The position numbers were made by a program, and so were the translations under genes. Positions 1-64,000 of a stretch of DNA of 64,000 nucleotides are shown here, piece after piece. Numbering within the stretch: the first letter of the stretch is position 1; every line of letters begins with the position of its first letter. The stretch comes from a virus: positions 1-64,000 of IMG/VR virus record IMGVR_UViG_3300042907_000878; one strand, written 5' to 3'. Below the pieces are notes generated by a model. The model made no database searches and was not told the DNA's origin. It worked only from the letters and a program-made list of their open reading frames with translations.

Positions 1-1795
<1,795 letters not shown>

Positions 1796-1799
<4 letters not shown>

Positions 1800-2494
1800 G
1801 TTTTTCTATACCAACACTAAGAGCATATAGAATTACTACGGGCGGTATAACCCCAGCAGCCCCAACTTTTAGTGTTGGGGTATCATGCAATGGATCTTCT
1901 AGTGTATTAAATGGATTTTTTAGCACTGCAACTGCTGGATCTTCTTTAGTATATACGACAAATGGAAGCGATCCAGTTTATGGGTCTAATGGAACTACAA
2001 TTCCATGCGCAACTGGTTATTTTGTTACTACAACTCCTACATCATGTGAACAACAAAATATTGGGGCCGCTATATGCTCTTCTGGAACAACAACTATAAA
2101 AGCTATTGCATATTTAAGTGGACAATCAAGTAGTGTAGCTACTACTACAGCATGTAGAACTTGTCCGGGTAGTTTAACAGCTCCAACTTCTATTACATCG
2201 AGTTGTCCATTAGGTGGAGGAATGGGATGTAATGGTGGACAAATCTCATTTACAATTTCTGGAGGTGGAGGAGGATGTGCAGTGCTTAGATATACAATCG
2301 CAGAAGGATCTGCTCCTGCTGATCCAACAATAAGTAGCAATAGCGCAACAGAGGGAACTGCGTTTATTTACTACGGAACAACTCCAGCTACTTTCCCTCC
2401 AGTGCAAGTATACATAAAAGCAGCATGGTTTGATCCAAGTTGCAGTTTAGTATCGGCAATTACATCTGCTCAGAATGGATATGTTTATCCTTAA
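1796..2494 (+). CDS. Cys-rich putative fibre-tip protein with two chitobiase-C/Fn3-associated-like modules
   Basis: YTTNGSDP...TTIKAIAY and YTIAEGSAPADP...YIKAAWF motifs; ATGA overlap with the fibre gene; about 10 Cys. Confidence 0.5.
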
Positions 2495-2512
2495 TTAAAA
2501 AAGGCGAAGCTC

Positions 2513-3787
2513 ATGGGAACCTCATATAATCCTAAAATAGTAACAGATGGACTAGTCCTTAACTTAGATCCCGCTAATGTTAAAAGTTATCCAGCGGGTC
2601 AAGACCCTTTTGTTAATAATGTGAGTTTAATGCTTGATGGCGAAAGTCTAATTGACAAAAGCGCAAATGCAAGAACTTTCACTGCCTCGGCAGGAGCGTC
2701 GATTAGCACCGCAAATAAGAAATATGGAAATTCTAGTATATATTGTAATGGAAGTGATAGTTATATTTATAACAGTTCATTTAATAGCTCTTTTAGTGGT
2801 GATTTTACAATTGAATTTTGGGCATATCATAATTCTTTTGGATCTGATAAGGCTTTAATTGCCATAGGAAATGAATCAAGCGGAAGACGTTTAATGTTTA
2901 CAAATAGCAGTGGAAAAGTTGCAGTTGATTTATACGGATTTGGTGTTGTGGGAGTTTTTAATACCACCATATCGACTGGAACTTGGAATCACTATGTATT
3001 AACAAGAAGCGGCACAACGGTAAGATTATTTGTAAATGGAACTTTAGATTCTACTACTATATCAATATCTGGCACTTTTGGTAATGGTAACGGAGTTTAT
3101 ATTGGAGCAGTTTCTACCGCCGCAGTCTCAAGTGATGCGTATTTTGATGATATAAGAATAACTTCGGGAATTTCAAGATATACGGCAAACTTCACGCCTC
3201 CAACAGCTCCGCTATCTTTACCCGGAGTGGTAACTGATTTGACTAAGAATAGATCAATTGCAACGCTTACAAGTGGACCAACCTATAGCAGCGGCGCAAT
3301 AAATCTTGGTGGCACTCCTCAATATCTAGCAATAAATGGTGGAATGCCATCGGGGGCTAGCACTGGATTTACATTTGAGTGTTGGGTTAGAGTGACAGAT
3401 TTATCTAGCTACAGGGCTATTACACGAACCGCTAGTGGGTTAGATATTGGAGTGGATGCAACAACAGGAGTCGTTGGATGTGATCAAACCGGAGTTACAA
3501 GAATATGCGGCACGTCAAGTGGAACTATTGTTGCTGGAGTTTGGACCCATATAGCTGTTACTAGAACCACTGCTAATCTATATACTATATATATTAATGG
3601 AGTATCTAGAGCTACCGGAACTAATTCATTCTCAGTGACTGCTGCTACAACAATAGGGTTTAGCGCATTTAGCACTGCTCACTTTTTTAATGGCAGTATG
3701 AGTATTATTAAGAATTACAATAGGAGCTTATCAGCTAACGAAATCTTACAGAATTTCAATGCGACAAAAGGAAGGTTTGGTCTATGA
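2513..3787 (+). CDS. LamG/concanavalin A-like lectin protein, two domains (putative receptor-binding or decoration protein)
   Basis: GDFTIEFW, WNHYVLTRSG, YFDDIRIT; second domain FTFECWV...WTHIAVTR...YNRSLS. Confidence 0.85.
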   Translation: MGTSYNPKIVTDGLVLNLDPANVKSYPAGQDPFVNNVSLMLDGESLIDKSANARTFTASAGASISTANKKYGNSSIYCNGSDSYIYNSSFNSSFSGDFTIEFWAYHNSFGSDKALIAIGNESSGRRLMFTNSSGKVAVDLYGFGVVGVFNTTISTGTWNHYVLTRSGTTVRLFVNGTLDSTTISISGTFGNGNGVYIGAVSTAAVSSDAYFDDIRITSGISRYTANFTPPTAPLSLPGVVTDLTKNRSIATLTSGPTYSSGAINLGGTPQYLAINGGMPSGASTGFTFECWVRVTDLSSYRAITRTASGLDIGVDATTGVVGCDQTGVTRICGTSSGTIVAGVWTHIAVTRTTANLYTIYINGVSRATGTNSFSVTAATTIGFSAFSTAHFFNGSMSIIKNYNRSLSANEILQNFNATKGRFGL

Positions 3788-4521
3788 GTTTATCACATCA
3801 CCCTAGTATAGTTAAGAATGGATTAGTTGCATATTTTGATGCGGCGAATAAGAAAAGTTATCTGGGAACTGGAACAGTTTGGACTGATTTAACTAAGAAT
3901 AGAGTAGTTGGCACTCTTACCAATACTCCTACTTATAATTCTAGCGGTGGTGGTAGTATAGTATTTACAAGGGCTAGCAATAACTATGTTAGTGTGGGAG
4001 CTTTATCTGGATCTTTTGCTTCATTTTCAGTAATCGTATGGTTTTATGCAACGAATATTGCAAATTATGAAAATGTCTTAGATTGTAATTATGCATATAA
4101 TGGCACTACTGGAAATATTGGTCCAAGACTTGAAATGACTGCTGCTGGAAATTTAGCTTGGGTATATTCAAATATTACAAATAATAATGACTCGTACTAT
4201 TCGCATCCGGTTATTGATAGTGGGATGACTGCAAATTCTTGGCGTTGTGTCGGAATTAGTTATAATAGCAATGGTAATTCTTCTGTCACTTATTTAAATG
4301 GTTTAAATGCTGGAAAATCTAGAGTAACCAGTGGTTCCGCTACCGGATTTATAGCGACCATGAACAATCTAAGAATTGGTCAGGGGTTTAGTTTAAATCC
4401 CCAGACTACTGAAAGAGGATTTGATGGTAGAGTATCTATGGTTCAAATTTACAACAGAGCTTTAACAGCAACTGAAATCCTTCAGAACTACAACGCCACA
4501 AAAGGAAGGTTTGGTTATTAA
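3784..4521 (+). CDS. LamG/ConA-like lectin protein, single domain
   Basis: GLVAYFDAANKKSY N-terminus; FDGRVSMVQIYNRALTATEILQNYNA C-terminus. Confidence 0.85.
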   Translation: MSLSHHPSIVKNGLVAYFDAANKKSYLGTGTVWTDLTKNRVVGTLTNTPTYNSSGGGSIVFTRASNNYVSVGALSGSFASFSVIVWFYATNIANYENVLDCNYAYNGTTGNIGPRLEMTAAGNLAWVYSNITNNNDSYYSHPVIDSGMTANSWRCVGISYNSNGNSSVTYLNGLNAGKSRVTSGSATGFIATMNNLRIGQGFSLNPQTTERGFDGRVSMVQIYNRALTATEILQNYNATKGRFGY

Positions 4522-4540
4522 ACGATGAACGGAGTGAATC

Positions 4541-5896
4541 ATGGGTAATTCTGCTGGACCTAAAATAACTAAAGATGGATTAGTGCTTGACTTTGATGCA
4601 GCAAATCCCAAGAGCTATAATTTCTACGCTGACTCTTATGCTAGTAATGTTAGCTTGCATCTTAAAATGGATGGGGCTAATGGGTCAACTACTTTTACTG
4701 ATTCCAGCCCAAATGCATTGGCAGTGACAGCGGCTGGGAATGCTCAAATTAGCACAACTCAAAGTAAGTATAATGGCACAAGCGCTTATTTTAATGGGTC
4801 TACAGGATATCTGTCGCTAACGGGAAACAGTTCTTTTCAATTTGGGACGGGTGATTTTACAGTTGAAGCGTGGGTCTATATCGCTGCAAATGCAAGTAGC
4901 CAACAGACTTTCTTGGACACTAGAGGTGCAGCTACAGTAGCGCCTTTTACATTTGGGATATATCAGTCAAAATTATTTTTTTATGATGGAACGGTAATTC
5001 AGTCTTCTGCAACAATCACAAGTGGCCAGTGGTATCATTTTGCAGCTTGCAGATCTGCTGGAAACTTGCAGTTATTTATCAATGGAATAAGCTACTATAA
5101 CGCCTCTAACACGACAAATATTACGACTGGCGCGAATAGCATTTATATTGGCAGGGGATTTGATGTAGCGGCGTACTATACAAACGGCTACATTGATGAA
5201 TTGAAAGTCACAAAAGGCGTAGCTCGCTATACATCAGCATTCACATCTCCTCCCATTCCTTCTACTTGTACAGATTTAACTAGAAGTAAAAATGTAGGAA
5301 CTTTAACTGGTGGAGTTGATTATAATTTTTCTAATGGTGGGAGCTTAGCTTTTGCAACCTCTTATGTGTCATCGCCAAGCGCAAACGCATATCAGCTAGG
5401 GGCAAATAATTTTACAATGGAGTCATGGATATATTTAAATGCATATCCACTAGCTAGTAATGGTTTTTATACCGCTATGATCATGTGTAAAGATCAATTG
5501 GGTTCTAGAGGATTTAATTTTTCAATAACAGGAAGTAGTTCAGCTAATACAGCATTACTTTTTGGTGGATTTAGTGATAATTCAACAGCTCAGAGTGCTG
5601 CTCCATCTTTTCCATTCCAATTAAATACTTGGTATCACGTAGCAGCTTCTAGAATTGGAAATCTTTTATATATGTATGTAAATGGTAATTTACTAAATGC
5701 TGGAGGAACTTCTTTTACAACAACAATACAAAGCACAACTTCTGAAGTTAGAATAGGCGCTCAAGTATATAGCGGTGGATATAACTACTATGTTAATGGT
5801 AGAATAGCAATAATGAAATTATATAATGGTAAAGGATTAACTTCCGCAGAAGTATATAATAACTTCGTAGCTAATCGTGGTCGATTTGGTGTATAA
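4541..5896 (+). CDS. LamG/ConA-like lectin protein, two domains
   Basis: GDFTVEAWVY, WYHFAACR, GYIDELKVTKGVARY; second domain FTMESWIY...WYHVAASR. Confidence 0.85.
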   Translation: MGNSAGPKITKDGLVLDFDAANPKSYNFYADSYASNVSLHLKMDGANGSTTFTDSSPNALAVTAAGNAQISTTQSKYNGTSAYFNGSTGYLSLTGNSSFQFGTGDFTVEAWVYIAANASSQQTFLDTRGAATVAPFTFGIYQSKLFFYDGTVIQSSATITSGQWYHFAACRSAGNLQLFINGISYYNASNTTNITTGANSIYIGRGFDVAAYYTNGYIDELKVTKGVARYTSAFTSPPIPSTCTDLTRSKNVGTLTGGVDYNFSNGGSLAFATSYVSSPSANAYQLGANNFTMESWIYLNAYPLASNGFYTAMIMCKDQLGSRGFNFSITGSSSANTALLFGGFSDNSTAQSAAPSFPFQLNTWYHVAASRIGNLLYMYVNGNLLNAGGTSFTTTIQSTTSEVRIGAQVYSGGYNYYVNGRIAIMKLYNGKGLTSAEVYNNFVANRGRFGV

Positions 5897-5923
5897 TATA
5901 ATAGAAAAGAGGTGTAAAAACAC

Positions 5924-6886
5924 ATGGCTATACTTTCAATTTACATTCCTGACGATAGCGCGACTCGCGTATTTGATGCTATCGCGGCGAATTATCGTTA
6001 TCAACCAACTGTGTCCAATCCAGTTGCAGGACAAAATATAATCACATGGGCGAGTGATACGGGCGTTTTGTTATCGCTTGCGAGCGGGGTTGGTTATGTG
6101 GGCGATCTGCCCGGAACTAAAGCTCCAGATTACACAATATACCCAGACTCTGGGAATTTACTTGGTGTTGGTCAAAGTGTTGGGTATGCTGGAAGCGGAT
6201 TGCCTGATCCTATTGAGCTACCATTTGTTTATAATTCAGAAACATCTACTACGGGCGTTATCATTCCGGGGCCAATTACACCAGTAGTTAATCCTTTTAC
6301 ATTGCAATATGGGCCAAGCGGACAAATCGTTGGAACTGGTGTTATCACTGGCCAGCATCCACAAATGATATCAAATCCCGAAACTAAAGCAATGTTCGCA
6401 AATGGGATAGTTCGTGGATTCCTAGCAGAGCATACACAAGTTTATGAGTTAGACTTAGCTCGTAAAGCCGCAGAAGCAGTTGCAAATGGAACAACTTCAG
6501 TGTCAGTAGATGATGGGGCAACAGCAACCGTTTATGATTACCTTATGGTTTGTTTACAGCCAGCCAAGGCCCAATACGATGGCCTCGCTTCTATTATCTC
6601 GCCGGGCAACTCATTTAGTATTCCTTTGTCTGCAACTGGATCTTCTCCAGCTACCCACTACGGTTTAGCGGCTGGTATCACAGAAACTGCTCGTCAACAA
6701 CTATTAGTTCTTGAATTAGCTGGTGGCACAACTACTGGTGGCGTTCAAACAATGTTCTATGTTAGATGTCATCCACAAACTCATGTCGCCCAAGCAACCA
6801 ATATATCGGGTTTTGATATAGTTGGCAAGAATTGTACATTCTCTGGTCTATTAGCCCATCTTGGACTTACAGAAATATCGGAGTAA
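5924..6886 (+). CDS. Hypothetical virion-associated protein
   Basis: 320-aa ORF with RBS-like GAGG, inside the fibre cluster, Gly/Ser/Thr rich. Confidence 0.55.
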   Translation: MAILSIYIPDDSATRVFDAIAANYRYQPTVSNPVAGQNIITWASDTGVLLSLASGVGYVGDLPGTKAPDYTIYPDSGNLLGVGQSVGYAGSGLPDPIELPFVYNSETSTTGVIIPGPITPVVNPFTLQYGPSGQIVGTGVITGQHPQMISNPETKAMFANGIVRGFLAEHTQVYELDLARKAAEAVANGTTSVSVDDGATATVYDYLMVCLQPAKAQYDGLASIISPGNSFSIPLSATGSSPATHYGLAAGITETARQQLLVLELAGGTTTGGVQTMFYVRCHPQTHVAQATNISGFDIVGKNCTFSGLLAHLGLTEISE

Positions 6887-11274
<4,388 letters not shown>

Positions 11275-11293
11275 TAATATAGAATTAAATTAA

Positions 11294-11683
11294 ATGCTAT
11301 CATTCCTACCACTCTCAACAACCCCATTATCATCATTAGGTGGAATTAGCCCACTTTATGTGTCTGCGATATTCAATGCCGAAGGCAATTTAGACCTGTC
11401 GCCAACTATAAGACTCTACGAATCAGCGAGTTTTGACTGTTTTGCAAATTTCGAAGCTAGTTTATACGCAGTACGTCAGATAAATGTGTATTATACTGTA
11501 TACGTAACTACAGATAAAAATCACATAATGACATTAAATACAAACGATCTTGAAGTTTTATACAGAGCCTCTGATTACACTTCAAATTTCTATGTAAGTA
11601 CAGATTTAAATTACCAACTCGCATTAACTCAATCACTAGATTTACTACTATATGCAGTAAAGGAAACTCAAGATGGCTTCTGA
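11294..11683 (+). CDS. Hypothetical virion protein
   Basis: N-terminus MLSFLPLSTTPLSS resembles fibre-associated phage proteins. Confidence 0.5.
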   Translation: MLSFLPLSTTPLSSLGGISPLYVSAIFNAEGNLDLSPTIRLYESASFDCFANFEASLYAVRQINVYYTVYVTTDKNHIMTLNTNDLEVLYRASDYTSNFYVSTDLNYQLALTQSLDLLLYAVKETQDGF

Positions 11684-11978
11684 AATACACTATGGTGATA
11701 TTGGAGTTAACTTTAATATAACGGTTATGAATGATACGGTTCCATTAGACGTTTCTAATGCTGATGATATATACATTATATTTCAAAAACCCGATAGTAG
11801 CGATCTTACCAAGACAGCCTCTCTTACCACAAATGGCACAGATGGCAAAATAAAATACACTACAGTCGCGGGCGATCTCGATCAAATTGGGACTTGGCAA
11901 ATCCAAGCTAGAGTAGACTTCGGGGCCAGCGTCTTTTCTACAGATATTCAAAAATTTAAAGTCTATAGGAATATATAA
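11673..11978 (+). CDS. BppU N-terminal-like Ig-fold virion protein
   Basis: GDIG..F.ITV...PLD...FQKPD...DG.IKY...DLDQ.G.W..Q pattern. Confidence 0.6.
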   Translation: MASEIHYGDIGVNFNITVMNDTVPLDVSNADDIYIIFQKPDSSDLTKTASLTTNGTDGKIKYTTVAGDLDQIGTWQIQARVDFGASVFSTDIQKFKVYRNI

Positions 11979-11979
11979 T

Positions 11980-12504
11980 ATGGCATGGGAAAATGAAATG
12001 GTAATTATAGTTAGACACATTATTGACGATCTAGATTCAACAGCTTATCAATTTTCAGATAGTAGAATTGAAGAAGCTATTCTAGTTGCAGCTCAATTAA
12101 TACATAACGAGATGGAATTCAATGTAGATTATAATATAGAAGTTGATAACGGTTCTTTAACTCCTGATCCAACAACCACAGCAGTTGGTTCAAGTAATAA
12201 AGATGATGATTTTATTGCGCTTTGCTGTTTAAGATGCGGCCTATTATTTACTGGCAGTCAGCTAAAAACTTATTCACTTAAGGCGATTGCTATTCGTGAT
12301 GGGGCTTCATCATTAGACATGCGTGGCGTTATTGTTGGATTAAAAGCTTTACACGATGATCTAACTAAAAAATACGAAGCTGTTAAACTAGATTATCAAA
12401 CTGCAAAACTTGGACTTGGAAAAGTTATTCTTTCACCATATTCACCGGGTTCAGATTCTGCAAACCGTGGCTATATCGATTACCGCGCTGGCTACTTTAT
12501 GTAA
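11980..12504 (+). CDS. Putative head-tail adaptor/connector
   Basis: VRHIIDD...YQFSDSRI pattern; position before the neck/tail genes. Confidence 0.55.
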   Translation: MAWENEMVIIVRHIIDDLDSTAYQFSDSRIEEAILVAAQLIHNEMEFNVDYNIEVDNGSLTPDPTTTAVGSSNKDDDFIALCCLRCGLLFTGSQLKTYSLKAIAIRDGASSLDMRGVIVGLKALHDDLTKKYEAVKLDYQTAKLGLGKVILSPYSPGSDSANRGYIDYRAGYFM

Positions 12505-12515
12505 TAGGAGAAAAA

Positions 12516-12728
12516 ATGGCAGACGTTACACAAAAAATTATTTCGGGCAATGCCCAACCTACAGATGGTAGAATAGTTTTACAATCATATTTAGCAAATC
12601 CGTCCGGTATCAAGTTAAATCCAATTATAACAAGAGGATTAACAGTCGCCCAGATGGAAACTAGTTATACCGATAGATTCGACCATCCTCGCTACTATAC
12701 TTCAACACCTTCTGGATTAGCAGAATAA
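12516..12728 (+). CDS. Small hypothetical protein
   Basis: 70 aa, strong RBS AGGAG. Confidence 0.6.
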   Translation: MADVTQKIISGNAQPTDGRIVLQSYLANPSGIKLNPIITRGLTVAQMETSYTDRFDHPRYYTSTPSGLAE

Positions 12729-12729
12729 C

Positions 12730-13233
12730 ATGGCACTATCTATTCCATCTGATATATTTAGCATTTACAATGAAGCCGTAGATAATATTTGGGCTAAATC
12801 TGTAACTTTTGTATATCCAGAGGTTAGACAAGAGTGTCCAAATTGCTCATTTAATGGATATAAATCCAATGGTGTTTATAAAAACGGTGGGCCATACCCT
12901 TTTGATAATGGATCTCTGTGTCCATATTGTAATGGAGATGGATACAAAATGATTGAGGCAACGGAAAGCACAACGGCCCGCATTTACTACAGTAGAAAAG
13001 ACTGGACTGATGTTGGGTTTCCCGTTAACATTTCTAATGCCAGCGCCCAAATAGTATTCAAAATGACAGATTTGCCAAAAGTACAAAAGGCTAAGTATAT
13101 TATTCCTGAATATTACACAGGTATAAATTCATATCAAAATCAAGCATTAGTTAGAGTTGGCGAATATTATCCACAAGGATTTACTCAAAATCCTACAAAG
13201 TATGTTATTACCTTTTGGGCTGCAAATGTCTAA
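12730..13233 (+). CDS. Putative head-closure/neck protein with Zn-finger insert
   Basis: CPNC...CPYCNGDG; synteny. Confidence 0.5.
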   Translation: MALSIPSDIFSIYNEAVDNIWAKSVTFVYPEVRQECPNCSFNGYKSNGVYKNGGPYPFDNGSLCPYCNGDGYKMIEATESTTARIYYSRKDWTDVGFPVNISNASAQIVFKMTDLPKVQKAKYIIPEYYTGINSYQNQALVRVGEYYPQGFTQNPTKYVITFWAANV

Positions 13234-13849
13234 TTTAAAATTAAAAATAATTGATTCAAATTCAAAAATTGAAAAATCTATTTTAGGAGCTTCTGAGACT
13301 GAAATAAAAAATATATTTCAAAAAGCAAAAACTAAAATACATGCAGAAATTATTAATTTAATGATTAAAGCGCTTTCAGATTCGCCCGAAATACTGTCAC
13401 TCCAGTCTGGATCTTTAAAATACGATTTCGGCTTAAACTTTGATCCTACCCAAGAGATTATTTACGCAGTTGCTAATTCTACATACGTATATTTTAAAAA
13501 TTTTAGATTTAATAAAAATAGCGTAACTAATATTTTGAGTGTTTATATTCAACCAGAAGACTTTAGAAATTTATTAAATTCTGGATCTGCTCAGGTTATT
13601 ACATCAGACGGCGTTGTTATACCTTGGTTATATTGGTTATTAACTGCTGGCGATGCAGTTGTAGTAACACAATATCATGTTGATTATGGTTCATATAACG
13701 CTAGTAGATCTGGTGGAGCCATTATGAAACCGGGCGGTGTTTTTAAAGTGGATTCAGAGTTCTCTGGTACTGTTGATGATAATTTTATTACTCGCGCAAT
13801 AAAAGGATATGAAAGTCAAATCACAGATATTATAAGGACTAGTTTATGA
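13226..13849 (+). CDS. Putative neck/tail-completion protein
   Basis: ATG at 13226 overlaps the upstream gene end (preferred over 13157); synteny. Confidence 0.45.
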   Translation: MSNLKLKIIDSNSKIEKSILGASETEIKNIFQKAKTKIHAEIINLMIKALSDSPEILSLQSGSLKYDFGLNFDPTQEIIYAVANSTYVYFKNFRFNKNSVTNILSVYIQPEDFRNLLNSGSAQVITSDGVVIPWLYWLLTAGDAVVVTQYHVDYGSYNASRSGGAIMKPGGVFKVDSEFSGTVDDNFITRAIKGYESQITDIIRTSL

Positions 13850-14814
13850 GTTATGACGCCGGATTAAGAGGAGTTACAAACACCCAAGATGCTGCCTTAT
13901 CTAATATATTACTGGATAATTTTATTCAGTTTTATGATTGGGGATTTTTAGATAAAGGTGGTTATATAAATATAAACACTCCTGCATCTGGAATGTATGG
14001 CGGCAATAAACACTTATTAAAGTCTGTAGATGACCCAAATTACGCAGCTAATCAAGTATGGCAATCCTATCGTGAAAACTGGGTTTGGGAAACTGGAGTC
14101 AGTAGAAGCACTCAACCGATCTCCATATCTGGTATAACAAGAAATGGAACTTTTCTTCCTTTTGCATATAATCCAACTTCTGGATATTATGTTGGGAGTG
14201 GCTATAGAGTAGAGTATCCAAATGGGCGAGTTGTATTCAATTCCCCAATCCCAGCAACATCTGTTGTCTCGGCTAATTATTCTCATAAATGGGTCAGAGT
14301 TGATAGAGCTGAGGGTGTTCCATTTTTTAGACAAATACAACAAGCTTCATTTAGACTAGATCAGAATTTCTTTACAGGATCTGGTGAATATGTTCAGTTA
14401 GGCCAGACTCGCGTTCAATTACCCGCAGTATTTATAGAAACACCAACTCGCAGAAACTATAGCCCATTTCAACTTGGCGGGGGGCAATGGGCGCATACAG
14501 ACATGGTAGTTTATGTCATTGCAGAAAATTCTTCAACATGCGCAGATATATTAGATATGATATCTTATCAGAATGATAGAGATATTAAGCTTTTTGATTT
14601 AAACGGTGTATATAAGAGTGGAGATTTTGCAATTAATTATCGCGGAGACTTAGTAAATAAAAGTAAAAATTACCCAGCTCTGTTAAATGATCACTTTTTT
14701 AGCAATTGTCGAATACACAACACGCAGATAAATAATGTTGTACAATTAACTTACTCATTATACCTCGGCACTGCTAAATTTTCAACTCAATTAGAAATGT
14801 CTAGTTTACCTTAA
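13846..14814 (+). CDS. Putative tail terminator/completion protein
   Basis: RVQLPAVFIE...FQLGGG motif; directly upstream of the tail tube gene. Confidence 0.5.
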   Translation: MSYDAGLRGVTNTQDAALSNILLDNFIQFYDWGFLDKGGYININTPASGMYGGNKHLLKSVDDPNYAANQVWQSYRENWVWETGVSRSTQPISISGITRNGTFLPFAYNPTSGYYVGSGYRVEYPNGRVVFNSPIPATSVVSANYSHKWVRVDRAEGVPFFRQIQQASFRLDQNFFTGSGEYVQLGQTRVQLPAVFIETPTRRNYSPFQLGGGQWAHTDMVVYVIAENSSTCADILDMISYQNDRDIKLFDLNGVYKSGDFAINYRGDLVNKSKNYPALLNDHFFSNCRIHNTQINNVVQLTYSLYLGTAKFSTQLEMSSLP

Positions 14815-14825
14815 GGAGATTTTAA

Positions 14826-15884
14826 ATGCCTAATAATCGTATTTTTTATGCAGTTCAAGCCGTGGGTATCGGTCAGTCACCCACAGCTTCTGGTAGTATC
14901 GCCTCTGAAGGCAGTGGCTTTCGCTGGATGAAGGGTGTTCAAAGTGTTGGTATTACTACAAACTTCAATCTAGAACAAGCCTTTGAACTTGGTCAGCTTG
15001 AAATTTATCAAAATATCGAAAACGTACCTGAAATTGAAGTCACAATTGAAAAAGTTATTGACGGTCGTCACCTTCTATATCTTCAATCAGTTGGACATCA
15101 AGGCACGGGAAATATCGTAGCTGCCGCTGCTAATACAGCGGACGTATGGTTAACAATTTTTCCAGATACAAGCTCAGCAGTTAGTGGCTCAAGTCCAGAG
15201 GCACTTGTTTATTGCTCAGGTATGTATATCAGTAATGTGGCCTATACATTCCCAGTTGATGGCAATTCAACAGAAAGTATTACGCTTGTTGGCAACGACA
15301 AGATATTCTATGCTGGTTCTGCTTATGGTGGCAGTTTAAATACCGGATTTGCTACAATTACGCAAACTCCACACGCCCCAAATACAAACGTAGCTAGAAG
15401 ACAACACTTTAACTCAAGTTTAAGTTCGATTCCATCAACAGTAGCCGGGGCTATTCGTGGTGGAGTTGGCAATATCCAAAACATTAATATCTCCGCTGAC
15501 TTTGGTCGTGAAAATATTTTTGAACTTGGAAGTTTTAGACCATACTACAAATTTGCCACATATCCAATTTCAGTTACTTGTGATTTTGAAGTTGTGTCAA
15601 TTTCTGGAGACAAGGTATCTGCAAGTGGTGACGCTCAAAACTTAACAGACGAAACAATCAAAGTTGTTTATGATGTTAATGGAACCTCTGTAACTGGTGG
15701 TCAACTAACAATTGATCTTGGATCTAAAGCCAAATTGACCAGTGTAAATTATACTGGCGGCGATACTGGAGGAGGAAATGCCAGTGTTACATATTCATAC
15801 CAAACCTTTAATAAGTTATTAATTTCTGATAGCTATGCTGGTAATGGTAGTAACCATGGTGGTAGTGGTCAGTACTGGTTATAA
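14826..15884 (+). CDS. Major tail tube protein
   Basis: Strong RBS AAGGAG; duplicated tube-fold motifs (GVQSVGITTNFNLEQAFELG / IQNINISADFGRENIFELG); lies upstream of chaperones and TMP. Confidence 0.7.
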   Translation: MPNNRIFYAVQAVGIGQSPTASGSIASEGSGFRWMKGVQSVGITTNFNLEQAFELGQLEIYQNIENVPEIEVTIEKVIDGRHLLYLQSVGHQGTGNIVAAAANTADVWLTIFPDTSSAVSGSSPEALVYCSGMYISNVAYTFPVDGNSTESITLVGNDKIFYAGSAYGGSLNTGFATITQTPHAPNTNVARRQHFNSSLSSIPSTVAGAIRGGVGNIQNINISADFGRENIFELGSFRPYYKFATYPISVTCDFEVVSISGDKVSASGDAQNLTDETIKVVYDVNGTSVTGGQLTIDLGSKAKLTSVNYTGGDTGGGNASVTYSYQTFNKLLISDSYAGNGSNHGGSGQYWL

Positions 15885-15910
15885 GCATAAATTATGATTA
15901 GGATTATAGG

Positions 15911-16942
15911 ATGGAATTTATACTGTTAAGAATCTTGAAGGGTCGTCTTCCGTTTAGGCGGGGCGACCTTTCGCTATATATACAAGAACCCGATCAGGAT
16001 CTTATGTATGCCTCTATGGAAATTTATGATAAAATTTACGAACAGGCATATGCTAATGAAGTTATGATCAAAGAAGAGCTTGAAGAATTTTTATTCACTA
16101 ATGAATTCTGGTCTCCCTTTGATGATGCTGAATTAGAAAAAATTAAAAAACAGAACGAAGAATTAAAACTTCAAGCTTTTAAAAATTTTTTTAGAAAAAG
16201 AGAACTGTCTGGGATAAAATATTTGCTTCGTCAAAATGAAAGTAAATATTCAAAATTAGCAAGTAAAAAATATCAATTTGATCACTTAACTTGTGATGGG
16301 GTTGCTTCATACGCCCGGTGGAATTGGATTATAGAACAAAGTGTGTATAAATCAAACGGGGAAAAATATAACTGGGAAGTGTATGATGTCTCTTCGTTAA
16401 TGTCATATTATGAGAGTTCTGCTATATCGACAAAGAACTTCCGCGCGGTTGCAAGGTCTGATGAATGGAGACCTATGTGGAATTTAGGAAAAAAAACTGG
16501 AGATGTGTTTGGTAAGCCTTCATACTTGCTAACAAGAGATCAATTATTACTTTGCTCATTTTCAACCATGTACGATAATGTATATGAAAATCCAGAATCG
16601 CCAGATGAAAAAATTATTGATGACGACGATTGTTTAGACGGGTGGTTTGTGGACCAGAAGAGAAAAAATGAAAAGATGAAAAAGGAACAACAGGCAAACT
16701 CAATGGTATCTAATGCAAAAATTTCTAATGCCGGAGAAGTTTTTGTTATGGCATCATCTCCTGAAGAAGCTGAGAGTATACATAATTTAAATTCATTCCA
16801 AAGCGAAATGATAAGAAAGAACCGGATAAATACAATTAAGGATAAAGGAGTAGTAGATAGTGATTTACACTTTGCGGATGTAAGACAGGAAATAACTATA
16901 CAACAAAACCAAGCATTTGCTGATCATGCGAAAGGAACGTAA
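15911..16942 (+). CDS. Putative tail assembly chaperone, long (gpGT-like) paralog
   Basis: Between tube and TMP; charged and helical; similar to 17300..18151. Confidence 0.55.
   Translation: MEFILLRILKGRLPFRRGDLSLYIQEPDQDLMYASMEIYDKIYEQAYANEVMIKEELEEFLFTNEFWSPFDDAELEKIKKQNEELKLQAFKNFFRKRELSGIKYLLRQNESKYSKLASKKYQFDHLTCDGVASYARWNWIIEQSVYKSNGEKYNWEVYDVSSLMSYYESSAISTKNFRAVARSDEWRPMWNLGKKTGDVFGKPSYLLTRDQLLLCSFSTMYDNVYENPESPDEKIIDDDDCLDGWFVDQKRKNEKMKKEQQANSMVSNAKISNAGEVFVMASSPEEAESIHNLNSFQSEMIRKNRINTIKDKGVVDSDLHFADVRQEITIQQNQAFADHAKGT
15938..15971 (+). terminator. GC-rich hairpin plus short T run just after the tail tube gene (possible attenuator or mRNA-stabilising stem)
   Basis: ggtcgtc-tt-ccg/tttagg/cgg-ggcgacc-ttt. 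Confidence 0.35.
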
Positions 16943-16944
16943 TT

Positions 16945-17295
16945 ATGGATGATTTTCAAGGGTACTTGAAAAAACATTTTGATTTTAAACAAAAACGGGA
17001 CGACAGACAAAAAGATATTTCAAAGGAAAAGCTATTAAAAGTCACTAAGAAAAAAGTTCAAACTACAATGATTGGGGCTTTACATAGCGTAGAACAACAT
17101 CTGGGTTTTTTGTGGAATGTAGATAATCCGGGACCAGAAGAAGTTCAATTAAAAGAAATCTTTGAAGACTTGAGGTCTGAAATCTTAGATCGTGGTAATA
17201 ATCAAATAAGGAATCTCGAAAGTGAATTTGCAAATTACGAGATTATCTGGAAGAAATATAGTATGAAACTACCATTTGTGGACAAAGGAGATTAA
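16945..17295 (+). CDS. Hypothetical protein
   Basis: 116-aa ORF tightly packed in the operon. Confidence 0.6.
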   Translation: MDDFQGYLKKHFDFKQKRDDRQKDISKEKLLKVTKKKVQTTMIGALHSVEQHLGFLWNVDNPGPEEVQLKEIFEDLRSEILDRGNNQIRNLESEFANYEIIWKKYSMKLPFVDKGD

Positions 17296-17299
17296 GGTT

Positions 17300-18151
17300 A
17301 TGGCAGAAAATTTACGCACAGTTGTTGAAGGTGATATTACAGTTCTTGTTAAGAAACCTTCACGAAAAGATAAAGACCAAGCTCAAATTGTTTATAGCAA
17401 AGCTTGGAGAAAAGCTCTAGATGATGGGCTGATTACTCGCGCTAAATTAAATGTATACTTGGAAGAACAAGGAATTTGGAGCGATAAGAAACAAAAGCAG
17501 TATGAAGATTTTATTAATAAAATCAATAATAATGAACTATCTCTTAAAAGAGGCGGCATCGCTTTAAAACAAGCTAAAAAACTTGCCCTTGAATTGAAAA
17601 AAACGCGAGTTGAATTTAGAGACTTGATTGCAGAAAGATCTGTGCAGGACAATAACACCGCAGAAGGCTTTGCTGAAAATGCTAAATTTGATTACTTGGT
17701 TAGGACTTGCATTTTAGATCCAAGCACGAAAACTCCTGTTTTTAAAGATGAAAACGATTATGATGAAAGAGGAACTGAAGCTTGGGCAATTAAGGCAGCT
17801 AGCGAGCTTGCTAACTTGCTATATGATTTAGATCCTAATTATGAAAAAAATCTTCCTGAAAATGAATTTCTAGTAAAGTTTAATTTTACTAATGCAGATG
17901 GCAGACTCATTAATAAAGCTAAGCATCTAATTTCAATTGACGAGGATGGCACAGAACGCCTTATTGACGACGAAGGTTATTTTATTGAATATGATGAAGA
18001 GGGTAATCCTCATCGTATTAATCGCAAGGGTGAAAGAACACAAGATCTTACATCCCAACCATTCCTTGATGATGATGGCAATCCAGTTATTTTAGAAGTA
18101 GAAAATACTACTGAAGAAGCTAAAAAAATTAAGAAAAAGAAAGCTGACTAA
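17300..18151 (+). CDS. Putative tail assembly chaperone (gpG-like paralog)
   Basis: ATG at 17300 after GGAG/AAGG; directly upstream of TMP. Confidence 0.55.
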   Translation: MAENLRTVVEGDITVLVKKPSRKDKDQAQIVYSKAWRKALDDGLITRAKLNVYLEEQGIWSDKKQKQYEDFINKINNNELSLKRGGIALKQAKKLALELKKTRVEFRDLIAERSVQDNNTAEGFAENAKFDYLVRTCILDPSTKTPVFKDENDYDERGTEAWAIKAASELANLLYDLDPNYEKNLPENEFLVKFNFTNADGRLINKAKHLISIDEDGTERLIDDEGYFIEYDEEGNPHRINRKGERTQDLTSQPFLDDDGNPVILEVENTTEEAKKIKKKKAD

Positions 18152-18162
18152 ACCTGTTATTT

Positions 18163-18174
18163 GTGTATAAATAA
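18163..18174 (+). promoter_or_regulatory. Putative phage late promoter motif GTGTATAAATAA
   Basis: Intergenic; contains TATAAATA; related GTGTAT-W-rich motifs at 5889 and 39527. Confidence 0.4.
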
Positions 18175-18192
18175 CTAGGATGGAAATTAGCG

Positions 18193-18246
18193 ACATGCTG
18201 GATAGTATCCCCAATAAAGAGTGCTTACCCAGCATGTTTTGTTTTT
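18193..18246 (+). terminator. Hairpin with U-tract upstream of TMP
   Basis: acatgctgg (18193-18201) pairs with ccagcatgt (18229-18237), followed by tttgttttt. Confidence 0.45.
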
Positions 18247-18262
18247 ATAAGGAAAACATATA

Positions 18263-21200
18263 ATGGCATCAAAGTTTACTATTACTGCTGAATTAAACCT
18301 ACAAACTAAAAACTTAAATCAGGTAGTAAACAACCTAAGACAACAGTTTCAAGGTGCAAATCTTAATATTAATATTAAAGATCTTGCGCAGGCGCAATCA
18401 CAGATTAATAAAATATCTTCCAGCGCCCAAAACGCTCAAAAATCTGTTGGATTATTAGGTAGTAGCTTTAGCCAAGCTTTTAAAAAGTTTACTATTGTTA
18501 CCGCAGTAACTGGAACAATTGTTGGCTTTACAAGAGCGGTGAAAAACGCAGTTGGCGATGCTATTGAGTTTGAACGCGAAGTTGTTAAGATCGCACAGGC
18601 GACTGGAAAAACAACCTCTCAATTAAAAGGTTTGACAAATGAGATAAGTAGCGTATCAACTTCTTTTGGCGTTTCTTCTAAAGAGCTTATTTTAGCTGCT
18701 CGTAGTTTAACACAAGCTGGTTTCGCTGCTGATAAAGTTACAGGCGCATTAAAGATATTGGCCCAAACAGAATTGGCCGCTACGTTTGATTCAATTCAAG
18801 ATACAACAGAAGGCGCTATTGCGCTTTTAAATCAATTTGGCAAGCAAGCTCAAAGAACTGGAAGTGAAGTTGCGTTCCTAGAGAAATCATTCTCCGCTAT
18901 CAATCAAGTGTCTAAAGAGTTTGCCGTAGAGTCAAGTGACTTAGTTACAGCCGTTCGTACAACGGGATCTGCATTTGAGAGTGCTGGTGGTAGTTTAGAT
19001 GAACTCCTAGCATTATTCACATCTGTTAGAGCTACTACTCGCGAATCTGCCGAGAGTATTGCTACTGGCTTTCGTACAATTTTTACTCGCGTACAGCGCG
19101 TCGATACAATCAATAACCTTAAAGCTCTTGGAATCGAATTACAAGACGCCGAAGGTAAGTTCATTGGCCCAATTGAAGCTACTAAAAAACTTAGCGCAGC
19201 CCTTAACTCTATTGATCCTAGAGATTTTCGTTTTAATCTTGTTGTTGAAGAGTTAGGTGGATTCCGTCAAGTTTCTAAAGTTATTCCATTAATTCAACAA
19301 TTTGCAGTAACTCAAAAAGCCCTTAATGTGGCCCAAGGATCTAGCGGATCACTAGCCAAAGACGCTCAAACCGCTCAACAGTCATTAGCAGTCCAAATAG
19401 CTAAAACTAGAGAAGAGTTTTCTAGATTTATTAGAGATCTAACTGGCACAGACTCATTCCAAAGCACTGTAAGATTTCTTCTTGACCTTGCTAATGCTTT
19501 CGTTAGAGTCGCCGACAGTATTAAACCTCTTGTGCCTCTTATTGCTGGGTTTGCTACGCTTAAAGCTGGGACCGCAGTCAAAGGCGCATTTGATCAACTT
19601 GCTGGTCCTAGAAGAAAGGCCCAAGGTGGAAAGATTCACGCCTTTGCTAGTGGAGGTCTTGTTCCCGGCCAAGGCAATGGCGACACTGTTCCTGCTATGT
19701 TAACTCCGGGCGAATTTGTTATTAAGAAAAGCTCTGTTAAAAGCTTGGGTGTTGAGAATTTAGCTAGAGCTAACAAATATGCCGATGGTGGATATGTTAT
19801 TAGACCACAGCCGGGTAAGTTTGCTGGATTTTTTATGCAGCCAGAAGGTGTAAAAGATTCATCTCTTGTTAGTCAGGGGCAAGCAGTCACTAATGATGCT
19901 ACAAGAGAAGGTTTATTAAATCAAGTTAATAAGAATTTTAAACTATATAAAAGTGGAAAATTAAGCAATAAAGAAACTAATTTAATTTCTTCACAAGCAA
20001 TTAATGATTATCAACCAAGCACAGACACGCTTAAAAAAGCGATATCGGGTAATATTTTTTCTAGAGAAGATTTTAAAAATTATCTTTCTATGGGAAAAGG
20101 CACTCCAGAAGATTTAATAAAACAAGCTGTAACTGATAACAAAATAGATAAAAACTCTGCTGGCTTATTAAAAACGGGCTTGTCTAATGAAAAGGCGAAG
20201 TACGATAAATTTGTTCAATCAAAAATAAACTCATCAACTCCACAAGGTTTAAATGCATTATCTAAAGGCAAAGGAATTAAAATTGCGGCAGAAGAAAATG
20301 ATGTTCCCGCGTTTTATATTGGAGAAGATGATGGCCCCAGATCACAAGCAATGCGTGGAGCTATCGCCAAGAAAACAAAAGATGGATTTTCAAGTATTCT
20401 TTCTGGAATAGGCACTGATCCTGCTTTTAAAGACATTGGACTTCCTCCGTTGGATGTAAAAGGCGACGCTATTAAAAAAGCCATAGAGCCGCTGTTCAAT
20501 AGCCAAGATCCAAAATCAGCCCGTGTAACTATTGAAGGATATGTTTTAGAAGGTATTACTGCTGCATTAACTGGTATAACATTAGGTGGCAGTGATACCA
20601 CATGGGATTTTCCACAAGTTGCAAGTAGTGCTGAAAAACTAGGAAAATTATTTGGTCAAACTTCTCGTATATCACAAGTAGAAAGTGGCGACGCAAAAAG
20701 ATCAAATACCGACAAAGCTAAAAATAGTATTTTAACTAAAAAAATAGCATCTACACTATTAAAACGTCCAGAACTTATTGGTAATGTAAAAGAATTTGCC
20801 AATGGTGGATTCGCATCTGGTTCAGATACAGTGCCAGCCATGCTTACTCCGGGCGAATATGTCATAAATAAAAAATCCGCTCAGGCAATTGGCTATGGTA
20901 GTCTTAACAGAATGAATAAGGTTGGTAAATTTGCTGAGGGTGGCCCAGTTCAGATGTACCAGACTGGCACTCCTACAGGTGGCGCTAGTTCTCCAAGAGT
21001 TTTCCAAACTACATCTACCGGAGTTACAACAGTAACTAATCAAGCCGCTATAAATGCCCAAGCTCAACAACAAAGTTTTATAGAGAGACTAAAAGAATCT
21101 TCTGATAAATTATTATTATTGGGCGCTGTAGCTGGATCTGTCACTAGCCAACTTGGTGGACTTGATCAAGCAACTGCTGATATTGTTTCCAGTTTTGGCG

Positions 21201-24200
21201 CAACCTTTGCAACCATCAAAGGAATTGGTGGAAATTTAATAGATCTTGGATCTAACATAAAAGGTGTAAATCCTAAAGTATTAAGTGGGGTATTGACTGG
21301 ACTTTCGGCTGGATTAACAGGTTTTGCAACTGCACAAGCTGTTGCGGCTGCAAGGATTACATATCTTGGACAAACAGCAGAAGAGAGCGGCAAGAAGTTT
21401 AATTCTTTTATTGAAGCCTTGTCTAAAGGAGAAGGTACTACTCAAGGTCAATTGACTGATGCATTAACTAAGCAATTCCAAGCTGCATCTGACGCTCAGG
21501 CTAGAGGCTCAGGTGCTGCTAAGGCTGCTGGAGGAGTTGCATCTTTAGTTGCTGGAGGCGGGGCTATAGCTTTAGGAGCGGGCGCTTTTGCGCCTATAAT
21601 TGCTGCTGTAGCTGGCCCACTTACAGAAGAAATTTTATATTCAATCGGAGCATTTTCAGATTCAACAGGAAAAGCAAAAGTTCAAGCCGAAGCCTTATCT
21701 GCGGCTATGTTTTCTGCCACAACATCAAATCGCGATTTTCAAAAATTCTTTCAAAATATTGAAAAGCAAACTCCACAAGATGTCGCACAGCAAGCTCAGT
21801 CTTTAGCTCAAGCGTATAAAGAACAGCAAGCCCAAATCGCAAAACTGGGTGATTTGAGTAACGCGAGTGAAGCTGTAAAACAACAATTTCAAGCAGTTTC
21901 AGAATCAGCTAAACAGACTGCCGCAAACTTACAAACGATCATCGGAATCCAATTACAAAATGCAGTAAAACGATCTTCCGATCTTCTAAATAAAGGATTT
22001 ATTCCTGATATAGATAAATTATTGAAACCAATATTTGATTCTATACGTTCTGCTGCTGTAACAAGATATTCTGGACGAATAGAAACTGCTGGTGGAGAAC
22101 AAACTGCTCAAGGAATGAATCTTGTTGGTCAACGTGAAAACGAAATAGCAAGAGATCAGGAAAATGCCCGTAAGACTTTAAACCAAGCAACAAAACAGCA
22201 ATTAGAAATGATTGCCGTTTTAAATATTGAAAATAACATTAGAAAAGAGCTTATTGGATCTCTTCAAAAACAATCTGCGATTAGTGCAAGCATAGAAAGA
22301 CTGTCTTATGAATTAGACTTAGCTTCTAAGTCTGTATCCAATATAGATGCTGCCTTTTCAGGTTCTATAACTGGACTTAAATCTTCGTTTGATACCGATA
22401 TATTAAAATTAAAATCTCCAGATCAGGGTGCTTTAGATAAAGCCTTAGATCCTGTTAGAGCGGTTGGGCCAATTGGTAGAGACTTAGCTGATAATTTGGT
22501 TAATATAAATCAAGTTATGCCAACTCTTGAAGCGAAATTAATTGAGTTTTCCAATGCTACAGACACTGCTAGCGGGGCTTTATTTGATGTAAAAAAATTC
22601 GTAGAAGAGTCTTTTAATATTAAAGCCGACAGTATCGTCGGAAGAACTTTAGTTAAAATAATAGAAGGTACGACTACAGGAACTGGCGGTGAAAAAGCCG
22701 TTACTGCTGCTAAAACGTCTCTTAGACAAGAAGACGTTAGAAAGAAAATTGTTGAATCATTCCAAAAATTTGGCGAAGAATTCCGCACTCAAGCTGGTGG
22801 AATTTTAGATAATTTAGCTAGAGCAGAGCAAGAAGGTCGCGCTGTTGCAGAAAAAATCAATGAATCCAGACAAAAACAATTAGATCTACAACTACAAAGC
22901 GTTGATACATTCTCAAACTATATAGATGCCTTAGCTAAAGCCAGAGGCCGCGATTTAAGTTTGATTGAGAAGAACACTATTCGCACAATGAAGCAATATA
23001 CACTTGCTGGAAACATGGCGAATAATGTAGGAGCAATATCGACTGAACTTTCTGGTATATATAAAAAATTAAATGAAGGTGGATTAAATTTAGATGAACA
23101 AAAGAATCTTTCATTCTCTGCAACTAAATTAAGATCTGCACTTGAGGATCTTGCTGATCAATCTGGAAAAACTTCTGATATTCTTGCTGAAATTGAAAAG
23201 CAAAGAGCAAAGAGAGAGTCGGCTAGAGACTTTGGTAAAGAGTTTACTTTTGGCTCAAATGAACAAAGACAAAGTATAGCAAATTCTATTCAAGGACTCC
23301 AAAGAGTTTTGAATACTGGAAATATTAATGATGTTCCAGAAGAACTGAGATCTGGGGTTTCTTCATTACTAGACCGTTTCAAGGACGTTCCGGTATTTAA
23401 TGGAAGAACCGGAAGACAAGTTGAAAATAGACTTATTGCCAATCAATTTAGAGCAATGGGTGGCGGTGCATTTGCTAATATGATCGAGGCTGACACGTCA
23501 ACCCCTGAGCAGATATTAATTGGGGAACTGCAAAGAACATTCGCGATCCAAATACAAGCTCAACAAGCCCTGTCTCTGTTGGAGCAACAGAAGCAAGAAC
23601 TATTACAGGGTGCATTAAATGAATATACTACTGCAATTGGTAGTTATACAGCTAAATTAGAAAGTCTTGTGCAAGAGTTTCAAAGAAAAGCAGAAGAAAA
23701 AGCAATTCCAACCGTAACGCCGTCTGTGATTGCTAGCCCAAAAACTACATTACCCGCAGCTCCTTTTTCTGGTGGATCTATGGGTGTTTTAAATACATTA
23801 GTTGAAAATCCAAATCCAAATCTTCCACCCGATGCTAAAGCTAAAATTGATCTTGAAAATATTCAGGAAACAAATAGCGCAATTGAAAATTTTGGACAGG
23901 CTATTACTACTTCAGATCAAAAAATATATGAGTTTACCGCAAGATTAGAAAATCTTGTTAAGGTAATGGAAAACACTAAAAAGGAATGGCAACCAGCTAC
24001 AAAGCAAGAGATTGAAAATGCAAATAATCAACCCGGCACAGGTCAGAGTTTTGGAAGTTATGCTATTGGCGGGTTGGTATATCGCGCCGGTGGTGGTTCT
24101 ATATTTCAACCTAAAGGCACAGACACAGTTCCAGCAATGCTCACTCCGGGCGAGTTTGTTATCAAGAAAAGCTCAGTCGATAAGATTGGGGCTGATAATT

Positions 24201-27181
24201 TAAGCGCATTAAATAACGGATACGCCAGTGGGGGTCTAGTATCTTATTTAGCTGGTGGCGGTGGAGCTTCTGGAACTAACGCCTTTAACGACCTTGCTAA
24301 AAGAGTTACTAAGCTTGAAGAAGAAGTTAAAAAACTAGAAAAAGAAAATAAAATATTAAAAGGTAGTCTAGGCAAAATTTCCCCGATGAATCAAATTGCG
24401 GGTGGAATGCAAAACATGCAGCAGATGATGAGTGGAATGCAAAACCCTCAGCAGATGATGGGTGGAATGTCTTATGGTAATATGATGAACCAAAGATATT
24501 CTAGCGGCAGAGGTGCTACAAGAAGTCAATTAAGAGCTAGAGAAAATGCAGACAAGAGAAGTGCTGACGAGGCATTTGTAGATATAATGGGGCCACAATT
24601 TGAAGAAAATGCAGCTGATAGAGCTGAAAATGTCCCATCCGTTCTTAATATGGGTGGCACTAGAAGACAAGTTAGAGCTAGACAAGAGTCTTTAAAAAGA
24701 AGAGACGAGAAAGCCTTGGCAAACGAGCTAGGACTGGGCGAAGAAGCACAAGCCGAGCAAGCGGCAGCAGCAGAAAAGATGACCCTTATAGAATCCGCAG
24801 CAGGAGCAAGACGAACAGATAATACTGATGATATGAGTCAGGACGTACGCCTTAAGTTTTACACTCATTTTCTAGACACAAATCCTAATGGTCTGATGGC
24901 TTACATGATAAACGATAAGAATGCTAGGCATAGGGAACAGACAGGAAAATCAGCTCCCGGTGATTATTATACTCCAGACGCTGTGCCTACACGCGCAGGA
25001 GGTCCACTGAACAGAGCAAAAGGCGATGGATCGACAACACTCGGCAATACTAAAGAAGAGCAGGCATTTGTAGCAGGAGAAAGGGAGGCAGCAACCACTG
25101 CTACGGCAGCAACGGCAACAGCTACTCCACCGACTTCTCCTGTCCCGACCATGGACTCGCTTGCCCTAGCCGCCCTAGCCCGCCAAGAGGCAGCAACCAC
25201 TGCTACGGCAGCAACGGCAACAGCTACTCCACCTCCAGAAACAGCACCTACGCCTCCCTCCACGCTATCGAAGTTGATGGATCGGGCAGGGGATCTAGTA
25301 GATGTTCCACCACAGCAAGAAGCAGCAACTACTGCTACAGCAGCAGCAGCCACTTCACCTCCACCTAATGAATCTGAGCCTGAAGAAAGACCTCTGTCAT
25401 TTGCGGAACAATCGGCTAATGCAAATCAAAGAAGGCGTGAGGTTACGTCCATCCCAAAAATAGCTACATCTTACGCATCGCAAATATTGGGACCAAAACA
25501 ATCTACAGCAGAAGAAAAAGGAGGCAAAGCAGGATTAGACCATGTGAATTCGATGCTGGCGATAGCTTATGGCGTGCAAAAGCACAGAGCGCCGATTGGA
25601 CTACAGGGACTTCCTAGAGACACCAACTATAATACAAGTCTTGACCCCAACATGGGTGAAAGTGTTACCAATTGGGATCACAGAAAAGTTCCTTTGGGTG
25701 ATTTAGGTTTACCACCTGAAAAAGAAGCAGCAACTGCTGCTACAGCTCAAACTCCTGAACAAAAATTAAGAGAAGTTAACGCTAAAATAGATTTAATGAC
25801 TGGAACTAAAGAATCATTACCTACTACCAAAAATCCTAATGCTCCAATAGGTACGGTTTCAACTGGAAAGGGCGAAACTGGCCCAAGAGGGCTGGAGGGT
25901 GCTAATCAATTACAAGCATTAGATCAAGAACGCCAACAGTTAATGGCTAGCAGAGAATCAGCAAAAACTGGTCCACAGCCAGTATCTGAATTTAAAAAAA
26001 ATGCGCAAGCCGAAATTGATAAAAAATATCAAGAAGCATTAGCTAAAAATGAAGCAGAGTATTTGGCAATTGCCGATCCTTCACATGTGAATAGCCCAGA
26101 CGTTCAAAAAAATATACAAGAAATATCAGAAAAAAGAAGTCGAGTTAACGCACAAAAAGAAGCTATGGATTTATATTTTGGACCTGAAATGTCTTATGCT
26201 CCTGTAGATATTCCGGGCTTATCTGATAGAAAAATTCAATCTTTTGACAAGCCTAAAGAAAACCCTACAGTACAAGAAAATTTTAGAAAATCTAGAGAAC
26301 TTTTGTTTGACGACAAACAAGCCAAAGAAGATGCAAAAAATTCGCCTTTATCAAATATACTCGACACTGCTAGAACTGCAAGCAATGCTATTTTTGATCA
26401 AAACAGTATTTCTACTGTTGGGCATGAAGCAATTGCAACGATTCAAGATTCAGTACTAGCTGAAGAAGGAAGAACTTTTAAATCAAATATCAAGAAGAAT
26501 ATGAATCTACGACAACAATTACAAGGATATGCTAGTGGTGGATTAATCTCTTATCTTGCGAGCGGTGGATCTCCTAAAGGTTCAGACACAGTTCCTGCAA
26601 TGCTTACTCCCGGCGAATTTGTTATGAAGAAAGACTCCGTATCTAAATATGGTAAATCTTTTATGGAGAAAATGAACAAAGGGGGAGTTGTTCCGGGGTT
26701 TGCTGATGGCGGCTATGTCGGGTACTATGCTGAAGGTGGAAATGCTACAATACGTAATAGAAGAGCTAGAGGCATGTATGATGGTCAGATGGCGACAACT
26801 GCACAGGCTATGCAAAGAAGCGTTGGAATGCGTCAAAACATGATGTCAAATCAATTTGCTAACAATCCTGCGGTACAGCAAGGTGTAATGGCCAACCCAA
26901 TGCAAAAGCCAGCAACTGGGGGCGGGAACACTACAGGGGCAGTTGGTGGTGGAATGTCCGATGCAGCCCAACAGTTTTCACAGTTTGTTACTCAATTCTC
27001 AGACGCTGCCAAGATGATGACAGGAATGACTATGACTCATAAAGTTACAGTTGATGGACAATTAAATATAGGTGGAATAGACGGAAATGCCGTAGCTGAA
27101 CAAATTAAAATTGCTATAGGAAATTATGTTGGAAAAATAGTAGAAGATAAAATGAGCAAGAAAATGGGAGAAGCAACCTAA
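18263..27181 (+). CDS. Tail tape-measure protein, 2972 aa, multi-domain
   Basis: N-terminal TP901-type TMP core (AIEFEREVVKIAQATG...RESAESIATGFRTIFTR); Ala/Gln-rich helices; four DTVPAMLTPGE[FY]V modules; synteny. Confidence 0.9.
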   Translation: MASKFTITAELNLQTKNLNQVVNNLRQQFQGANLNINIKDLAQAQSQINKISSSAQNAQKSVGLLGSSFSQAFKKFTIVTAVTGTIVGFTRAVKNAVGDAIEFEREVVKIAQATGKTTSQLKGLTNEISSVSTSFGVSSKELILAARSLTQAGFAADKVTGALKILAQTELAATFDSIQDTTEGAIALLNQFGKQAQRTGSEVAFLEKSFSAINQVSKEFAVESSDLVTAVRTTGSAFESAGGSLDELLALFTSVRATTRESAESIATGFRTIFTRVQRVDTINNLKALGIELQDAEGKFIGPIEATKKLSAALNSIDPRDFRFNLVVEELGGFRQVSKVIPLIQQFAVTQKALNVAQGSSGSLAKDAQTAQQSLAVQIAKTREEFSRFIRDLTGTDSFQSTVRFLLDLANAFVRVADSIKPLVPLIAGFATLKAGTAVKGAFDQLAGPRRKAQGGKIHAFASGGLVPGQGNGDTVPAMLTPGEFVIKKSSVKSLGVENLARANKYADGGYVIRPQPGKFAGFFMQPEGVKDSSLVSQGQAVTNDATREGLLNQVNKNFKLYKSGKLSNKETNLISSQAINDYQPSTDTLKKAISGNIFSREDFKNYLSMGKGTPEDLIKQAVTDNKIDKNSAGLLKTGLSNEKAKYDKFVQSKINSSTPQGLNALSKGKGIKIAAEENDVPAFYIGEDDGPRSQAMRGAIAKKTKDGFSSILSGIGTDPAFKDIGLPPLDVKGDAIKKAIEPLFNSQDPKSARVTIEGYVLEGITAALTGITLGGSDTTWDFPQVASSAEKLGKLFGQTSRISQVESGDAKRSNTDKAKNSILTKKIASTLLKRPELIGNVKEFANGGFASGSDTVPAMLTPGEYVINKKSAQAIGYGSLNRMNKVGKFAEGGPVQMYQTGTPTGGASSPRVFQTTSTGVTTVTNQAAINAQAQQQSFIERLKESSDKLLLLGAVAGSVTSQLGGLDQATADIVSSFGATFATIKGIGGNLIDLGSNIKGVNPKVLSGVLTGLSAGLTGFATAQAVAAARITYLGQTAEESGKKFNSFIEALSKGEGTTQGQLTDALTKQFQAASDAQARGSGAAKAAGGVASLVAGGGAIALGAGAFAPIIAAVAGPLTEEILYSIGAFSDSTGKAKVQAEALSAAMFSATTSNRDFQKFFQNIEKQTPQDVAQQAQSLAQAYKEQQAQIAKLGDLSNASEAVKQQFQAVSESAKQTAANLQTIIGIQLQNAVKRSSDLLNKGFIPDIDKLLKPIFDSIRSAAVTRYSGRIETAGGEQTAQGMNLVGQRENEIARDQENARKTLNQATKQQLEMIAVLNIENNIRKELIGSLQKQSAISASIERLSYELDLASKSVSNIDAAFSGSITGLKSSFDTDILKLKSPDQGALDKALDPVRAVGPIGRDLADNLVNINQVMPTLEAKLIEFSNATDTASGALFDVKKFVEESFNIKADSIVGRTLVKIIEGTTTGTGGEKAVTAAKTSLRQEDVRKKIVESFQKFGEEFRTQAGGILDNLARAEQEGRAVAEKINESRQKQLDLQLQSVDTFSNYIDALAKARGRDLSLIEKNTIRTMKQYTLAGNMANNVGAISTELSGIYKKLNEGGLNLDEQKNLSFSATKLRSALEDLADQSGKTSDILAEIEKQRAKRESARDFGKEFTFGSNEQRQSIANSIQGLQRVLNTGNINDVPEELRSGVSSLLDRFKDVPVFNGRTGRQVENRLIANQFRAMGGGAFANMIEADTSTPEQILIGELQRTFAIQIQAQQALSLLEQQKQELLQGALNEYTTAIGSYTAKLESLVQEFQRKAEEKAIPTVTPSVIASPKTTLPAAPFSGGSMGVLNTLVENPNPNLPPDAKAKIDLENIQETNSAIENFGQAITTSDQKIYEFTARLENLVKVMENTKKEWQPATKQEIENANNQPGTGQSFGSYAIGGLVYRAGGGSIFQPKGTDTVPAMLTPGEFVIKKSSVDKIGADNLSALNNGYASGGLVSYLAGGGGASGTNAFNDLAKRVTKLEEEVKKLEKENKILKGSLGKISPMNQIAGGMQNMQQMMSGMQNPQQMMGGMSYGNMMNQRYSSGRGATRSQLRARENADKRSADEAFVDIMGPQFEENAADRAENVPSVLNMGGTRRQVRARQESLKRRDEKALANELGLGEEAQAEQAAAAEKMTLIESAAGARRTDNTDDMSQDVRLKFYTHFLDTNPNGLMAYMINDKNARHREQTGKSAPGDYYTPDAVPTRAGGPLNRAKGDGSTTLGNTKEEQAFVAGEREAATTATAATATATPPTSPVPTMDSLALAALARQEAATTATAATATATPPPETAPTPPSTLSKLMDRAGDLVDVPPQQEAATTATAAAATSPPPNESEPEERPLSFAEQSANANQRRREVTSIPKIATSYASQILGPKQSTAEEKGGKAGLDHVNSMLAIAYGVQKHRAPIGLQGLPRDTNYNTSLDPNMGESVTNWDHRKVPLGDLGLPPEKEAATAATAQTPEQKLREVNAKIDLMTGTKESLPTTKNPNAPIGTVSTGKGETGPRGLEGANQLQALDQERQQLMASRESAKTGPQPVSEFKKNAQAEIDKKYQEALAKNEAEYLAIADPSHVNSPDVQKNIQEISEKRSRVNAQKEAMDLYFGPEMSYAPVDIPGLSDRKIQSFDKPKENPTVQENFRKSRELLFDDKQAKEDAKNSPLSNILDTARTASNAIFDQNSISTVGHEAIATIQDSVLAEEGRTFKSNIKKNMNLRQQLQGYASGGLISYLASGGSPKGSDTVPAMLTPGEFVMKKDSVSKYGKSFMEKMNKGGVVPGFADGGYVGYYAEGGNATIRNRRARGMYDGQMATTAQAMQRSVGMRQNMMSNQFANNPAVQQGVMANPMQKPATGGGNTTGAVGGGMSDAAQQFSQFVTQFSDAAKMMTGMTMTHKVTVDGQLNIGGIDGNAVAEQIKIAIGNYVGKIVEDKMSKKMGEAT
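25085..25233 (+). repeat. Perfect 47-nt direct repeat in TMP (EAATTATAATATATPP); degenerate copies at 25319 and 25724
   Basis: gaggcagcaaccactgctacggcagcaacggcaacagctactccacc at 25085-25131 and 25187-25233. Confidence 0.9.
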
Positions 27182-30100
27182 TGTCGTCATCATCAAAAAA
27201 TAATTTAGTCCCATTAACAATAATTGGCGCTAGTGGTTATAACAGTATACTGTCCACTAGATCACTATATATGCAGTCTAATTTGTCTAGCGGAGAGCTT
27301 CCATTATATTTAAAACAAACCCCAAATAGGAGCGGCATTTTAAAAGCCGAGACTAACTGGGACTTGTCTCTTAATTCAAATTCTCATATTAATCATTTTT
27401 CTAATGGCGATATTGAATATGAACAACGAGACTTTTCATCAAATAAATATGACTCATATTATGGAAATAATCGTGGGCAAGAAGCAATTAAATATACACT
27501 ATCTCATGACTGGTCGATAACAGATATTGCCGCCGAAAAGGATGTTATGGCAGTGTCTACAAAAGGCTGGACCAGCTTTGAAAAGTACACTACTGATATA
27601 TCTGACAATGATATTTTTTCAACATATATTAGTCCAGTATTTTACTATCCTTTGCCACAACCAATTACACAAACTATTACCGTATATACATTTACAATAG
27701 TATGGGATTCAAAAACTGGATGTCGCATCAATACTCCCGGAAATATAGTTGTTAACTATATATATAATGGTGAATATTTAACTGAAACACAATATGTTAT
27801 AGATGATGACGCTGATACTATTGGGCCACTCCAAGCTACCTCATGGCCTCCAATCATTAGTTGGACAGGAGATCCGAGTGATGAACCATGCATAGAGCCA
27901 CCCGTCTATACAACTTCAACAGTCACAACAACTACATATCCAGATTTGCCCAGCGATGCAATTGTACTTGAAAATAGTTATATTAGAACATCGGAGTTAT
28001 CTCCTAAAATATCAAGATATATTATACCAGAAGTTTCAAACATATTTAAAGATCAAAATTTTAATTGGATGAATATAAATTCACCAAACTTTGAAGTTCC
28101 TGATTATAGTGATATTTATATTAGAGTAGTTTATGACTCCGCTGCAATAAATCCAATTCAAACAAAATATTTACAACCAGTGGTTACAGTTGGAAATGAA
28201 GAAAAAATCTATAAATTTGGTGGATTTTTAAATATTGATAATTTTTATAATGGTTTATATGATAATGCTATATTAACATCAAAGCCAACACTTGACGATG
28301 ACTATGATGAGCTTTGGTATATTGTTACTAAAGACGATGGGACTTATTGTTTTGTTGGATTGTCAAGTTATACAACATGGGAATACTCTCTTGATTTTAA
28401 TTTTCCATTCGACCAAACTAATTTAATAACGGCAGATCATTTAATTGTAGGCTGGAAAAAGCCGAGCTTTCGTAGTTTTGAAATTATAAAAGTTGCAGGA
28501 TTTCCAAACTGTGGCAAAGTTGATATTTATTTTCCAAAAGTGGGTGTTATTAACACATTTGCAAGTGGTACAAATGAGGTGACATCCTCTAATCACGGGC
28601 TTTCAACAGGCGACCGTATCAAGATCACAGAAGCTCTTGGTAGTGGAAATACAATGAACGGAGTTAGATATGTATCCACTATAGATCCAAATAAATTTGC
28701 ATTGTATTATGATAGTTCTTTATCTTATGGAGCTGCTATATATAATACCACAACAGCTTCGGGCGTTAGGTGGTCTGCAATTGATGGTAATACTTGGGGT
28801 TATAATTTAACTCTGTATTCTCCAATGGGTAAAAATGGCTATTCCACAACGTCCCAATTAAGAACTTCTATCGAGCAACCACAGGGCGAAACCCCATATG
28901 AAAGAGCTGTTGAGAGCAGCGACACAAACAAGCCCCAAGCAAATTTAACTGGTCAAAGATCTTGGAATAATTATTATCCATACGAAAGATTTGATTCGGG
29001 CGATAATATTATATTTGGCGTCGTCAATGGTAATAAATTTGGTGCTGACATATCGCTTAAAAAATATGGCGATAATTATATTCTTATGGTTGCCGAAGAA
29101 GGCGCTAGTGAATCTTTTCAGTTAGTAAGCTCATACGCAACAAAAATAACTGAAACAGTGCCACAAAATAAAAAAGTAATACCTTCGTTTTTTCCATATG
29201 GGCGAATCCATTTTTATACAATTAATCCATCTGCAAGATCTATAGATTATTTAACAACATATTCTCCATCAGACAACCCTTGGGCTGCTTACGAAACAAT
29301 TAATCGTCAAGAAAAATTATTGAATCAATTGAGTTTATATGAAAATAAAAAATTACAGATTTCAGATATAAATTTATACAACACAACAACAAATAATTTT
29401 TGGAATGGGGCTAGATTTCTTCAGTGGAGTAAAAATTATATTTATAATTCAGATCTAGATTTTAATCTTCCTGATCAAAATGGTAATCAGTACGATTACG
29501 GTTTTGTAGATAGACTTAAAACTGCGGATTTTGAAATTTCTAACGACACTATATATTGTTCAGCAATATCTAATGTAAAAAATGCAGACTTTAATAATTA
29601 TTTAAGACTTAAAAATATAGATAGATATATTAAATTAATATATTTTGATATCGCCACTCCATTTGTCAAATCTACAGATCTTATAAATTTAAATAATTCA
29701 TCATATGCAACAGTGGATGTTAGCATTCAGAAGGAAGAGATGGATTTATTTGGAAATAAACTTTACGCATTTGATAATAGAGTCGTAACTGGATGGGCAT
29801 CTGACTATAGACAATCTGAATATATTTATAACTATATAAGAAATGGCAATATATTAACATTGTCTGATACAATATCAAGCGATGGAAATAGAGGGTTTGG
29901 TAATTATTTAGTTACACAAGGTACAATTTTAATAACTAATAAATATAATATTTATGATGAAAATGAAAATGTTACAACAAATCCACTGCAATCGCTAGAA
30001 GTTTATAGATATGATAGAATTGCTAATAGATATTATTATGTTAGCTCTTTAAGTCCAACAATTAATTTAAATAATTCTATATATTCTGATATAAATAGTG

Positions 30101-31326
30101 ACACTTATGAGTTAACAACAAATCTCGCCTACGATGGAACTTCGGATAACTCTGCCACATATATTATTAATTTAGATGGCAAGTACGATCTTAAGAATGA
30201 CTGTTTAGTGATGAGAGACTGGAACGAGTGCGTTGGTTTTCAGTTTGATTATTCTTCAAACACTTTTAAAAATAAATTTCATAATTTTTCAACAAAGTCT
30301 TCTCAAAATTCAATCATTAGATTGGCAGAAGGAAAACAAAGTTCATTATTTGACACTTCCATAGAATATGACACTGGCGATTATCACCAGTCTCTTCAGA
30401 TTTTTGACGCTGTTCAAATTGATGAAAACTCATTAAATAATTATGTTATAATAATGGATACTCATTATCCAAACTATGTGCCTTTATTTATGAAGACAAT
30501 TGAAGGCTATTCATCAGGCAACCCAATTTTATATACAGCTGGTCATGCGCCATATGCAACGGGCGCGCCTTTGTATATGCAGCCCCCCATGCCTTTAGCT
30601 ACTGGAATGTCTCTTTTTGCAAAACAGATTGATATTGCAGATACGGGCTTGTCATTGTTTCATAAATCAACAAGTATATTGGAAACTGGTGTTGATTTAT
30701 TTATTAGAAATGGATTCGCTACTGGTGGGTTCCCATTAGTGTTCAGTTCTGTTGAAAAGATGAATTTTCCATTATATATTTCTAACATAGTTCCAACTGT
30801 ACTAATTGACAATGATATAAATTTATTTATCTATTCTGCATATAATGTAGCTCAATCACCAACTCCTTCATCCTATAATGATTATCCTGATTTGATAAAT
30901 AATCCAGTAGTTCCAAATAACTACTTTGTTATGCCATTATTTATCTCAACTATACAGTATGACGATAATGCAAATGGTTTAAATTTATATTTAGATGCTC
31001 CCGGATTTTCTTCGACTGGATCAATTAGTTTATACCAAAACGCAGGTAGCGCAAATGGTTTATCTGGACAAACATTTAAGAGTCCTTCTTTATATACTTA
31101 TGGATCAGGATATAAAGGCAACGAATTAAATGCAGGAGCAAATTTATTTATTAAATGTCCAATAACAACACAAGTTCCTCTATTTGTGTATAATACTACA
31201 TCAACAGGAAACATTCCACTGTATGTAAGTGGGGCAAACGTAGTAACAACTGGTGTAAGTTTATACTGTTCTGGTGTTCATTATCCAAACAGCACGGTAA
31301 CACTTATGATTGATGGGGACTTATAA
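27181..31326 (+). CDS. Large tail tip/baseplate-associated protein with terminal PL[FY] repeats
   Basis: TAATG-coupled to TMP; VTSSNHGLSTGDRIKIT small beta-barrel motif; repeated [ST]Gx[PSD]L[FY] units. Confidence 0.55.
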   Translation: MSSSSKNNLVPLTIIGASGYNSILSTRSLYMQSNLSSGELPLYLKQTPNRSGILKAETNWDLSLNSNSHINHFSNGDIEYEQRDFSSNKYDSYYGNNRGQEAIKYTLSHDWSITDIAAEKDVMAVSTKGWTSFEKYTTDISDNDIFSTYISPVFYYPLPQPITQTITVYTFTIVWDSKTGCRINTPGNIVVNYIYNGEYLTETQYVIDDDADTIGPLQATSWPPIISWTGDPSDEPCIEPPVYTTSTVTTTTYPDLPSDAIVLENSYIRTSELSPKISRYIIPEVSNIFKDQNFNWMNINSPNFEVPDYSDIYIRVVYDSAAINPIQTKYLQPVVTVGNEEKIYKFGGFLNIDNFYNGLYDNAILTSKPTLDDDYDELWYIVTKDDGTYCFVGLSSYTTWEYSLDFNFPFDQTNLITADHLIVGWKKPSFRSFEIIKVAGFPNCGKVDIYFPKVGVINTFASGTNEVTSSNHGLSTGDRIKITEALGSGNTMNGVRYVSTIDPNKFALYYDSSLSYGAAIYNTTTASGVRWSAIDGNTWGYNLTLYSPMGKNGYSTTSQLRTSIEQPQGETPYERAVESSDTNKPQANLTGQRSWNNYYPYERFDSGDNIIFGVVNGNKFGADISLKKYGDNYILMVAEEGASESFQLVSSYATKITETVPQNKKVIPSFFPYGRIHFYTINPSARSIDYLTTYSPSDNPWAAYETINRQEKLLNQLSLYENKKLQISDINLYNTTTNNFWNGARFLQWSKNYIYNSDLDFNLPDQNGNQYDYGFVDRLKTADFEISNDTIYCSAISNVKNADFNNYLRLKNIDRYIKLIYFDIATPFVKSTDLINLNNSSYATVDVSIQKEEMDLFGNKLYAFDNRVVTGWASDYRQSEYIYNYIRNGNILTLSDTISSDGNRGFGNYLVTQGTILITNKYNIYDENENVTTNPLQSLEVYRYDRIANRYYYVSSLSPTINLNNSIYSDINSDTYELTTNLAYDGTSDNSATYIINLDGKYDLKNDCLVMRDWNECVGFQFDYSSNTFKNKFHNFSTKSSQNSIIRLAEGKQSSLFDTSIEYDTGDYHQSLQIFDAVQIDENSLNNYVIIMDTHYPNYVPLFMKTIEGYSSGNPILYTAGHAPYATGAPLYMQPPMPLATGMSLFAKQIDIADTGLSLFHKSTSILETGVDLFIRNGFATGGFPLVFSSVEKMNFPLYISNIVPTVLIDNDINLFIYSAYNVAQSPTPSSYNDYPDLINNPVVPNNYFVMPLFISTIQYDDNANGLNLYLDAPGFSSTGSISLYQNAGSANGLSGQTFKSPSLYTYGSGYKGNELNAGANLFIKCPITTQVPLFVYNTTSTGNIPLYVSGANVVTTGVSLYCSGVHYPNSTVTLMIDGDL

Positions 31327-32888
31327 TGGCAACAGTAACTTTGACTTGGACTGGCACTTCTATTTCTTTTGACTATGGGTTTTCAACATCTGTGCAAAAA
31401 GAATTTGGAAGAGCGGACGATGGCTCTATTTTAAATGAGAAACACACAATTAGTATCAGAGGGCAGATTGTTTCTAGTGGAGCAGAAGCAGATGCTAGAT
31501 ATTCTAATCTAGTTACTCAGATGTTTTCGCGAGCTAAAAAACTTGCGACTGGAGCTGGTAGAGTTGTAACTCTGCAAGCTGGACTATTAGTAATTACTGG
31601 GGATTCTGGAGAGATCGTAAGATATGATTCTGCATCGTTATTGAGTGTCAATGTTAGCGAAGCTCCAGAAGATACTGCTGGATTGCACTATCAAGAAGTG
31701 TCAATGACTTTTGAATCATACAATACTCCTTCAGATCCCGTAAGTGCATATAAACTAAGATCAGTTAGTGAAAATATAGAATATAAAAAAGAAGAAAATC
31801 AATTTTCTTATAAAGGTAACGAAATTGACACAGAAGATGAACCATATCACGCATTTACAGTAACTCATACTATATCCGCACAAGGATTTTTTAACAACGG
31901 ATCTTCAAAAAAAGAGGCATTTGAAGAGGCTTATACATATGTCACTTCTCGCAAAAAAAATAGTCTTGGAACTATAAATACAGATGCATTTGCTAAGAAT
32001 TATCTTGGCAGTTCAAAACTTGAAATGAAAGAGTATAAGATTGCAGGACAAGCTTCTGACGTTGTAACCTCTGCTGATATTTCAAATTATAGTGAATATA
32101 ATAAAGTACGTACATCGTCTACCGATGTTACATCTGGATCATACTCTTTAACTACTACATTTTTATTAGCCAGAGAATCTGCAAATATAGATATCACAGG
32201 AAATTATACCAGAGACGAGTCGGGCGATGCTTCAATTACTGTAGAAGGGACTATTCAGGGTTTATCTACAAAGAGTGCAGACGCTGCTCAGCATGATAAA
32301 ATAATTGAAGCTAAAAAAGCTTATGATGCAATTGCAGGAAATTTAAGAAGTGGATCTAAAATATATAAGTACGCAAATACTAAAATATACGATAAATTCC
32401 AAATAGATAAAGCTGGAGTTACTTTAAGAGATGTGCCATTAAATTATTCTTTTGGCGAGAATAAGAGCAATGGAACAATTACATTTAACGTAACTTATAA
32501 AGTTTGTCCGGGTGAATTAAAGTCTCTATTGGACAGTATAACGGGCGCTCTTGTTGCTCAAGCGACTATTGTAGATAACAACAGAAGTGGAGGGGGAAAT
32601 GACTATAATCAAATTGTAATCATTCCAATTATCGGAAGAGCTGATGGTCCAGTTATTCAAGATATGAATACAACAAAGGAAAGATCAAGAAATGTCACAG
32701 TCGATGTTACATTAGAACCCCAATATAGAACTTCAACCAATAGCTTAGTAAGAACTCAAACCTTAGCAAAAGTAAATAGTTATAAACCAACATCATATTC
32801 GGAACTTTATATTCAAAACTTTAATGAATCTTGGGATTGGATAGCAGGAAAATACAATGTGTCAATAGATTGGATTTATACAACATGA
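31326..32888 (+). CDS. Putative distal tail/baseplate protein
   Basis: Repeated HTIS..G beta-rich units; synteny. Confidence 0.45.
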   Translation: MATVTLTWTGTSISFDYGFSTSVQKEFGRADDGSILNEKHTISIRGQIVSSGAEADARYSNLVTQMFSRAKKLATGAGRVVTLQAGLLVITGDSGEIVRYDSASLLSVNVSEAPEDTAGLHYQEVSMTFESYNTPSDPVSAYKLRSVSENIEYKKEENQFSYKGNEIDTEDEPYHAFTVTHTISAQGFFNNGSSKKEAFEEAYTYVTSRKKNSLGTINTDAFAKNYLGSSKLEMKEYKIAGQASDVVTSADISNYSEYNKVRTSSTDVTSGSYSLTTTFLLARESANIDITGNYTRDESGDASITVEGTIQGLSTKSADAAQHDKIIEAKKAYDAIAGNLRSGSKIYKYANTKIYDKFQIDKAGVTLRDVPLNYSFGENKSNGTITFNVTYKVCPGELKSLLDSITGALVAQATIVDNNRSGGGNDYNQIVIIPIIGRADGPVIQDMNTTKERSRNVTVDVTLEPQYRTSTNSLVRTQTLAKVNSYKPTSYSELYIQNFNESWDWIAGKYNVSIDWIYTT

Positions 32889-35635
32889 AAATAACTAAAC
32901 CTGTAGAATTTTTGGGCGCTTATGTAGTTAGTGCAGATCTTAGTATGGGTTGGGGTGGCGAATCAGGATATTGTAATTTAGAACTAGTAGAAGAACCCAA
33001 AGATGGTAAACTTTTTAAACCACCGTCACTAGGAACTGGATGTATATTTAATTTTGATAAATTAAGCTTTGGTGGAATTTTAAAAAGGTGGACGTATAGT
33101 GAAGATACCGGAAATGGAAGAAGATATTCGGTAGTGCTGGAGTCTCCGGCTTCAATTTTAGCAGGAACGCAAATCGTATTAAATCGTTTTCAAGGAACCA
33201 TATACACAGACGATAGTAATATTGACGCATTGCAAAATAAAGATGTAATGACATACGGAGGAAAATATCCTACAAATATTATTAATATCTTTGCATCTAA
33301 AGAAAATTATGAATATGGCGGTATTTTTGGCGCTGCCAATTTAAATGAACTTGGGTATCCAGCAGCTAATATTATTGGGGATATTAATAAAGCAATCTCA
33401 GATGGTGTATTTGGTGGCAAGATATTTTTTGCAGATACTGAATATGAGTTAGATTTATCAGAGTTATCAGAAGTTATATCATCTATTGCGGATTATAGAA
33501 TTGGTGGTGACTTTGTAGATTTATCTACGCTGATTAGTGATATATGTGATACAGCGGTCTATGACTATACATTAACACTAACAGGAACTACGAACACTTT
33601 GGGCGTAATCACCAAGGACGCTAAAATAAAAATAAAAGTGCTGTCAAGAAGAAGCGCCCCAAATCCAAATGTGATAAGCGAAACGATCCAAAATTTAAAA
33701 AATAAGCCGGATAAACAAAAAAATCTGATTAGTTACAATACTGGAAAAGAGTTTGCAGATAACATAACTCAAAAGGTTTTAATTGGTAGTCAAGCTAGTA
33801 GATATTGGCTTGCTGGTAGACCTTATATGCTTCCTATCTGGGGCCAATTGGGGCAAGGTCAATCTGCCGTTTATTTCTACGGCAATAGCGTTTACGAATA
33901 CGGAAATATGTTTGCCCCCATTAGAGTAACTATCGACGGGGCAAATCAATACGGCGAAGGAAGCTTTAGCTATGTTGATACAAATCTATTAGAGTTAAGA
34001 TGTGCAATGTCTGAAACAAAAGATACTTGGACAGCATATCATATTTTAATGGCTTTGAAAGAAGGCAGAGAAGGCTTAACATTTGGTAATTTTTCTATAA
34101 CAAAAGATGATTTTAAAAACTTGCTTCAGGGCAAGCTAGCCCCCGCTGATGTTATGGATACCGGACTTGACAATGCAGAAATGGCCGCAGCTTACTTGTA
34201 TGGTCCTGCGGTAGCAGCAAAAACTGCCGCCCAAAGACTTATGGATACAAGATATAATTCATTAAAAGCAGCCGCGAACACTTTTTATGGTAGGTCTTTC
34301 TTAGTTGCTATTCCTGCTGAAGTTGGTGGAGCAAGCAATAATTTTAGATGGATTGAACTAGATAAAAAAATTGAAAACTCTTGGGATATAGCTGGAAATT
34401 CTTGGGCTGGCGACAATGCTTCGGCTTATTTTCCAGATACTAAATTTTATGATGACAATGGAAAACTAGGAGCTGTTGCCGTTTTTCCAAACTATACTAA
34501 TATAGATTTTTCAGATTTTAAGAGCGACTATGGCAGATCTGTACTTGGTACAAATAATGGTGTAGTTGTTAATGTTACTGTTGATACATCTTGGGGGATA
34601 AGGTGGATTGACACTGCGACTTCGGATGTAGATAGTTCAGGCAATGCTAAAACTGATTCTGCGGGTAAGCGAATAAGCACTTCTCGTACAGTTGGATATG
34701 TTAAAGTTGATATACCATCCTGTGATATTTACGATGAATATACAACACAGGTTAATGGCTTTAATATGTTGTGCAAATTAATTATGGGTACAGATCTACT
34801 TCCGGGATATCATAATATGTTCGGCTTTGAAAATTTTGATTTCCCCCTTCCCCCGTCTAGGGTTGCTCCAGAATATATTGGCGTCCCACAACAAAGCAAC
34901 CGATATGTTTGGGGTCCGTGGTTTTCATTCAATAGTGATTCTGGACAGAAAGGTAAACTATCTATAGATCAAGACACTAGTCTAAATCCTGAAACTTTTG
35001 GGACTATTGCAAAAATGAATGAATATGCCAATAGTACTGTTAATATAGATATGAATATGCTTCTTGAAGCTGAAACTGGATCGGTCGAACTTGCTGAATC
35101 CCCGGCCTTTAGCTTAGCTGATAGATTCTTTGGCAGCGGACCTTATGTTACAAACATGTCAATTAGAATTGATGCAACTGCTGGATATAGAACTACTTAT
35201 TCATTTGCTAATTGGACTAAATCTTTTGGTAAACTATCAAGATATAATATAGATTCATTTAAAAAATCTAGGCAAAACGCTTTTAAATTTCAGAAGAATA
35301 TCAGAGACTTATTTCGCTATCCACCGGGAAGACCTATAAATACTAAATTATTAAAATTATTTGAGCCTAAGTTGCCCCGTATGCCAATGCAATCTACAAA
35401 TATGATAGTAGGAAATTTTTCAAATGCAATAGGATATGCTATTAATAATCCTAATAACTTATCGCCGGGAATTAATATGCAAGCGGCCCCAACAAATGCT
35501 GCTACAAGAGGAATGGGGCTTAATTACATGGAAAGCTTTGGCGCGGGATATGAACAAATATTTACACCAATTTTTGCCTACGATCAAAGAGATCCTGCAA
35601 GGGTAAAGAGAAACTTTAATTTAGGAAATTATTAA
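32885..35635 (+). CDS. Putative baseplate hub/tail tip protein
   Basis: ATG at 32885 (ATGA overlap); large beta-rich ORF; C-terminal GPYVTNMSIRIDATAGYRTTY hub-like end. Confidence 0.5.
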   Translation: MKITKPVEFLGAYVVSADLSMGWGGESGYCNLELVEEPKDGKLFKPPSLGTGCIFNFDKLSFGGILKRWTYSEDTGNGRRYSVVLESPASILAGTQIVLNRFQGTIYTDDSNIDALQNKDVMTYGGKYPTNIINIFASKENYEYGGIFGAANLNELGYPAANIIGDINKAISDGVFGGKIFFADTEYELDLSELSEVISSIADYRIGGDFVDLSTLISDICDTAVYDYTLTLTGTTNTLGVITKDAKIKIKVLSRRSAPNPNVISETIQNLKNKPDKQKNLISYNTGKEFADNITQKVLIGSQASRYWLAGRPYMLPIWGQLGQGQSAVYFYGNSVYEYGNMFAPIRVTIDGANQYGEGSFSYVDTNLLELRCAMSETKDTWTAYHILMALKEGREGLTFGNFSITKDDFKNLLQGKLAPADVMDTGLDNAEMAAAYLYGPAVAAKTAAQRLMDTRYNSLKAAANTFYGRSFLVAIPAEVGGASNNFRWIELDKKIENSWDIAGNSWAGDNASAYFPDTKFYDDNGKLGAVAVFPNYTNIDFSDFKSDYGRSVLGTNNGVVVNVTVDTSWGIRWIDTATSDVDSSGNAKTDSAGKRISTSRTVGYVKVDIPSCDIYDEYTTQVNGFNMLCKLIMGTDLLPGYHNMFGFENFDFPLPPSRVAPEYIGVPQQSNRYVWGPWFSFNSDSGQKGKLSIDQDTSLNPETFGTIAKMNEYANSTVNIDMNMLLEAETGSVELAESPAFSLADRFFGSGPYVTNMSIRIDATAGYRTTYSFANWTKSFGKLSRYNIDSFKKSRQNAFKFQKNIRDLFRYPPGRPINTKLLKLFEPKLPRMPMQSTNMIVGNFSNAIGYAINNPNNLSPGINMQAAPTNAATRGMGLNYMESFGAGYEQIFTPIFAYDQRDPARVKRNFNLGNY

Positions 35636-37380
35636 TGAGCGTTGTAGTATCAAAATTAACATTTTGCGGTGGATATATAGGCTCATTTACAGCTAGCACA
35701 TCTCCAGATGGTGGACAATTGATAGTTAGAGTATTTGACTCTAAGGCCGATGGAATTACTACAAGTCCACCAGCCACTGGCAGCTTAAAGATGTTTAACT
35801 ATGGCAACTTTGGATTTAGTTTTTTAGGAGCGGTTCAAACTGTAGTAACGAATCCTGAGACAGCAACCGAACCAAAATCATATACTTTAAACTTAACTTG
35901 TAATCAAAATATAAGTAATTTATCGGATACTATTGTTGGATTATATCCATATAATATTAATGTAGCATATATAGCTAAACTCCCTCAAGATGTTGTTGCT
36001 GTAGAAGCTTATGGCTATAGTGAAAATTCGCCAAACTCAAACTATGGTAGTTTTTTTGACTGGAATATATCTACAGGATCAGATGATTTTTCATTAAATG
36101 CTGTTTTGTACAAGTCATATATTAAACATCCTTACAATGCTCCAAATGGAAGTCCTCTATATAAAATTGATGGATCAATCACACCTAGCGCTGCTACGCA
36201 AAATATTGTTATATATTCCTCTTCTGAAAATCCACCAGCAGTGACAGATCCTAATGCCGACACTTCTCCTCCTATTACTATTATTACGCCACCAGCACAA
36301 GGTACGCCACCAGCACAAGGGTCTACGGGTGCTGTTGGCAGTTCAACTACAACACAGACAAATGACTACGGCGCTGGATCTGTTATAATTAAATATCCAA
36401 ATAACGGCACAGTTCCAGTTGGAACAACAGTGACTACATCGTCATCGGATGGACTCACTTCCACTAAGACAATCTATGCCGATTCTTCTGAAGTAACTGA
36501 AACTACATTAACGACATTTTCTCCTACTAGAAATGTTGCTTCACAAAATATTGCACAAAAACAACAAGCGTTTAATCAACCCGCATCCTTTCAGGGGTCA
36601 ATCGATCCAACAAAATTATTTCCCAGCACTGAAATTTACCCTTCTAGTACATATTCAGGAAAAGATTCTGGTGTTTTTTTTGGAAAAAGCGCTAGCCCAA
36701 CCTCCTTTGATTTAGATCCATACTTTTATTTTTCTAAAAATGACTATGGTTTAGTCGCGAAAGATGGAAAAAGTAATTCTAAAAATATTAATACAAAAAA
36801 GGAACCAGTCAAAGACCATGTTAGAACAATGGGCCTTAAGGGACCAATGTATTATTCTGGATGGGGCTATGATACCAGAGGACTGCCTGTTCCGAATGCA
36901 GCAAATCAAATTATTCAAACTGGAGTTGGAACTAATAAACAACCATTGTATGGAACCGATGTAAATGGATCTTATAAATTTCATGAAAAAACCCCCATAG
37001 AAAGAAAACTTTGGAAAACTGGTCCAGTGGATTTAAGATGGCATGATAAAAGAAAAACTTGGGTGGGTGGACATGAAATGCTTGAGGGGTATTTAATGTC
37101 TGACTTAGCAGCGCCAAAAAAACAGGGAGTAACAACTGCAAAAATGGCAGTATTAAGGATAGCCTCTCCATCGGGTCTTACGGGGCAAAATTTATTAGCA
37201 AGTCCTGCTGTAGACTTAAAAGATGAGACAGGAAAAGTGACTGGAGTTCGCCCTGCTGTTTACACTAATGAATTTATAAGTGTATCAAATCGTGACCCTT
37301 CACTATCTGCGTCTTCGGGCGCATATTGCATGGTTGCAGACATTAATTATGAATGGAGGCCGATTTATATCGGATGTTAA
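35635..37380 (+). CDS. Putative tail tip/spike-associated protein
   Basis: N-terminus resembles that of 32885; KGPMYYSGWGYD and WKTGPVDLRW motifs; 18-nt tandem repeat (TPPAQG x2) at 36285-36320. Confidence 0.45.
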   Translation: MSVVVSKLTFCGGYIGSFTASTSPDGGQLIVRVFDSKADGITTSPPATGSLKMFNYGNFGFSFLGAVQTVVTNPETATEPKSYTLNLTCNQNISNLSDTIVGLYPYNINVAYIAKLPQDVVAVEAYGYSENSPNSNYGSFFDWNISTGSDDFSLNAVLYKSYIKHPYNAPNGSPLYKIDGSITPSAATQNIVIYSSSENPPAVTDPNADTSPPITIITPPAQGTPPAQGSTGAVGSSTTTQTNDYGAGSVIIKYPNNGTVPVGTTVTTSSSDGLTSTKTIYADSSEVTETTLTTFSPTRNVASQNIAQKQQAFNQPASFQGSIDPTKLFPSTEIYPSSTYSGKDSGVFFGKSASPTSFDLDPYFYFSKNDYGLVAKDGKSNSKNINTKKEPVKDHVRTMGLKGPMYYSGWGYDTRGLPVPNAANQIIQTGVGTNKQPLYGTDVNGSYKFHEKTPIERKLWKTGPVDLRWHDKRKTWVGGHEMLEGYLMSDLAAPKKQGVTTAKMAVLRIASPSGLTGQNLLASPAVDLKDETGKVTGVRPAVYTNEFISVSNRDPSLSASSGAYCMVADINYEWRPIYIGC

Positions 37381-37381
37381 T

Positions 37382-39250
37382 ATGGGACGAGGATGTGGCT
37401 GTTGTAAAACTTTAAATAATTATAATATTTTTGTAAAATTTGTTCCATATGTGGCAACATCATATTCTGTACCCTTTCCCCCGCCACCTTCTGGTGACGG
37501 TTGTAATGATTTAGAATATATAAATAAATATTTTTATGATTTATCTTTAACTGGATGTGGTGGCGCTCCACCATTACCCGCTATCCAAGATTCTATAAAT
37601 ATACCTTCATGTGTTTCTGAAGTTAAAAAAAATACACTAAAAAGAAATTATGATAGTAATAAATTATATATATCTCCATTAATAGAAGATTTTAATTTAT
37701 ATATAAATGATAATTTAGAATTATCTGATGAATTTTCTTATTTATTACCAAGACAAGTAACTTATAATGAATATAATCCCGGTGGCGAAAAGTATAACTA
37801 CTGGAGAGGTAATGCAATAAATTATATATATAATTATGATTTAGGTGTAATAAATCCAGAAGATAAAAAATTATCTACTTCCACCCAAATAAATGGATAT
37901 AAAGGCTTTAATTATACTCCACTTTCAACATTATGCACAGTACTATTAGGAAAAGTAAGATATATCTCTAATAGAGATTGTTTAATCAAAGCTGATGCTG
38001 ATTTTTATAATAGTTCTGATGTCTACACTCAGTATGGATTTGTACCATGTGGTGACGGAGCGATCTTAAAAGGATCATATATTATAGATGAAGGTATTGT
38101 TTATGATATAAATGAATATATATCTAAAATTGAAGTGCCTTCTACTAGTTATCAAAGTGTAACTATAACTTATCCGATAATAATTACATATTCTGGAAAT
38201 AAAGCTAATGTTACAGGAAGTAATTCTGGATCAGCAACATATAAAACTACACTTTCATTTACTTCAGTTAATAGTGCCAGTACTAATATTCAACCTCAAG
38301 TTGAATATGTTCGAGACTCTTTTAGAATTATAGGTAATACAGAAGTATCTTCAAACGCTTCGGAATCATATGAAAATTGCGCAACTACTGAACGATTTAA
38401 AAAATATCCTTTTAATCCTGTGAATCCTTGTGGACTTCCAATTATTAAAGATCAATATATTTGCGGTAGACATATCGAAAACTCCGGTCCAAAAAGACTA
38501 GTAATATCAATGGCTCCAAAATTTACATTTGGCTCAGCTTTTGTTAGATTAAAATATATAAATAATGGTGAATTTGCAGTTAAATTTATAGATTTACCTA
38601 TAATATCACTTTCTTCATCATATGCATCAATATATTCTTCAGCCCGTATAGAGGCTTATGCTTTACTAAAAGGTTCTATATCTAAAAATGGAGAATATAT
38701 TTATACAAATAATTTTCAAATAACTATTTGTGAAGACAATGCAGATGTGACTTCGGAAGATGGGGAGGTTTTGATTGAATATTCTGGATACGAAAGACCA
38801 GTAATTACTGATTCATTGCAAGCTATACCAAATGGAATTGGCGCTAATGCCGCAATAACTAGTTATAATTGTGGAGTAGACTTTAAAGTTGATAAGGTTC
38901 CAGCTAAAACAATTGGTATTTATTATGCATATTCTCCTTTTGCCTTGTCTAACTTAGGAGTTCCTTTTTTGGGAGGCTTTATAAGTAAAATAGTAAATGA
39001 TCCATGCGAAGAGCCACAACCCAATGTATCGGACCCTCCTTTATTTACGCAATGGAATACTAGATTTGCTTATGAAACAAGATATGAGTTTGGAGAAGGC
39101 GCTGGAACGCCTATAAATTCAAGACCAGTAGGAGCGGAAATAAATATAGATGGAAAAATATTTCCAGTAGATGGATTGACTGACGCTTTGTATCTATATT
39201 TTAGAGATTTTAATTATGACCTTATATATATAAATCAGGAAATTAACTAA
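37382..39250 (+). CDS. Hypothetical tail-tip protein starting MGRGCGCC
   Basis: ATG at 37382 immediately after the upstream stop; very AT-rich. Confidence 0.5.
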   Translation: MGRGCGCCKTLNNYNIFVKFVPYVATSYSVPFPPPPSGDGCNDLEYINKYFYDLSLTGCGGAPPLPAIQDSINIPSCVSEVKKNTLKRNYDSNKLYISPLIEDFNLYINDNLELSDEFSYLLPRQVTYNEYNPGGEKYNYWRGNAINYIYNYDLGVINPEDKKLSTSTQINGYKGFNYTPLSTLCTVLLGKVRYISNRDCLIKADADFYNSSDVYTQYGFVPCGDGAILKGSYIIDEGIVYDINEYISKIEVPSTSYQSVTITYPIIITYSGNKANVTGSNSGSATYKTTLSFTSVNSASTNIQPQVEYVRDSFRIIGNTEVSSNASESYENCATTERFKKYPFNPVNPCGLPIIKDQYICGRHIENSGPKRLVISMAPKFTFGSAFVRLKYINNGEFAVKFIDLPIISLSSSYASIYSSARIEAYALLKGSISKNGEYIYTNNFQITICEDNADVTSEDGEVLIEYSGYERPVITDSLQAIPNGIGANAAITSYNCGVDFKVDKVPAKTIGIYYAYSPFALSNLGVPFLGGFISKIVNDPCEEPQPNVSDPPLFTQWNTRFAYETRYEFGEGAGTPINSRPVGAEINIDGKIFPVDGLTDALYLYFRDFNYDLIYINQEIN

Positions 39251-39525
39251 TGTTACTAGATTCTATTAAAAATTATATTATCAGTGGATTTTCAAATGTA
39301 AGTGACAACACAAAACAAAATAGATTAAATATATGTAAATCCTGCGAGCATTTTAATGAATCTTTACATCAATGCAAGCACTGCGGATGTTTTCTTCATA
39401 TAAAAACCTCTTGGGCAACTGAGAAATGCCCACTTGACAAATGGGTTGCTGAAATTGAACAAATCCAACATCCTCCAATCGACCAAAATACACCTTCTGG
39501 AGATTGCGGATGCAACAAAAAATAA
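39250..39525 (+). CDS. Small Cys-rich protein (DUF6171-like)
   Basis: RLNICKSCEHF...CKHCGCFL..K......CPLDKW. Confidence 0.65.
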   Translation: MLLDSIKNYIISGFSNVSDNTKQNRLNICKSCEHFNESLHQCKHCGCFLHIKTSWATEKCPLDKWVAEIEQIQHPPIDQNTPSGDCGCNKK

Positions 39526-39590
39526 TGTGTATATTATAATGACATGTCAAAAAACCTTTAAAGGTAAAATAGTAACTTAGGAGATCTCTT

Positions 39591-40553
39591 ATGGCAAGTA
39601 TTAGTTTTGAAGTATTAGATAATAGCAATCCGGGCATCGGAAGCGGCATTAGCGCTTCGGGCCTCGGATTCTATGGAAGTGGAGGTTTTGGAACAAGTGT
39701 TCCTCTGCTTAATTATCAAGGTAAAACATTTGTAACAAGCTCTGATGGAACTAATCAAGGTCCAGAAGCAAGAAACGTACAATTTACAAGCGTATCTGGA
39801 TGTACAATTTCTGCTGGCACAGGATTATTATCCAAGATTAATTCTTCAGAAGCTACACTAGTTGTTAATTTTGACCATACAGCAAGTGTTAAAGTTCAAA
39901 ACGCACAGCTCCGTATTTATGACCGCGATAACATTGACAACCCTGCGAGTGGAGTTATCACTAAAATTGCAGAAGTTGCTAATTTTGGTGGTGGTACAAT
40001 TAGCTACAGCACATGGGTTGGCAATAATGGCAACGATATTTTAACCACTGTTGGTTCGGGCGATGCATTCTGGTGGGGCGCTCCTTGGCCAAATAATCAC
40101 TGCTATGTTCCATTCCAAGGGACAACAGTTAATCGTCCATACTATCAAAACTCTGTGGGTGTTAAATTCTATAATTTTACAGATGTTCAAGACGCTGCAA
40201 ATAGTGGTAATCCTCACCCAAGCCTTTCTGGATTATCAAGTCCCGGCAAGCAAACAGTTGGTGGAAGTGGATTAATTGTTCCCTTGTCAGACTCTCCGGG
40301 AAGTGGTGGTCGCGGCCTTGCCTCTCCATTACACACGGGCGCTCCAAAATATTGCCAATATATCAATGCAACTTCTCAGGGGACTTTACTGGGAGCCAAT
40401 ACAACATTTGATAGTGGCAGTTTGTTAGCTAGTATGTATGGTGGAACTGGTGCTGATACACGCCACACTTGGAGGGTTGCGATTTCTTCCGCTCCTCTAA
40501 GCATTGGAAGTAAAACCCAGTTTGGTATGTATATCAGTCTAGAATATCTATAA
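39591..40553 (+). CDS. Hypothetical virion protein
   Basis: RBS AGGAG; Gly/Ser rich; preceded by GTGTATATTATAA. Confidence 0.6.
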   Translation: MASISFEVLDNSNPGIGSGISASGLGFYGSGGFGTSVPLLNYQGKTFVTSSDGTNQGPEARNVQFTSVSGCTISAGTGLLSKINSSEATLVVNFDHTASVKVQNAQLRIYDRDNIDNPASGVITKIAEVANFGGGTISYSTWVGNNGNDILTTVGSGDAFWWGAPWPNNHCYVPFQGTTVNRPYYQNSVGVKFYNFTDVQDAANSGNPHPSLSGLSSPGKQTVGGSGLIVPLSDSPGSGGRGLASPLHTGAPKYCQYINATSQGTLLGANTTFDSGSLLASMYGGTGADTRHTWRVAISSAPLSIGSKTQFGMYISLEYL

Positions 40554-40559
40554 TTATAA

Positions 40560-40658
40560 ATTACCGAGAGATTAGCTGGCGATCTTTTTATCGTTTCGAA
40601 TCGCGACTCATTCTCGTAATATAACTGAAGACGAACGATTGCAAGTTATATCGGTAAT
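40560..40658. ncRNA. Candidate structured intergenic RNA (multi-stem)
   Basis: Closing stem attaccga/tcggtaat encloses gaga/tctc, gcgat/atcgt and tataact/agttata stems. Confidence 0.35.
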
Positions 40659-40662
40659 AAAT

Positions 40663-40692
40663 AAAAAAGCCCCGTTTTACCGGGGCTTTTTT
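40663..40692. terminator. Bidirectional Rho-independent terminator between the convergent gene blocks
   Basis: aaaaaa-gccccg-ttttac-cggggc-tttttt. Confidence 0.9.
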
Positions 40693-40696
40693 GTCT

Positions 40697-41041
40697 TTAC
40701 ACTTCTTTATTTTGTGACTTGTCCCATCTCATCCAGCCACCATCAGGTAGCCACTTATCGTCCTTGTCTTTTCGTCTTGGAAATAAACCTCCACCTTTTT
40801 TATGAACACCGAAAGCGAGTTTAGCTCGACACTCTCTGCTTGTACATCTAAGTTCATAATATTCATTTTCTTCTGCATCTTTACGAACAACGTGACTCAA
40901 TCCATCATATCCGCACTTTCCGCAAATTGAAATAGCAAAAACTTCTTCAAGGTCTGCTAATTGCTTAAAAGCGTCTGTCATCTTATCTGCTTCAACACTA
41001 ATTGTAGAATTGCCAACCTTTTGTGAAATCGTAAAACTCAT
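40697..41041 (-). CDS. Zn-finger hypothetical protein
   Basis: CGKC...CTSREC. Confidence 0.65.
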   Translation of the reverse strand: MSFTISQKVGNSTISVEADKMTDAFKQLADLEEVFAISICGKCGYDGLSHVVRKDAEENEYYELRCTSRECRAKLAFGVHKKGGGLFPRRKDKDDKWLPDGGWMRWDKSQNKEV

Positions 41042-41793
41042 TCAGCACTCTCCTTTAAAATTTCTACCGGAATTGATTTGCTATTGTTTTGATAGTCATT
41101 CAATAGCTTAATCATATTAATTGCAGTCTTCTTACTCACACTCTCAAGTTTATCATAATTCTTTTCTCCAATATTAATATACTTGAGGACATCAATATTA
41201 AGCTCTCTACATTTATTAGTTAATAGACGAATTTGAGCATCGCTAATAGGATCTTCTTCTCTATAACTACCATCCGTAGGAGATGTTTTCATAACTTCTC
41301 GCACTGCCTTAGCAACATCTCTATTTCTGGTAAGCTCTTCAGCAGCAACACAGTTAAGCATTAGTAGCTTTCTTAAGCATCTGCCTTCTGCTCTTGTTGC
41401 AGCAGTTTCATCTGGATATCCTAAGAATAAGTCGTCAGTATTAACTGCCGATACACCAGCCATATCGCCAATTGTAACCAACTGTCCGCTATCAGTTTCT
41501 ATAGTTACTTCATATCGAACAACTGTTCTTGGAGTCGGGCTTTGCACGTTGATAACCTCTACGGGGCGACTAACAATAATCTCTCCCATTAAAAGTCGAG
41601 CAACTCTTCGCAGTCCATAACAGTTAGGATATTTTTTATCATTAATCTCAATTAGTTCGTTATCGGCGAATTTACTCATAACGAAATCATGCCACTCTGG
41701 AGATAGTGGGTCTGGGGTTTCTGGGTCTGTTACACCTTCAACAATATCTACAAGGCTCCGTTTGTCGAATACGCTATCGCTATCATCAATCAT
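41038..41793 (-). CDS. Putative single-strand annealing protein (Rad52/Sak-like)
   Basis: GLRRVA...ETAATRAEGRCLRKLL core and ISDAQIRLL C-terminal motif. Confidence 0.5.
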   Translation of the reverse strand: MIDDSDSVFDKRSLVDIVEGVTDPETPDPLSPEWHDFVMSKFADNELIEINDKKYPNCYGLRRVARLLMGEIIVSRPVEVINVQSPTPRTVVRYEVTIETDSGQLVTIGDMAGVSAVNTDDLFLGYPDETAATRAEGRCLRKLLMLNCVAAEELTRNRDVAKAVREVMKTSPTDGSYREEDPISDAQIRLLTNKCRELNIDVLKYINIGEKNYDKLESVSKKTAINMIKLLNDYQNNSKSIPVEILKESAE

Positions 41794-42562
41794 TTGATAA
41801 CTCCACTTCTATAAGTCTATGTGTTTTGTCGGGAAATTTGGATTCAATCTTTTGTAACTCAGATTTGATTAGCTGTAATAACTTATTGTTATTAAATGCA
41901 GAAACATGTTTGACTAGATACTTAACTCTGATAACGCAAAAACCTCTTGTTATCAATGCCCCACTTTTTATAGCATCATATTTGATTGCCCTTTGTAAAC
42001 TCTTTTCACCAAAAACTGGAATAAAGTGTTGTGGCCCATCAATTTCAATAGCAGTTAACAGATCTGGCAAGTACAAATCTATTTCATACTTTTCGCCGGG
42101 AATCAATCCGACCTTATGCATTATAACATTGTAACCAGCTTTTGTCAAGTGTTCATAGAGATATTTTTCAGCTTTTGATCCCTCGGTACTCGCCTTCCTG
42201 AGAGCCTCTCCTGCGAGCTGTTGTTTGTGACTTTTTTCTTCTGGGGTTTGCGAGTTCCACCTTTCTTGGGCGTTTTTCTTAAATTCTTCCACAGCATCTT
42301 CAGACATTAAAGCCCACTGCTTCGCCCTGCCAGCCCCAATTTTAGCTTTCTCCTCGTCTGTTCTAGTTTTGCCAAGCGTAGGAGGCTTTAACCTACCGCT
42401 TTCCACTGCCGCTTTTGCTGCATCTTCTTTGTTTCTTAATTCTTTGCCAGCTTTTTTTAAAGATCTAGCAATCTTATTAGGATAAGTACTAAATATCTTG
42501 GCGATATCTCTTATACTTTTCCCTTCGTCATACATTTTAATGATTTCATTTATTTCAAGCAT
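41786..42562 (-). CDS. Free-standing endonuclease: HTH, NUMOD3-like repeats, Vsr/DUF559-like PD-(D/E)XK domain
   Basis: MYDEGKSIRDIAKIF; GKTRTDEEKAKIG; YEIDLYLP...AIEIDGPQH. Confidence 0.7.
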   Translation of the reverse strand: MLEINEIIKMYDEGKSIRDIAKIFSTYPNKIARSLKKAGKELRNKEDAAKAAVESGRLKPPTLGKTRTDEEKAKIGAGRAKQWALMSEDAVEEFKKNAQERWNSQTPEEKSHKQQLAGEALRKASTEGSKAEKYLYEHLTKAGYNVIMHKVGLIPGEKYEIDLYLPDLLTAIEIDGPQHFIPVFGEKSLQRAIKYDAIKSGALITRGFCVIRVKYLVKHVSAFNNNKLLQLIKSELQKIESKFPDKTHRLIEVELSND

Positions 42563-42981
42563 TCTATCAATCCTTTAATAGACTTAGCTACTTTAACTTC
42601 TTGGCCACAGTAATTTTCAATAATTTTTTTATGACTTTCGCTTCTTGCAAAGATAGTAAAATTTTTAAGTAATTCTATAGCTGCTTGATAATTAATTGAG
42701 GCGTATAACCATTCAATATTATATAAGTATAAATAATTTTTAGTCTTGCAATTTGTTTGACTAATAATAGACGCACTTTGTAGGTCAAATGCCACTGCCA
42801 CACCTTTAAAGTTTGACAATCCATAAACGCCCATAGTTAAGCATTCTGGAATTAGAATTGACGGCATGTGATTTTGAAAAAATATGCATTGTGATATTTC
42901 TGGCCTTGAGTTGATTTCTTTTAACAAATCATAGTTCAATTCCGAATTTCCCAAATTGTTTACAACAAATCCTAAATTCAT
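42550..42981 (-). CDS. Hypothetical protein in glyco cluster (GT-B fragment-like)
   Basis: Coupled in operon; YLYLYNIEW...FARSESH. Confidence 0.45.
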   Translation of the reverse strand: MNLGFVVNNLGNSELNYDLLKEINSRPEISQCIFFQNHMPSILIPECLTMGVYGLSNFKGVAVAFDLQSASIISQTNCKTKNYLYLYNIEWLYASINYQAAIELLKNFTIFARSESHKKIIENYCGQEVKVAKSIKGLIECLK

Positions 42982-43733
42982 AATATTTCCTTTAGCTTTT
43001 CAAGAATAACTTTAGCTTCACGATCATATCCAAGATTTTTTACTACTGATGAGAGTGTATGGAAATTCGTGGAACCGCTTAAAATGCTCTCCTTCGCCTC
43101 TTTGATGTTAATGGTGTAATCTGTCTCGATTTCATTCCGAGCGTCACAGAGGCTTGTTATGGGCCAGCAATCGCATAGATAACAGTTTATACGGTTTTTC
43201 ATATCTACAATCGCGTAGGCTGAAGAGTTTAAAGCAGATGCTTTTAGCTGATCTGGTAAAACCCCGCAATAGTTATTGTGATTAATAATTCTTTTATCAG
43301 AAAAGATTTTATATCGCAAAGATGGTTTAAAATAAAAGGACTCGATATTTTCGATAAAGTCCTCTTCAATACAAACTAGATCACTTTTTAAAAAATCTAA
43401 TTTTGATTTTTTATAATATTTAATCACATCTGCATGAGCTGCATCATCAATAAGTAAAAATGAATTCCCAATTCTTTTGTTTAAATTAGAAATAGCTTCA
43501 TTATCTGATTCCTGTGACCTAACAAAACACGTTTTTAGAGCTGGCCTTTCTTCAATGTTTCTAATGATCGATTCGCTTATATTCCCTAGACTCCCGATAT
43601 ATATATCTGGATTTACAATATCGAATGAATCGTAAACAGGCATTAATTTTGGATCTAACAAACTAGCTGAAAACCCAGAAAAAACTCCGGGCGTTGCGTA
43701 ACTAACAATATTGCTATCTACTAGAATTTTCAT
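42978..43733 (-). CDS. Hypothetical protein, degenerate glycosyltransferase-like
   Basis: PVYDSFDIVNPDIYIG; coupled in operon. Confidence 0.4.
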   Translation of the reverse strand: MKILVDSNIVSYATPGVFSGFSASLLDPKLMPVYDSFDIVNPDIYIGSLGNISESIIRNIEERPALKTCFVRSQESDNEAISNLNKRIGNSFLLIDDAAHADVIKYYKKSKLDFLKSDLVCIEEDFIENIESFYFKPSLRYKIFSDKRIINHNNYCGVLPDQLKASALNSSAYAIVDMKNRINCYLCDCWPITSLCDARNEIETDYTINIKEAKESILSGSTNFHTLSSVVKNLGYDREAKVILEKLKEIL

Positions 43734-44427
43734 TATTTATATCCTTTAAGCTATCTATCTCTTTTATAAAATTATTTTCAATATCTATACATTCAAATTC
43801 AGATCCAAATTCAATCATCTTATTAATAATTTCAAAAGTTAGCAAATGTCTAGTATCGAAATCACTTCTGACCAACAACCTTCGTAATAAATTTGTGTCA
43901 TTTGTATTTAAATATGCTATTTGACACCATTTCATTGGCAAGTTATAAGAAAGCATTGTAGCTTTACCATCAACAATAGTTATCCCAACTTCTTTTTCTT
44001 CAATTCTGTTAGCTTTATCAAATAGTAATGCAGATTTATCCATGTCAATCTTATCAAATATTTTACTCGAAAAAACTAAATCCCCGTGAAGGAATAATAT
44101 ATTATCTTGCATTGTATTGTTTACGGCTAATCTTAAGCTCTCACCACTATTGCTATCTTCGTGGACTTGATTTTCAACAAATCTGGCGGTTTTTCCTATT
44201 TTCTTTACAATTTTATGACCTTCTACCCCGCCTACCACTGTTATTTCTGATTTTGTAAATCTGTTTTGGACAATTTCCATTTGCAAATCTAAAATGATTT
44301 TTCCGTCATATTTTAACAAGCATCTTGGTTCATAAGATCTTGTTCTAGCTCCAGCGCCAGCGGCAAGTATGATAACTTGGACTGGCAACTGGGCCTTATT
44401 TTTAATTTTACGAGTAAATCTATTCAT
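43714..44427 (-). CDS. Sugar/choline-phosphate nucleotidyltransferase (NTP_transferase, LicC-like)
   Basis: VIILAAGAGAR...PRCLL, HGDLVF, EIDSLKD; ATG at 44427 overlaps the upstream stop. Confidence 0.75.
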   Translation of the reverse strand: MNRFTRKIKNKAQLPVQVIILAAGAGARTRSYEPRCLLKYDGKIILDLQMEIVQNRFTKSEITVVGGVEGHKIVKKIGKTARFVENQVHEDSNSGESLRLAVNNTMQDNILFLHGDLVFSSKIFDKIDMDKSALLFDKANRIEEKEVGITIVDGKATMLSYNLPMKWCQIAYLNTNDTNLLRRLLVRSDFDTRHLLTFEIINKMIEFGSEFECIDIENNFIKEIDSLKDINNENSSR

Positions 44428-45026
44428 ATTACATAAAGTTCTTCTGGAATATGGCAAATAATTGAAACGCTAAATAGATCCATTACAAAATCAAAGCTAT
44501 TGATCTTAAATAAATTTTCTAATAATAGAGTTTTTCTCACTGCAAATTCTTTGATATTGATTTGTGAAGACAGCATTGGTTGAATGTATTGCAAGTGTAC
44601 CGGGTGGCCATCTGAGATGTAATCAGAGTATACCAATCCAATTGAACTATCATTAAATTTCTCTATCACTCTTTCAATATAATTTTTACTATAAATAGAT
44701 CCTGAAGTTGCAGTAAATACAATCTCGGTATCTTCGGGTAAAATTGATTTTGCATAGTTCATTATATCAACATTGCTGGCCGTATTTTTTTCAACAACAA
44801 TAAAATTATTTTTAGTAGAAATTGTATAGCCCTGATCTTCTCGCGACACAGTTGTTTGTCCACAACAATTGCCACTTAATGATTTAGAAATACTTTGGTT
44901 TGCATCGCTTGTGTTTGAATTAACCAATATAATATAATTATCTGGCTTTACAGAATTTTCTTCTAGGCTAACAATTGTTTTTGCAAGGTATGGTTTTTCT
45001 GCCAATATTAAAAATGCTATTTTCAT
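44424..45026 (-). CDS. Glycosyltransferase family 2-like (GT-A), apparently degenerate
   Basis: YLAKTIVSL...; YIERVIEKFNDSSIGLVYSDY; HIPEELY; DxD motif missing. Confidence 0.5.
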   Translation of the reverse strand: MKIAFLILAEKPYLAKTIVSLEENSVKPDNYIILVNSNTSDANQSISKSLSGNCCGQTTVSREDQGYTISTKNNFIVVEKNTASNVDIMNYAKSILPEDTEIVFTATSGSIYSKNYIERVIEKFNDSSIGLVYSDYISDGHPVHLQYIQPMLSSQINIKEFAVRKTLLLENLFKINSFDFVMDLFSVSIICHIPEELYVI

Positions 45027-45730
45027 AAATCACCCCATTTAACTATCATGTTTGGATCTTTTTCATACACCTTGTGGGCAAATGATTTTGTATAATAAGC
45101 TTTTTCTTCTTCATTTAATTCGGGTTTGTTGCCGTTCAAGTACTTATATATAAAATTAAAGTAACAAATACCATTAATTTCTATATCATCTGGGTTATCG
45201 CTATTTTTTAATATGGCAGCTTTTCTTCCATCTTTAAGAATAAACCACTCTAATTTATCTTTAGCTTCTGCGTCAAAATCTTGTCCTACTATATTTACTA
45301 GAGTCCAACCATTTTTATACACTTTTATAAATTGGTCAAGTTTGTAAATATCGTCTAATTGTCCATAGTTTGCAATAATGTCGTATTTACAGTTGGCAGA
45401 TTCAAGAATTTTTATTACCTGATAGTTTTTAGTTGGATCATTTGTACTAACTCCAATCCATAATGGATTACTGTCTTTTATTGCTAGTATATTAGATTCC
45501 AAAACTGGCAAGTCTTTAAAATCCTTTAATATGAATAGATATCCCAATTTGATATCTACATCTTCTGGAGTTTTATTTTTAACTAAACAAGTTCTATCTA
45601 AAATATAGAATTTGTCAAACTTTTGAGCGTTTAACATGCCTAATAAATTAAAAGCGCAGCCAGATTGTTCGGTTTCTACGATTGCGTGAACGCAACCCTC
45701 GCATGTTAAAGGTGATTCAGTTTTATCCAT
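45023..45730 (-). CDS. Hypothetical protein with N-terminal Cys cluster, in glyco cluster
   Basis: CEGC...C...C; coupled in operon. Confidence 0.45.
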   Translation of the reverse strand: MDKTESPLTCEGCVHAIVETEQSGCAFNLLGMLNAQKFDKFYILDRTCLVKNKTPEDVDIKLGYLFILKDFKDLPVLESNILAIKDSNPLWIGVSTNDPTKNYQVIKILESANCKYDIIANYGQLDDIYKLDQFIKVYKNGWTLVNIVGQDFDAEAKDKLEWFILKDGRKAAILKNSDNPDDIEINGICYFNFIYKYLNGNKPELNEEEKAYYTKSFAHKVYEKDPNMIVKWGDL

Positions 45731-46142
45731 TGCGTTTGAACTCCGCATCAAATTCGATATTTTGAATGTTCATAGATTGTAAACTTAATTTTGGATATTG
45801 CTGGGTAATTTCTTTTAATAAATCTACACTAAGGAATGATCTAATTTCCGAAGGGGCAAATATCGCTTGATTTAGACTTGCTAAATTTTTAGATTTGCCA
45901 TAAACGTAAACGAGAAGATCAAAATCGATATCTACGATTTTTAATATTCCCCCAATCCTTAGTTTTTTATATGCTAATGCAATTGTTTGTGCAACTTGAT
46001 CGATGGGTAATTTTCTTAAAACCCCATCCAGAACAATTGCCGTGCATTCGGAATCTTCTGCAATATAATTCATAATCTGAGGTTCGCTAATATTTTTATA
46101 CGAACCGTTGTCAACAGCTCTACTACCAATATAAATTTTCAT
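45723..46142 (-). CDS. SAM-dependent methyltransferase-like protein, short/degenerate
   Basis: YKKLRIGGILKIVDIDFD resembles the L(K/R)PGG.L.I..PD motif of class I MTases. Confidence 0.5.
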   Translation of the reverse strand: MKIYIGSRAVDNGSYKNISEPQIMNYIAEDSECTAIVLDGVLRKLPIDQVAQTIALAYKKLRIGGILKIVDIDFDLLVYVYGKSKNLASLNQAIFAPSEIRSFLSVDLLKEITQQYPKLSLQSMNIQNIEFDAEFKRNG

Positions 46143-47218
46143 ATCAATCCTTTCAAAATATCACTATTTCTGTAATCGTAGTATTTCATTTCCTCGACCT
46201 TTGCTTTTTTATTAGCAAGGTAATATTCTCTATTGTTTATAAAAGAATCGTATATTCCTCTCATTTTTTTCTGTAAGTGAAGTATGCTTGGCTCTAGCCA
46301 AAAATCTTCGCACGTATAAAGTCCTTCAATTGTATCAAGAACTCCGTAGCACCCTTCATGCATCGAAGGTATGGCATTTGATTCCTTTGAGTATTCTTCG
46401 ACGCCTGTTCCGGCAGTATAAATGACTGGCATTCCCATAGCGGAAGCTTCCATCGCTGGATAACACCAAGCGTCACCATAGCTTGGATTAACAAAACAAT
46501 GACATTGTATCATAGTTGACCACAGTATTTGGTCTGGCATATATGAATTAACGATTACTTCCTTTTTATATTTGCCATTTTTACGAAGTCTTTGCTTTAT
46601 TGCTTCGCAAAATTCTTCTACAACTTTTAGATCCTTTTCAACTTTGATATATAAACTTACTGGTTCTATGTATTCGAACTCAGCATGAAAAGCGCGAAGT
46701 AATCCTTCAAGATTTTTCTGTTTTGCAAATTCTCCAACGAACATAAAATTAAATGTATTATTTAATTCCATGATCTCTGCCGCTTTATTTAAATTAACTA
46801 TTTTATCGTAATTAAATAAGTGCGGAAAAATATCAATTGGAACTTTTATTCCAGAGTTTATTAGCGATTGTTTTGAAGCTTTATTTGGAACAAAAATTTG
46901 ATCCATCATAGACAATTTTTTAATCCAAAATGTATTTGATAAATTCAATGTATCAATTTCAAATACGCCTATATTCTTAGCGCTTGGATAATATTTGTAT
47001 TCGCTAGGAAGAACGTGTTGCATTATTATATCAAACTGATCAGATTTTTTATCTAATAGTTGACTGATTCTATCTTCTAATACAATGGAGACATTGTTAT
47101 ACTTAAGCTCTTCGCAATAAACATCGTATCCGGCATGGTCTAAAGCTAAAGCTTTGTATGTCGCAGCTTTAGCCCAGCCAGTACCATCGTTAAAATTTGC
47201 AATGTATTTTATTTTCAT
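46139..47218 (-). CDS. Glycosyltransferase, GT-B fold (family 4-like)
   Basis: GTGWAKA; FMFVGEF..KNLEGLL; FVNPSYGDAWCYPAMEASAMGMPVI. Confidence 0.85.
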   Translation of the reverse strand: MKIKYIANFNDGTGWAKAATYKALALDHAGYDVYCEELKYNNVSIVLEDRISQLLDKKSDQFDIIMQHVLPSEYKYYPSAKNIGVFEIDTLNLSNTFWIKKLSMMDQIFVPNKASKQSLINSGIKVPIDIFPHLFNYDKIVNLNKAAEIMELNNTFNFMFVGEFAKQKNLEGLLRAFHAEFEYIEPVSLYIKVEKDLKVVEEFCEAIKQRLRKNGKYKKEVIVNSYMPDQILWSTMIQCHCFVNPSYGDAWCYPAMEASAMGMPVIYTAGTGVEEYSKESNAIPSMHEGCYGVLDTIEGLYTCEDFWLEPSILHLQKKMRGIYDSFINNREYYLANKKAKVEEMKYYDYRNSDILKGLI

Positions 47219-48867
47219 TTATTAGTACCTATTTTTTGAATTCTCATTTGTTCCCATTGATTAAAAGCGTTTCTCATATATAAGCAGATATTAAAAGCTT
47301 TCTCAATATTAAATTCTTCGAATCTCTTTTCCACGTCTGGATGAGAGTAGTCATTATAATAATATCCGGGAATATTTAATGACATTGAAGCACGATATGT
47401 CATGTCTTTTATCATTCTTCTCCACATTGACTTGTTAATTAGATCTGGCATTCCTAAAACATTCGTAAACAACCAATTCACTTGGTCAGTTACTGGGATT
47501 TGGTTTATGTCTTGAGGTAATGACTGATGGGGATTAAAGAATCTAGGTGGTGATTTCCAAGTTCTTGAATGGTCTAAAGTTGGCGTTTCTAAAAAATACT
47601 TTAACCATTTATTTGCTGTATAGTCCCAATTGTAAATTTTTCTGGCGTTGGCATGGCATCGATTTGCTACGTCATCTCTAAAGGATTTATCATTTGCAAG
47701 TTTGCCTAATATCTTAGCCAATTCATTGTTATCAGGAACCGCTCTAAAGCAACCTGTTTCAAGTTCTTTATAATAACTAATAGGATCGACTGGAATACCT
47801 TCTATGCTTGCCACTAATGATTCCATCGCTGAATAGTTAATGGACACAACTGGTAATCCCGCATATGCAGCTTCTAGCTGAGGCATACCCCAACCTTCCG
47901 AATTTGCCCATTGGATATACACATCAAATATATTGTATATTTTATTCAAATCAGTATCGGCCATCTTATTAGATACGCCAACAATTGTAGATGAAAATAT
48001 TTTACAATCATTGCAAAATTTAACAGCCTCATTAAAGAATGAAACAGTAATCTTACCGCAGTTCTTACACTTATAAGTAATTAATACTTTATTGCTAAGA
48101 TTTGACTCTTTAATAAGATCTGGTATGTCCCAGCCAACATCTGGAAATCCTGTGTGGCAATACAAATAACAATTAGTTAATGATGGGTTATCATCTAGAA
48201 ATTTTCTAAACGCTTTAAATAAATCTGGATATAGTTTACGTCTTTGATTACGCATAACTGTTCCAAATATAATTGCGTTTTTATCTAGTCCAAACTCTTC
48301 TCTAAGCGATTTCTTATCTTCTATTTTAAAGAAGGTTTCGCTAGCACAAGGAGATGCGATGTCTACAAATTTAATGTTATTGGTTTGAGCTAGCATTGTA
48401 TCTCTACCAAACTCAGAATATGCAAAAACACCATCAGCAGATGAGTAAGTGTCGATCCATTGACTGTTTTGTGGTTCCGCATCAACTGTTGGCATGATCG
48501 CCCAATTAAAAAATTCTCTAAAAGGAGACCTTTCTTCAAATTCTAGCATCCACCAATCACGAATATCCATAACGAAATCTGGCTCAAAGTCTAATAAAAC
48601 GCTATTAAAAGCAAAGTCACCAAATTTATTCGACATTGACGAGTTATAATTATTCATCGCCTCTTGATTGGTTGCATCTGGAATATTTGGATATACTTTC
48701 CAAGGTATATTCTTTAGTTCTTCTGGTTCAGGACCAGTAAAACATGCCAATTCAGCAACTTCAATCTCTGGATTTTTATACAATCTACTAAGAACTTCTT
48801 TTGTATAAACCGAATAGCCAGTGGGGTGAAAGCTGGCTTCAGTCACAAATAAAACTTTTTTCTTCAT
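47215..48867 (-). CDS. Glycosyltransferase, GT-B fold (family 4-like), with Zn-ribbon insert
   Basis: TGYS; RNQRRKLYPDL; SEGWGMPQLEAAYAGLPVV; CKNC...CNDC. Confidence 0.85.
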   Translation of the reverse strand: MKKKVLFVTEASFHPTGYSVYTKEVLSRLYKNPEIEVAELACFTGPEPEELKNIPWKVYPNIPDATNQEAMNNYNSSMSNKFGDFAFNSVLLDFEPDFVMDIRDWWMLEFEERSPFREFFNWAIMPTVDAEPQNSQWIDTYSSADGVFAYSEFGRDTMLAQTNNIKFVDIASPCASETFFKIEDKKSLREEFGLDKNAIIFGTVMRNQRRKLYPDLFKAFRKFLDDNPSLTNCYLYCHTGFPDVGWDIPDLIKESNLSNKVLITYKCKNCGKITVSFFNEAVKFCNDCKIFSSTIVGVSNKMADTDLNKIYNIFDVYIQWANSEGWGMPQLEAAYAGLPVVSINYSAMESLVASIEGIPVDPISYYKELETGCFRAVPDNNELAKILGKLANDKSFRDDVANRCHANARKIYNWDYTANKWLKYFLETPTLDHSRTWKSPPRFFNPHQSLPQDINQIPVTDQVNWLFTNVLGMPDLINKSMWRRMIKDMTYRASMSLNIPGYYYNDYSHPDVEKRFEEFNIEKAFNICLYMRNAFNQWEQMRIQKIGTNK

Positions 48868-48871
48868 GTTA

Positions 48872-49210
48872 TCAATTTTCCAATCGTTCGGTAGTTTTAC
48901 ATCCTATGGACTTAAATGTTTTAACTCTAAAAACAATTTTTTGTCTTTTTTGATCCCCAGAATTCCACTTATGCTGGCGAGCCTCTGCTTCAATCGCTAA
49001 AAGTTCGCCCTTTTTAAAGTGTTTTGCAATTGTAGTAGCACCAGTATCCCAAGCTTCAAAATCTAAATAATCCACTCTGCGATGTTTTTCGCCTTCTTTG
49101 TCTTTTCTGTAATCCTCTACAGCTAAGGAAAAGTTGACAACATACGTATTATTAGTTTCTTTAAGTTCAGGATCAGCAACTAATTTACCAACAAAGCAAC
49201 AAATATTCAT
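48872..49210 (-). CDS. ssb: Single-stranded DNA-binding protein (no acidic tail)
   Basis: MNICCFVGKLVADPELK...NFSLAV...DFEAW...FKKG. Confidence 0.9.
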   Translation of the reverse strand: MNICCFVGKLVADPELKETNNTYVVNFSLAVEDYRKDKEGEKHRRVDYLDFEAWDTGATTIAKHFKKGELLAIEAEARQHKWNSGDQKRQKIVFRVKTFKSIGCKTTERLEN

Positions 49211-49223
49211 CTAGTTCTCCCAA

Positions 49224-50816
49224 TTATATCTGAGTCACAATTTTAACAATAAAAGAAAGATCATTTTCCTTTTGTTTGATCTCTCCATATAATAGTACCG
49301 TATTGCCTTCAAAAAGCAACTTCTTGTATCGAGAAAATTCTTCAGAAAAAACCGTAATAGAATCAAGTTCACCTGAGCTATCTTCGGCAATTACAAATGC
49401 CATAAATTCGCCCTCATGCTGACCTCTTTTAAGTTTATATTCTCTAACTTGATTTATCTTCACTGCTAATTTGGCATCTTGCATTTTTTTAACTTCACCA
49501 TTAGCAATTTCTTTGCATGTGACATTTACATCATCCAAAGCAAGGTTGTCTGACTGTGAACAAGTCAAAGAACATCCCATAAGCTTCTGTTCAATATCTG
49601 CAATCCACACATAATCATCCTCAAGTGAATAAGGTGGATCTTGCAAAGCTTGATAGATATCTAACACAGAAGTAATCCTGCGAGAATTAATCTTATCGTT
49701 GTTGTTAATCATGAGATTAACTAAATCAATAAATGGAGAATTAGACATTCTGGAGCTTTTCCAATGAGATATGATCCACCCTTGCTCTTTGATAGTCAGC
49801 TTATTCCAAATATCAAATTCAAAGACCATTCTATTCCTGTTTAGCTTATTGTTCTTTCCCGTTAAGCCACCAACACTAATAATAGAAATAAATGCATTCT
49901 TCTTGATCTCATTACCAATAAGAAATAAGCACTCCAACCAGTTAAACTCTTTAATTGATTTACCAGTGATATCCTCAGCTTCTTGCACAACTCTAGCTAG
50001 TGTTTCTTGCTCACCCTCTCCAACATTCTTGACATCGCTATATCCAAAGTATATGACGTTCTTAGCTCTATCCATTGTAAAGCGACGATAGAAGAAGTCA
50101 AGTCTAGGAGGAAGAACTTCAATTCCTTGAAGTTTAGCGTCCATAATCAACTCCTTAATCTCTCGCTGCTTATCTGGTTTACTAGATGCATTATTTAGAT
50201 ATACAGTATAGAACTTAATTGGATCGTGTGTTTTACAATAAGCTGAAGCAAATGAATTGATAGCATATGCAACAGCGTGAGATTTATTAAATGAATAGCG
50301 AGCAGATGCCGCAATCCATTCAAAAATCTTAGCTGCTGACACGTCATCTACTAATCCTTTAGTCTTAGACCCATTGATAAACTTCTCTTCAACTTCTTTC
50401 ATAAGTGCCGCATCTTTTTTACCCATAGCTTTTCTTAGTGAGTCAGCTTCTTCGGGTGTAAATCCAGCAATTTCTGTGGCAATACGCATAGCTTGCTCTT
50501 GATAAACGATAATTCCATAAGTTTTACCCAGCACTGTTTCCAATGCTGGGTGTAAATATTTGGTTTCGTCAATCTTAGCTTTGCGATCTGTGTAGTGCTT
50601 GGTCATAGATTTGCCGTCTAATTCGGCCTCTAACGTACCGGGGCGAATAATGGATACCAAGTCAGCTAACTCGTCAATAGAGCGAGGCTGCGCCCTTTTT
50701 GCCCAACTGGAACCCAATCTGGACTCCAATTGAAAAACTCCCTTGGTTCTTCCGCTGCAAATCAGATCCCAAGTCGCTTCGTCGTCAAAATTTTTGATAT
50801 CTTCAATATGAACCAT
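49224..50816 (-). CDS. dnaE: DNA polymerase III alpha, C-terminal half (fingers, HhH, OB fold)
   Basis: GVFQLES, IIRPG, TYGIIVYQEQAM, LRKAMGKK, YSFNKSHAVAYA, MAFVIAED; own RBS GAGGA. Confidence 0.92.
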   Translation of the reverse strand: MVHIEDIKNFDDEATWDLICSGRTKGVFQLESRLGSSWAKRAQPRSIDELADLVSIIRPGTLEAELDGKSMTKHYTDRKAKIDETKYLHPALETVLGKTYGIIVYQEQAMRIATEIAGFTPEEADSLRKAMGKKDAALMKEVEEKFINGSKTKGLVDDVSAAKIFEWIAASARYSFNKSHAVAYAINSFASAYCKTHDPIKFYTVYLNNASSKPDKQREIKELIMDAKLQGIEVLPPRLDFFYRRFTMDRAKNVIYFGYSDVKNVGEGEQETLARVVQEAEDITGKSIKEFNWLECLFLIGNEIKKNAFISIISVGGLTGKNNKLNRNRMVFEFDIWNKLTIKEQGWIISHWKSSRMSNSPFIDLVNLMINNNDKINSRRITSVLDIYQALQDPPYSLEDDYVWIADIEQKLMGCSLTCSQSDNLALDDVNVTCKEIANGEVKKMQDAKLAVKINQVREYKLKRGQHEGEFMAFVIAEDSSGELDSITVFSEEFSRYKKLLFEGNTVLLYGEIKQKENDLSFIVKIVTQI

Positions 50817-50825
50817 TAGTTCCTC

Positions 50826-51533
50826 TTATATAGTAATATCCATAGGAGTATCTGCAAATGACTTCTCAAAATTAGTCTTAGAATTTAACTTACGCTGATA
50901 CTTCATAAATCTGACAAAGATATTTGCAGTGTCAACAACATCATAAATGGCATTGTGGGCATTTGCTTTACTCTCTTCGGGAAACCCAAAGAACTCTCTA
51001 AGATATCCCATGTTTAATTTCTTAACTGAGTCGTTATCTTCAAACCATCCAAACAATACATCCATCATGTCTACTTTATAAATTTGATGGACTAACTTTT
51101 GCTTTCCGGTTTTTTCTTCAGATGGTCCATACATTTGACAATACCTATTTAAGATTGGCATATCGTAGTTATTGATATTAAATCCTACAGGAATTGGGGC
51201 AAAGTATGGAGACCCCTTCATATTAAACTTAGTTACAAAGTTAGAGAACTGCTGCCAAGCAACTTTAGGCCCAACAGCTTTTTCCAATTGTTCGCGGGTT
51301 TTACGTGTTACATCAAGAGCTTCTTGTTCAACAGGATCAAATCCCGCTTTAATAGCTTTTTCATCATCAAACTCAGGTCGCACTTCAATGTCAAACACTC
51401 CACCCGGCTGAAGTGTTAACTTCTTACCATGCAATACGATTGCTGATATTTGAGTTAGCTGACACTTATTAGGGTTTTTACCTGTAGTCTCAAAATCGAA
51501 CACTAAAAAATCACGATTGCTGTTTAGTGACAT
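50826..51533 (-). CDS. DEDDh 3'-5' exonuclease (DnaQ/epsilon-like)
   Basis: VFDFETTG, GFNINNYD, AHNAIYDV. Confidence 0.88.
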   Translation of the reverse strand: MSLNSNRDFLVFDFETTGKNPNKCQLTQISAIVLHGKKLTLQPGGVFDIEVRPEFDDEKAIKAGFDPVEQEALDVTRKTREQLEKAVGPKVAWQQFSNFVTKFNMKGSPYFAPIPVGFNINNYDMPILNRYCQMYGPSEEKTGKQKLVHQIYKVDMMDVLFGWFEDNDSVKKLNMGYLREFFGFPEESKANAHNAIYDVVDTANIFVRFMKYQRKLNSKTNFEKSFADTPMDITI

Positions 51534-51744
51534 AGGTTTTTCTCAATTCTAAAAATTTATCAATAGCTTCATTTAGGTCGTAAAATATTTGTGAATACTT
51601 ATTATTATGGACTTGGTATATTCCATTCTTCTTCTCTCTGTACCAAGGAACATGATTTCTTAGATCGGATAAGCTCAAATCTTTAAAGTCAATGTCATTA
51701 CCATCCCTGATAACAGTTGCGTAGTCTAGAAATTTTTCCTTCAT
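51511..51744 (-). CDS. Small hypothetical protein
   Basis: 77 aa, packed between dnaE-N and the exonuclease. Confidence 0.55.
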   Translation of the reverse strand: MKEKFLDYATVIRDGNDIDFKDLSLSDLRNHVPWYREKKNGIYQVHNNKYSQIFYDLNEAIDKFLELRKTYVTKQQS

Positions 51745-51745
51745 G

Positions 51746-53248
51746 TTAATCCTTCTCTGTAATCTGCATAATTTTATCTAGTAAGTTAATCCCAAGCACA
51801 TCAAATTTAGTCAAACCAACCTTATCCAAGTCATGCATTTCAAATGCGACTAATCTATGACCATTCTTATCTGTGATAAGAGGTGCGTCATTGATTAGAT
51901 CTTCATTAGAAATAATCACTCCTGCCGGATGTTTTCCTTGAGATTTATAAGTTCCTTCTATTCTTATAGCAAGAGAGAAAAGATCTGACAACTCACCAGA
52001 CAAATTGCCCTCCTTATCAATTCTACACCACTTTTCAAGTTTCTTTGGATCATTTTCAAGAGTCCATCGAATAACTGATTTGATATCCATTTCTTCCAAT
52101 TCATCTGAGATGCTAGCTTCTTGTGGTAAACTCTCAGTGATCTCATTTAACTCACTAAAAGATAAGTCCCCATAAACTCTAGCAACATCCTTGACTGCTG
52201 ATCGACCTTGCAGACGCCCGAATGTAATCATCTGGTAAACTCTTTCATTGCCATACTTATTCTTGATATAGTCAATAATTTCATCGCGGTGAACAGATGG
52301 AACATCCATATCAATATCGGGTAAAGAGATATTATCTTTAGTAAATCGGCCAGCGTTTAAAAATCTAGAGAATAGTAAATCGTATTTCAAGGGATCAATA
52401 TCAATAATCCCAAGTAAATATGACACTAAACATCCACCAGCACTTCCACGTCCCGGTCCCGGTAGCCACTCATTCTTTCTTACGAAGTTAATAATGTCTT
52501 GCACAATTAAAAAGTATCCAGACAGTTCAAATCCATGAATAACAGACAACTCGTACTTAATACGATCAGTATATTCCTTCTTCTTATCATCTTTTAAATG
52601 CATAAGTTTTGCTCGCCAACCATTTCTACATAACTGTGTTAGATAATCATTCTCAGACATATCTGCACAATCTACGCGAGGTAGTTTAGGCTTAGAAAGA
52701 ATGCTATACTGTTGTAATTCAGAGTATAGTTGTTTAGTTCCAAAGTATTGCTTTTCGCTAGGTATAATCCTATGAACTGGATGAAAGAAGTAATGATCAG
52801 ACTCGAAGAACTTTTTATATTCTCCCATATCCACATCTTTAGCTCTCTTGAGTGTAGTTTTAAAGTTAAGACATAATACCATCCTATGAAGAATTGCGTC
52901 ATTTTGTTCAGCATAATAAACCGGCATAATTGCTAGTTGATCTTCTGTATAAAATTGCAAGTCTTCTTTGTCGTATTCTATCTTTTCTTTAGATGCTAAC
53001 TTAATTAAAGCTCTATATCCTTTTAGAGATTTAGCAATATAATACCCATTATCGGCTTGCATTCCAAGAATGGGTACGATCCCAGCTTTATTCATGGCAT
53101 TGAAGAAATCAACAACACCACTAATAGTTTCAATATCTGCAATTAAGCAATGTGTATAGCCTAATTCTTTACATTTTTTAGCGGCTTCATCGGGCTTGAT
53201 GAAACCTTTCAATAATGAATAGTGTGTTGTTATTACTGGCAATATCAT
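51746..53248 (-). CDS. dnaE: DNA polymerase III alpha, N-terminal half (reduced PHP plus palm/thumb with all catalytic Asp)
   Basis: THYSLL, GPGRGSAGG, LLFSRFLN, PDIDMD, GKHPAGV, KFDVLG. Confidence 0.92.
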   Translation of the reverse strand: MILPVITTHYSLLKGFIKPDEAAKKCKELGYTHCLIADIETISGVVDFFNAMNKAGIVPILGMQADNGYYIAKSLKGYRALIKLASKEKIEYDKEDLQFYTEDQLAIMPVYYAEQNDAILHRMVLCLNFKTTLKRAKDVDMGEYKKFFESDHYFFHPVHRIIPSEKQYFGTKQLYSELQQYSILSKPKLPRVDCADMSENDYLTQLCRNGWRAKLMHLKDDKKKEYTDRIKYELSVIHGFELSGYFLIVQDIINFVRKNEWLPGPGRGSAGGCLVSYLLGIIDIDPLKYDLLFSRFLNAGRFTKDNISLPDIDMDVPSVHRDEIIDYIKNKYGNERVYQMITFGRLQGRSAVKDVARVYGDLSFSELNEITESLPQEASISDELEEMDIKSVIRWTLENDPKKLEKWCRIDKEGNLSGELSDLFSLAIRIEGTYKSQGKHPAGVIISNEDLINDAPLITDKNGHRLVAFEMHDLDKVGLTKFDVLGINLLDKIMQITEKD

Positions 53249-54276
53249 TCAACCGCTCCCGGATCTTTATATTTCCCAATTGTGAATCCCGGTTTAGAAC
53301 AATTCTTGACCGTTTCTGTCATTCCAATAGTTTTTAGCTGGTCTTCAATATGATGACACATTGTACTATCTGTTCCGGGCCAATTAGTTTTATAATAATG
53401 ACAAAGTTTTTGACATTTAAAACTGGCTCTTTCTCTAGAAATTGGTTGTGGCGTTTGATTTGATACAATTTCTTTAAATGTACTTTTTAAATACTTTATA
53501 AAGTCGGCATCATCATCTTTATCAAACGCTAGCGAAAATGGGCCACCATCTCTACAAAAGAAAATAGTCATAATGGAATGTCTATGCTTAGGATACATTT
53601 TGCCAATAGCATAGTGGTACAGCAATAGTTGGGTGTCCTTCATAAGTTTATCATAATCTTTCTTTTCTCCGGTAGCCCAATCAAGCCTTTGCCCAGTCTT
53701 CCAATCGATTACTTCTATTGTACCATCTTCCATCTCAGTTACAAGATCAATTGTTCCTTTGATCGCAAGATTTCCAGAAATTTTTTCCCCATTTGGCCCA
53801 TCAAACTCAAACTTTGCCCAATCTTCTAAGATAGGAATGTCAAAGTGGGGTTCCGTATCAATAACTTTACGGTTTCGTGGATCAAACTGACCATTGTTAT
53901 ATCCTAAAGTATCCCAAACCATTTTATAACAGAATTCATAATCTTTTTGATTAAATTCATTATGTGGTGAATTTTTTTTGTAGAAATCAAAACTTCTACC
54001 AAGTATATAATTTACAAAATCATCTGTGTGTAATTGATCATTGGTGAAAGAAAAATCACCCAAGGGATCTTGAGTGACTTTCATTGTACTTCTTTTATTG
54101 AACTGCGTCCGTTTTTTACAGATTGCTAATGTTTCAAGTACTGCGTGAGTAATTGTTCCCAAATCAGCCTTTTTCCCGGAAGGAGAATAGTGGCCTAAAA
54201 CATAAGTCATAAAATATTGCAACTGACAATATTTCCAGTTGTTCAATGAGGAACTTCGAAAATATGTAGTTATCAT
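53245..54276 (-). CDS. PD-(D/E)XK nuclease, Cas4/RecB-like
   Basis: KGTIDLV...VIDWKTG...QLLLY; Cys at N-terminus (KYC) and C-terminus (CQKLC...C). Confidence 0.8.
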   Translation of the reverse strand: MITTYFRSSSLNNWKYCQLQYFMTYVLGHYSPSGKKADLGTITHAVLETLAICKKRTQFNKRSTMKVTQDPLGDFSFTNDQLHTDDFVNYILGRSFDFYKKNSPHNEFNQKDYEFCYKMVWDTLGYNNGQFDPRNRKVIDTEPHFDIPILEDWAKFEFDGPNGEKISGNLAIKGTIDLVTEMEDGTIEVIDWKTGQRLDWATGEKKDYDKLMKDTQLLLYHYAIGKMYPKHRHSIMTIFFCRDGGPFSLAFDKDDDADFIKYLKSTFKEIVSNQTPQPISRERASFKCQKLCHYYKTNWPGTDSTMCHHIEDQLKTIGMTETVKNCSKPGFTIGKYKDPGAVE

Positions 54277-55097
54277 CGGATTTTTGTGAATCTTTCTTTT
54301 TTAACTGCCGGTTCAAGATCTTGCGGAGTTCCAATTACAATTTCTTTTGGTATCCAGTTCCATTCGTATAAAATCTCAAATAATTGTTTGCAAGACTCAT
54401 GAATGGTAAGATTTGCATTGTCAATCACAGCATCGTATTCATTAAATGAGTCTAAATCGACTTCACTTGCGTGACTATCGTGCGTTTCGCCGCGAGTTAG
54501 CCTAATGACTTTTCCTCCAGCAGCTTGAATTGCCTTGACTTCGTTTTCAAATCTTGCATCTGAAATTACCGCAAGTGCCGATTCTTCATTTTTGATATCT
54601 GAAATTGTTCTATTTGTCCAGACATCGGAATATATTTTTCGACAAACATCTGTTCCAAAATATTGAAGTAACTCTCTTCCACTCATATAGCCTGTTTTAC
54701 CCTTGACTTTTGTAGGCATATCTTCCCATTTATATTGTGTTGGAGCATTCTTTTCTTCTTCAGTACCATATACAGACTCTTTTGGAACATTAAATAGCCC
54801 AACAAGAATATCTTTTAATGGTGTTGCAAAAGCGTAGTGCTTAACAAAAGGCCAAACATTGTCTATTGCCCACATTGCAAATGGTACGTCTGTACGAGTA
54901 ACATCAATAATCCCTTTTCCTCTTTTTTCTTCTCCTGTTTCATCTCGCACCAAAGTGTCAATAATTAAGTCGCCTTCATCTATAATTTCAAAACCATCAA
55001 TAATACCAAATGATTTCAAAAAGTATCCATGTAGAAAATTACACATGGTGTTTTTACCGGCTTGCTTTTTACCAGAGAATGCTAAAATCTTACTCAT
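54273..55097 (-). CDS. Deoxynucleoside monophosphate kinase
   Basis: FSGKKQAGK; FATPLK; RELLQYFGTDVCR; ISDARFENE; HASE. Confidence 0.85.
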   Translation of the reverse strand: MSKILAFSGKKQAGKNTMCNFLHGYFLKSFGIIDGFEIIDEGDLIIDTLVRDETGEEKRGKGIIDVTRTDVPFAMWAIDNVWPFVKHYAFATPLKDILVGLFNVPKESVYGTEEEKNAPTQYKWEDMPTKVKGKTGYMSGRELLQYFGTDVCRKIYSDVWTNRTISDIKNEESALAVISDARFENEVKAIQAAGGKVIRLTRGETHDSHASEVDLDSFNEYDAVIDNANLTIHESCKQLFEILYEWNWIPKEIVIGTPQDLEPAVKKERFTKIR

Positions 55098-56170
55098 TAA
55101 AATAATCCTTTGATTTGTGGTTTAAGTTCGTTATTTATATCTTCAATAGACATTTCTCCAATGTCTTTTTTAGATATCTTAGGTGTAAAGTAATTAAATC
55201 TTCTGTCGCCCTTTTTTATAATACCCTCTGCTGCCTTTTGTCCCGCCTCGTCATTGTCAGTTAATATAACAATATTCATTACTCCAAGCTCTTCAAGATT
55301 GATTAATTGGTCTTCGCTAAGGTCAGATCCAAATATACCTGCACAATTTTTAATGCCCGATTCGTATAATCTCCAAACATCACCTTGACCTTCAACCAAT
55401 ACAATCGTTGACGACTTTTGAATATAAGGTTTAGTAACCCATAATCCATACAAAAAGAAAGATTTTTTAAAACCTTTGCTATTGAGCCATTTTGGTTTGG
55501 TCTGTTCGTCTGTTGCTCTCCCAACACATCCAATATATTGAGAGGTTTCATTATAGACAGGAACTACTGCTCGATTGAACATTTGCCTATTAGAATTATA
55601 ACACTCTCCAACATCAAAAGCTATTAAAGTTTCTGGTAAAAATCCTCTATTTATATAGTATTTTGAAGGAATGTCAAGAGTTGATACTACTTGCTCTCTA
55701 GATATGTTTAATTCTATCTTTTCAGATTTACGAGTTAATATTTCATTAATCTTATTAATCTCATATATACTTTCGCTAATCTTTTCTTCTGGTATATCTA
55801 TGATTTTTTTATTTAAAAATGATAGTGAAAAATTAATAGCTTGGTAGAAATTAACTTCTTTACCTTCTCTTTGTGAAAGAACTCCTCTCACAAAGCCTAT
55901 CATATTTTTACCATAATCTTTTTCACATGAATGCGTCCAGCAAACCCAATTTCCTTTAGTTTTAGAGCCATCAGTAAATATACACGACCCCTCACAGTTA
56001 TCTCCTCCATGCACTGGGCATGGGAATGCTAGTCTATTGGGAAATTCTATGTATTCAATTTTTAAAGCGTTAAGTAGAGATGGTGCTTTTTCTGATAATT
56101 CGTTACATATCGAATAAATCTTCTCCCGACTCACTTTCTCGAATTTCGAAGGAGTTGTCTTGACTTGCAT
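55097..56170 (-). CDS. dnaG: DNA primase (Zn finger plus TOPRIM); start uncertain
   Basis: CPVHGGDN...CWTHSC; LVEGQGDV; LTDNDEAGQ. Confidence 0.88.
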   Translation of the reverse strand: MQVKTTPSKFEKVSREKIYSICNELSEKAPSLLNALKIEYIEFPNRLAFPCPVHGGDNCEGSCIFTDGSKTKGNWVCWTHSCEKDYGKNMIGFVRGVLSQREGKEVNFYQAINFSLSFLNKKIIDIPEEKISESIYEINKINEILTRKSEKIELNISREQVVSTLDIPSKYYINRGFLPETLIAFDVGECYNSNRQMFNRAVVPVYNETSQYIGCVGRATDEQTKPKWLNSKGFKKSFFLYGLWVTKPYIQKSSTIVLVEGQGDVWRLYESGIKNCAGIFGSDLSEDQLINLEELGVMNIVILTDNDEAGQKAAEGIIKKGDRRFNYFTPKISKKDIGEMSIEDINNELKPQIKGLF

Positions 56171-57551
56171 TTGCCGCTCCATTCTTAATTTCATCTCTAG
56201 TATACCATTCAGTAAGTTTAGCAATTGCACCATTCATTTTAACATTGATATAGTTACCATATTCAAGTCCAGATCCATGCCTAGCTTTAATAATAACAAG
56301 TTTACGATTTCCATTCTCATCACCATCATCTGCCACTTCTTCATCACTTTTCATTTGAAACTTAGCAACAGTGGATGCAAGCCACTGAAGTCTATCAGAT
56401 TGTGCGATTTCCTCTTCTCGATTAAGCTGCACAAAAGATAAACATGGTAAGTCGTATTTAATACAGAAATCATTCATCTTTGTAATCTGAAAGCCTAAAG
56501 CCTGATATTCTTGCATAGCAGCTGTTAGCCCAGCTGAACTCATCAACTTGAAATAATCGTATATGATTAAGCAGTCTTTAGTTCTACCGTTCTCATCAAA
56601 TCCAACATATTGATGGACCCATCTTTTAATAATGTTAAGGATATTATCAAATGGTTGGCCAGCAATTGATATATAGTGATACGGTATCTTTTCAATCAGC
56701 TTAGCTGCGGCAATCACCTTTTCTTTAGAGTTAAAACTCTTAGCAAAAACCCCTTTTGCAATGTCATTGATCTTAATTCCGCTAATGTTTGCTAGCATAC
56801 GGTTTCTTTGGTCTCCAAGATCCATTTCTGTATCTAAATACAGCACTGGAATATTATAAACCTCTGAAACATATTTTGCAACATTAGTAGAGATAACACT
56901 TTTACCAACCCCAGTTCTAGCACCTATTAGAGTGACCGACTTTCTTCTAAGACCACCTCCGATAGCTTCGTCAAATCTAGGAAAACCCGTAGGAATGCCA
57001 AGATAATCAGAGGGATTATTAATAAGATACTCAACATACTCATCAATGTCTTCGCCAAGAAGAACAGTCTTATTATTTTGCTCTTTATATGCAAGTGAAG
57101 TGATCTCCATGATTGGGGTTTCAACCATGCCAATAATATCTTCTACACTTTCATCGCCTGTAACTTTAGCCATAGACTTGTCACAGATAGATAATGTTTT
57201 CTTAATATCTCTAGCTAATTTAAGCTTAGTTAATTTAGCTGCAAATTTAGGAATGTTATCTTTGTTTATGGGGAAATTAAAAAGCGACCGGATGAAACTC
57301 ATCTCGGTCGATTTATTAATTAATTCATATACACCCAACTTTTGAGCTGTTGAAAATATAGAGAGATATTCAATATTCTGATTATTGTTGATAACATCCT
57401 GCAAGCATGTAAATATAACCTGATTTAATTCGTGGCTAAAGTACTCTGCTTGCAAGAAATCGAGTTCAACATAAACCTCTAGCCCGAACTGGCAGATGCC
57501 AGCGAGGACGGCACGTTCAACTGGAAGGTTCTGCAATTCGGACTGGCTCAT
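56103..57551 (-). CDS. dnaB: Replicative DNA helicase
   Basis: ERAVLAG; IPTGF..FD; GARTGVGKS; DTEM; YDYFKL; QLNR; KARHG. Confidence 0.92.
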   Translation of the reverse strand: MSQSELQNLPVERAVLAGICQFGLEVYVELDFLQAEYFSHELNQVIFTCLQDVINNNQNIEYLSIFSTAQKLGVYELINKSTEMSFIRSLFNFPINKDNIPKFAAKLTKLKLARDIKKTLSICDKSMAKVTGDESVEDIIGMVETPIMEITSLAYKEQNNKTVLLGEDIDEYVEYLINNPSDYLGIPTGFPRFDEAIGGGLRRKSVTLIGARTGVGKSVISTNVAKYVSEVYNIPVLYLDTEMDLGDQRNRMLANISGIKINDIAKGVFAKSFNSKEKVIAAAKLIEKIPYHYISIAGQPFDNILNIIKRWVHQYVGFDENGRTKDCLIIYDYFKLMSSAGLTAAMQEYQALGFQITKMNDFCIKYDLPCLSFVQLNREEEIAQSDRLQWLASTVAKFQMKSDEEVADDGDENGNRKLVIIKARHGSGLEYGNYINVKMNGAIAKLTEWYTRDEIKNGAANASQDNSFEIRESESGEDLFDM

Positions 57552-57552
57552 A

Positions 57553-57933
57553 TTAATTTACTCCATAAAACTTCTTCACAAGTCGAGGCAATTTCTTATA
57601 CGCAGAAATTATTTTATCTGCCTGATCTTGTGTCAGTTGGCGATTTTCTAAGGCTAGATTCTTTTCGGAGATAAGTTGATTATTTGCTTCAAGTAATCTC
57701 TTGTTTGAGTCTAATATACTGTCAATATAAGATTGCGAGTCTGCAAGTTGCAATTCATACTCAAGAATTTGTTTATCTAACTCGTCGATTCGCACCTTTA
57801 GCTCTTCTTCTGTTGAAGTTCCAAATTGGCGATTGGCAAGTTCATATACATGAATTGTTTCAATCTGGTCAACAGCATTTTTAATAATCTCTAGTTGATT
57901 ATAAACATTTAATGGATTCTTTTCTTCACTCAT
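57553..57933 (-). CDS. Hypothetical coiled-coil protein
   Basis: Heptad Leu/Glu pattern; RBS GGAG. Confidence 0.6.
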   Translation of the reverse strand: MSEEKNPLNVYNQLEIIKNAVDQIETIHVYELANRQFGTSTEEELKVRIDELDKQILEYELQLADSQSYIDSILDSNKRLLEANNQLISEKNLALENRQLTQDQADKIISAYKKLPRLVKKFYGVN

Positions 57934-57943
57934 TGTATTCTCC

Positions 57944-58171
57944 TTAAGGGTAAATTCTATAGATTGGATATGGGTAGTACACAGGTTGATATGTTTGAAC
58001 CTGTACTGGCATATAAATTACTCTAGGTACGATTATGTACTGTGGTTGTTGTACTACATACTGATATTGGACTACGATTGGTTGAGGTTGCTGAACCACA
58101 ACTGGAATTTGTGGATTAACCACAAACAATTGACCTAACGACATTGCTGCTAGTGCTACTAGTGTATTCAT
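57944..58171 (-). CDS. Small Q/P/V/Y-rich protein with signal-peptide-like N-terminus
   Basis: MNTLVALAAMSLGQ followed by low-complexity VVQQPQ/YPYP. Confidence 0.55.
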   Translation of the reverse strand: MNTLVALAAMSLGQLFVVNPQIPVVVQQPQPIVVQYQYVVQQPQYIIVPRVIYMPVQVQTYQPVYYPYPIYRIYP

Positions 58172-58243
58172 TTGTCACCCATTTCTCCTATGATTGTACT
58201 GCTAATTATTCTATATGATACTATACAGTAAAACGCTATGAAT

Positions 58244-58272
58244 AGTATAAAACCTATTTTGAAATATGTCAA
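58244..58272 (-). promoter_or_regulatory. Sigma70-type promoter TTGACA-N17-TATACT, pointing into the dnaB/dnaG/dnaE block
   Basis: Minus strand: -35 at 58272-58267, -10 at 58249-58244, 17-nt spacer, intergenic. Confidence 0.7.
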
Positions 58273-58715
58273 GACCCCGAACTCCCAAATCCATTTTCTC
58301 CGCGAGAAGTTTCATTCAAATTATCAACTGACACAGGGGTGAAATCTGGAGCTTGCTGAATAATAATCTGAGCAATTTTATCTCCGGGTGAGTAGACTTG
58401 ATAATCCTCATCATGATTTACTAACAAGACTTTTACCTCTCCACGATATGGGGAATCAATAACTCCAGCCATTGTGTCTAATCCCTTTTTTACTGCATGT
58501 CCAGATCTCGGCCAGATCAATCCTACGAAACCCCTTGGTATTGCCATAGAAATGCCCGTGGAGAAGAGTTTGCGTTGTCCCGGTGCTAATGTGACCACTT
58601 CTTTTTCATCGCAATACAGGTCAAGTCCTGCGTCAAATAGATTTGCCTTATCTGGTAGTTTTGCTGTATTTGTAAGTAATTTGACTGGCAGCTCATGACT
58701 AATAAATGTACTCAT
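58269..58715 (-). CDS. dut: dUTPase (trimeric)
   Basis: AGLDL, PRSG, AGVIDSPYRGEV, GDKIAQ, RGENGFGSSG; likely start at 58715. Confidence 0.95.
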   Translation of the reverse strand: MSTFISHELPVKLLTNTAKLPDKANLFDAGLDLYCDEKEVVTLAPGQRKLFSTGISMAIPRGFVGLIWPRSGHAVKKGLDTMAGVIDSPYRGEVKVLLVNHDEDYQVYSPGDKIAQIIIQQAPDFTPVSVDNLNETSRGENGFGSSGS

Positions 58716-59203
58716 CTGGCCTTTCCTTTCATTATGCAATCGTCGCAACGATATGCTTCTGTATACAATAGATCTTTCAATACTTTTTTTTGCTTTCCGC
58801 ATACTGTACAAGTCATTTCAACCTTATTGACTTTACGTATGATTTTTGGTTTTGCTGGTGGAGTTTTACCTTTTAGATCAGCAGCTTCTACTCCATCGTC
58901 GAGAAATTTATTACTTCTTTCCCCAACTGCTAATGCAATCTTTTTACCGTATTTAAGATCAATTGGGGCTTTATTTTCGACTCTAAATTGTTCTGTTATA
59001 TCAGAATTTCTAATTGAAGAAGAAATCTGTTTCATTAGTTCGACTTTTGGCTTTGCCGATTGTTCTACAGCAGTTAATTCTAAATCAACTTCATAGCTTG
59101 GCAAAGCCTCAAGCATATCAAGTCCCATATTGATCAATTCAACATCGTTTAATAGTTTGCCTTTGGCAATTATTTTTTTTGCCTGTTCCTTAAGATCGCT
59201 CAT
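58712..59203 (-). CDS. Hypothetical protein with C-terminal Zn ribbon
   Basis: CTVCG...RCDDC. Confidence 0.6.
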   Translation of the reverse strand: MSDLKEQAKKIIAKGKLLNDVELINMGLDMLEALPSYEVDLELTAVEQSAKPKVELMKQISSSIRNSDITEQFRVENKAPIDLKYGKKIALAVGERSNKFLDDGVEAADLKGKTPPAKPKIIRKVNKVEMTCTVCGKQKKVLKDLLYTEAYRCDDCIMKGKAR

Positions 59204-59672
59204 AACTTTTATTTCTCCCCATATTTTCAAAAACCTTCATAGCAGTTTCCACTGATCCAATTGTTGCTTCCCCCGCTAATATTCTAGCCTCAGCTGTTGT
59301 TTTAAGCACTTGCAATTTTAATCCTAGTTTATGATTTCTAATAGCTGAATGATACTTCTCTTCCCATTTTGCATATTTGTCATGACTAACGCCTGTAACA
59401 ATATACCATATACCTTGTTCTGCCCAAGCTTTAACAGCTTTTTCCCTTGCTATAATGCTTTTAAGATGCATAAGGTATTGGTTGAGCAAGAAGATCGAGG
59501 CTTGATAATCTGGAAATGTCATGGATTTTAATTCTTCGCGAGAGTAGTGTAGTATCTTTCCCACCTCATCTGCCTTGTCTCCAAAATCAGTGCCATAATC
59601 TATTTTACTCTCTTTAATCCAATTGTCAATGTTTTCATGAAACTTTTTTATCTTATCTTCTAATTCCTCCAT
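59190..59672 (-). CDS. Hypothetical helical protein (possibly a recombination mediator)
   Basis: Helical; two genes downstream of recA. Confidence 0.45.
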   Translation of the reverse strand: MEELEDKIKKFHENIDNWIKESKIDYGTDFGDKADEVGKILHYSREELKSMTFPDYQASIFLLNQYLMHLKSIIAREKAVKAWAEQGIWYIVTGVSHDKYAKWEEKYHSAIRNHKLGLKLQVLKTTAEARILAGEATIGSVETAMKVFENMGRNKSYERS

Positions 59673-60073
59673 ATCTTGCCTCTCCACTCTTCAATAGATT
59701 CGTTATGAAACAGTTCTATTAACTCTAAATTATTTATTTCACACCACTGCTTCTTATCTCTATCTCTAGCTTGAGCCTTGTAAAAATCCATTTTACTCTT
59801 GAAAAAGAAGTTATTAAACTCTGTGTGCTGTTCACCATGAACTTCAACAATAAGTTTTCTCATAGGAATGAAAAAATCCGCCTTGAGGGTGGATTTTCTA
59901 GTTGATGTCTTTGTCCCCGGTAACACTAGCTCTTCTAAAATTCTATCATTAGGATATTTTTCCTTTAATAGTTCTTTAGCTTTATTATGTAGTCCAGATC
60001 TTTTTTCTGTGTCAACAATATTATTACTTGGAATCCATGAATATTCTTGCTGATCCAATCCTATGATTTTCAA
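59660..60073 (-). CDS. Vsr/DUF559-like PD-(D/E)XK endonuclease
   Basis: LKADFFIP...IVEVHGEQH...RDRDKKQWC. Confidence 0.75.
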   Translation of the reverse strand: MKIIGLDQQEYSWIPSNNIVDTEKRSGLHNKAKELLKEKYPNDRILEELVLPGTKTSTRKSTLKADFFIPMRKLIVEVHGEQHTEFNNFFFKSKMDFYKAQARDRDKKQWCEINNLELIELFHNESIEEWRGKIWRN

Positions 60074-61077
60074 TATAACATTTCCTTAACTTTAAGTTCA
60101 AGCAAAGCATAAAATTCTGGATGTTCGCCAAGATAATTATATACTTTTTCCTGCCCCTGAAGTTTAACCTTTTCACTCTCGATAAAATCTAGATTATACC
60201 ATGATCCAGCAACTGAAATTAAACCAAGGTCAATAGCAATCATAAGAATTTCTTGAACTTTATCAATGCCATGACCAAACCTAATCCAACTGTCACAGGT
60301 TTTATATGGCGATCCGATAGAAGAACACAACACATCCCATGTTACCTTAAGGCCGATGACATTCTTATTCTCTTTAGAAGACCCCGCTGCTTCCCAAGGT
60401 ACTACTGTCTTGACTTCCATGCGAGTATCTGCTTGGAATTGGATCTTAACACCACCATCGGCCATTTTTGACTTGCCATAACCACTCGTATTAGTAATCA
60501 TGTGCGTAATAAGAATAATTAAACACTTTTGATTAGGAACTGTTTGCCCCAACTTCTTAACAAAGTCAGAAAGAATCTTAGGTAGCCCCGGCCTTGTCAT
60601 TCCACTAATATCCTCATCAAGATCTCGCAAAGGAATAAGTGATGAGATGGAATCAATTACTAGAACACAACCTTCATTTTCTTTCGCAGCTACTAGTTTT
60701 CTTGCAATGTCAAGAAATGTTTCTGCTGCCAGTGGCTCATCACCAGAACGAATGACCTGAACTTTAGATGGGTCGATTCCCGGAACTTCAAAGTTCATTT
60801 CTTTTAAACGACCCTCAACATCAAGATAGATGATCTTACGACCAAGGGCTTGACAGTTGGCGATAATCTGCATAGTTGTTGTAGTTTTTCCGACCTTTGG
60901 GGGGCCGGACAAGATCATCCAAGAACCCTCTTTAACACCACCACCGAGAGCCAAATCAATAGCAGGACTAATTGATATGGTTTTGTAATTTCTCTTTGTC
61001 TCAAGGACTTTATCTCCTGTAGTAACGTAGTCGCCATACTTTTTTATAAATTCTTTATCCATCACAGTATCAGCCAT
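60070..61077 (-). CDS. recA: RecA/UvsX-family recombinase
   Basis: IDLALGGG, GPPKVGKTT, YLDVEGR, VIDSISSL, GG..IQF, GSWY, QG. Confidence 0.9.
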   Translation of the reverse strand: MADTVMDKEFIKKYGDYVTTGDKVLETKRNYKTISISPAIDLALGGGVKEGSWMILSGPPKVGKTTTTMQIIANCQALGRKIIYLDVEGRLKEMNFEVPGIDPSKVQVIRSGDEPLAAETFLDIARKLVAAKENEGCVLVIDSISSLIPLRDLDEDISGMTRPGLPKILSDFVKKLGQTVPNQKCLIILITHMITNTSGYGKSKMADGGVKIQFQADTRMEVKTVVPWEAAGSSKENKNVIGLKVTWDVLCSSIGSPYKTCDSWIRFGHGIDKVQEILMIAIDLGLISVAGSWYNLDFIESEKVKLQGQEKVYNYLGEHPEFYALLELKVKEMLY

Positions 61078-61513
61078 TTTCAATTTCCTTTAGTCTCTGC
61101 AATAGTGTCTTGTTTCCAAAAGATTGTCTAGGTGTATAAATAGACTCCTTGACTTCTATTATTTCAATTGTATCATGTTTTGGGGCGTTGTCAAGTTCAA
61201 TTCTAATTCTTTGTAAGGAATTTTTGACATTTCTAGCTCCCAGAGAAATAGTCCTGATGCCTTCCTTAGAATTAACAAATTTCATCATAGCATCTTCGCC
61301 AAACTCTTTGATTAGTTTATTTGCTAATCCAATTTGACGAATGTATATACTTTTCCATTTACCTTTATTCCAAAACTTATAAGGTAATGTCCCAGCTTTT
61401 TCATGCTTTGCCTGTCTTTGGCAAATAATCTCAGCAACGTATTGAGCAGGAGTGCAAAAATCCCCGGTAGACGGGGATTTATATTTGCTTAGATCTGTTC
61501 GTCTTTTTGACAT
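61070..61513 (-). CDS. Hypothetical protein
   Basis: ORF coupled to recA. Confidence 0.6.
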   Translation of the reverse strand: MSKRRTDLSKYKSPSTGDFCTPAQYVAEIICQRQAKHEKAGTLPYKFWNKGKWKSIYIRQIGLANKLIKEFGEDAMMKFVNSKEGIRTISLGARNVKNSLQRIRIELDNAPKHDTIEIIEVKESIYTPRQSFGNKTLLQRLKEIENG

Positions 61514-61980
61514 GAACAATTTTCTCCACAAAGATTTATTCTACGATAAATCAAGTTTTCATTTTCTGGCGTAATCTCTCTGATTTCTTCAGATGTTCCA
61601 AACGCGCACTCAGGCCAATAAAATCTACGGACATGAATTAATCCGTCATCTTCTATTTTTCCAAATGTTATAAAAGAATAAATGGTTTCGCCTAAATCAC
61701 TTACATCTTTTGCAGTTCCGCGAACGATTAGAAGACCGTCTAGTCCAAGATCATTTCTAAACACTTGAACTTCTGGTTGTCCCGGAACAATAACTTTCAC
61801 TTCAACAATATCTTTTGTGTTATTATTGCAGTATTGCCTAGCCCTTGTCCAAGGGTCTTTTTTATCTGGAACGTCGAAATCTGACCAAATTTCAGTTCCA
61901 TCATTTAAAATAAGTTTCCATAGGACTTGTTGTTGCATTAACAGTCCTGTAATGTGAGCGTTATATCCTGTACAAATCAT
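61489..61980 (-). CDS. Hypothetical protein
   Basis: 163-aa ORF, TAATG coupling. Confidence 0.6.
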   Translation of the reverse strand: MICTGYNAHITGLLMQQQVLWKLILNDGTEIWSDFDVPDKKDPWTRARQYCNNNTKDIVEVKVIVPGQPEVQVFRNDLGLDGLLIVRGTAKDVSDLGETIYSFITFGKIEDDGLIHVRRFYWPECAFGTSEEIREITPENENLIYRRINLCGENCSCQKDEQI

Positions 61981-62246
61981 TAGTCTTCCTTGATTTTATG
62001 AATGCAAGAGGTGACTCTAGATGGTAATACAATGCCATTCGCTCGCCTTTGTTGCGCCGATTCATCAGCCCTCATAGATGCTTGCTCTGTCATTGCTACA
62101 AATCCACGATCTTTTTTACGAGCGAACATAGTGTGCGTATTTGGCAAAGGTGGTGGATCAACTGGGCCATCGGTTTTAACTTCTTCTGGTTTTATCTTAT
62201 TGATATCTGTAGGCTTAGCATTAAGGTCTACTTTTTTCTTTGCCAT
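61980..62246 (-). CDS. Hypothetical protein
   Basis: 88 aa; RBS AAGGA. Confidence 0.6.
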   Translation of the reverse strand: MAKKKVDLNAKPTDINKIKPEEVKTDGPVDPPPLPNTHTMFARKKDRGFVAMTEQASMRADESAQQRRANGIVLPSRVTSCIHKIKED

Positions 62247-62248
62247 TA

Positions 62249-62611
62249 TTAATATCCTTTCCTAATAAATTCTCTTTTAGCTTCAAGTAAAAATGTTTCG
62301 CGTCTAGTCTTTAGATAATCGTTATATTTATTAAAAATATATTCATCTACTTTTTTATATCTTGTATCTTGTGCATTTGCTTTTAAAGCATCTACCCCAT
62401 ATGGATCAAAAAGCTGGCCTCTACGATGCTTTATATAATAATAAAGACTTGTTTTTTCATCATTGTTTTCTTTGGCAAACTGAACTACTTTGGCAACACC
62501 GTCTCGTTCTTCACAGTCTTTGCCCGTTTTATCCTTAAAATATATAGAATCCTTTTCTTGAGATATTCCAATTTCGTTTAATTCTTCGGGACTTGAATTT
62601 TTAGCAACCAT
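62249..62611 (-). CDS. Hypothetical protein
   Basis: 120 aa, in operon. Confidence 0.6.
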   Translation of the reverse strand: MVAKNSSPEELNEIGISQEKDSIYFKDKTGKDCEERDGVAKVVQFAKENNDEKTSLYYYIKHRRGQLFDPYGVDALKANAQDTRYKKVDEYIFNKYNDYLKTRRETFLLEAKREFIRKGY

Positions 62612-62841
62612 TATTTACCTAAGCTTTCTAATTTTTCTTTTACCTTTTTTGCACAATCCCATTTGTCAAATCCAGTTACATGGAACTCTCCAGCTTGAGT
62701 CATGCTATGATCTTTAAATAGATCTGAACAATCAACTACCTCTGGGTCTAGGCTTCCATCTGGCAGCATTCTATGTATAAAAATATTAAATCTTACGATT
62801 CCAATATGTGGACCAATATTTCGTTTTGTTCGTTCAATCAT
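62611..62841 (-). CDS. Hypothetical protein
   Basis: 76 aa, coupled on both sides. Confidence 0.55.
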   Translation of the reverse strand: MIERTKRNIGPHIGIVRFNIFIHRMLPDGSLDPEVVDCSDLFKDHSMTQAGEFHVTGFDKWDCAKKVKEKLESLGK

Positions 62842-63179
62842 AATTTACCCGTTTCGATGTATTTTATTTTCTTATCAGGTGATAGACTAGCGATTTTTCG
62901 GTATTCGCTCATTTTTGCCTGATCTTGCATTTTCTTCAAAGATCCGTCCTCTTCCATTCGACGCTGAAGCTGTTCTTTGCCCATTGCCTTGGCGTTCGCC
63001 TCTGCTAATTGGCCAATGGTTTTGACTTCCTTATTCATTATATCAGGTGCGCCGTCTAAGACAACCGAAAGATTTTCGGTTTTACAAGAAGGACAAACCT
63101 TCCATAAGGATTCCTTTATACTGTGAAAGGTTTCAAAATCAGTTGGGCAATTTGAGCATTTGTAGTGATAAATTGGCAT
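62838..63179 (-). CDS. FmdB-family zinc-ribbon protein
   Basis: MPIYHYKCSNC...FE..HSI.....CPSC. Confidence 0.8.
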   Translation of the reverse strand: MPIYHYKCSNCPTDFETFHSIKESLWKVCPSCKTENLSVVLDGAPDIMNKEVKTIGQLAEANAKAMGKEQLQRRMEEDGSLKKMQDQAKMSEYRKIASLSPDKKIKYIETGKL

Positions 63180-63180
63180 A

Positions 63181-63444
63181 TTATTCCTCTAATAAATATT
63201 CGTTTGGGTCGTATTCTCTATATTCTTCACCACTCCATATTAAGAATGTTCTATAGCTTTCTCTATATGCAGTTCTTTCCTCTTCTGATAATTTAGATTC
63301 ATCTAATAGCATTTCATAAAATTGAATAAAATCTTCATTGATATATAAGGACTCTTGTTTTATATCTTGAGTTTCTGATTCATAATATACTATGGAGCCA
63401 ATTAAGGCTCCACAGATTAGTATAACAGGTATGATCTTCTTCAC
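63181..63444 (-). CDS. Small protein with N-terminal signal/TM segment
   Basis: MKKIIPVILICGALIGSIVYY. Confidence 0.6.
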   Translation of the reverse strand: MKKIIPVILICGALIGSIVYYESETQDIKQESLYINEDFIQFYEMLLDESKLSEEERTAYRESYRTFLIWSGEEYREYDPNEYLLEE

Positions 63445-64000
63445 TTTAATCTTTCTAATATTCTACCAATAATTTTATTTCTAACGATGTCGCTAGCTTC
63501 TAATTCGCATATGCCTACACCATCTAGATTTTCTAGTTTGTGGCTGACGCTTTCTAATCCTCCTCTGATACTCATTGGAAGATCCGATTGGTCTGCATCT
63601 CCATTAATCACTGCACGCGAATGTATGCCAATTCTCGTTATAAACATTTTTATTTGCTCAAATGTAGCATTTTGAGCTTCGTCAAGTATCATAAAACAAT
63701 CGTGAAAATTTCTTCCTCTCATATATTCAAGCGGACACATTTCAATAATATCACCATCTCTAAGTTTTTTAACCATATCTCTACCGAGATAAGCATTCAT
63801 CTCCTCGATGATTGGTACTAGATAAGGTTGGATTTTTTCGTCTTTATTTCCCGGTAAAAATCCTAGCCCTCTTCCCGCTTCAACTGTAGGACGTGTAATA
63901 ATTATCTTTGAAATTTTTCCATCTAAAAGCCAACTACAAGCTAAACCGACCGCAACAGATGATTTACCAGATCCTGCTGGTCCGGTACATATAGTCACAT
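63441..64000 (-). CDS. phoH: PhoH-family ATPase (5' end probably outside the window)
   Basis: GPAGSGKS, TRPTVE, GFLPG, YMRGRNF, LDEAQN, GDADQSDL. Confidence 0.95.
   Translation of the reverse strand, partial: VTICTGPAGSGKSSVAVGLACSWLLDGKISKIIITRPTVEAGRGLGFLPGNKDEKIQPYLVPIIEEMNAYLGRDMVKKLRDGDIIEMCPLEYMRGRNFHDCFMILDEAQNATFEQIKMFITRIGIHSRAVINGDADQSDLPMSIRGGLESVSHKLENLDGVGICELEASDIVRNKIIGRILERLK

Follow-up and report, generated by a model that had tools for sequence, protein, structure and literature searches.

Tape measure proteins (TMPs) of tailed phages are usually seen as rulers and channel formers that carry, at most, one fixed cell-wall hydrolase. The metallopeptidase of T5 pb2, the transglycosylase of SPbeta YomI and the glucosaminidase of a cyanomyophage gp29-position protein are each a functional domain that lies inside a tail-lumen protein and is delivered at infection. 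T5 pb2 is cut after R1127, between a C-terminal anchor (pb2*) and the enzyme domain (pb2C) (PMC10038345). Lambda gpH loses about 14 kDa in a maturation cut whose position has been placed by fragment mass (PMC12617516). For gp46 of JBD30 a cut is predicted, as is a hook at residues 1022-1066, consisting of two helices and a beta-hairpin and suggested to keep the TMP in place once the baseplate has opened (PMC11445458). T5 and JBD30 have a single junction each, and lambda gpH contains one copy of the module described below and no inserts, whereas the TMP analyzed here has four modules and two cassettes.

This protein, P0001, is encoded by an uncultured aquatic phage (IMG/VR record IMGVR_UViG_3300042907_000878). 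The window comprises the first 64,000 nucleotides of the record, and the contig that was scanned measures 91,282 bp. P0001 belongs to the TP901-type TMPs according to Pfam (PF10145, 79.7 bits against a cut-off of 33.2), and matches the PHROG TMP families phrog_4211, 28, 3547 and 973. Its homologues number over 1,000 and measure 1.6-5.2 kaa. The succession of segments proposed in the first-pass annotation holds, with PF10145 in the N-core, a hydrophobic window in the body and low complexity in the second cargo (Table 1). Neither the ORF pair upstream of the TMP gene nor the gene downstream of it matched a family, and no canonical slippery site was seen in the former. The downstream gene is syntenic in relatives (1,443 aa in L002) and its product is presumed to be a distal tail or hub protein. 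The C-tail of P0001, in turn, is presumed to be the hub-binding end, by analogy with the structures of lambda, T5, JBD30 and Douge (PMC12617516, PMC10038345, PMC11445458, PMC13033339).

Table 1. Features of the TMP gene P0001 and its neighbors (positions in the window)
Feature	Position (nt)	Strand	Residues (aa)	Remarks
Candidate tail assembly chaperone pair	16945..18151	+		ORFs of 116 aa and 291 aa, overlapping in different frames, directly 5' of the TMP gene; named from position and overlap
TMP gene P0001	18263..27181	+	2,972 aa	single ORF
N-core	18263..19624	+	1-454	TP901-type TMP core (PF10145 at aa 127-318); hydrophobic stretch at end, before M1
M1	19625..19798	+	455-512	'after N-core' subtype; module HMM i-E 1e-28
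Slot-1 cassette (cargo 1)	19799..20779	+	513-839	type 5
M2	20780..20950	+	840-896	'before body' subtype; YVINKKSAQAIGYG...KFAxGG
TMP body	20951..24040	+	897-1926 (~1,030 aa)	conserved; hydrophobic Gly/Ala-rich stretch at aa 1088-1121 (nt 21524-21625)
M3	24041..24241	+	1927-1993	'after body' subtype
Slot-3 cassette (cargo 2)	24242..26509	+	1994-2749	coiled-coil start, Met/Gln-rich repeats, acidic
M4	26510..26719	+	2750-2819	'before C-tail' subtype; positional counterpart of the single lambda gpH and JBD30 gp46 module
C-tail	26720..27178	+	2820-2972	conserved terminal segment; cluster of 160 relatives
1,381-aa gene	27181..31326	+		3' of the TMP gene

Each of the four modules carries the 13-mer DTVPAMLTPGE[FY]V (at aa 474, 855, 1954 and 2775; nt 19682, 20825, 24122 and 26585), flanked by [FY]AxGG motifs (nt 19643, 19778, 20795, 20930, 24059, 24221, 26528, 26699 and 26726). 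A six-frame scan of the contig with a module HMM returned four matches with i-E values of 1e-24 to 1e-28, all within the TMP gene; since the next best match in the contig has an E value of 2.7, these lie far beyond chance. The copies first noticed in the sequence were thus recovered exactly where they had been placed, and nowhere else in the contig. Their DNA agrees at just 63-78% of positions over 81 nt, and at 30-35 of the 39 nt that encode the invariant core, indicating that the module peptide is kept by selection and that the copies reflect neither a recent duplication nor an assembly artefact. Modules at the same position of different proteins share 70% identity, compared with 54% between positions within one protein; the subtype of a module is conserved and specific to its position. 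An origin of the copies by recent duplication or by gene conversion was rejected on both grounds, the DNA divergence and the lower likeness within a protein than at the same position.

Two elements of the first-pass annotation need revision in this light. It had supposed that the module was multiplied into processing signals; the multiplication is ancient and position-specific, and therefore not the recent multiplication of a signal. It had also described modules that bracket inserts in pairs, whereas they act as separators: P0001 consists of five segments and four modules, with a single copy between each pair of neighboring segments, and relatives carry 3-10 modules.

The module extends far beyond this phage. 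It occurs in 20,706 protein clusters at E ≤ 1e-3 (984 at E ≤ 1e-30), and its carriers include giant metagenomic TMPs with 3-11 copies (11 in proteins of 7.8 kaa), TMPs of cultured sipho- and myophages, and the gp29-position proteins of T4-like cyanophages. When 53 copies were compared with Pfam, no family was found even at an E value of 10, apart from noise. The module is an ancient, widespread and uncatalogued junction of ~60 aa without a Pfam family.

Among PDB sequences, the module profile matches mycobacteriophage Douge gp16 twice (aa 962-1027 and 1411-1472; E = 9.8e-12) and, when all PDB sequences are searched, lambda gpH at aa 732-784 (E = 9e-5). In a test with three sequences it also matches JBD30 gp46 at aa 1016-1068 (E = 2.4e-5). 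The first-pass annotation had pointed to this lambda segment, and correctly so: gpH contains a single copy at these residues, reading FHFATGG...GIVHRGEFV...GYATGG. M4 aligns with lambda gpH aa 747-785 (BLASTP, E = 6e-4). The module lies near the C-terminus in all three proteins, at a distance of ~150 aa for M4, 69 aa for lambda and 90 aa for JBD30, and M1 to M3 are extra, internal copies. Like M4 with the C-tail of P0001, lambda gpH combines a hydrophobic Gly-rich stretch, a module and a hub-binding C-terminus, with the module inside gpHC. On the other hand, the N-terminal cores differ, lambda gpH having PF06791 and PF09718 in place of PF10145. Similarity between the C-tail and the lambda gpH C-terminus was not significant. 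T5 pb2 is not supported as a module homologue: the profile gives no match, only PR/AEGG at the cut (marked by the slash) resembles [FY]AxGG, and 249 of 1,000 shuffles score as well.

The lambda gpH region that holds the module (aa ~690-817) lies outside the parts of the protein seen in structures. In P0001, the module follows the plan [FY]AxGG, a beta-hairpin (DTVPAMLTPGEFV), two short helices and a second [FY]AxGG. Modeled alone with AF2 it shows no autonomous fold (pLDDT 54), while M1 and M2 in context are predicted to form two helices and a beta-hairpin, in the order strand-helix-helix-strand (FVI, two helices, GYVIR). This secondary structure is like that of the predicted JBD30 hook, with which the JBD30 module coincides. 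The same order would also suit a small LysM-like wall-binding element by which the ejected TMP, together with its enzyme cassettes, would be anchored to peptidoglycan, and in one cyanomyophage TMP-position protein the module stands directly upstream of a glucosaminidase domain. We nevertheless regard this explanation as extremely improbable, as none of the 53 copies matches LysM even at an E value of 10, the spacing of the conserved residues is, by our reading, unlike that of LysM, and a LysM-like domain is at odds with the isolated module being unfolded in the AF2 model.

To what extent the modules delimit variable segments is apparent from the relatives. In all 120 close relatives examined, the segment order is N-core, module, slot 1, module, body, module, slot 3, module and C-tail, slot 3 being missing from some (P0022-24 and P0035). 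M1 is found at aa ~455-520 in each of the 120. The N-core is kept in 232 of 245 relatives (47-100% identity), and the body is collinear in 128 (26-97% identity). Slot 1, by contrast with this chassis, is filled by alternative cassette families (types 3, 5, 7, 6 and others). At the protein level, P0003 is 99.4% identical to P0001 up to the end of M1 (aa 1-512), loses all detectable similarity across aa 513-834, and is 95% identical from aa 835 onwards. In a set of 61 relatives, high-identity protein alignments have 73% of their internal ends within 10 aa of a module, compared with 11% of random positions. TMP length, which ranges about two-fold among close relatives (1,657-4,240 aa), tracks the number of modules (r = 0.81).

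Hence, as first surmised, the segments between modules vary in otherwise near-identical TMPs, and a collinear chassis with exchanged slots lends support to the earlier suggestion that the modules serve as recombination anchors. The TMP is a conserved chassis (N-core, body and C-tail) with two exchangeable cassettes and a module at every boundary. The modules are conserved, position-specific junctions between which related phages swap whole cassettes by recombination in the conserved flanks, a conclusion in which we have high confidence. Found in about 20,000 clusters and in the TMPs of lambda, JBD30 and mycobacteriophages, this uncatalogued module marks the boundaries of cassettes that near-identical phages swap.

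As for the cassettes themselves, cargo 1 had been called globular, and the AF2 model agrees, giving an alpha/beta domain (pLDDT mostly 75-90) and not TMP helices. It matches nothing in Pfam, PHROGs or the PDB sequences, and no fold was recognized with Foldseek against PDB or BFVD, in a VIA-wide search or in the protein atlas (best score 0.79). Foldseek against PDB returned nothing at E ≤ 1e-3, and the VIA-wide maximum (Z = 6.5) concerns generic helices at model residues 112-207. Assignment of cargo 1 to a known fold or family was consequently rejected. Four residues, E763, D782, K812 and K827, do not vary among 39 sequences. In comparison with PD-(D/E)xK nucleases, the position two residues before K812 holds either D or E, and the order of secondary structure elements in the model differs from the classical alpha-beta-beta-beta-alpha-beta; no nuclease was among the credible fold matches when the full model was searched. 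Cargo 2 is indeed of low complexity, with three EAATTATAATATATPP-type repeats, and has no family match. Its GC content is 45%, versus 36-39% in the flanks. P0003, the 95%-identical relative, has in common with it no more than the first ~93 aa; cargo 2 is a mosaic in its own right.

An enzyme was found in the slots of two relatives. An ADP-ribosyltransferase domain (PF03496, 39 bits against a cut-off of 23.4) lies between two modules in P0025 (aa 923-1135) and P0036 (aa 886-1098), and its STS and ExE motifs are present (FLSTSRD and GKEKEM). The cassette, located at L015:4968-5792, matches phrog_3895 weakly and has no match among PDB sequences. These are the only recognized enzyme domains in the 120 close relatives. 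Four giant relatives, scanned separately with Pfam, contain PF10145 alone and no enzyme domain, and no catalytic domain was found in P0001 with Pfam, PHROGs or PDB sequences, leaving both its cassettes orphans. The expectation that the slots carry enzymes is thus borne out by the ADP-ribosyltransferase of these relatives, while most cassettes, including both of P0001, contain no recognizable enzyme. No standalone gene of near length was found for either the ADP-ribosyltransferase cassette or cargo 1, the latter also in a scan of viral contigs, and hence nothing obvious marks them as mobile effector genes. Taken together, the cassettes constitute a large reservoir of orphan folds.

The conserved chassis with exchangeable inserts separated by modules supports a cargo reading, in which passenger proteins may reach the host through the tail. 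That the cassettes are passenger segments, held in or with the tail-lumen TMP and delivered to the host, seems to us an evenly balanced proposition. The cassettes would leave the tail C-terminus first and enter the host envelope or cytoplasm before the DNA does, and the phage would thereby deliver a changeable set of proteins. The module could act as a docking or junction element, beside which the polypeptide would be cut, detaching the cassettes from the parts that act as ruler and channel. For the working model as a whole, a mosaic giant TMP with junction modules and exchangeable passenger cassettes, we put the chances somewhat above even. If the cassettes are delivered, the tail lumen would be a second, polymorphic route of protein injection, which would matter for host takeover and counter-defence and for engineering the payloads of phages or tailocins.

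A folded domain of 35 kDa in 3-6 copies would probably be a misfit for a tube lumen of ~4 nm, a consideration that speaks against cargo storage; being too large for the lumen when folded, the domain would have to be stored in an unfolded or extended state.

By analogy with lambda and T5, the polypeptide may be cut next to the modules as the tail matures or during ejection, a proposal that we rate as less likely than not. The lambda cut maps 10-25 aa upstream of the module (PMC12617516), and the T5 cut, which separates an anchor from an enzyme, follows the same logic as that proposed for P0001. The module is the sole conserved feature beside the lambda gpH cut and hence offers a testable handle on where and how gpH is cut and on the role of gpHC. 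Peptidases of the families PF00112 (C1), PF00877 (NlpC/P60) and PF14464 (JAB) are absent from the contig (~61% of the genome), and Pfam identified no C1 peptidase in a 312-aa ORF downstream. This absence, together with the fact that the protease of lambda gpH is not known (PMC12617516), would suit a module that is itself an autoproteolytic unit and a TMP that is a self-processing polyprotein, as would the extreme conservation of the 13-mer in this TMP family, in which D, E, K and N are invariant or nearly so. However, these polar residues are not kept in the modules of lambda, Douge and JBD30, which have no Ser, Thr, Cys or Asn nucleophile in common. The module is also without a predicted fold of its own, falls into no Pfam family and resembles no known autoprocessing domain. 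Autoproteolysis is therefore very unlikely.

The empty protease search is also compatible with a TMP that is not processed and carries no cargo. According to this explanation, the modules are purely structural joints, serving for instance as nodes of oligomerization, as hooks that dock to the hub or tube, or as binding sites for chaperones. The variable segments would adapt the length of the tail or a trans-envelope conduit to different host envelopes, and the mosaicism would result from recombination at conserved sequence. The TMP is a single ORF in every relative examined, none of 22 relatives' loci showing a natural split at a module, and the resemblance of the module to a linear interaction motif without a fold of its own fits the JBD30 hook (PMC11445458). 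Most cassettes contain no enzyme signature; those of slot 1 fall into a few conserved families confined to TMPs. The host, moreover, is probably a planctomycete, as indicated by a DUF1559 gene, and such a host has an unusual envelope. Embedded motifs of mycobacteriophage TMPs reportedly count towards tail length, as Piuri and Hatfull are said to have found in 2006, and by the same token the inserts may simply lengthen the ruler. Yet a ruler or channel gives no rationale for a slot that contains an ADP-ribosyltransferase whose motifs are intact, cargo 1 is predicted to be globular, the two-fold spread in TMP length occurs among close relatives, and lambda and T5 do cut their TMPs near the region equivalent to the module. 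On this evidence, a purely structural role strikes us as rather unlikely.

The most far-reaching version of the cargo model, in which the module is both a hub-docking hook and a cut site and giant TMPs are tail-lumen polyproteins that deliver shuffled effectors (ADP-ribosyltransferases, a nuclease-like domain and unknown folds), is doubtful as well. If true, it would explain the cleavage of lambda gpH into gpH* and gpHC and would place these TMPs, as tail-borne equivalents, beside polyvalent proteins and polymorphic toxins.

Such comparisons show where this TMP departs from other carriers. The TMP enzymes of T5, SPbeta and the cyanomyophage are single, fixed cell-wall hydrolases, whereas the slots described here are polymorphic between near-identical phages, and the ADP-ribosyltransferase of the relatives acts, unlike these hydrolases, on cytoplasmic-type targets. 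Polyvalent proteins (Iyer et al. 2017, PMC5512222) and polymorphic toxin systems are likewise giant and multi-segmented, are thought to enter the host with the DNA, and share ADP-ribosyltransferase domains, cassette-like variability and proposed processing. The polyvalent proteins, however, are proteins of the head, or internal ones, in which zincin-like peptidases are embedded, while the carrier in our case is a TMP with a separator module at its boundaries; tape measures are not mentioned in the polyvalent-protein paper (PMC5512222). Neither the several disparate catalytic domains nor the embedded peptidase that characterize polyvalent proteins was found in P0001: P0025 and P0036 have one ADP-ribosyltransferase domain, and no peptidase family was detected in P0001 or in seven relatives scanned. 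Reconfigurable, TMP-related effectors of a contractile injection system, such as Sle1 (PMC13277306), similarly combine a TMP-like carrier with an exchangeable functional domain in a tail-like tube. In that actinobacterial system the functional domain is C-terminal only.

The tape measure protein (TMP) of this phage, P0001, is encoded by one ORF of 2,972 aa in the window, of which aa 127-318 match the phage minor tail/TP901-type TMP core PF10145 (79.7 bits, cut-off 33.2); several PHROG tape-measure families match as well. The protein carries four copies of the 13-mer DTVPAMLTPGE[FY]V, at aa 474, 855, 1954, and 2775, each with [FY]AxGG motifs on either side, in exact agreement with the four modules located in the first-pass annotation. 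When all six reading frames of the entire 91,282-bp contig were scanned with a profile of the four copies, each copy was recovered at an i-E between 1e-24 and 1e-28, and no other hit scored below E 2.7. The copies share just 63-78% of their DNA sequence across 81 nt, and in the invariant core 30-35 of 39 positions agree. Identity has thus been kept at the protein level, and the copies are neither the product of recent duplication nor an artefact of assembly.

Coordinates of the features discussed (nucleotides unless marked aa)
Feature	Record	Position	Strand	Remark
TMP gene	window	18263-27181	+	single unbroken ORF
M1, M2, M3, M4 (junction modules)	P0001	aa 455-512, 840-896, 1927-1993, 2750-2819
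Cargo 1 (slot-1 cassette)	P0001	aa 513-839
Body	P0001	aa 897-1926
Cargo 2 (slot-3 cassette)	P0001	aa 1994-2749
Met/Gln-rich 30-nt tandem repeat	window	24402-24469		in cargo 2
47-nt unit encoding EAATTATAATATATPP	window	25085-25131, 25187-25233, 25319-25365		in cargo 2; two identical, one 79% identity
Upstream ORF, 116 aa	window	16945-17295	+	overlaps next, different frame
Upstream ORF, 291 aa	window	17276-18151	+	directly upstream of TMP
Baseplate-wedge-like virion protein genes	window	2513-5896		several, before fibre gene
Collagen-like tail fibre gene	window	6890-10492	+	1,200 aa
312-aa ORF	G000 (whole contig)	72857-73795	-	= L030 8857-9795
DUF1559 gene	G000 (whole contig)	75346-76470	-	outside window; = L030 11346-12470
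ADP-ribosyltransferase cassette	L015	4968-5792		= P0025 aa 868-1142
S-SCSM1_213	L008	2177-5029		gp29-position protein with module
S-SM2_012	L009	2963-5263		gp29-position protein with module

The TMP consists of a chassis (N-core, body, and C-tail) plus cassettes, held together by conserved, position-specific junction modules at which the cassettes are replaced. This is seen in the relative P0003, which is 99.4% identical to P0001 over aa 1-512 (N-core to the end of M1), shows no detectable identity over aa 513-834 (cargo 1), returns to 95% over aa 835-2086 (M2, body, M3, and 93 further aa), has weak or no identity over most of cargo 2, and is 93% identical from aa 2765, within M4, to the end. 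Cargo 1 is replaced between near-identical M1 and M2 flanks, as anticipated by the suggestion that the modules act as recombination anchors for cargo swaps. P0007, P0009, and P0014 have cargo 1 in common with P0001 (65-79% identity), yet their bodies are just 31-37% identical. Among 61 relatives, 73% of internal alignment ends (alignments of at least 70% identity) lie no more than 10 aa from a module, compared with 11% of random positions, although these counts represent non-independent events and the figure falls to 41% once repeated positions are collapsed.

Modules that occupy equivalent architectural positions in different proteins share 70% identity, whereas those at different positions reach 54% within one protein, the same as the 53% between proteins. 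These values argue that module multiplication is old, that each position is orthologous, and that there is no homogenization within the gene. Exchange most likely involves orthologous junctions and the conserved sequence beside them.

A word-indexed search yielded more than 1,000 homologues, which are 1.6-5.2 kaa long; each of the best 120 contains 3-7 modules, the first always at aa ~455-520. Clustering of all inter-module segments from 245 proteins revealed a fixed order of N-core, module, slot 1, module, body, module, slot 3, module, and C-tail, sometimes with an extra cassette and another module after the slot-1 module and before the body. The N-core forms one family (232 members), and the body and C-tail have 128 and 160 members, respectively. 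Slot 1 is filled by a few alternative families, namely type 3 (80), type 5 (47; the type in P0001), type 6 (32), and type 7 (20). Slot 3 holds very many types, 280 of the 384 clusters being singletons, and is wholly missing in some relatives (P0022-24 and P0035). TMP length follows module number (r = 0.81), close relatives ranging from 1,657 to 4,240 aa. As a single module stands between adjoining segments, the modules are separators and not the paired brackets originally envisaged.

The module belongs to no Pfam family, 53 copies lacking any match even at E 10, and in the lambda TMP gpH it falls outside PF06791 and PF09718. Of 1.84 billion cluster representatives, 20,706 carry it at a cut-off of E≤1e-3 and 984 still do so at E≤1e-30; the 150 best-scoring proteins are 1.7-7.9 kaa long and have 3-11 copies each. 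In TMPs of cultured siphophages the module is common, mostly as a single copy. Among sequences of solved structures, lambda gpH has one copy (aa 732-784), where the first-pass annotation had placed one similar segment, and gp16 of mycobacteriophage Douge has two (aa 962-1027 and 1411-1472). It is visible in neither: gpH aa ~690-817 are not resolved (PMC12617516), and the gp16 structure covers aa 1658-1699 only (PMC13033339). T4-like cyanophages carry a single copy of the core DTVPAMLTPGEFV, an identical 13-mer, in the protein that occupies the gp29 (tape measure) position, following gp26/gp51; a glucosaminidase domain lies ~55 aa downstream of it in S-SCSM1. Such identity in phages this distant suggests either exchange among aquatic phages or very strong constraint.

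JBD30 gp46 matches the module profile at aa 1016-1068, coinciding with the published hook, which is proposed to retain the TMP in the baseplate once the C-terminal domain is expelled (predicted cut 1066; PMC11445458). In an AF2 model of M1-cargo1-M2, both modules form a hairpin (TVPA/FVI) and two short helices, the same elements as in this hook. Modeled alone, the module has no fold (pLDDT 54, pTM 0.2), as would be expected of a motif whose folding depends on a partner or on oligomerization.

As for the cassettes, cargo 1 was modeled from a 39-sequence alignment as a globular alpha/beta domain (mean pLDDT 74.5, mostly 75-90), consistent with its earlier description as globular. Its invariant residues E763, D782, K812, and K827 follow the PD-(D/E)xK site order, but the order of strands and helices is non-classical; fold and profile searches support neither a nuclease nor another known fold, and no standalone homologue of near length was found. 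Cargo 2 is indeed of low complexity, acidic, repetitive, and itself mosaic. Its repeats, together with a GC content that rises to 45% in 24001-26000 from 36-39% on either side within the gene, suggest a foreign or rapidly evolving insert.

Recognizable enzymes are otherwise rare, with one clear exception. In P0025, an ADP-ribosyltransferase exoenzyme domain (PF03496, aa 923-1135; 39 bits, cut-off 23.4) sits between modules at 803-867 and 1143-1198. This cassette, with intact STS and ExE motifs, is 100% identical in P0036, whose neighboring cassettes differ, and weaker, distant copies occur in five further giant TMPs, twice in P0123. Domain searches of four giant relatives returned only PF10145, PDB sequence searches with four family members gave no matches, and six further cassettes had no PHROG match.

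The ADP-ribosyltransferase held in a slot of P0025 and P0036 supports the reading of the variable segments as cargo; T4 injects the same enzyme class, as Alt (PMC7824862, PMC5512222). Together with general TMP biology and pb2C, the cleaved piece of the T5 TMP pb2, it suggests that cassettes would travel with the TMP and, led by its C-terminus, exit the tail before the DNA. By analogy with lambda and T5, the polypeptide might be cut beside each module; the modules might also, or instead, dock in the hub, a role proposed for the JBD30 hook. In lambda, gpH is shortened by the loss of gpHC, a C-terminal fragment of ~14 kDa, from "the glycine-rich region" (PMC12617516); by mass, the fragment would start at about aa 710-725, which puts FATGG 10-25 aa downstream of its start. 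T5 pb2 is cut after R1127, as mapped by MS, between a hub-docking 43-residue anchor and the enzyme-bearing pb2C (PMC10038345). The cut sequence PR|AEGGMM (L033, aa 1120-1135) resembles [FY]AxGG, but this may be coincidence: the module profile does not recognize pb2, 249 of 1,000 shuffles scoring equally well.

Under the main rival reading, the modules serve purely as structural joints, and the inserts fit the ruler or channel to different hosts. Several observations disfavor the proposed processing. In every locus examined, one undivided ORF encodes the TMP; no nucleophile is common to distant modules; and no peptidase was found in the contig, an IMG/VR record of 61% CheckV completeness, the C1 peptidase family PF00112 being unmatched and the 312-aa ORF without Pfam match. 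Moreover, a domain of 35 kDa, if folded and present in three to six copies, would be too big for a ~4-nm lumen, so that cargo cassettes would have to be stored extended or unfolded.

We found no paper that describes a TMP junction module in repeated form or TMPs that swap cassettes. The closest concepts are the maturation of lambda gpH, the anchor or hook of T5 and JBD30, TMPs that carry a single fixed hydrolase, TMP-related reconfigurable CIS effectors (PMC13277306), and polyvalent proteins and polymorphic toxins; tape measures go unmentioned in the polyvalent-protein paper (PMC5512222).

The TMP neighborhood, comprising a 1,381-aa gene downstream and the overlapping ORF pair upstream, is syntenic in relatives, and none of these neighbors has a family match. 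The layout of the ORF pair is like that of a gpG/gpGT tail-chaperone frameshift pair; its overlap contains no canonical slippery heptamer. Since no sheath family was detected, the tail is likely of the siphovirus type. The tail fibre protein matches PHROG families for collagen-like minor tail proteins and for tail fibres, the best at E 1e-68. Consistent with a planctomycete host, the contig also encodes a protein with an N-terminal prepilin methylation motif that belongs to DUF1559 (PF07596), a family typical of planctomycetes.
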